NCBI RefSeq assembly: GCF_042650605.1
Contig: NZ_JBHSBN010000027.1
Coordinates: 17,199-41,198, forward strand
Reading direction: 5' to 3'
Origin: Micromonospora zhanjiangensis
GTDB taxonomy: Bacteria > Actinomycetota > Actinomycetes > Mycobacteriales > Micromonosporaceae
Length of the DNA stretch: 24,000 nt
In this document: positions 1-24,000 of the stretch, piece after piece
Numbering within the stretch: the first letter of the stretch is position 1
Layout: each line of letters begins with the position of its first letter
Made by a program: the position numbers and the translations under genes
Notes under the pieces: model-generated
What the model was told of the DNA's origin: nothing
Seen by the model: the letters and a program-made list of their open reading frames with translations, nothing else
Database searches by the model: none

Positions 1-332
1 ACGTCGCCGGGGCGGAGAACGAGCGGGAGTACGCCGACAAGGTGGCCGTGGGCCGCCGCGGCTGGCGGGCCGCCGGGGCCAGCTTCCTGGTGCTGTTCAC
101 CGCCGAGTGGGGCGACCTGTCGCAGTTGCTCACCGCCGGCCTGGTGGCCAGCGGCCGACCGGCGGTCCCGGTCTTCGTCGGGTCGTGGGCGGCGCTGGCG
201 GTGGTCTCCGGCGCGGCGGTGCTGCTCGGGCGGTGGTTGCAGCGCCGGATCCGGCTCTCGGTGATCAGTTACCTGGGTGCCGCGGCGTGCGCGGTGCTGG
301 CCGTGGTCACCACCGTCGCGGCGCTCGCCTGA
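1..332 (+). CDS. TMEM165/GDT1 (UPF0016) family membrane protein, C-terminal part; the 5' end lies outside the window
   Basis: Frame +3 is open from the window edge (VAGAENEREYADKVAVGRRGW...) to the TGA at 330-332. The product has hydrophobic helices and an E-W-G-D-L-S-Q motif resembling the E-x-G-D-(K/R)-(T/S) signature of this family. Confidence 0.6.
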   Translation, partial: VAGAENEREYADKVAVGRRGWRAAGASFLVLFTAEWGDLSQLLTAGLVASGRPAVPVFVGSWAALAVVSGAAVLLGRWLQRRIRLSVISYLGAAACAVLAVVTTVAALA

Positions 333-365
333 GCCGGCCCGCCGAGCATCGACGACCACGGGTTG

Positions 366-385
366 TCCACAGGGTTTTCCACAGG
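366..385 (+). repeat. Direct repeat TCCACAGG x2 with 12-bp register, upstream of purS; possible regulator site
   Basis: The sequence gTCCACAGGgtttTCCACAGGcg is read directly at 366-373 and 378-385. It lies about 100 bp upstream of the purS start, in the only sizeable non-coding gap ahead of the purSQL operon. Confidence 0.5.
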
Positions 386-485
386 CGGGCGGTGCGCCGA
401 CCGGTCGCTCTGCCAGGTACGCTGGCTGCGCTCGCCCCGTACCCGGGGGCCGGCACCCAACTGCGTACACAGTCAGGAGTGCCCC

Positions 486-749
486 GTGCCTCGCGTCGTA
501 GTCGACGTCATGCTCAAGCCGGAGATCCTTGATCCTCAGGGCCAGGCCGTCGCGAATGCGCTGCCGCGGATGGGCGTGAGCGACGTCTCCGCCGTCCGGA
601 TCGGGCGCCGGATCGAGATCGAGTTCACCGGCGAACCGGACCTGGAGCGGGCTCGGGAGATCGCCGACAAGCTGCTCGCCAACCCGGTCATCGAGGACTT
701 CACGGTCCGGCTGGTGAAGGCCGACGAACCGACGGAAGCGCATTCATGA
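486..749 (+). CDS. purS: Phosphoribosylformylglycinamidine synthase subunit PurS
   Basis: GTG at 486 is preceded by AGGAG (475-479). The product [26 protein letters not shown]... has canonical PurS sequence and length (87 aa). Its stop overlaps the purQ start (ATGA at 746-749). The ORF-track start at 363 is treated as an upstream extension. Confidence 0.9.
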
Positions 750-1429
750 GTGCCCGCATCGGGGTGGTGACCTTTCCGGGCTCCCTCGACGACGGCGACG
801 CCGCCCGGGCCGTACGCCTGGCCGGGGCCGAGGCGGTCCGGCTCTGGCACGGCGACGCGGACCTGCGCGGGGTGGACGCCGTGGTGCTGCCCGGCGGCTT
901 CTCCTACGGCGACTACCTCCGTTGCGGGGCGATCGCGCGTTTCGCCCCGGTGATGCAAACGATTGTCGGCGCCGCCCGTGACGGCCTGCCGGTGCTCGGC
1001 ATCTGCAACGGCTTCCAGATCCTCTGCGAGGCGCACCTGCTGCCCGGGGCGCTGACCCGCAACGAGCACCTGCACTTCCGCAACCGGGACCAGGTGCTGC
1101 GGGTCGAGGCGACCGGCACCGCCTGGACCAACGCCTTCCAGCCGGGCCAGGAGATCCTCATCCCGGTCAAGAACGGCGAGGGCCGGTACGTGGCGGACCG
1201 GCACACCCTCGACCAACTGGAGGCGGAGGGCCGGGTCGTCGCCCGGTACGTCGATGGCAACCCGAACGGCTCGCAGCGGGACATCGCCGCGGTCAGCAAC
1301 GCCGCCGGTAACGTGGTCGGCATCATGCCGCACCCCGAGCACGCCGTCGAGGCGCTGACCGGCCCGTCGCTGGACGGCCTCGGCTTCTTCACCTCGATCC
1401 TCAAGCACCTGGCGGGAGCGCCGGCATGA
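746..1429 (+). CDS. purQ: Phosphoribosylformylglycinamidine synthase subunit PurQ (glutamine amidotransferase)
   Basis: The 227-aa product carries the class-I GATase hallmarks: [21 protein letters not shown] (nucleophile Cys) and MPHPE. It is translationally coupled on both sides (ATGA overlaps with purS and purL). Confidence 0.95.
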
Positions 1430-4353
1430 CGACCCAGCCCGACACGGCCCCGGTGGGCGTACCGGCCCGCGCCGGCACGGACCTCTCGATCGACAGCTAC
1501 CAGTCGGAGCCCGACACCGTCGAGCGGGCCGCGGCCACCCCGGACGAGCTGCAGCCGTACGCCGAACTCGGCCTCCGGGAGGACGAGTACGACCGGATCC
1601 GGCAGGTCCTCGGCCGCCGGCCGACCCAGTCCGAGTTGGCGATGTACTCGATCATGTGGAGCGAGCACTGCTCCTACAAGTCGAGCAAGGTGCACCTGCG
1701 GCAGTTCAGCGAGAAGGCGCCGCCGAGCGACCTGATGCTGGCCGGGATCGGCGAGAACGCCGGTGTCGTCCGGGTCTCCGACCGGCTCGCGGTCACCTTC
1801 AAGGTGGAGTCGCACAACCACCCGAGCTTCGTGGAGCCGTACCAGGGTGCGGCGACCGGCGTCGGCGGCATCGTCCGGGACATCCTGGCGATGGGCGCCC
1901 GACCGGTCGCGGTGATGGACCCGCTGCGGTTCGGCGCGGCCGACCACCCGGACACCGCCCGGGTGCTGCCCGGCGTGGTGGCCGGCGTCGGCGGCTACGG
2001 CAACTGCCTGGGCCTGCCGAACATCGGCGGCGAGGTGGTCTTCGACCCCTGCTACCAGGGCAACCCACTGGTCAACGCGCTGTGCCTGGGCGTGCTCCCG
2101 GTGGACCGGCTGCAGAACAAGGCGGCCGCCGGTCCCGGCAACGTCGTCGTGCTGATGGGCGCGAAGACCGGCCGAGACGGCATCGGCGGGGTCTCGGTGC
2201 TGGCCAGCGCCACCTTCGACGACGGGAGCGAGCAGCGCCGCCCGTCGGTCCAGGTGGGCGACCCGTTCACCGAGAAGCTGTTGATCGAGGCATGCCTGGA
2301 GCTGTACGACGCCGGCCTGGTGGTCGGCATCCAGGACCTCGGCGGCGCCGGCCTGACCTGCGCGCTGACCGAGACCGCCGACGCGGCCGGCACCGGCATG
2401 CGGGTCTGGCTGGAGCGGGTGCCGCTGCGCGAGCCGTCGATGCAGCCGCACGAGATCCTGGCCAGCGAGTCGCAGGAGCGGATGCTGCTGATCGTCTCGC
2501 CGGAGAAGCTGGACGCGGTGCTGGGCACCGCCGAGCGGTGGGGCGTGCTGGCCACGGCCATCGGCGAGGTCACCCCGGCGCCGGCGGAGGGCCAACGCGG
2601 CCGGCTCCTGATCACCTGGCGGGATCACGCGGTGGTCGACGTGCCGCCCGGATCGCTTGTCGACGACGGGCCGGTCTACGCCCGCCCGATGCGGGAGCCG
2701 GCCGACCTCATCCTGCTGCGGGCCGACCGGGCCGAGACGTTGCCGCGCCCGGTCACCCCGGACGCGCTCCGGGAGACCCTGCTGCGGATGGTCGCCTCGC
2801 CCAACCTGTGCGACAAGACCTGGGTCACCGAGCAGTACGACCGGTACGTCCTCGGCAACACCGTGCTGGCCCAGCCCGAGGACGCCGGCGTGATCCGGAT
2901 CGACGAGCAGACCGGCCTCGGCGTGGCGCTCTCGGTCGACGGCAACGGCCGGTACGCGCGCCTGGACCCGTACAACGGGGCGAAGCTGGCGCTCGCCGAG
3001 TCGTACCGGAACGTGGCCGTGACCGGGGCGCGTCCGGTCGCCGTGACCAACTGCCTGAACTTCGGCTCGCCGGAGGACCCGACGGTGATGTGGCAGTTCG
3101 CCGAGGCCGTCCGCGGCCTCGCCGACGGCTGTGCCGAGTTGGGCATCCCGGTCACCGGCGGCAATGTCAGCTTCTACAACCAGACCGGCGCCGCGGCGAT
3201 CCACCCGACGCCGGTGGTGGGCGTCCTGGGCATCCTGGACAACGTCGTCGAGCGGGTGCCGATGGGCTTCAGCCGCTCCGAGAACGGCGCCGAAGACGTG
3301 ATCTTCCTGCTCGGTGAGACGCACGTCGAGCTGTCCGGGTCGGAGTGGGCCTGGGTGACGCACGAGCACCTGGGCGGCGAGCCGCCCCGGGTGGACCTGG
3401 CCCGCGAGCGTGCCCTGGGTGAGTTGATCGCCGAGGCGGCCCGGGTGGGACACGTCCGGGCCGCGCACGACGTGTCCGACGGCGGACTGGCCCAGACTCT
3501 GGTCGAGTCGTGCCTGCGGCGCGGCGTGGGGGCCCGGATCGTGCTCCCGGACGCGTTCGCCGGCGGTTCCATGCCGTTCGTGTTCCTGTTCAGCGAGTCC
3601 GCCGGTCGGGTCGTGGTGGCCGTGCCGCGTGGCCACGAGAAGGCCTTCACCGGCCTGTGTGCCGAGCGCGGCGTGCCGTGGACCCCGATCGGGGTCACCG
3701 ACCCCGGCGCCGGCGAACTCGAGGTACGCGGGCAGTTCACCGTCGGCCTCGACGAGCTGCGGTCGGCGGCCACGTCGACCCTGCCGCGACTGTTCGGCGA
3801 TATCGCCGCCCCGGTGGGGCCGGTTGACGGACCGACCGGACCGGCGACTCCGGCGGATGTTCAGGCCCCGGCTCCGGCCGGGGTTCATGCCTCGGCGCAG
3901 CCCTCGACCTCGGCCGAGGTTCCGACCCCGGCGGATGTCGCGGCTCCGGCACAGCCCTCGGCCTCCGCCGGGGTGGCGGACGAGCCGTCGGGCTCCCCGG
4001 CGGGGCCGGCTGTCGCCGAATCGACGACCGGGGAGACGCCGGAGCCGGCGGGACCGGCACCGGCCGAGGACGAGCCGGCGGCGGACCCCACCCAGCGGTC
4101 GACCGAGCCGGCGGCATCCGGCGAAGCCGGAACCGCGGTGCCCACCGGTGGGCCCGGGTCGGTCGAGCCGACCGGCGGGGCCGAACCGGTGGAGCCGACC
4201 GGCGAGGCCGGAGCCGTGGCGTCGGCCGCGCCGGGCACGGTGGGATCGTCGGACGACCCGGCGAAGCCCGTCCCATCGTCCGGCACCGACGCCGGTACCG
4301 GCACCGACGCCGGTACCGGCACCGACGCCGCGTCCGATCGAGATCCGGACTGA
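1426..4353 (+). CDS. purL: Phosphoribosylformylglycinamidine synthase subunit PurL, with an unusual low-complexity C-terminal extension of about 185 aa
   Basis: PurL motifs are present: [20 protein letters not shown], two AIR-synthase-like repeats and DVSDGGL. The recognisable PurL body ends near ...STLPRLFGD (about nt 3800), but the frame stays open to the TGA at 4351-4353. Confidence 0.95.
4282..4330 (+). repeat. 18-bp tandem repeat (ggcaccgacgccggtacc, about 2.7 copies) encoding GTDAGT repeats at the end of the PurL tail
   Basis: Read directly: copies at 4282-4299 and 4300-4317, and a partial copy at 4318-4330. Confidence 0.85.
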
Positions 4354-4357
4354 CGCC

Positions 4358-5113
4358 TTGACCGAGGACGTCTTCGCTCAGCCCGGAGCCGGCGTCCGGT
4401 TCGACTGGGGTCCGGCCGGTGCGGCGGAACTCGGCCGGGTCTGCGCCGCCCTGGTGGTCGTCGACGTCCTGTCCTTCACCACCGCGGTCGACGTCGCGGT
4501 GGGCCGGGGGATCCGGGTGCACCCGTTCCCGTGGGGCGCACAGGCCGCCGAGTACGCCCTGCGGGTCGGGGCCGTCGCCGCGGTCGGGCGGAACGCGGTG
4601 ACCGCCGACCATCCGTGGTCGCTGTCCCCGGCGGCGTTGTGGGCCGCGCCGGTCGTCCCCGACCTGGTGTTGCCGTCGCCGAACGGAGCCACGATCTGCG
4701 CCGCCGCCAGCGCCACCGGACTACCGGTGCTGGCGGCCGGCCTGCGCAACGCGGCCGCCGTTGGACGGTGGCTGCTCCGCCAGGGGTACGGCTCCGCCGA
4801 CACGCCGATCGGTGTCGTCGCATCCGGGGAACGGTGGAGCGACGGGACGCTGCGACCGTGCGTGGAGGATCAGCTCGGTGCGGCCCTGGTGCTCGACGCG
4901 CTGGCCGTCGCCACCGGCGGCCTGTCGGTGGAGGCGGCGGTGGCGCTCGCCGCCCTCGCCGGCGTGCCGAGCGTGGTGCCGGCGGTCCGCGGTGGTGTCT
5001 CGGGCCGGGAACTGGCCGACCGGGGTTTCGCCGCAGACGTCGAGATCGCGACCCAGGTGGGTGCCTCCCGTACCGTCCCCCTGCTGCGCAACGGCGTGTT
5101 CACCCCGGCCTGA
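4358..5113 (+). CDS. 2-phosphosulfolactate phosphatase (ComB) family protein
   Basis: TTG at 4358 lies 4 nt after the purL stop and is the only plausible in-frame start. The product LTEDVFAQPGAGVRFDWGP...ALVVVDVLSFTTAVDVAV...LPSPNG...ASGERWSDG resembles the ComB-family VVIDVLRxTT core. The family assignment is from memory of that family, not a search. Confidence 0.6.
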   Translation: MTEDVFAQPGAGVRFDWGPAGAAELGRVCAALVVVDVLSFTTAVDVAVGRGIRVHPFPWGAQAAEYALRVGAVAAVGRNAVTADHPWSLSPAALWAAPVVPDLVLPSPNGATICAAASATGLPVLAAGLRNAAAVGRWLLRQGYGSADTPIGVVASGERWSDGTLRPCVEDQLGAALVLDALAVATGGLSVEAAVALAALAGVPSVVPAVRGGVSGRELADRGFAADVEIATQVGASRTVPLLRNGVFTPA

Positions 5114-5141
5114 CCGGCCTCGCCGGCCGGGCGGAACGACA

Positions 5142-5177
5142 GCGCCCCCGTCCGTCCGGAGACGGGATCGGGGGCGC
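5142..5177. terminator. GC-rich stem-loop between convergent genes; likely a bidirectional terminator
   Basis: A 9-bp stem gcgcccccg/cgggggcgc (5142-5150 / 5169-5177) encloses an inner ccgtc/gacgg stem. It sits between the stop at 5113 (+) and the stop at 5198 (-). Confidence 0.5.
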
Positions 5178-5197
5178 CGCGGGCAGGTTCGTCGAGG

Positions 5198-7144
5198 TCA
5201 GTCGTCCAACCAGTCCAGGGACCGGCGGTTGTTGCCCCGGTTGGCCTGCTCCGGTCGTTCCTGGCGGGTGTGCCCGCCGCCGTCCCGGTCGCCGTAACCC
5301 TGCTGACCCTGGTCGTAGCCGCCCCGCTGGCCCTGGTCGTAACCCGACTGGCCGCCGTAGCCGTCACGCTGGTCGTAGCCCTCGTCGCGCTGACCGTAGC
5401 CGCCCTGCTGGCCGCCGTAGCCCTGCTGGTCGTAGCCGCCCGCGCCGTAACCGTCGCCGGCTTCGTAGCCGCCGCCCGCGTTCCGGTCGTCGTAGCCGCC
5501 GCGCTGGTCGTAGCCGCCCCGCTGACCCTGGTCGTAACCGGGCTGCTGTTGCCCGCCACCGTAGCCACCGCCGGACGGCTGGTAGGCGCCCGTCTCGTAC
5601 GGGTCGGCCGGCTGACCGTAGTCGTCGCCACCCGCGCCCCCGCCGCCGGTGTAGCGGCCGGTCGGCTCGTCGTACCGCTGGTCGTAGCCGCCCGTCCCGC
5701 GGGTCGGGTAACCAGGGGCACCGGCCGAGTTGTAGTCCCGGCCGCCGTAGCCCGCGCCGGAGCCGGGCCGGTTGTCGTATCCGCTGCCGGACGACGGCGC
5801 GTTGCCGCCGTAGCCGGCACCGGAGCCCGGCGCGTTGCCGCCGTAGCCGGCACCCGAGCCCGGCGCGTTGCCGTAGCCGTCGGCGCCGTATCCGGCGATC
5901 TGGGTGGGTGCGTCGGCGGACGGGCCGTAACCGTCGCCGGCCCAGTCCTGGCCCCCGGCGGCGCCGTAGCCCGGTCGCTGGTTGGGCAGCGGCGCGCCGT
6001 ACGGGTCGGGGAACTCGTCGACCAGGGGCTGGTTGTGCATCATCGTCGGGGCGTCGGCGAGGGCCGCGCCGCCGACCATCGTCGGATCGGGGCCCATGCC
6101 GGCCCGGTTGGCCACCCGGGTCGCGTCGCCGCCGTAACCCCCGCCGCCCGGCGGTACGGCGCCACGCGGGCCACCGGCGCCGGCTCCCGGGCCGTCCGGC
6201 TCGTCGTCGTTGTTCTCCTTGCGGCGCATCACCAGCAGCACGATGGCCCCGACACCCAGGGCGACGAGCAGACCGCCGACGATGATCAGCAGCCAGGAAC
6301 TGAATCCGCCCTCGTCCGACTTCTTGTCGCTCGCGGCCGGCTGGCCGGTGGCGTCGCCGGGCGTCTCGTTGGCGTCACCCGGCGTCTCGGGCGGCTCCTC
6401 GGTCGGCGGCTCCGACGCCGACGGGGTGGCGCTCGGGGTGGCCGCGGTGAGCTTCAGGGTGATCTTCTGGTTGTTCAGCACCTGCCCCGCGTTGGCGGAG
6501 ACGGTCTTCGTGTTGGTGACGTTGCCCTTCGCCGCGCCGATCCTGATCTGGCCCGGGGCGATCGGCTGGCCGCTCGAACCGGTGAACCGGTAGGCGCCGT
6601 TGCTGTTGGTCCTGGCCGGGTAGTTGTGCCCGGCCGAGTCCTGCAGGCCCACGTCCGCGTCGGCGACCGGGTCGCCGGTCGCGGCGTCGACGACCCGCCC
6701 GGAGACCTCCTTGACCGTCTGGGCCTCCGGCGGCGCCGCACCCTTGACGATCAGGGTGAAGTCGCCGGTGTCCGGCCCGCCGGGGTTGGCCTCGGCGCGC
6801 ACCGTCACGCGCGAGTTCGCGTCCGGCGCGTTCGCTGCCGCCTTGAGGGTCAGCAACTGGGTGGTGGTGCCCACGTTCGGCGGGACGGTCCCACAGCCGC
6901 TGGCGCAGCTCACCCCGTTCGGCAGGCCGGTGAGGCTGATCGTGACCGGCCCGTCGCCGGCACTGCCGTTGATCCGCACCGTCACCGTCGCGTCGCTGCC
7001 GGCCTGGAGCGTCACCGAGCCGGGCGAGACGTCGATGCGGGGCTGGGCCGATGCGGCCACGGCCGGCAGAGCGAGCAGGGCACTGGTCGCCAGCGCCACG
7101 ACCACACCGGCCCGCTGCAGCCAGGCATGTCGGTGTGTTGTCAC
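5198..7144 (-). CDS. Single-pass membrane protein: signal peptide, Ig-like and carboxypeptidase-regulatory-like ectodomains, P/T/E linker, TM helix, and a long G/Y/D/Q/R-rich cytoplasmic tail
   Basis: GTG at 7144 has GGAAGG 8 nt upstream. The N-terminus VTTHRHAWLQRAGVVVALATSALLALPAVAASA looks like a signal peptide. VSGRVVDAATGDPVADADVGLQDSAGHNYPARTNSNGAYRF matches the CarboxypepD_reg pattern. The TM helix FSSWLLIIVGGLLVALGVGAIVLLVM is followed by RRK. GC3 is strong on this strand. The ORF-track start at 7228 is rejected because it adds a non-signal leader. Confidence 0.8.
   Translation of the reverse strand: MTTHRHAWLQRAGVVVALATSALLALPAVAASAQPRIDVSPGSVTLQAGSDATVTVRINGSAGDGPVTISLTGLPNGVSCASGCGTVPPNVGTTTQLLTLKAAANAPDANSRVTVRAEANPGGPDTGDFTLIVKGAAPPEAQTVKEVSGRVVDAATGDPVADADVGLQDSAGHNYPARTNSNGAYRFTGSSGQPIAPGQIRIGAAKGNVTNTKTVSANAGQVLNNQKITLKLTAATPSATPSASEPPTEEPPETPGDANETPGDATGQPAASDKKSDEGGFSSWLLIIVGGLLVALGVGAIVLLVMRRKENNDDEPDGPGAGAGGPRGAVPPGGGGYGGDATRVANRAGMGPDPTMVGGAALADAPTMMHNQPLVDEFPDPYGAPLPNQRPGYGAAGGQDWAGDGYGPSADAPTQIAGYGADGYGNAPGSGAGYGGNAPGSGAGYGGNAPSSGSGYDNRPGSGAGYGGRDYNSAGAPGYPTRGTGGYDQRYDEPTGRYTGGGGAGGDDYGQPADPYETGAYQPSGGGYGGGQQQPGYDQGQRGGYDQRGGYDDRNAGGGYEAGDGYGAGGYDQQGYGGQQGGYGQRDEGYDQRDGYGGQSGYDQGQRGGYDQGQQGYGDRDGGGHTRQERPEQANRGNNRRSLDWLDD
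5796..5880 (-). repeat. 33-bp in-frame tandem repeat (2 full copies plus a degenerate third) encoding GNAPGSGAGYG units
   Basis: Units at 5796-5828 and 5829-5861 differ at one base. A third copy starts at 5862 with a 3-nt deletion. Confidence 0.85.
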
Positions 7145-7305
7145 GGCCACCGCCTTCCGGGTCTGACCTGTCCGGTCGATACGTGGAGACCGGATCGAGT
7201 TGCCACCGTACGAATACACCGTCGGCAACTATGCCTTGTCTGGCCGGATCTGCGCGACCCAGGGGCAGCGGCCGTCGTCAACACGACGGGTCGTATCGTC
7301 CCGTC

Positions 7306-7686
7306 GTGTCCTCTCCGTACAGTAAGTCCGCGGCGGTGGCCGCGGTGATCGCGGCGCTCGACGACGGCCGGACTCCCCAGGCCGACGCGTTGCGGGCTGC
7401 GGTCCGGGCCTTGTTGACCGAGTTCGCCCGGCGGGTACCCGGCCGAACGGTGGAGGTCCGCGTCCCACCTTATGGCGCAGTTCAATGCGTGGCCGGTCCC
7501 CGGCACACCCGGGGCAACCCGCCGAACGTGGTCCAGCTGGATCCGGTGACCTGGGTCGAGCTGGTCACCGGGCGGCTGAGCTGGGCCGACGCGCTGGCTG
7601 CCGGTCGGGTGTCGGCCAGTGGGAACCGGGCCGACCTGTCCGCCTACCTGCCGCTGCCGGAGCTGGACCGGATCGACGACCGGTGA
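7306..7686 (+). CDS. Sterol-carrier-like (bacterial SCP orthologue) family protein
   Basis: GTG at 7306. The 126-aa product reads ...AVRALLTEFARRVPGRTVEVRVPPYGAVQCVAGPRHTRGNPPNVVQLDPVTWVELVTGRLSWADALAAGRVSASGNRADLSAYLPL. This matches my recollection of the small SCP-like proteins found next to purF in actinobacteria. Not verified by search. Confidence 0.55.
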   Translation: MSSPYSKSAAVAAVIAALDDGRTPQADALRAAVRALLTEFARRVPGRTVEVRVPPYGAVQCVAGPRHTRGNPPNVVQLDPVTWVELVTGRLSWADALAAGRVSASGNRADLSAYLPLPELDRIDDR

Positions 7687-7816
7687 CGTGGCGGCCGTCG
7701 GCTCACACCAGGTGCCGCCCGGTGTTCGCGTACACTGACGGCGACGGTGGTCCCGGTGTCGAGCACTACCCATCCCGCGACTCGACGGCCGGGTTGATCA
7801 GCAGAGGGAGCGTCAG

Positions 7817-9388
7817 GTGCCCCGAGGCGACGGCCGCTTGAACCACGACCTTGATCCCGAACGGCCCGGCCCGCAGGACGCGTGTGGCGTGTTCGGTGTC
7901 TGGGCGCCCGGCGAGGATGTGGCCAAGCTCACCTATTTCGGTCTCTACGCTCTGCAGCACCGGGGGCAGGAGGCGGCCGGCATCGCCGTCAGCGACGGTA
8001 CGGGCGTGGTGGTCTTCAAGGACCTCGGCCTGGTGGCGCAGGTTTTCGACGAGCCGACCCTGGCCAGCCTGCGCGGGCATCTCGCCATCGGGCACGCCCG
8101 CTACTCCACCACCGGTGCATCGACGTGGGAAAACGCCCAACCGACCATCCGGGCCACCAATGCCGGCACCACGATCGCGTTGGCGCACAACGGAAATTTG
8201 GTCAACACGGCCGAACTCGCCCAGGAGGTCACCGAGCGGGACGTCGAGTCGGACGGTTCCACCTCGGACACCGCGCTGGTGACGGCGCTGCTGGCCAGCC
8301 GGCCGGACCTGTCGGTCGAGGCGGCGGCGGTCGAGGTGCTGCCGATGCTGCGCGGGGCGTTCAGCTTCGTCTTCATGGATGAGCACACCCTCTACGCGGC
8401 GCGCGATCCGCACGGCGTACGGCCGCTGGTGCTGGGCCGGTTGGAGCGCGGCTGGGTGGTGGCGAGCGAGACCGCCGCGTTGGACATCGTCGGCGCCAGC
8501 GTGGTCCGCGAGGTGGAGCCGGGCGAGTTGCTGGCGATCGACGAGAACGGCCTGCGGTCCGTCCGGTTCGCCGCTCCGGAGCCGAAGGGCTGCCTCTTCG
8601 AGTACGTGTACATCGCCCGGCCGGACACCACCATCGCCGGCCGGAACATCCACGCCGCCCGGGTGGCCATCGGCCGGCAACTGGCCAAGGAGCACCCGGT
8701 GGAGGCCGACCTGGTGATCCCGGTGCCGGAGTCCGGTACGCCCGCCGCGATCGGTTACGCCGAGGCGTCGGGCATCACCTACGGCGCCGGCCTGCTGAAG
8801 AACGGGTACGTCGGGCGCACCTTCATCCAGCCGTCCCAGACGCTGCGTCAACTCGGCATCCGGCTCAAGTTGAACCCGCTGCGGGAAAACGTGCGGGGCA
8901 AGCGGCTGGTCGTGGTGGACGACTCGATCGTGCGGGGCAACACCCAGCGGGCGATCGTCCGGATGCTGCGGGAGGCCGGGGCGTTGGAGGTGCACGTACG
9001 CATCTCCTCGCCGCCGGTCAGCTGGCCGTGTTTCTACGGCATCGACTTCGCCACCCGTGCCGAGTTGCTGGCCCACGGGTTGGACAACGAGGGCGTCCGG
9101 CGCTCCATCGGCGCCGACACGCTGGGCTACGTCTCGCTCGGCGGGCTGATCGCGGCCACCGAACAACCGAAGACCCGGTTGTGTCGGGCGTGCTTCGACG
9201 GGGAGTATCCGATCGAGCTTCCGGCTGGCAACCTGATCGGCAAGCACGTGCTCGAAGGGGTGGGTCGCCGGGTCACCGACCCGGCCGCCCGATCCGGAGA
9301 GGGCGGCGCCGGGACCGACCGGTCCGGCACCGCGACCCGGCCGCTCGTCGCCACTCCCGGCGGCGTCGAGGCACCGCACCGTCAATAG
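7817..9388 (+). CDS. purF: Amidophosphoribosyltransferase
   Basis: GTG at 7817 follows GAGGGAG. A propeptide precedes CGVFGVWAPGEDVAKLTYFGLYALQHRGQEAAGIA (Ntn-amidotransferase). A PRTase motif (RLVVVDDSIVRGNT) and the Cys ligands of a [4Fe-4S] PurF are present. Confidence 0.95.
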   Translation: MPRGDGRLNHDLDPERPGPQDACGVFGVWAPGEDVAKLTYFGLYALQHRGQEAAGIAVSDGTGVVVFKDLGLVAQVFDEPTLASLRGHLAIGHARYSTTGASTWENAQPTIRATNAGTTIALAHNGNLVNTAELAQEVTERDVESDGSTSDTALVTALLASRPDLSVEAAAVEVLPMLRGAFSFVFMDEHTLYAARDPHGVRPLVLGRLERGWVVASETAALDIVGASVVREVEPGELLAIDENGLRSVRFAAPEPKGCLFEYVYIARPDTTIAGRNIHAARVAIGRQLAKEHPVEADLVIPVPESGTPAAIGYAEASGITYGAGLLKNGYVGRTFIQPSQTLRQLGIRLKLNPLRENVRGKRLVVVDDSIVRGNTQRAIVRMLREAGALEVHVRISSPPVSWPCFYGIDFATRAELLAHGLDNEGVRRSIGADTLGYVSLGGLIAATEQPKTRLCRACFDGEYPIELPAGNLIGKHVLEGVGRRVTDPAARSGEGGAGTDRSGTATRPLVATPGGVEAPHRQ

Positions 9389-9482
9389 CACCGACCGCCC
9401 GGCCAGCAGTGGCAGCCCCGAGTGTCGGGCCACCCCCGACCGCTACCCGACCGGCCGTCCGCGAGAACCAAAGGGGAGAACC

Positions 9483-10649
9483 GTGACGCACGTGACCGAG
9501 CGCAGTGGCGCAGGAGGCGGCCCGACCGGTGGTCAGGGTTCCGGAGGCGGCGACCGCCGGCCCTGGACCGCGGGAACGGGTCGAACCGGCCGTAAGCGCA
9601 GCGTGTCGTACGCGGACGCGGGCGTCTCGATCGACGCCGGCGACCGGGCCGTGGAGCTGCTCAAGTCGAAGGTGCGCGGCACCCGACGACCGGAGGTGCT
9701 GGGCGACCTCGGCGGCTTCGCCGGGTTGTTCCGGCTGGACACCAAGAAGTACCGCAATCCGATCCTGGCCTCGTCCACCGACGGGGTGGGCACCAAGCTG
9801 GTGATCGCCCAACAGCTCAACATCCACGACACGGTCGGCATCGACCTGGTGGCGATGGTCGTGGACGACCTGGTGGCGTGCGGTGCCGAGCCGCTCTTCC
9901 TGCTGGACTACATCGCCTGCGGCGAGGTGGTGCCGGACAAGGTCGCCGAGATCGGCGCGGGCATCGCCGACGGTTGCCGGTACGCCGGCTGTGCGCTGCT
10001 GGGCGGCGAGACGGCCGAGCACCCGGGTGTGCTGCGTCCCGACGAGTACGACGTGTCGGCCACCGGCGTCGGTGTGGTCGAGGAGAGCGAGCTGCTCAGC
10101 CCGGAGCGGGTCGAGGTCGGTGACGTGGTCATCGCGATGCGCTCGTCCGGGCTGCACTCCAACGGTTACTCCCTGGTCCGGCACGTGCTGCTCGGTGCGG
10201 GACGGATGCGGCTGGACACGGTGATCGAGGATTTCGGCGACCAGCGCACCCTCGGTGAGGAACTGCTGACCCCGACCGAGATCTACGCCCAGCACTGCCT
10301 CAAGCTGATCGCCGAGGCCGAGGTCCGGGCGCTCGCCCACGTCACCGGCGGCGGGATCCCGGGCAACCTGGTGCGGGTCCTGCCCGAGAACGTCGACGCG
10401 GTGGTCAACCGGGCGACGTGGAAGCCGCAGCCGATTTTCGACCTGATCCAGGCCAAGGGTCGGATCGAGGACCACGAGATGGAGTCGACCTTCAACATGG
10501 GGGTCGGCATGTTCGCCGTCGTGTCGGCCGAGGACGCCGACCGGGCGTTGGCGACTCTCACCGGTCGCGGCGTGGACGCGTGGCAGGCCGGCGAGATCAT
10601 CGAGGGCACCGGAACGGTCCAGATGATCGGTCAGCACACCCGGGGTTGA
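9483..10649 (+). CDS. purM: Phosphoribosylformylglycinamidine cyclo-ligase (AIR synthase)
   Basis: GTG at 9483 has a strong SD (AAGGGGAG, 5-nt spacer). The PurM core reads SYADAGVSIDAGDRAVELLK...DGVGTKL...GGETAEHPG. An alternative in-frame GTG at 9603 would give the canonical MSYADAG N-terminus but lacks an SD. The start is therefore uncertain while the product is secure. Confidence 0.93.
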   Translation: MTHVTERSGAGGGPTGGQGSGGGDRRPWTAGTGRTGRKRSVSYADAGVSIDAGDRAVELLKSKVRGTRRPEVLGDLGGFAGLFRLDTKKYRNPILASSTDGVGTKLVIAQQLNIHDTVGIDLVAMVVDDLVACGAEPLFLLDYIACGEVVPDKVAEIGAGIADGCRYAGCALLGGETAEHPGVLRPDEYDVSATGVGVVEESELLSPERVEVGDVVIAMRSSGLHSNGYSLVRHVLLGAGRMRLDTVIEDFGDQRTLGEELLTPTEIYAQHCLKLIAEAEVRALAHVTGGGIPGNLVRVLPENVDAVVNRATWKPQPIFDLIQAKGRIEDHEMESTFNMGVGMFAVVSAEDADRALATLTGRGVDAWQAGEIIEGTGTVQMIGQHTRG

Positions 10650-10745
10650 TCGCAATCTGTTGATCATTTTCCTACCCCTTCGGACTTCACCCGGATAGCC
10701 GTCGCCACCTAGCCTGGAGAGAACCGAGGCACGGGGGAAGGTCCG

Positions 10746-11915
10746 ATGGCGGTTGTCCGTTCGGCACGTTCCGCGGCGCAGGTGCGTCCGGAGGCGTACG
10801 AGCCTGCCGGGATGCGGGGCATCGCCGACGTGCCGTCGTACGTCGTGATGCAGCCGACCACCCTGTGCAACCTCGACTGCGCGTACTGTTACCTGCCGCT
10901 GCGGGCGGTCGACCGGCGGATGCCGGTCGAGGTCGCCGAGGCGGTGGCCGGCCCGGTGAACCGGTGGGCCGGTGCCGGCCGGTTCTCGGTGGTCTGGCAC
11001 GGTGGCGAGCCGTTGGCGGCGGGGCGGGAGCATCTGGCCGCGCTGGTCGCCCCGTTCGACGACGCGGTCGAGCACCACGTGCAGACCAACGCGACCCTGA
11101 TCGACGACGACTGGTGCGACTTCTTCACCGAGCACCGGATCCGGGTGAGCGTCAGCGTCGACGGGCCCCGGGAGCGCAACGACGCCCGGGTGACCCGGGG
11201 TGGCCACCCGTCGTACGACCGGGTCCTGCGGGGGGTGGAGGCGCTGCGGCGGCACGGGATCGGCTTCTCCGCGCTCTGCGTGGTGTCCCGGCCGGAGCCC
11301 GGCCTGGCGGCCGAGCTCTATTCCTACTTTCTCGACCTTGGCTGCGACGTGCTCGGGCTGAACATCGAGGAGATGGAGGGGGTGAACACCCGGGGGAACC
11401 GCCATCCGGCGCCGGCCGTGACCGCGTTCTGGTCGGAGTTGACCGCGGCCTGGCGCAGCGACCCGCGGATCCATCTCCGGGAAATCGAGTGGAGCCTGCG
11501 GTACGCCGCCGCCGTGCTGGACGGCACCGAGGACGACCTGCTGCCGCGTCACCTGGATCCGATCCCGACCGTCGGTCACGACGGTTCGGTGGTCCTGCTC
11601 TCACCCGAGCTGGCCGGTTTCTCCGACCCGCGCTACGGCGACTTCAGCAGCGGCAACGTGCTGACCGACGGGCTGGCGCAGATCCTGGCCCGTCCCGGTG
11701 GCACGCCCTGGGTGGCCGAGTTCCTGGCCGGGGTGCAGGCGTGCCGGGTGAAGTGTCCGTATTTCAGCTTCTGCGGAGGTGGCCACGCGGCCAACCGGTA
11801 CTTCGAGCACGGGCGGTTCGACGGTACGGAGACCGACCACTGCCGGAACAGCAAGATCCGCCTATTGGAGGGAGTGTTGGCGCATGCCCGAGACCACCAG
11901 CCGACAGTGGCCTGA
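10746..11915 (+). CDS. Radical SAM peptide-maturase-like enzyme (SPASM/twitch-type C-terminal Cys cluster; looks GrrM/OscB-type or anSME-like)
   Basis: ATG at 10746 follows GGGGGAAGG. The CX3CX2C motif (TTLCNLDCAYCYLP) lies only about 40 aa from the N-terminus, and the GGE-type motif VVWHGGEPL is present. The C-terminal sequence is VQACRVKCPYFSFCGGGHAANRYFEHGRFDGTETDHC. GC3 bias is strong. The subfamily assignment is from memory, not a search. Confidence 0.85.
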   Translation: MAVVRSARSAAQVRPEAYEPAGMRGIADVPSYVVMQPTTLCNLDCAYCYLPLRAVDRRMPVEVAEAVAGPVNRWAGAGRFSVVWHGGEPLAAGREHLAALVAPFDDAVEHHVQTNATLIDDDWCDFFTEHRIRVSVSVDGPRERNDARVTRGGHPSYDRVLRGVEALRRHGIGFSALCVVSRPEPGLAAELYSYFLDLGCDVLGLNIEEMEGVNTRGNRHPAPAVTAFWSELTAAWRSDPRIHLREIEWSLRYAAAVLDGTEDDLLPRHLDPIPTVGHDGSVVLLSPELAGFSDPRYGDFSSGNVLTDGLAQILARPGGTPWVAEFLAGVQACRVKCPYFSFCGGGHAANRYFEHGRFDGTETDHCRNSKIRLLEGVLAHARDHQPTVA

Positions 11916-12129
11916 CCGCCCGTACGGGATCGACGTCGAGGAGTCCACCGGCAATCACGTGGCCGCGCGCGTGCGCGGGGCCAGGACCGGATTCGAGGCG
12001 CTGCTGCGCGAGGCCGACGACGCGCGCCGGCATCGGGCCGAGGCGACCGGTGACGGCACGGCGGTGTGTGCCTGGAACCACTTCGAGAACATCCCGACGT
12101 TCTACAACTGGAACAACCGGCCGCGCTGA
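11884..12129 (+). CDS. 81-aa candidate RiPP precursor peptide (leader plus aromatic/Asn-rich C-terminal core)
   Basis: ATG at 11884 has GGAGGGAG 9 nt upstream and overlaps the last 32 nt of the rSAM gene in another frame. The codons are C/G-ending (aac, ttc, tac, cac), as expected for a real gene in this genome. The product is MPETTSRQWPDRPYGIDVEESTGNHVAARVRGARTGFEALLREADDARRHRAEATGDGTAVCAWNHFENIPTFYNWNNRPR. Confidence 0.6.
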   Translation: MPETTSRQWPDRPYGIDVEESTGNHVAARVRGARTGFEALLREADDARRHRAEATGDGTAVCAWNHFENIPTFYNWNNRPR

Positions 12130-12163
12130 CCGGATCGCCCGCAGCATGAGGCGTGGAGTGAGC

Positions 12164-12219
12164 TCAGGGACCTGCCGTGCCAGGTGGAATCGGACGATCC
12201 ACCCCGGTCAGGTCCCTGA
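12164..12219 (+). terminator. Nested stem-loop 35 nt after the precursor stop; probable operon terminator or 3' stabiliser
   Basis: The outer 11-bp stem is tcagggacctg/caggtccctga (12164-12174 / 12209-12219). The inner 6-bp stem is ggtgga/tccacc (12183-12188 / 12198-12203). Confidence 0.45.
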
Positions 12220-12278
12220 CCTCGCTTCGGGGATGTAAGACGGTTCGACGGTGCGCGTCGCACCACTCGGACATGCGT

Positions 12279-12304
12279 GAGCACGCGGGTGTTACCGCGT
12301 GCTC
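12279..12304 (-). terminator. Perfect 10-bp hairpin just downstream of the DUF3073 gene stop
   Basis: The stem is gagcacgcgg-gtgtta-ccgcgtgctc. It lies 15 nt beyond the stop at 12319-12321 on the minus strand. There is no clear U-tract, so it is an I-shaped terminator of the kind common in actinomycetes. Confidence 0.5.
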
Positions 12305-12318
12305 AAATATGCCTGAGG

Positions 12319-12534
12319 TCAGCGGGCCGGAGGAGCCCAGTGTCCTGGGCCGTCCTCATCATGATCCTCGTCATCGTCGTCGACATACTCTTTGTAGTCG
12401 TCGTCGAAGTCGTGGTCCGACTTGCCGCTGCCGCCGAGTTCTCGCTGCAAGGCGGCGAGGTCGGTGTTCGGGGAGTGGTACTTCAACTCCCGGGCCACCT
12501 TTGTCTGCTTGGCCTTAGCACGGCCGCGCCCCAT
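12319..12534 (-). CDS. DUF3073 family small protein (basic N-terminus, acidic C-terminus)
   Basis: ATG at 12534 follows GAGGGGG. The product is MGRGRAKAKQTKVARELKYHSPNTDLAALQRELGG...DDDYKEYVDDDDEDHDED, the typical actinobacterial DUF3073 sequence. The ORF-track start at 12597 was rejected. Confidence 0.85.
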   Translation of the reverse strand: MGRGRAKAKQTKVARELKYHSPNTDLAALQRELGGSGKSDHDFDDDYKEYVDDDDEDHDEDGPGHWAPPAR

Positions 12535-12694
12535 GGCTCGACCCCCTCGCACAGAATTCGGGGCAGCCCAAAGGCGGGCCCCGATGACGTTAGGCATCTC
12601 TCGTGGCTCTTACGGTACATGGGGAGGCCCCGGTTCGGCACCTCGGGTTCCGGTCGACCGCGCGTCCGCGTTTCGCGGCGCCCGGTCGTAACAG

Positions 12695-12723
12695 ATTGTA
12701 GCCGGTAACGAACTGTTCGCCAA
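12695..12723 (-). promoter_or_regulatory. Candidate HrdB-type promoter for the DUF3073 gene (TTGGCG-17-TACAAT)
   Basis: On the minus strand, TACAAT is at 12700-12695 and TTGGCG at 12723-12718, with a 17-nt spacer. Both lie in a locally AT-richer stretch. This would give a leader of about 150 nt. The call rests on a motif match only. Confidence 0.3.
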
Positions 12724-12779
12724 TCAACCGTTACCTGTCCGCGCCGGTCCGGGCACCCGCCGGTGCCGGTGATCGACGC

Positions 12780-12834
12780 GATCAAGGACTCTTCCGTCGT
12801 AAATGACCCAAACCACCGCGAAGAGCCCTTGATC
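12780..12834 (-). terminator. Stem-loop 15 nt downstream of the vdh stop
   Basis: gatcaaggActcttc pairs with gaagagCccttgatc: 14 bp plus one mismatch, with a 25-nt loop. Confidence 0.4.
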
Positions 12835-12848
12835 AGCGTCGGTGCGGC

Positions 12849-13928
12849 TCAGCTCAGCCGGATCGTCCGGAGCCGCCCCACCTCGGCCATCCGCCGCTCG
12901 GCCAGCCGGTCGGCGGCGACCGCCGGCGGCACACCCTCGGCGTCGGCCAGCCGGAGGATCTGCCGGGTGGTGTCGAAGATCCGGGTGGCCCGCAGCTTGG
13001 CCCGCTCGAAGTTGAAGCCCTCGATCTCGTCCGCGACCTGGATCACGCCGCCGGCGTTGACCACGTAGTCCGGCGCGTAGAGCACGCCCCGCTCGGCCAG
13101 CAGCTTCTCGATGCCCGGGTGGGCCAGCTGGTTGTTGGCCGCCCCGGCGACGATCTTGGCGCGCAGGGCCGGGACCGTGTCGTCGTTGAGGGCGCCGCCG
13201 AGCGCACACGGCGCGTAGACGTCGATGTCGGCGGCGACCAGCGCGGTGGCGTCCTGCACGAGGTCGACCTCGGGGTGGTTGCTCCGGACCCAGTCCACCG
13301 CCCGCTCGTTGACGTCGGTGGCCACCACCGCGGCGCCGTCGGCGAGCAGGTGGGCGGTCAGGTGCTTGCCGACCTTGCCCAGACCGGCGACGCCGACCCG
13401 GCGGCCGGACAGGGTGGGGGAGCCCCAGAGGTGCTCGGCCGCCGCCCGCATGCCCTGGAACACGCCCCAGGCGGTCAGGATCGACGAGTCACCGGCCCCG
13501 CCGTGCTCCACGCTGCGGCCGGTGACGTACCGGGTCTCGCGGGCGATCACGTCCATGTCCTGCACGTACGTGCCCACGTCGCAGGCGGTGTAGTACCGGC
13601 CGCCCAGCGACTGCACGAACCGGCCGTACGCGCGCAGCAGCGCCTCGCTCTTGATCTGCTCCGGGTCGCCCCAGATGACCGCCTTGCCGCCGCCGAGGTC
13701 CAGATCGGCGAGCGCGTTCTTGTAGGCCATCCCCCGGGACAGGTCGAGGACGTCGTGCAGCGCGTCCTCTTCGGTCGCGTACGGGTAGAACCGGGTGCCG
13801 CCGAGTGCCGGACCGAGCGCGGTCGAGTAGATGCCGATGATCGCCTTCAGGCCGGAGTGCTTGTCCTGGCAGAAGACGACCTGCTCATGCCCGGTGGCGG
13901 GTGCGTCGGTGTTGGCGAAAACGCCCAT
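12849..13928 (-). CDS. vdh: Valine/leucine dehydrogenase (Glu/Leu/Phe/Val dehydrogenase family)
   Basis: ATG at 13928 follows AGGAG. The product MGVFANTD...[25 protein letters not shown]...DLGGGKAVI...[12 protein letters not shown] carries the catalytic Lys-Gly-rich motif and a Rossmann GxGxxG. The ORF-track extension to 15029 was rejected. Confidence 0.9.
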
Positions 13929-14108
13929 GGCTGCTCCTGTTTTGGATGCGCCCTTGTGGGGTGCGGACCTGCGTCTGGCCGGCGGGGTCCTGCCGGTGCT
14001 GGTGAGCCTAGTCTCGATCGTTCGCGACCGGCTGCCACGCACCTGTCGATCCCAGATGATCGGACCCGCTGCTGGGAGGTGGCATCCGTTTCGTGGGAGG
14101 ATCGCGCC

Positions 14109-14948
14109 GTGCCGTCGCTTTTCGCTTCCTACCTGCGGGTGTACGAGCCCCTGGCCGCCTTCGACCGGGACCGTCAGGTCTACTGGCGGCAGTACGTCAC
14201 CGAAGGGCGGCCGATCGCCCCCTCCGAAGGTCCCGGCCGGCAACGTACGTCGGTGATCGAGGCCCTCGGCGCCGGCTGGACCCGGCTGCCCGACCTGCCC
14301 GAGGAGGCGTACGTCCTGGAGGCGGACGAGACGCTGCTGGTCTGCCCGTGGAACCTGCGGATCCGGGTGGCCGAGGCGGCGCTCAGTGCCCGGGACGGGG
14401 TGCCCTCGGTGCTGGCCGACGCGTTCGTGCCGCCGGTGCTGGCCGGACAGGCCAAGGCGGTGGTGGAGGACTGGCGCAGCGGCGCCCGGGTGCTCGAACA
14501 CGGCGTGCCCAGGCTGCACGAGCAGGTCTCCACCTGGGGCGTACCGCTGCGGTGGTTCGTCTTCGTGGCCGCCGAGGAGCGGGAGCTGACCACCCGACCG
14601 GACCGGCGGGTGCTGCGCTACCGCACCGAGATCTCCAAGGCCCGGCGGCGGGCCTCCCGCGGCCTGGCCGTGCTGCGCAAGTCGGTGGGCGACGCGCCGA
14701 TCACCGAGGCGGTGGAGGAGGGCGCGCGGTGGCTGGAGGAGTTCCACCCGCGCTCGGTGCTGGAGCTGGACTACGGCGGTCTGGTCGACCTGTTGTCGGA
14801 CGATGCGCTGGCCGAGGACGACTCCCCGGAGCTGGTCGCGACCGGGCTGGCCGGGCTTTCCCGGGGCGACGCCGAGGCCGCCACCGAGGCCTACGAGAAG
14901 CTGGTCGCTCGCTGGCGGGCGGTCCAGTTGCTGGAGCGGTGCAATTAG
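14109..14948 (+). CDS. Conserved actinobacterial protein of unknown function (between vdh and bldC)
   Basis: GTG at 14109 has GGGAGGA 9 nt upstream. GC3 is strong. The 279-aa acidic product reads [26 protein letters not shown]...LLERCN. I did not recognise any family. Confidence 0.7.
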
Positions 14949-14959
14949 GGCAGACCTGC

Positions 14960-14982
14960 CGTTCCAGCCTCTGGGAACGTTT
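14960..14982 (+). terminator. Small hairpin followed by TTT after the 14109-14948 gene
   Basis: cgttccag-cct-ctgggaacg (8 bp with a 1-nt bulge) is followed by ttt. It starts 12 nt after the TAG stop. Confidence 0.35.
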
Positions 14983-15213
14983 CCAAGGCGAGGCCTGCTC
15001 GTAGCCACCGGGTCACCAAACGCGATCATGAGTCCGAATAAGGCCGGTTGTGGCGTACAAAATAGCCATAAATCGGTCTTAGTTCATCCGTCTATCCAGG
15101 GACGTTCGGCCGTTCGGCCCATGTCGGACATCGGGGACTAGCCGGACCATGGGAGACGCGTCGGCCGGCGGGACCCCGGCCGATGTCTATAGGTACCTGT
15201 GGAGGAGTGACCG

Positions 15214-15423
15214 ATGGCATCGCGTACGCACGAACCTGAGCCGCTACTCACACCGGCCGAGGTGGCGTCGATGTTCCGCGTCGACCCGAAGACCGTGACC
15301 CGGTGGGCGAAGGCGGGCAAGCTGAGCGCCATTCGCACGCTGGGCGGCCACCGCCGCTATCGCGAGTCGGAGGTTCGCGCTCTGCTGCAGGGGCAGATTC
15401 CCCAGCAGCGTCAAGGCGACTGA
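15214..15423 (+). CDS. bldC: BldC, small MerR/excisionase-like developmental DNA-binding regulator
   Basis: ATG follows GGAGGAG. The product MASRTHEPEPLLTPAEVASMFRVDPKTVTRWAKAGKLSAIRTLGGHRRYRESEVRALLQG is nearly identical to the Streptomyces BldC core as I remember it. Confidence 0.92.
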   Translation: MASRTHEPEPLLTPAEVASMFRVDPKTVTRWAKAGKLSAIRTLGGHRRYRESEVRALLQGQIPQQRQGD

Positions 15424-15442
15424 GCACCGCAGCAATACGTTA

Positions 15443-15490
15443 GATCAGGGGCGGAGCAACCCGGACGACCGGGCGGCTCCGCCCCTGATC
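15443..15490. terminator. Strong bidirectional terminator hairpin between bldC and the convergent PPOX gene
   Basis: A perfect 15-bp stem gatcaggggcggagc/gctccgcccctgatc encloses an inner cccgg-acga-ccggg hairpin. Confidence 0.65.
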
Positions 15491-15518
15491 CGTGCCCGCC
15501 GGTCCGTCTCGGCGCGGG

Positions 15519-15902
15519 TCAGTCGGTCAGCTCGATCCGGATCCCCACCGTGCCGGCGGATCCGCGCCGCAGCCGGCTGCCCAGCAGGGTCAGCCGGCCG
15601 ATCAGGCCGTACTTGCGGCGCAGCAGCGCGCGGGCCCGCTCGGTGGTCTCCGGATCGCAGATCGCCGCCCGACCCTCCACCGGCGGGTCGCCGAGCGGCC
15701 GGCCCCGCACGTCGCAGGCGGCCACGCTCACCCGGCCGTCCCGGCGGATCCGCTTGACCTTGCCGGCGTCCGCGGCGGACCAGGCCATCAGTGCCGCACC
15801 CTCGCGTACCACCCAGACCGGCGTGGCCACCGCCCGACCGTCCCGGCGGTACGTGGTGAGGAGAAGGTACTTCCCGGCGCCGAGTCGATCGAGGTCGGAC
15901 AT
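15519..15902 (-). CDS. PPOX-class (pyridoxamine 5'-phosphate oxidase fold) probable F420-dependent protein
   Basis: ATG at 15902. The product MSDLDRLGAGKYLLLTTYRRDGRAVATPVWVVREG...GKVKRIRRDGRVSVAACD fits the TTxRxDGxPxxxPVW pattern of this family. The longer ORF-track frame to 16661 was rejected. Confidence 0.75.
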   Translation of the reverse strand: MSDLDRLGAGKYLLLTTYRRDGRAVATPVWVVREGAALMAWSAADAGKVKRIRRDGRVSVAACDVRGRPLGDPPVEGRAAICDPETTERARALLRRKYGLIGRLTLLGSRLRRGSAGTVGIRIELTD

Positions 15903-15959
15903 GCGGACCAGGGTACGGCCGGTGCGCGCCCGGTGGCACCGCCGGATAGCGTCTGCCGC

Positions 15960-16736
15960 ATGCTGGGAGAGCCGCGGATCGGCGACGTGTTCGGTGAACT
16001 GCTGCGGGACGCGTACGCCGTCGAGACCGGGATCGGGCCGCGCCCGTTGGTCGGTGGCCGGCTGCCCCGACCGGTCATCGAGATCATCGAACGGGACGAC
16101 GGACTGATCAACGGGGCGCCGGCCGCGCACTACCTCGCCGGCCCGGACGACTGGCAGCCGTACGACCATCGGGCCGTGGACCGGGTGACCGGCAGCGTCC
16201 TCGACATCGGTGTCGGCGGTGGCCGGATCGCGCTGCACCTGCAGGCGCGCGGGGTGCCGGTGACCGGCCTGGACGTGTCGCCGGGCGCGCTCGCGGTGTG
16301 CCGTCGGCGCGGCGTACGCGATCTGGTGCTCGGCACCGTCGACGAGCACGCGACCGGCGACCGGCGGTACGACACCCTGTTGTTGCTCGGCAACAACCTG
16401 GGACTGATCGAGGGGCGGCACCGGGCCGCCGGGTTCCTCGGCGCGCTGGCGGCGCTGGCCCGGCCGGGCGCCCGGATCATCGCGCACGGCACCGACCCGT
16501 ACGGCACGACCGATCCGGTGCACGTCGGCTACCACGAGTCGAACCGGCGCCGGGGCCGGCTCGGCGGCCAGTTGCGGTTGCGGCTGCGCTACCGGGAACT
16601 GGGCACCGACTGGTTCGACTACCTGGTCTGCACGCCGGAGGAACTCGCCGAGCTGGTGCACGGCACCCCGTGGCGGCTGACCGACGTGGACACCGCCGAC
16701 GCCCCGTACTACCTGGCGACCCTGCGGCTGGCCTGA
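15960..16736 (+). CDS. Class I SAM-dependent methyltransferase
   Basis: ATG at 15960. Motif I is VLDIGVGGGRIALHL, followed by an acidic post-I residue (GLDVS). The substrate is unknown. Confidence 0.75.
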   Translation: MLGEPRIGDVFGELLRDAYAVETGIGPRPLVGGRLPRPVIEIIERDDGLINGAPAAHYLAGPDDWQPYDHRAVDRVTGSVLDIGVGGGRIALHLQARGVPVTGLDVSPGALAVCRRRGVRDLVLGTVDEHATGDRRYDTLLLLGNNLGLIEGRHRAAGFLGALAALARPGARIIAHGTDPYGTTDPVHVGYHESNRRRGRLGGQLRLRLRYRELGTDWFDYLVCTPEELAELVHGTPWRLTDVDTADAPYYLATLRLA

Positions 16737-16739
16737 CGG

Positions 16740-16768
16740 GTCCGGCTGACCCGACCGGTCAGCCGGAC
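16740..16768. terminator. 12-bp perfect hairpin spanning the gap between convergent genes and overlapping the TetR stop
   Basis: gtccggctgacc-cgacc-ggtcagccggac lies between the methyltransferase stop (16734-16736) and the TetR stop (16759-16761). Confidence 0.55.
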
Positions 16769-17400
16769 GGGAACGGCGGTTCGGCGGGAATGCCGGCGGT
16801 CAGCGCGGCGAACGCGCGCCGGCGCAGCGCGGCCAGCGAGCCGGTGCCGTCGCCGGCCGACCAGGCCTGCAACGCCACGTCCCAGGAGGAGACGGCGGCC
16901 GTGGCGACCAGCAACGGGTACGGGTCGGTGGCGGGCAGCCCGGTGCGTTCGGCGACGAAATCCTGGAAGACCTGGCGCAGCTCGTTGTTGAGCAACAGGT
17001 ACATGCCCGTCAGCGACGGCTGGCGGTCCATCAGCCGGAGCCGGGTGATGATCTGCACCTGCTCGTCCTGGTCGAAGTCGAGCGCGTCCAGCACCGCGCC
17101 GACGGCCAACAACGGTGACTCGTCGGGCGGACTGGCGGCCAACGCGGCGCGCAGGTGGTTGATCCGCTGGTGCGCCACGTCACCGAAGAGCACGTGCTGC
17201 TTGGACGAGAAGTACCGGAAGAAGGTGCGGACGGCGACGTCGGCGGTCTCCGCGATCTCCTCGACGGTGGTGTGTTCGTACCCCTTCTCCGCGAACAGGC
17301 GCAGCGCCGCCCGCTCCAGCGCCGCCCGGGTCTCCTGCTTCTTGCGTTCCCGGCGGCTGGTGGGCAACTCGACGGAGACGCCGATCTCGGACGTCGTCAC
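16759..17400 (-). CDS. TetR/AcrR family transcriptional regulator
   Basis: GTG at 17400. The N-terminal HTH is RRERKKQETRAALERAALRLFAEKGYEHTTVEEIAETADVAVRTFFRYFSSK. Confidence 0.9.
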   Translation of the reverse strand: MTTSEIGVSVELPTSRRERKKQETRAALERAALRLFAEKGYEHTTVEEIAETADVAVRTFFRYFSSKQHVLFGDVAHQRINHLRAALAASPPDESPLLAVGAVLDALDFDQDEQVQIITRLRLMDRQPSLTGMYLLLNNELRQVFQDFVAERTGLPATDPYPLLVATAAVSSWDVALQAWSAGDGTGSLAALRRRAFAALTAGIPAEPPFPSG

Positions 17401-17468
17401 CTGGTCATCGTCTCACGGGGCGACGCCCGGCCGTACCGGTCGGGCACCCGATGTGACGGTGCGCGCAC

Positions 17469-17494
17469 GCCGGCCGACCGCCCGGTCGGCCGGC
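17469..17494. promoter_or_regulatory. 26-bp palindrome (12-bp perfect arms), either an operator upstream of tetR or the terminator of the upstream small gene
   Basis: gccggccgaccg-cc-cggtcggccggc lies 70-95 bp upstream of the TetR start and 35 bp downstream of the stop at 17529. Confidence 0.4.
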
Positions 17495-17528
17495 TGCGCG
17501 ACCGACCGGGCACGCGACCGTACGGGGT

Positions 17529-17801
17529 TCAGGCGGTCGGCGGCAGCGGAGCCGGCGGTAGTCCGCCGTCCCCGTCGACCACCTCGTCCGGAGTGCCGTC
17601 CTCGTCGATGTCCACCATCGTGATGTCGACCTTGCCGTCGCCGTCGGTGTCGAACTGGAACAGGTCGGCCTTGCCGTCCCCGTCGGTGTCGGTCACCCAC
17701 ACGTCGGTCTTGCCGTCGTTGTTGGTGTCCATCCGGATCAGGTCGACGCGCTCGTCGCCACGGGTCTCGACGGTCTCCTGGGACTCCGGTGCCTCGGTCA
17801 T
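17529..17801 (-). CDS. Small acidic protein with four DxDxDG (EF-hand/FG-GAP-like) calcium-binding-type loops
   Basis: ATG at 17801. The product is MTEAPESQETVETRGDERVDLIRMDTNNDGKTDVWVTDTDGDGKADLFQFDTDGDGKVDITMVDIDEDGTPDEVVDGDGG... It has no signal peptide. GC3 bias is good. Confidence 0.6.
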   Translation of the reverse strand: MTEAPESQETVETRGDERVDLIRMDTNNDGKTDVWVTDTDGDGKADLFQFDTDGDGKVDITMVDIDEDGTPDEVVDGDGGLPPAPLPPTA

Positions 17802-17865
17802 CGGCTGGCCTTTCTCTGCGGGGGGTCTGATCGTTGGCGGAAGGTTTGGCAGGCGTTGCTTACTA

Positions 17866-17885
17866 CCCGGTGCGGCCGCACCGGG
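17866..17885. promoter_or_regulatory. Perfect 20-bp palindrome in the divergent promoter region; candidate operator
   Basis: cccggtgcggccgcaccggg equals its own reverse complement. It lies between the starts at 17801 (-) and 17957 (+). Confidence 0.4.
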
Positions 17886-17956
17886 AACACGCGTCCCGAC
17901 GGCCGACCCGGGACCCATGCAAACAGGTGCGCGGGCCGCTGCATAGGGTCGGCGGC

Positions 17957-18841
17957 ATGAACGAGCGAAGCGGAATGCCGATGGTGGGCGAGCGGTTCGT
18001 CGTCGTCGGCGCCGGCACCATGGGCCTCGGCATCGCGTACGTGGCGGCCGGTGCCGGGTACGGGGTCGACCTGGTCGAGGTCGACGTGGCCCGCGCCGAA
18101 TCGGCCGCGGTGACGCTCGACGGGCTGTGGGACAAGGCCGTCCGGCGCGGGAAGCTGACGCCGGGCGAGGCGGCGGAGAGTCGTACCCGGGTGGTGGTCC
18201 GGACCGACCTGGCCGCGGTGGCCGACGGCCCGGACGTGGTCGTCGAGGCCGTGCCCGAGCGTGCGGACCTGAAGCGGACCGTGCTGGCCGCCGCCGAGGC
18301 GCTGCGGCCCGCCCTGCTGGCCAGCAACACCTCCAGCATCCCCATCGCCGAGCTGGCGACCGGCCTGGCCCGACCGGAACGGTTCGTGGGGTTGCACTTC
18401 TTCAACCCGGTCTGGGCGATGGCGCTGATCGAGGTGGTGGTCGGGCCGGCCACCACCGAGGAGACCACCGGGGCTGCGGTCGCCCTCGCCGGCCGGCTCG
18501 GCAAGGATCCGATCGTGGTCCGCGACCTGCCCGGCTTCGCCACCTCGCGGCTGGGGGTGACGCTCGGGCTGGAGGCGATCCGGATGGTCGCCGACGGGGT
18601 GGCCAGCCCGGCCGACATCGACAAGGCGATGGTGCTCGGCTACCGGCACCCGGTCGGCCCGTTGGAGTTGACCGACCTGGTCGGGCTGGACGTCCGGCTG
18701 GACATCGCGCGGACCCTGCAACGCGCCTACGGAGACCGGTTCGCCCCGCCGCCGCTGCTGGAGTCGATGGTCGAACAGGGCCGGCTGGGCAAGAAGTCGG
18801 GCCGGGGCTTCTACCACTGGGAAGGCGGCGTACGGCGGTGA
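17957..18841 (+). CDS. 3-hydroxyacyl-CoA / 3-hydroxybutyryl-CoA dehydrogenase
   Basis: The Rossmann motif VVVGAGTMGLGIA, the SNTSSIPI signature and the C-terminal GKKSGRGFY are present. The start is ambiguous among ATG 17957, 17975 and 17981. Confidence 0.88.
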   Translation: MNERSGMPMVGERFVVVGAGTMGLGIAYVAAGAGYGVDLVEVDVARAESAAVTLDGLWDKAVRRGKLTPGEAAESRTRVVVRTDLAAVADGPDVVVEAVPERADLKRTVLAAAEALRPALLASNTSSIPIAELATGLARPERFVGLHFFNPVWAMALIEVVVGPATTEETTGAAVALAGRLGKDPIVVRDLPGFATSRLGVTLGLEAIRMVADGVASPADIDKAMVLGYRHPVGPLELTDLVGLDVRLDIARTLQRAYGDRFAPPPLLESMVEQGRLGKKSGRGFYHWEGGVRR

Positions 18842-19575
18842 GCCTGCGGATCGAACACCGCGCCGACCGGGTCGTGGTGACCCTGGACCGGCCGGAGAAG
18901 CGCAACGCGATCGACGCCGAGATGATCACCGCGTTGCACGACCTGTGCGGCGCGCTGGAGCGCGAGCCCCGGTTGCTGCTGCTCACCGGCGGCACCGACG
19001 GGATCTTCGCGGCCGGGGCGGACATCGCCCAGTTGCGGGAGCGGGACCGGTCGGACGCCCTCGCGGCGATCAACTCGGCGTTGTTCGCCCGCGTCCGGGC
19101 ACTGCCGCTGCCCACCGTGGCCGCCGTGGACGGCCCGGCGCTGGGTGGCGGCGCCGAGCTGTCGTACGCCTGTGACCTGCGGGTCTGCACCGGGCGGGCG
19201 TTCTTCGGCCAGCCGGAGGTACGGCTCGGCATCATCGCCGGCGCGGGGGCAACTCACCGGCTGCCGGCGCTGGTGGGTGAGGCGCGCGCCAAGGAACTGC
19301 TGTTCACCGGCCGGCGGGTGGACGCCGCCGAGGCGCTGCGCATCGGACTGGTCAACCGGGTGGTGGACGAGCCCGGCGAGTTGCTCGGCGCCGCGCACGA
19401 GCTGCTCGACGACATCGCCAAGGGGTCCCCGCTGGCGCTGCGGCTGACCAAGCTCGCGGTGGACGCGCCCGCAGCGGCGCACCCGCAACTCGACCTGGTC
19501 AGCCAGGCGGTGCTGTTCGAGGACGAGGAGAAGCGCCGGCGGATGACCGCGTTCCTGGACCGTTCCGGACGGTGA
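18838..19575 (+). CDS. Enoyl-CoA hydratase/isomerase (crotonase) family protein
   Basis: GTG at 18838 overlaps the preceding stop (GTGA). The product has PEKRNA, the oxyanion-hole region FAAGADI and GPALGGGAELSYACDLRV. Confidence 0.88.
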   Translation: MSLRIEHRADRVVVTLDRPEKRNAIDAEMITALHDLCGALEREPRLLLLTGGTDGIFAAGADIAQLRERDRSDALAAINSALFARVRALPLPTVAAVDGPALGGGAELSYACDLRVCTGRAFFGQPEVRLGIIAGAGATHRLPALVGEARAKELLFTGRRVDAAEALRIGLVNRVVDEPGELLGAAHELLDDIAKGSPLALRLTKLAVDAPAAAHPQLDLVSQAVLFEDEEKRRRMTAFLDRSGR

Positions 19576-19632
19576 GCACTGCCGGACGGTGAGCACTGCC
19601 GGACGGTGAGCCGGTCCGGGCGGTGAGCCGGG
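19565..19632 (+). repeat. 17-bp tandem repeat (ccggacggtgagcactg), 2 perfect plus 2 degenerate copies, starting inside the last codons of the crotonase gene
   Basis: Copies at 19565-19581 and 19582-19598 are identical. The core cggtgagc recurs at a 17-nt period twice more, out to about 19630. Each copy carries the TGA. Confidence 0.85.
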
Positions 19633-19688
19633 ACGACGCCGGCCGGGCACCCCGCGGATGCCCGGCCGGTACGGAAGCCCGTCGTCGG

Positions 19689-21041
19689 TCAGCTCACGAA
19701 CTCCACCTTGGCCGCGGCGAGCGCCTTGATCACCTCGGTCGACTCGGCGAAGCCGATGACCAGTACGGCGTCGGCGCCATAGTTCCTGATCTCCTCGGCG
19801 CCGGCGGTGAAGTTGACCGGTGGGGCCTTCGAGTCGGCCGGCGGGTCGTAGGTCAGCAGCTTCACCCGGTCGCCGCCGACACCCACCCGTTCCAGCTCGG
19901 AGCGGACGTTGCCCTGCAGACCCTCGCCATAGGAGTCCTTCCGGGCCACGATGGCGATCTTCTTCGGCCCGTCCCGCAGGATCACGTCGGCCAGGGCCCG
20001 GCCCTGCAGGATGTCCGACGGGGCGGTCCGGAAGTAGAGACCCTTGTCCTCGACCGTGCTGAGCCCGGCGTCCGTGTTGGACGGGGAGAACATGATCAGA
20101 CCGGCGGCCACCACGTCCGGCAGCACCGCCCGGCTGATGCCGGACGCGGCGGCACCGATGATCACGCTGACCCCGGCGCCGACGTGCTTCGCGACGGTCG
20201 CCTTCGCGACCGCCGGGTTGGTACCGTCGTCGCCGTCGACCCACTGCACCGGATCGCCCAGTGCGCCGCCCGCGGCGTTGATGTCCTTGATCGCCAGGTC
20301 GGCGGCGGTCTTCATCGGCGGGTAGGCGAACGCCAGGTCGCCGGTCTGCGGCAGCAGCCCACCGATCTTCAGCGGTGAGCCGTCCTTCTTGTCGTTCTTG
20401 CCGCCCTGCTGCTTCTTGGCCGGCGGCGGAGCCTTCTTGCTGGCGGCGGACTCGTCACCGGCCCCGACGAACTCGGTCTTGCCGTCGTCGATCTGCCCGT
20501 TCAGGTTGAAGTGCAGGGTGGCGTAGCTGGCCGTGGACGGCTCGCCGGCGTCGGTGAAGCCACCCCGGGTGAGGGACGGCCCGCGGTACTCGATGTCGAC
20601 GCCCTCCCGGGCCAGCTCCAGGCACGTCGCCGCGCTCTCGCAGCGCTCACCGCCGTTGGTGACCCCGTCGATCTGGGCGGCGATGTCCGCCGGCGCGGTC
20701 GAGCCGGCCAACTGTGCCGCGAGCGCGCTGATCACGACGGCGTCGTAGGTCTCGCCCGCGTACAGGTAGTCGGTGAGCTTGTTGTTGAGCGCCACCATCC
20801 GACTCTTGAAGCTCTGGGGCAGCTGGGTGAGCGGGATCGTCCCCTTCATGCCGTTCAGCAGGCCGGCCTGGTCCTTCAACTCCTTACCGAAGCCGTTCTG
20901 CATGTTGCCGTCGCTGCCGTAGAGCCGCACCGCGATGGGTGTTTCCGGCTGCGCCGTGTCGTTACCGCAGGCACTGACGGTGAACAGCAGCGCCGTGCAG
21001 GCGGCCAGTGCAACGCCGCGCGGGCCGCGTGATACGAGCAT
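19689..21041 (-). CDS. Lipoprotein, type-I periplasmic solute-binding protein (LivJ/Peripla_BP_6-like) with apparently permuted segment order; orphan, with no adjacent ABC genes
   Basis: ATG at 21041 follows GGGAGAGAGGA. The signal peptide with lipobox is LLFTVSAC. Residues about 223-450 (PLKIGGLLPQTGDLAFAYPPMKTAADLAIKDINAAGG...) match the canonical N-terminal two-thirds of branched-chain amino-acid binding proteins. Residues about 36-192 (..YAGETYDAVVISALAAQLAGSTAPADIAAQI..) match the canonical C-terminal third. The ORF-track extension to 22088 was rejected. Confidence 0.85.
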   Translation of the reverse strand: MLVSRGPRGVALAACTALLFTVSACGNDTAQPETPIAVRLYGSDGNMQNGFGKELKDQAGLLNGMKGTIPLTQLPQSFKSRMVALNNKLTDYLYAGETYDAVVISALAAQLAGSTAPADIAAQIDGVTNGGERCESAATCLELAREGVDIEYRGPSLTRGGFTDAGEPSTASYATLHFNLNGQIDDGKTEFVGAGDESAASKKAPPPAKKQQGGKNDKKDGSPLKIGGLLPQTGDLAFAYPPMKTAADLAIKDINAAGGALGDPVQWVDGDDGTNPAVAKATVAKHVGAGVSVIIGAAASGISRAVLPDVVAAGLIMFSPSNTDAGLSTVEDKGLYFRTAPSDILQGRALADVILRDGPKKIAIVARKDSYGEGLQGNVRSELERVGVGGDRVKLLTYDPPADSKAPPVNFTAGAEEIRNYGADAVLVIGFAESTEVIKALAAAKVEFVS

Positions 21042-21209
21042 GGGGTCTGTCCTCTCTCCCCGAGGGTCCGTGCGCACCCTAACGTGCCGGCCCTCACCCT
21101 GGCGATGGCCGGGCCGCTGTTCAGGGCCGTACGACCGGTTCAGGGCCAGGTCAGGACGGATCCGCGGACTTTGAGATGTCTCTTGACCTGGCGGCATACG
21201 CTCTGGCAC

Positions 21210-21599
21210 GTGACGGACGTTCCGCAGCAGATCCTCGACGACGCGACCGCGGTGTTGCACTGTGCGCTGGCCGGTGACAGCGACGCGGTGGTCGACACCT
21301 TCGACGCCGTCCTCGACCGGTCGGGCATGGTGGGGGCGTACGACGTCGCCTGGTGCCTGGCCGCAGCGATGGTCGGCGACAACGCCTCCCGGGGTGGTTG
21401 CACACTGGACTTTCCGGGAATCGACGAGGCCGACTACGACGCGCGGTGGGTGGCCCGCTTCGTCAGCGCGTACGCCAACTCCGACGTCGACACCGCCGAG
21501 GCGTTGTTCGGTGCGGCCCTGGCCGACGGGCAACTGCCCGACTGTCTGCTGACCCTCGCCGGCTCGGCGGTGGCGACGCTGCGCAACCGCCGGACGTGA
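21210..21599 (+). CDS. Hypothetical protein
   Basis: The frame has good GC3 from about 21210 onward. The start is uncertain: GTG 21210, or TTG 21171/21183. The ORF-track start at 21084 leaves too little room for the divergent promoter. I did not recognise any family. Confidence 0.5.
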   Translation: MTDVPQQILDDATAVLHCALAGDSDAVVDTFDAVLDRSGMVGAYDVAWCLAAAMVGDNASRGGCTLDFPGIDEADYDARWVARFVSAYANSDVDTAEALFGAALADGQLPDCLLTLAGSAVATLRNRRT

Positions 21600-21705
21600 C
21601 CCGGCGGCTCTCCCGCGTGGCCGGCGGGACAATTCGCGATCGCGGCGGCCCGGCCGGGCGGGGCGCTGCCGCCGAGCGTAGGCCAGGTGTGATAGCTCTG
21701 TCGGC

Positions 21706-22428
21706 ATGTCCGACGCGATCCTGAGTAAGGTCCGCAAACTGCTGGCCAAGGCCGAGGACCCGGCCTGTACGCCGGCCGAGGCCGAGGCGTTCACCGCCAA
21801 GGCGACCGAGCTGATCGCGCGGTACGGGGTCGACCGGGCGCTGCTGGCGGCCCGGGAACCGACCAGCGACCCGATCGGCGACCGGGTGATCGACGTGGTC
21901 GCACCGTACGCACTGGACAAGACCGGCCTGCTCGCCGGGATCGCCGACGCGCTGCGCTGCCGGTCGGTCCGCCGGCGCGACGGCTCGGGATTCGCCGTGC
22001 ACCTGTTCGGCTTCGCGAGCGACCTCGAACGGGTCGAGTTGTTGTTCACCTCGTTGCTGGTCCAGGCCGCGCACGGGATCGCCGGCACACCGGTGCCTTC
22101 GGGCGAGCACCCGGCGGCGTTCCGGCGGTCGTGGCTGGCCGGCTTCGCCGCCGCGGTGGCCCACCGGCTGCGGGCCGCCGAGGCAGCGGCGGCGGATTCG
22201 GCGGGTACGGCCCCGTCGACCGGCGTCCCGTCGGTGGCCCTGGTCCTCGCCGACCGGTCGGACCGGGTCGATCGCCGGGTGGCCGAGGTCTACCCGCGGC
22301 TGCGCACCGCCGGCCCGCGCCGGCTGCTCGGGCGGGGCCTGGGGCTGGGCGCCGCCGCGGGCCGCCGCGCCGATCTGGGCGGTACCGGCCTGCGGACCGG
22401 CCGAGCCACCCCGCTGACCGGGGGTTGA
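21706..22428 (+). CDS. DUF2786 domain-containing protein
   Basis: The N-terminus MSDAILSKVRKLLAKAEDPACTPAEAEAFTAKATELIARYGV matches the characteristic DUF2786 helix pair as I remember it (KIxKLLAKAEST..xEAEAxxAKAQELM). Confidence 0.72.
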   Translation: MSDAILSKVRKLLAKAEDPACTPAEAEAFTAKATELIARYGVDRALLAAREPTSDPIGDRVIDVVAPYALDKTGLLAGIADALRCRSVRRRDGSGFAVHLFGFASDLERVELLFTSLLVQAAHGIAGTPVPSGEHPAAFRRSWLAGFAAAVAHRLRAAEAAAADSAGTAPSTGVPSVALVLADRSDRVDRRVAEVYPRLRTAGPRRLLGRGLGLGAAAGRRADLGGTGLRTGRATPLTGG

Positions 22429-22461
22429 CCTGGACCGGAGTCGACGTCCTAGCCTGCGCCC

Positions 22462-22875
22462 ATGGTCACCCTGAGCGGCGCCGCGCCGCACATCCGGATC
22501 GCCCGCCCGTCCCGCGACCTCGCCGCCGCCGAACGGTTCTGGTCCGACGGCCTCGGATTGGACGTGTTGTTCCGCGCATCCGCCGACGGGCCCGGCGAAC
22601 ACGACCTGCTCATGCTGGGCTGGCGGGACGCCGGGTGGCATCTCGAACTGGTCGGTGGCCGGCAGCTCACCGCCGAACCCAGTCCCACCGCCGAGGATCT
22701 TCTCGTCGTGTACCTCGACGCTCCGGTGGACGGGCAGCTCGTGGCCCGGCTCGAACGGGCCGGTGGCACCCTGGTCTCGGGCGGTCCGTACTGGGACCGA
22801 TGGGGTGTCACCCTGGCCGACCCGGACGGGTACCGGTTGGTGCTGAGCACCCGCGGCTGGACCAACGCGCCCTGA
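22462..22875 (+). CDS. VOC (glyoxalase/bleomycin-resistance/dioxygenase) family protein
   Basis: The 137-aa product shows a beta-alpha-beta-beta-beta style pattern: IRIARPSRDLAAAERFWSDGLGLDVL...HLELV...GVTLADPDGYRLVL. Confidence 0.78.
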   Translation: MVTLSGAAPHIRIARPSRDLAAAERFWSDGLGLDVLFRASADGPGEHDLLMLGWRDAGWHLELVGGRQLTAEPSPTAEDLLVVYLDAPVDGQLVARLERAGGTLVSGGPYWDRWGVTLADPDGYRLVLSTRGWTNAP

Positions 22876-22928
22876 CCGTACCGGGCGTGGCGCCGCCCCG
22901 ACCGGCGGTCCGGCGGTGGCGAGTTCGA

Positions 22929-22971
22929 GCCCACAGCGAAGACGTAGAGCCACTACGTTTTCGCTGTGGGC
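22929..22971. terminator. 19-bp stem / 5-nt loop hairpin between convergent genes; strong bidirectional terminator
   Basis: gcccacagcgaagacgtag-agcca-ctacgttttcgctgtgggc forms 18 Watson-Crick pairs plus one G-T wobble. The right arm contains TTTT. Confidence 0.65.
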
Positions 22972-23007
22972 CCGAAACAGTGACGTCAGCCGGCGGCGCC
23001 GCTGGCG

Positions 23008-24000
23008 TCAGCCGCCGGCCGCGGTGTTCCGCAGCATGGTGCGAATCCACGCCTGCGCGGTGTGCCGGGGTACGTCGTAGTGCGCGGCCACCGCCGTGGC
23101 GTTACCGACCCGCTGGTACACCGGCGCCAGGTCGGCCGGTGCCCGCCGGTACGCCCGCTGCTGCCCGCTGGCCGGGGCGGCCTTCTCGGCGGCGCCGGCC
23201 TTCCGAGCCGTGGCCGACCGTCCGGTCGTCGCCAGCTTGCTGGTGGCCTTCTTCCGGGCGGGCGCCACCTTGGTCGCGGCGGCCGGCCCGGCGGCGGCCT
23301 TCCTGGCCGGGGCGGTCTCGACCTTCTTGATCGGTCCGGTCTTCTTGGTCGCGGCGGTCTCGGCCTTCTTGGTCGGTCCGGCCTTCGCGACCACGGCGGT
23401 TCCCGCCTTCTTGGCCACGGCGGTCTTCCTGGCCGGCCCGGCCTTTGGCGCCGGCCCGGCCTTCCTGGCTACGGCGGTCTTGGCCGCAGCGGTCTTCTTG
23501 GCCGGGGCCTTTGTGGTCTTCGCCGGCCGGGTGCCGGTGGCCTTCGTCGCGGTGCCCGGCCTACGTGTGGTCGGACTGGCCGCGCCGCCCGCCTTCCTGG
23601 CCGTGCGCTTCGTAACGGCGGCCTTCGTGGCCTTCTCCGCGCTTGCCTTCGCTGCCTTCGTGGTACTCGCCTTCGCTGCGCTCGCCTTCGCTGGCTTCAC
23701 GGCGCTGGCGTCGGCAGCCTTCGCCGCGCTCGCCCTCGTGGCCTTGCCGGCATTTGCCTTCGTGGACCTGGCCGCTGTCGGTGCGGTGTTCTTCGAGCCG
23801 GTGTTCTTCCTGGTAGCGGCCCTCGGCGCGGCGGCCTTTGGAGCGGTCGCCTTCGCCGCCCGCGCCGAACCGACCCTCCTGGTGGCCGCCTTGGTGGGCA
23901 CCGTCACCGCGGCCTCGACCGGGTCGCTGCCGGTCACCGCGGCCTCGACCGGCGCGGCCTCGACCGACGCCGCCGCGTGCGCCGGGGCCTCGACCGGCAG
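23008..24000 (-). CDS. Histone-H1-like Ala/Lys/Thr-rich repetitive protein with a C-terminal helix-turn-helix-like domain; the 5' end probably lies outside the window
   Basis: The product has about 230 aa of AKKA/TKKA/PAKK repeats, then ...AYRRAPADLAPVYQRVGNATAVAAHYDVPRHTAQAWIRTMLRN. The frame stays open beyond the GTG at 23937 to the window edge (LPVEAPAHAAASVEAAPVEAA), so the true start may lie upstream. Confidence 0.7.
   Translation of the reverse strand: MPVEAPAHAAASVEAAPVEAAVTGSDPVEAAVTVPTKAATRRVGSARAAKATAPKAAAPRAATRKNTGSKNTAPTAARSTKANAGKATRASAAKAADASAVKPAKASAAKASTTKAAKASAEKATKAAVTKRTARKAGGAASPTTRRPGTATKATGTRPAKTTKAPAKKTAAAKTAVARKAGPAPKAGPARKTAVAKKAGTAVVAKAGPTKKAETAATKKTGPIKKVETAPARKAAAGPAAATKVAPARKKATSKLATTGRSATARKAGAAEKAAPASGQQRAYRRAPADLAPVYQRVGNATAVAAHYDVPRHTAQAWIRTMLRNTAAGG

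Follow-up and report, generated by a model that had tools for sequence, protein, structure and literature searches.

The defining feature of triceptides is aromatic-to-Cβ cross-linking at aromatic-X-X motifs (PMC11499958), and the described system closest to the gene pair analysed here, which lies in a 24,000-nucleotide stretch of the Micromonospora zhanjiangensis genome (the window), is AmcA/AmcB, known in NCBIfam as "multiple cyclophane-containing RiPP AmcA" and "cyclophane-forming radical SAM peptide maturase AmcB". The window pair belongs to this family, shows no family-level difference from it, and has the enzyme-to-precursor order of the AmcAB loci examined. Within the family, Streptomyces-type loci (subtype 1) have a core of FDNRPTWDN repeats and are followed by a pentapeptide-repeat gene, whereas subtype 3a has the core WNHFENIPTFYNWNNRPR, lacks the pentapeptide-repeat gene and holds a fixed position beside purM. 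Literature searches for AmcA/AmcB in connection with cyclophanes or radical SAM enzymes yielded no relevant paper and no experiment on subtype 3a; an article by Phan and Morinaka (2022, ACS Chem Biol 17:3284) probably covers the AmcA/AmcB group.

Among separately named enzyme families, GrrM/OscB with its precursor GrrA/OscA (TIGR04261; OscB characterised) is the closest to AmcB, having in common with it a CX3CX5C...C C-terminal pattern and a minimal enzyme-plus-peptide layout. OscB bonds the Cβ of Asn to either Trp C7 or Phe C4, and the Cβ of Asp to Trp C7 (PMC11002830), and this is the same motif type as that predicted for AmcA. However, the GrrM-type relatives that we retrieved are mostly cyanobacterial and AmcAB is actinobacterial, and the AmcA precursor is not of the Gly-rich-repeat kind. 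The best structural match is ChlB with ChlA (PDB 9GM3, 9GMC; TM 0.72-0.76 to the AmcB model), a cyclophane synthase of the radical SAM class, which binds the leader of its own precursor directly but is only ~20% identical to AmcB; its family is described as having fused radical SAM and αKG-HExxH domains and as acting on Tyr-Asp-Arg motifs (PMC11499958; reference 24 of PMC11851443). The anaerobic sulfatase-maturating enzyme anSMEcpe (PDB 4K36-4K39) shares with AmcB the overall fold and an Aux-II-type CX(2-3)CX5C motif, whereas AmcB lacks the Aux-I cysteines and has His347 at the position of anSME C330.

Genes and family assignment

The window pair is very probably an AmcA/AmcB triceptide cassette of subtype 3a, made up of a radical SAM enzyme and a ribosomal precursor peptide (Table 1). 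Against the NCBIfam Amc models (NF041718 for AmcB, with NF041721, NF041722 and NF041723), both proteins lie above the curated equivalog cut-offs: AmcB scores 520.4 bits with NF041718 (cut-off 425, E = 2.3e-156), spanning model positions 1-361 of 362, and AmcA scores 108.2 bits with NF041722 (AmcA_3a; cut-off 65, E = 2.3e-31), E-values that exclude a chance origin of the two ORFs. The Pfam family PF28164 (AmcA_3a) is precomputed for a protein identical to AmcA, the window enzyme is a 100% match to WP_377551472.1, and RefSeq already names the M. zhanjiangensis proteins AmcB (WP_377551472.1) and AmcA (WP_377551340.1). The AmcA core carries aromatic-X-X motifs beside a radical SAM enzyme, in keeping with the definition of triceptides (PMC11499958).

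A preliminary description of the locus had proposed a radical SAM-plus-precursor RiPP pair of the triceptide type, and this reading is borne out, as are its details of a 389-aa enzyme with CX3CX2C, WHGGEPL and a C-terminal Cys cluster, and of a small ORF with an ATG at 11884, its own ribosome-binding site and a 32-nt overlap with the enzyme gene. It had also set beforehand, as a test that could refute it, that homologues of the enzyme be accompanied by a conserved small ORF; the pair withstands that test because such an ORF lies alongside AmcB homologues in nearly every locus, and small ORFs with aromatic-X-Asn motifs follow them in Micromonosporaceae, Streptomyces, Kitasatospora, Nocardiopsis, Lentzea and Saccharopolyspora. 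Its view that the precursor and the genomic context are what is new does not stand, since AmcA is already modelled (NF041722, PF28164) and named in the source genome. With the genes, family and chemistry class already in NCBIfam, Pfam and RefSeq, discovery value is small.

Table 1. Positions of the amcBA genes, flanking genes and associated sequence elements in the window.
Feature	Position	Strand	Details
purM, left flank	9483-10649	+	TIGR00878, 437 bits
Candidate amcBA promoter	10686-10715	+	-35-like TTCACC (10686-10691), 18-nt spacer, -10-like TAGCCT (10710-10715)
Ribosome-binding site GGGGGAAGG, long amcB form	10733-10741	+	Read directly from sequence
amcB, cyclophane-forming radical SAM peptide maturase	10746-11915	+	389 aa; matches NF041718 and WP_377551472.1
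amcA ribosome-binding site GGAGGGAG	11867-11874	+	Inside amcB codons for L-E-G-V
amcA, precursor	11884-12129	+	81 aa; same 81-aa protein called by RefSeq
amcA leader, residues 1-59	11884-12060	+	N-terminal part variable (alignment A1, 30 sequences)
amcA core, residues 60-81 (AVCAWNHFENIPTFYNWNNRPR), and stop codon	12061-12129	+	NF041722 match, conservation
Nested GC-rich hairpin 3' of amcA	12153-12230	+	-52.1 kcal/mol; z = -5.3; 0/200 shuffles as good
Second hairpin, GAGCACGCGG-N6-CCGCGTGCTC	12279-12304	-	Directly after DUF3073 stop
DUF3073 gene, right flank, convergent	12319-12597	-	PF11273, 84.7 bits, residues 23-79

The start of amcB is ambiguous, because RefSeq begins the gene at ATG 10812 (367 aa), whereas in relatives an in-frame start is preserved 6-12 codons ahead of the RefSeq Met, and because residues 1-21 of the 389-aa form are disordered in the structure model; in the relatives, a purine-rich block stands ahead of the upstream ATG. 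The radical SAM core (PF04055, 65 bits) holds the CX3CX2C motif as C41/C45/C48, invariant in alignment A2 and the site for the SAM-cleaving [4Fe-4S] cluster, and WHGGEPL occupies residues 84-90; a separate leader-recognition (RRE) domain is absent. The only C-terminal cysteines form the group C333-X3-C337-X5-C343-X22-C366 (CX3CX5CX22C), which would be enough for one auxiliary cluster. This differs from the canonical SPASM pattern of seven cysteines and two auxiliary clusters (CX9-15GX4C...CX2CX5CX3C...C): the fourth position of CX2CX5CX3C is His347, none of the AmcB cysteines falls at an Aux-I ligand position of anSME, and no SPASM Pfam match to AmcB was found at E <= 0.1. The missing Aux-I cysteines were considered as a mark separating AmcB from GrrM/OscB and then dropped; they are not distinctive, because most GrrM-like relatives share this pattern. 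For the AF2 model of AmcB (pLDDT 88), the best structural matches are ChlB (9GMC/9GM3) and, next, anSME, and a profile search of PDB sequences returned the same two structures with anSME first.

Precursor and predicted cross-links

In the window, amcA overlaps the 3' end of amcB, whose stop codon is at 11913-11915, by 32 nt, and an overlap of the two genes is likewise present in all 25 relatives measured. The amcA ribosome-binding site, 9 nt before the ATG, does not differ between the window and any of the 25 relatives tested; amcA is predicted to be translated from this site within the last amcB codons. After its variable N-terminus, the leader contains a conserved helix-like block, RVRxARxGLxxLLxEAxxARRxRAE (alignment A1). 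In the window, the 22-residue C-terminal core matches the family consensus exactly, and across 27 sequences its one change is Y74F in Catellatospora. Its codons vary synonymously at many positions, and a core left unchanged despite these synonymous changes argues that the peptide itself is under selection.

The candidate cross-link motifs in this core are F67-E68-N69, F73-Y74-N75 and W76-N77-N78, possibly joined by W64-N65-H66, and the stretch FENIPTFYN aligns with the subtype-1 unit FDNRPTWDN. By homology to the characterised triceptide maturases XncB, OscB, MscB and ChlB, AmcB most likely forms three or four cyclophanes, each an aromatic-to-Cβ link, at such aromatic-X-Asn motifs. The enzyme would bind AmcA through the conserved helical block of its leader and cleave SAM to a 5'-deoxyadenosyl radical, which would remove a hydrogen from the Cβ of the motif's third residue; the resulting carbon radical would then add to the ring of the aromatic residue at the first position, closing a three-residue cyclophane at a cost of 2 Da per ring. 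Rings would be expected at the three motifs, with a fourth possible at W64-N65-H66, so modified AmcA should be 6 to 8 Da lighter.

AmcB might instead make another radical cross-link on AmcA, either a thioether at Cys62, as in sacti- or ranthipeptides, or an ether or C-N bond, as in darobactin and dynobactin. Cys62 and His66 are both invariant in subtype 3a, a hint of extra or different chemistry; the DynA, DarW and PapB models match AmcB weakly, below threshold, and titles cited in PMC11851443 indicate that related enzymes are able to alternate between making ethers and making C-C bonds. We consider this outcome improbable: subtypes 3b and 1 lack the cysteine and yet keep aromatic-X-Asn/Asp units, the nearest characterised relatives, OscB and ChlB, form C-C cyclophanes (for OscB, PMC11002830), and every non-Amc model scores far below its cut-off. 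In the comparison with radical SAM subfamily models that the preliminary description had called for, AmcB passed its own model and fell short of those for GrrM/OscB, anSME, FxsB (96.7 bits, cut-off 370), XyeB (59.9, cut-off 450) and DarE (64.6, cut-off 650), as well as YhhB (105, cut-off 445) and DynA (113.9, cut-off 450).

Cyclophane formation by an AmcB enzyme also has to be set against the reading that the window enzyme is GrrM/OscB proper, acting on a substrate of the Gly-rich-repeat type. TIGR04261 does rank second among the models, and cyanobacterial GrrM-type enzymes are 32-38% identical to AmcB and have the same C-terminal Cys pattern, but its score of 241.2 bits lies below the cut-off of 310 where the AmcB model is passed, and the precursor is not Gly-rich and matches AmcA models only. 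The two models also separate their families: a cyanobacterial relative (L061) reaches 537 bits with GrrM/OscB and fails the AmcB model at 318 bits, whereas actinobacterial relatives show the reverse, passing AmcB and failing GrrM/OscB. It is therefore very unlikely that the enzyme is a GrrM/OscB member, and the earlier suggestion of a catalogued, GrrM/OscB-like enzyme survives in part: the family is catalogued, as AmcB, and GrrM/OscB is its nearest sister.

The purM/DUF3073 junction

The genes identified in the window include, among others, purQ, purL, purF, purM, the DUF3073 gene, vdh, bldC, a methyltransferase and 3HCDH. The DUF3073 gene probably starts at M22 (12534), giving 71 aa; its orthologues are called at 70-72 aa. 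As stated in the preliminary description, neither a protease nor a transporter is found, and no sulfatase either, among the ten large window ORFs covered by a Pfam scan (746-20244) and the other identified genes; one of the ten, the minus-strand ORF 18814-20244, had no family match. Near the cassette there is no dedicated gene for leader removal, export or biological role.

In Micromonosporaceae, amcB occupies the purM/DUF3073 site in 40/40 loci sampled, of which 30 were anchored on AmcB (synteny 30/30) and 10 on bldC, independently of amcAB (10/10). Judged from published locus numbering, the junction is closed in the outgroups: purM and the DUF3073 gene adjoin in Streptomyces coelicolor (SCO4087, PMC7674942; SCO4088, PMC4255298), and Rv0810c adjoins purM in Mycobacterium tuberculosis (bioRxiv 10.64898/2026.08.18.745482). 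Relative to these genomes, the cassette is inserted at the junction, as first proposed; the notion of a singular event in this strain is contradicted by its fixation across the family.

Together, these loci point to amcBA as an old, fixed and vertically inherited insertion, which would have entered the junction in the Micromonosporaceae ancestor and then descended vertically. That it is instead a recent horizontal or mobile acquisition, specific to the strain or genus, might be read from the cassette-free junctions of Streptomyces and Mycobacterium and from the AT-richer purM-amcB gap, but is highly implausible, since at least 8 named genera, as well as MAGs, share the cassette at this position, the identity of AmcB is correlated with that of PurM (r = 0.94, n = 28), GC and GC3 do not differ from those of the neighbours (GC3 of 0.90-0.91 in amcA and amcB, equal to purF and purM), and no integrase was noted. 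Least credible of all is an anaerobic sulfatase-maturating enzyme with an irrelevant small ORF beside it: among solved structures, anSME ranks first by sequence profile and second by structural similarity, but AmcB scores only 111.5 bits with TIGR03942 (cut-off 349), lacks the Aux-I cysteines and has no sulfatase among the identified window genes, and the downstream peptide is conserved, all in line with the earlier expectation that the enzyme would not cluster with anSME.

Candidate transcription signals and possible role of the peptide

The 96-bp purM-amcB gap (10650-10745) is AT-richer, as first described, with 59% GC against 70-71% in the flanking genes, and contains no structure or terminator (z = -0.25). 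A phylogenetic footprint of the gap found TTCACC-N18-TAGCCT, exact, in 20/31 Micromonosporaceae loci, and a CCTAG(C/G)CTG box also in Actinoplanes, Paractinoplanes and Dactylosporangium. We infer that TTCACC-N18-TAGCCT acts as the amcBA promoter; this candidate came from alignment and was missed by a scan of the + strand for E. coli-type promoters and terminators, which had no match. Transcription of amcBA would most likely start at this conserved element, and read-through from purFM is also possible because no terminator lies between. The locus had been called constitutively placed, a description that is speculative given a conserved promoter-like element of its own upstream.

The nested hairpin first noted at 12164-12219 was found with slightly wider limits and, placed between convergent genes, probably acts as a tail-less terminator; no terminator of the T-tract type was found, and strong structure is present between amcA and the DUF3073 gene in 26/27 family loci. 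The second hairpin is probably the terminator of the convergent DUF3073 gene and lies outside the cassette. An Rfam scan of the window gave no match.

The present analysis adds the frozen core, the conserved internal ribosome-binding site and overlap, and the conserved promoter-like block. Only two points are unusual, namely the family-wide presence at a housekeeping site and the nearly invariant 22-residue end of AmcA. A tentative reading, possible though on the unlikely side, is that subtype-3a AmcA is a family-wide, physiologically important peptide (cofactor-like, metal-binding or a developmental signal) and not a variable secondary-metabolite antibiotic. Several observations point to a physiological role: the freezing of the core across Micromonosporaceae, with a conserved candidate promoter; the setting inside a purine / DUF3073 / vdh / bldC housekeeping block; and the lack of a protease, exporter or immunity gene, together with loss of the pentapeptide-repeat partner of Streptomyces-type loci. 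The lack of a protease or exporter to account for release of the mature product also counts against the triceptide explanation.

The modest value of the locus is comparative, with subtype 3a serving as a clean system for asking what triceptides are for, because it combines family-wide fixation, a near-invariant product, its own conserved candidate promoter and no accessory genes. The "mic" triceptide cluster reported in PNAS in 2026 was considered and set aside: it is a distinct system, having YSK/HAS/FTK motifs along with an ADP-ribosyltransferase and an αKG enzyme.

Family assignment and architecture of the enzyme

The cassette between purM and the DUF3073 gene is a real feature that the preliminary description rendered accurately (ORFs, motifs, Shine-Dalgarno sequence, overlap, AT-richer gap and hairpin were all re-found), but it belongs to an already catalogued system. 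As had been suspected, the enzyme is a member of a known family: it scored 520 bits against the NCBIfam equivalog model NF041718 ('cyclophane-forming radical SAM peptide maturase AmcB'; cut-off 425 bits), and a database search returned a 100% identical M. zhanjiangensis protein already named AmcB (RefSeq WP_377551472.1). The same comparison with radical SAM/SPASM models, proposed earlier as a check, left the enzyme below the cut-offs of GrrM/OscB (241 bits against 310), anSME (111 against 349), FxsB (97 against 370), XyeB (60 against 450) and DarE (65 against 650), as well as YhhB (105 against 445) and DynA (114 against 450). The AmcB and GrrM/OscB models separate the two families cleanly: a cyanobacterial relative (L061) passed the GrrM/OscB model at 537 bits and failed the AmcB model at 318 bits, the reverse of what we found for actinobacterial relatives. 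A 2022 article by Phan and Morinaka reportedly covers, to judge by its title, the actinobacterial group to which the cassette belongs.

Sequence reading places the radical SAM motif CNLDCAYC at C41/C45/C48, WHGGEPL at residues 84-90 and four C-terminal cysteines at C333-X3-C337-X5-C343-X22-C366. In the AlphaFold model (pLDDT 88, pTM 0.86) residues 1-21 are disordered, and the closest structures are the precursor-bound triceptide maturase ChlB (9GMC/9GM3, TM 0.72-0.76), followed by anSME; a sequence profile ranked the same two at the top, with anSME first. AmcB retains the Aux-II-type cysteines of anSME but lacks its Aux-I ligands, with His347 at the position equivalent to anSME C330, and because the GrrM-like relatives fetched mostly share this pattern, it characterises the wider clade rather than just AmcB. 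The N-terminus carries no RRE domain; the radical SAM motif begins at residue 41, and a Pfam scan yields PF04055 only.

Coordinates of the cassette, its signals and neighbouring features in the window
Feature	Position	Strand	Remarks
amcB ORF	10746-11915	+	389 aa
amcA ORF	11884-12129	+	ATG 11884; 81 aa
amcA ribosome-binding site GGAGGGAG	11867-11874	+	inside amcB, 9 nt upstream of ATG
TTCACC-N18-TAGCCT block	10686-10715		purM-amcB gap; exact in 20/31 loci
TGATCA-type palindromes	10647-10668		TGATCAC-N6-GTGATC, from purM stop codon on
Nested hairpin after amcA	12153-12230		-52 kcal/mol, z = -5.3
Sigma-70-like site	12695-12723	-	TTGGCG-17-TACAAT, upstream of DUF3073 gene
676-aa protein	5198-7228	-	between purL-side genes and purF
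purQ-purL	746-4353
purF-purM	7817-10649

The precursor and its candidate cross-links

The small protein matches NF041722 ('multiple cyclophane-containing RiPP AmcA', subtype 3a) at 108 bits against a cut-off of 65, is assigned to Pfam family PF28164 (AmcA_3a) and is 100% identical to WP_377551340.1 of M. zhanjiangensis, already named AmcA. Across 30 aligned homologues the leader varies around a conserved helix-like block, RVRxARxGLxxLLxEAxxARRxRAE, and the 22 C-terminal residues (AVCAWNHFENIPTFYNWNNRPR) are invariant. At the DNA level, the core codons of 27 loci vary synonymously (four codons each at R79 and P80, several at A60 and V61) with a single amino-acid change, Y74F in Catellatospora, demonstrating selection on the peptide and not on the DNA. 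Subtype 3b (WRPFEDAFPTFYQFTNRPR) occurs in deep-branching MAGs and subtype 1, with FDNRPTWDN repeats, in Streptomyces-type relatives; since FENIPTFYN of the window peptide aligns with this repeat, FEN, FYN and WNN are candidate cross-link motifs, with WNH a possible fourth. OscB is reported to form bonds from Trp C7 or from Phe C4 to the Cβ atom of an Asn or Asp residue (PMC11002830), and triceptides are defined by such aromatic-to-Cβ links on aromatic-X-X motifs (PMC11499958). By homology, AmcB would carry out cyclophane chemistry on AmcA.

In two Streptomyces loci (L036:8105-8249 and L050:8081-8240) whose enzymes, at 461 and 479 bits, exceed the AmcB cut-off, the small ORFs located 3' end in hydrophobic stretches (…ASIFGWASLWRRF and …LDIFCHFLGIC). 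Of the two, the L036 peptide was scanned and matched no NCBIfam model, and these peptides may represent an uncatalogued AmcA subtype. Atypical ORFs likewise lie downstream in L032 and L034.

Inheritance and expression of the cassette

Scanning species-representative genomes with an AmcB alignment returned 80 loci. The order purF-purM-amcB-(amcA)-DUF3073(-)-vdh(-)-bldC was found in all 30 from Micromonosporaceae (Micromonospora, Salinispora, Plantactinospora, Actinoplanes, Paractinoplanes, Catellatospora, Dactylosporangium, Virgisporangium and MAGs), and the small ORF expected beside the enzyme was read in 29, the contig of L035 stopping within amcB. In Catellatospora purFM has been relocated (in L019, inverted and 3 kb away) and amcBA still adjoins DUF3073. 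Independently of amcAB, all ten places retrieved through an identical BldC protein carried Radical_SAM and AmcA_3a between purM and DUF3073. AmcB identity follows PurM identity (Pearson r = 0.94, n = 28), and GC3 is 0.90-0.91 in amcA, amcB, purF and purM. AmcB homologues of 40-56% identity in Streptomyces, Kitasatospora, Lentzea, Saccharopolyspora and Nocardiopsis occupy other genomic sites. In S. coelicolor, purM (SCO4087; PMC7674942) and DUF3073 (SCO4088; PMC4255298) are consecutive, and purM and Rv0811c flank Rv0810c in M. tuberculosis (bioRxiv 10.64898/2026.08.18.745482). Together with the presence of the cassette in every Micromonosporaceae locus sampled, these junctions bear out the proposed insertion and identify it as an old one, then fixed in the family. 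Its interest is mainly as a possibly physiological triceptide that the whole family has fixed. A dienelactone-hydrolase gene separates amcA from DUF3073 in a metagenome contig (L081:2939-3730), and apparent frameshifts split amcB in L035:7689 (MAG) and L051:7794 (Saccharopolyspora spinosa), which could be pseudogenes or assembly errors.

The internal ribosome-binding site and the gene overlap (32 nt in the window; 32, 20 or 17 nt overall) are kept in the window and 25/25 relatives tested, which fits translational coupling of amcA to amcB. The 96-bp purM-amcB gap (59% GC versus ~70% in flanking genes) shows no significant structure (z = -0.25). Its conserved block, whose CCTAG(C/G)CTG portion recurs in Actinoplanes, Paractinoplanes and Dactylosporangium, is a candidate dedicated promoter of the actinobacterial TAnnnT type. 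The TGATCA-type palindromes, which recur at the corresponding positions of L001-L017 and L026, may serve as an operator or form a small hairpin; most Micromonospora have a 10-bp palindrome (CCTGATCAGG) immediately before the -35-like box, a third copy that is degenerate in the window. The convergent region 3' of amcA is strongly structured in 26/27 loci.

Subtype-1 loci and neighbouring genes

Subtype-1 loci away from purM differ from the subtype-3a cassette in carrying a pentapeptide-repeat gene (PF13599/PF00805) beside amcA (L029-L031, L033, L037, L038, L040, L041, L043, L046-L049 and L051; e.g., L030:8340-9014), in most directly 3' and in L049 and L051 on the opposite strand; across 13 further loci the identity of the protein is 31-74%. 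McbG, AlbG and Qnr, which belong to the pentapeptide-repeat proteins, protect DNA gyrase, and this partner gene may be a clue to what subtype-1 products act on. Two Micromonospora strains, CPCC 205558 (L046) and SL1-18 (L047), have a second AmcB paralogue at another locus (~40% identity to the window enzyme), where a precursor of subtype 1 (FDNRPAWENKGKFDSRPGWDNWNKKK) and a pentapeptide-repeat protein are also encoded.

Within the window, the two purine blocks are separated by ~3.4 kb of unrelated genes: a 2-phosphosulfolactate-phosphatase-like gene, a Gly/Tyr-rich protein and an SCP_3-domain protein. The Gly/Tyr-rich protein, 676 aa in length, opens with a signal or transmembrane sequence and contains a CarboxypepD_reg domain and a further transmembrane segment; its C-terminal half is very long, of low complexity and rich in Gly/Tyr/Gln/Asp (…GGYDQRGGYDD…). 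Because DUF3073 orthologues are called at 70-72 aa and the window ORF from 12597 (-) encodes 92 aa, its true start is probably M22 at 12534.

Follow-up and report, generated by a model that had tools for sequence, protein, structure and literature searches.

Genomic setting of the amcB-amcA cassette

The window, by which we mean the whole 24,000-nucleotide stretch of the Micromonospora zhanjiangensis genome that was analysed, covers a purine-biosynthesis neighbourhood in which purQ, purL, a gene for a secreted protein, purF and purM are followed by amcB and amcA. A DUF3073 gene and a gene for an amino-acid dehydrogenase of the Glu/Leu/Phe/Val family lie convergent to amcA, and a DUF8083 gene and a gene for a BldC-like regulator are found further on. 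The gene pair is the amcB-amcA cassette, which is already named and modelled in NCBIfam and Pfam. Its gene-level features are as follows.

10746 to 11915, + strand: amcB, predicted cyclophane-forming radical SAM peptide maturase (NF041718, RefSeq)
11869 to 11876, + strand: Shine-Dalgarno-like GGAGGGAG, within the 3' end of amcB and 7 nt 5' of the amcA ATG (from the sequence)
11884 to 12129, + strand: amcA, 81-aa precursor (MPETTSRQWP...NWNNRPR and stop; exact sequence in RefSeq, Pfam and NCBIfam)

Both are real genes with a conserved setting. The order purF-purM-amcB-amcA-DUF3073-LeuDH was observed in 79 of 80 Micromonosporaceae loci; these are the top 80, and Salinispora, Dactylosporangium and others are not among them. 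The genera represented are Micromonospora, Plantactinospora, Actinoplanes, Paractinoplanes, Asanoa, Phytohabitans, Pilimelia, Rugosimonospora and Hamadaea. The single exception to the gene order is Hamadaea (L080), in which the DUF3073 and dehydrogenase genes are rearranged downstream. At all 80 loci amcA lies directly 3' of amcB. The amcA frame, which starts at ATG 11884, overlaps amcB by 32 nt (11884-11915; the amcB stop codon is at 11913-11915), and a comparable overlap is present at homologous loci. It may be that the two genes are translationally coupled.

Both proteins belong to a curated family

The exact AmcA protein is present in RefSeq as 'multiple cyclophane-containing RiPP AmcA [Micromonospora zhanjiangensis]'. 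It scored 108.2 bits against the NCBIfam model NF041722 (phane_AmcA_3a; cutoff 65, E = 2.3e-31), and a match to Pfam PF28164 (AmcA_3a) is precomputed for the same protein. When AmcA was scanned against NCBIfam at E up to 10, two AmcA models were hit and no others. A Pfam match of AmcA to DUF2293 was below threshold and was rejected. AmcB scored 520.4 bits against NF041718 (cutoff 425) over model positions 1-361 of 362, and its 367-aa form is identical to WP_377551472.1, which RefSeq names 'cyclophane-forming radical SAM peptide maturase AmcB'. NF041718 and NF041722 are equivalog-level models with curated cutoffs, and both proteins lie above them, so that the locus does not differ from the AmcA/AmcB family and is a member of it. 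The RefSeq names themselves are predictions made by homology.

The original prediction took the small open reading frame for a RiPP core served by a three-residue-cyclophane radical SAM enzyme, and the equivalog-level identification of both AmcA and AmcB agrees with it as far as sequence goes. The novelty that it implied does not hold, because the exact protein is already called AmcA in RefSeq and models of it exist in NCBIfam and Pfam. The locus is thus an independent and correct rediscovery of an annotated family. As a discovery it carries little weight, since curators know the pair and annotation pipelines name both genes automatically; a reading of the sequence alone reached the same call as the curated models.

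In the literature searched, we found no paper that connected AmcA with a cyclophane and none that gave a fragment of the core sequence, although a report in a subscription journal is possible. The same literature contained no link of triceptides or cyclophane radical SAM enzymes to this Micromonospora system, and no product structure or experimental report on the AmcA product. This product appears to be uncharacterised. The number of putative triceptide pathways is given as about 3,900 and that of characterised maturases as ten (PMC11499958), and AmcB may be one of the uncharacterised triceptide maturases. The systems described for minviopeptin (PMC12912966) and for an aminomalonate cascade (PMC12186529) were considered and set aside as unrelated to AmcA/AmcB.

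AmcB is a radical SAM enzyme with a reduced auxiliary motif

RefSeq starts amcB at ATG 10812 (367 aa), and the longest open reading frame starts at ATG 10746 (389 aa). The radical SAM motif reads CNLDCAYC, that is, CX3CX2C at C41/C45/C48, and is invariant in 81 of 81 orthologues. Since this motif begins at residue 41 of the long open reading frame, there is no room for an N-terminal domain. Pfam detected the Radical_SAM domain only (65 bits), with no match to SPASM or PqqD. Thus no PqqD-like RiPP recognition element was found in AmcB with Pfam, nor was a small PqqD-like gene found among the called neighbours.

The C-terminal part of AmcB contains four cysteines only, C333-x3-C337-x5-C343 ... 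C366, which are likewise invariant in 81/81 orthologues, and His347 occupies the position of the fourth Cys in the anSME SPASM motif. The canonical seven-Cys SPASM motif (CX9-15GX4C ... CX2CX5CX3C ... C) binds two auxiliary clusters, and AmcB does not conform to it. AmcB carries one four-Cys auxiliary-cluster motif and presumably holds a single auxiliary cluster.

The next-best family after NF041718 was GrrM/OscB (TIGR04261), whose model gave 241.2 bits against a cutoff of 310. Among the cyclophane-related models with lower scores were DynA (113.9 bits, cutoff 450), YhhB (105, cutoff 445), FxsB (TIGR04269; 96.7, cutoff 370), DarW (93.5, cutoff 650) and DarE (64.6, cutoff 650), and the thioether-synthase models PapB and StsB gave 61.9 (cutoff 340) and 41 bits (cutoff 625), respectively. 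AmcB, GrrM/OscB, DynA, YhhB and FxsB, all cyclophane-forming maturases, are among the top-scoring families. Within the radical SAM enzymes, AmcB belongs to the three-residue-cyclophane (triceptide synthase) lineage.

AmcA consists of a helical leader, a variable linker and an invariant core

Three regions make up AmcA. The N-terminus is variable and runs into an amphipathic leader helix that is conserved; a Gly/Asp-rich linker, which is variable, comes next, and the 22-aa core, which is invariant, closes the peptide. The parts and the motifs discussed below are located as follows.

11938 to 12045, + strand: conserved helical part of the leader, residues 19-54, motif xRVxxxxxGLxxLLxEAxxARRxRAE (AlphaFold2, alignment)
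12046 to 12060, + strand: variable Gly/Asp/Ser-rich linker (TGDGT) between leader helix and core (length and sequence differ among homologues)
12061 to 12126, + strand: invariant 22-aa core AVCAWNHFENIPTFYNWNNRPR (identical in 74/80 loci)
12073 to 12081, + strand: W-N-H, possible fourth ring motif, not universal (subtype comparison)
12082 to 12090, + strand: F-E-N, predicted cyclophane motif 1, Phe ring to Asn Cβ (subtype comparison)
12100 to 12108, + strand: F-Y-N, predicted cyclophane motif 2 (subtype comparison)
12109 to 12117, + strand: W-N-N, predicted cyclophane motif 3 (subtype comparison)
12118 to 12126, + strand: R-P-R, conserved C-terminal tail (alignments A1 and A3)

Translation of 12046-12129 on the + strand gives TGDGTAVCAWNHFENIPTFYNWNNRPR followed by the stop codon, and the C-terminal end of the 81-aa open reading frame is AVCAWNHFENIPTFYNWNNRPR. 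The N-terminus MPE(T/I)T is kept in more than 100 homologues. With ATG 11884 as the start, 59 aa fall to the leader and 22 aa to the invariant block (12061-12126). A helical leader of about 55 residues had been proposed; its helicity was supported by AlphaFold2 with a 42-sequence alignment, which predicted helices at residues 19-32 and 34-54 (pLDDT of the block, 84-96). In the same model the core was unstructured (pLDDT 52-60). A predicted helical leader joined to a disordered core fits leader-guided modification. Alignment showed that R29, G36, A44 and R51 of the leader are invariant and that L40 and E43 are almost so, and the conserved helix would serve as the element recognised by AmcB.

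The last 20 residues had been described as containing six aromatic residues (W, H, F, F, Y, W) and five Asn, and these counts are correct. Among 38,718 stop-free 20-aa windows in the six frames of the 24-kb window, at least six aromatic residues together with at least five Asn occurred in four, all of which overlap AmcA. The neighbouring genes contain 2.3% Asn and 7.9% W/F/Y/H. The aromatic/Asn composition of the core is not due to chance. The core had also been called the most AT-rich coding stretch nearby. Its GC content is indeed low (0.606 vs 0.722 in the window) and falls in the lowest 3.5% of all 66-nt windows and in the lowest 4.4% inside purF..amcA, but the minimum lies elsewhere. As had been noted, C-ending codons are kept: 12 of 22 codons end in C and the core GC3 is 0.95. 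Since GC3 stays at this level, the low GC is caused by the amino acids chosen and not by a shifted codon preference.

The core is frozen across genera

A search of 5.8 billion proteins yielded 1,083 relatives of AmcA. The C-terminal AVCAWNHFENIPTFYNWNNRPR was identical in 116 of the best 120 of them; the four exceptions are one I-to-V and one V-to-L substitution and two proteins with a single extra C-terminal residue. The leaders of these best 120 relatives showed only ~55-80% identity. When the Micromonosporaceae genomes with an AmcB orthologue were compared, the 22-aa core was identical in 74 of 80, and thus the aromatic/Asn pattern is conserved among orthologous small open reading frames, which was the test that the original prediction had named for itself.

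We aligned 75 orthologous cores, which comprise 60 distinct nucleotide sequences. Fourteen positions were variable, all of them at codon position 3, giving 14 synonymous and no non-synonymous sites. This indicates that no amino-acid change has been tolerated across the 75 copies. Selection on the amino-acid sequence of the core, which had been proposed from its codons, is thereby directly observed.

In a full scan of 1.84 billion cluster representatives, two natural variants came up, one with Phe for Tyr15 (P0123) and one with Ser for Cys3 (P0125). The other additions were leader-divergent copies of the same core, apart from P0137, a 678-aa repeat protein whose seven weak matches were regarded as chance. 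These results raise the question of why a RiPP core stays frozen across a whole bacterial family.

Divergent precursor subtypes define a ring map

Non-identical cores were found at six of the 80 loci, those with the most divergent AmcB (67-69% identity). The AmcB proteins of these six loci nevertheless scored 479-496 bits on NF041718, above the cutoff. Two precursor subtypes differ from that of M. zhanjiangensis (subtype 3a). Subtype 3b (NF041723) has the core WR[PTAS]FEDAFPTFY[QE]F[TS]NRPR, and over 120 clusters it reads W-R-[P/T/A/S]-F-E-D-[A/S]-F-P-T-F-Y-[Q/E]-F-[T/S]-N-[R/K]-P-x. The L076 subtype, which comes from a metagenome-assembled genome and is without a model, has the core WTDVFTTQFTEFSNRPR and reads R-W-T-D-V-F-T-T-Q-F-T-E-F-S-N-R-P-R.

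The AmcA core contains the aromatic1-X2-X3 motifs WNH, FEN, FYN and WNN, of which three are conserved in all precursor subtypes. In the aligned subtypes the first triad is kept as aromatic-x-[N/D], that is, FEN, FED (3b) or WTD (L076). The second is kept as F-x-[N/Q/E], namely FYN, FYQ or FYE (3b) or FTE (L076), with FFN in P0123. The third is kept as aromatic-x-N, which is WNN, FTN or FSN (3b) or FSN (L076), and is followed by R-P. The invariant residues are F67 and E68 (alignment A3), F73 and N78. In alignments A1 and A3 neither R79 nor P80 varies; one 3b cluster outside them has Lys at position 79 (FTNKPR). Across subtypes the tail is NRPR, NRPPR, NRPRG or NRPQK. In contrast to these three triads, the W-N-H position is not universal and corresponds to W-R-[P/T/A/S] in 3b.

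The retention of the three triads in all subtypes supports a three-ring proposal with FEN, FYN and WNN, precisely the triads that had been put forward as ring motifs. Asn had been taken as the rule at position 3; this has to be relaxed, since the residues found at the three motifs are N/D, N/Q/E and N, respectively. The comparative data provide a testable ring map: the conserved sites are FEN, FYN and WNN, with WNH as an optional one, and neither Cys nor Tyr is indispensable. With two genes only and a core of unusual invariance, the cassette is a minimal system in a natural-product-rich genus and an easy target for heterologous expression.

Proposed crosslinking of AmcA

What defines triceptides is a crosslink from an aromatic residue to a Cβ within an aromatic1-X2-X3 motif, which is installed by a radical SAM enzyme of the '3-CyFE' type (PMC11499958). 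It is likely, judging from family membership and the conserved triads, that AmcB would crosslink AmcA into three-residue cyclophanes, with FEN, FYN and WNN as the likeliest sites. From homology with OscB, XncB and ChlB we infer the crosslinks, their positions, leader binding and processing as follows. AmcB would bind the leader helix and cleave SAM reductively. The 5'-deoxyadenosyl radical would then take a hydrogen from the Cβ of the third residue in an aromatic-X-X triad, and the resulting Cβ radical would add to the aromatic ring of the first. Re-aromatisation would leave an aryl-C(sp2)-Cβ(sp3) crosslink with a loss of 2 Da per ring. The likeliest rings, in core numbering, would be F8-E9-N10, F14-Y15-N16 and W17-N18-N19, with an expected mass change of -6 Da. 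The leader would be removed afterwards by a protease encoded elsewhere.

W5-N6-H7 may form a fourth ring, from the Trp ring to the His Cβ, which would bring the mass change to -8 Da. We regard this as possible yet unlikely. W64 is nearly invariant (at least 90%) across 3a and 3b, and triceptide synthases accept Ala, Ser, Lys, Arg, Asn and Asp at position 3 (PMC11002830; PMC12912966). On the other hand, position 3 of this motif is His in 3a but Pro, Thr, Ala or Ser in 3b, and in Hamadaea-type precursors the Trp itself is replaced by Pro (GPRPFED), while the paired AmcB is still above the cutoff. Crosslinks in overlapping registers of the core (H-F-E, Y-N-W) would also be compatible with the sequence.

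Possible role of the product

The invariance of the core also bears on what the product does. A tentative reading, which we rate as somewhat improbable, is that the AmcA product is no secreted natural product but has a physiological function throughout the lineage, be it as a peptide that acts inside the cell or as a signal, or as the precursor of a small cofactor-like fragment (compare PQQ and mycofactocin). In at least nine genera the core has stayed invariant as the leader drifted, and at all 80 loci the cassette has a fixed core-genome position in the purine operon region. No protease, exporter/transporter, tailoring or immunity gene was found in the conserved neighbourhood. Nor was AmcB found on plasmids: a search of 72,556 gave GrrM-type relatives only, with at most 36% identity. 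However, several dedicated tailoring genes are required for PQQ and for mycofactocin, and these are absent here. Moreover, a conserved external target would equally explain the invariance. What this reading addresses is the role of the product, and it agrees with cyclophane chemistry.

It is unusual for antibiotic RiPPs to have an invariant core, to be inherited vertically and to lack genes for export and immunity. A conserved role is supported by the identical core in at least nine genera, by the fixed location next to purM and by the lack of genes for export, immunity or a protease in the conserved neighbourhood. With similarly low confidence, we therefore suggest that the product could be a polycyclophane that is passed on vertically without change and serves housekeeping or development across Micromonosporaceae, for instance in signalling, as a metal- or cofactor-like ligand or as a factor of the envelope, and not a strain-variable antibiotic. 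The hint given by core invariance, vertical inheritance and the absence of export and immunity genes is a matter of speculation.

Comparison with characterised systems

The closest characterised enzymes are GrrM/OscB (OscA/OscB of Oscillatoria), to which AmcB gave a full-length match with 33-36% identity. As AmcB scores below the cutoff of this family, it represents a sister family and not a member, and at this identity neither the regiochemistry nor the ring number of GrrM/OscB is surely transferable. With OscB, the crosslink runs from Trp-C7 or Phe-C4 to the Cβ of an Asn or Asp two residues further on (i+2; PMC11002830); these target residue types (Trp/Phe, Asn/Asp) are those present in FEN, FED, FYN and WNN of AmcA. 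The precursors differ: AmcA does not reach the GrrA/OscA1 precursor model and, unlike GrrA/OscA, has a single non-repetitive invariant core behind a helical leader. The amcBA cassette also differs from GrrM/OscB in being chromosomal, part of the core genome and, among everything retrieved, restricted to Micromonosporaceae.

ChlB (PDB 9gm3/9gmc) is a multiple-cyclophane synthase of solved structure that forms several three-residue cyclophanes on one precursor; the source given for the structure in PMC12912966 is Ruel et al. 2025. Its target motifs contain Tyr (YDR; PMC11499958). The Nat. Chem. 2024 paper that is cited places ChlB, by its title, among radical SAM proteins with a fused αKG-HExxH domain, which AmcB lacks. 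The C-x2-C-x5-C-GGG-S...C of ChlB aligns with C-x3-C-x5-C-GGG-H...C of AmcB, indicating the same reduced auxiliary motif, although the two proteins are distant (E = 7e-12, 48 bits).

The MscA/MscB system (FxsA/FxsB, TIGR04269), which is of Micromonospora origin, also forms three-residue cyclophanes by radical SAM chemistry. It differs from AmcA/AmcB in its enzyme family and in its motif, F-x-S. MscB links Phe-C4 to Ser-Cβ, and the accession of the enzyme is given in PMC11002830.

The enzymes of darobactin and dynobactin (DarE, DynA) belong to the same radical SAM lineage as AmcB and form aromatic-to-Cβ links, and dynobactin includes a Trp-Asn link (PMC10288494). In these products, however, fused rings with ether or C-N links are formed on W-x-W-type cores. 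A darobactin-like fused bicycle had been proposed for AmcA, on Y15-N16-W17-N18-N19 with a Tyr-to-Trp and a Trp-to-Asn link. AmcB is in the same superfamily as DarE and DynA, and an aromatic-X-aromatic triad, Y-[N/Q/E]-[W/F], is kept in 3a and 3b. Nevertheless, the W1-X2-W3 motif of darobactin and the daropeptides is absent from the AmcA core, and its nearest analogue, Y-N-W, contains a Tyr that is not conserved, being Phe in P0123 and Thr in L076. The universally conserved register is instead F14-x-[N/Q/E]. Together with the scores of AmcB far below the DarE, DarW and DynA cutoffs, this weakens the fused unit, which we consider improbable. Should a fourth Trp-to-His ring or a fused Tyr/Trp unit be formed after all, the ring topology of AmcA could be new among triceptides.

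A thioether (sactionine or ranthionine) on the single Cys in place of aromatic modification is very improbable: many SPASM-type radical SAM enzymes make thioethers and Cys3 is invariant in nearly all 3a clusters, but Cys is limited to subtype 3a and is missing from 3b and L076, whose enzymes are orthologous AmcB, a Cys-to-Ser variant exists (P0125), and the PapB and StsB models score very low on AmcB. Sactipeptides and ranthipeptides are recognised by a conserved donor Cys together with a thioether-synthase-type enzyme, and AmcA/AmcB have neither.

A hairpin between the convergent genes

Consensus scans revealed neither a T-tract terminator nor a promoter, and an Rfam scan of 10400-12800 gave no match near the gathering score. 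One structured element was predicted by RNA folding downstream of amcA.

12152 to 12231, no strand assigned: long GC-rich hairpin between the convergent amcA and DUF3073 genes (RNA fold)

The folding energy of 12125-12260 was -66.9 kcal/mol (z = -2.7), and the predicted hairpin would probably act as a stop for transcription from both directions.

A third AmcA subtype and a probable chance match

A third subtype of the AmcA precursor, reading ...RWTDVFTTQFTEFSNRPR, was recognized in the MAG Micromonosporaceae bacterium Dino_bin41 (locus L076).

L076:3830-4048, third AmcA subtype, adjoining an AmcB gene

The adjoining AmcB scored 490.9 bits on NF041718, which is above the cutoff. The precursor itself matched neither AmcA HMM, NF041722 (subtype 3a) or NF041723 (subtype 3b), the best score being 12 bits, and it would therefore be missed by the current annotation models. 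The protein-search match P0137 (678 aa), which contains seven repeats of '...SACSWEYWKNLPTLSSWH...', gave a summed E of 2.8e-8 against the AmcA core, with C, W, N, P, T, and W common in register. The likeness is probably due to chance amplified by the repeats.

Start and integrity of amcB

The start of amcB is ambiguous between ATG 10746 and ATG 10812, the latter being the RefSeq choice; a GGGGGAAGG motif lies directly upstream of ATG 10746. The first ~20 residues of AmcB are unconserved among the orthologues, since the tblastn matches start at residues 19-22. In another assembly of the species (GCA_054778155.1, L081:4865-6032), two single-base gaps were found within amcB when compared with 10746-11915 of the window, and the gene was therefore called as two fragments of 204 and 177 aa. 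The L082 assembly was identical in sequence to the window, and its amcB was intact. The split in L081 is probably an indel error of the assembly rather than a real pseudogene.

Junction of amcBA with the flanking genes

The following features were assigned 3' of amcA.

12152-12231, GC-rich long hairpin (RNA fold) in the gap where amcA and the DUF3073 gene converge
12319-12597 (-), DUF3073 gene, acidic product of 92 aa
15214-15423 (+), MerR/HTH_17 protein of 69 aa, like the developmental regulator BldC
16759-17400 (-), TetR regulator whose C-terminal domain is of the MftR type

DUF3073 likewise adjoins purM in other actinobacteria, and in the Micromonosporaceae loci its gene is the constant convergent neighbour of amcA. 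Thus, amcBA looks like a family-specific insertion at the purM-DUF3073 junction. The amcA-DUF3073 intergenic region was predicted to fold at -66.9 kcal/mol (z = -2.7, 136-nt fold). The hairpin contains no T-tract, and the terminator scan gave no match there; it may act as a bidirectional terminator of the actinobacterial type. The BldC-like protein and the TetR regulator are not evidently linked to amcAB. The gene for a 3-hydroxyacyl-CoA dehydrogenase adjoins the latter.
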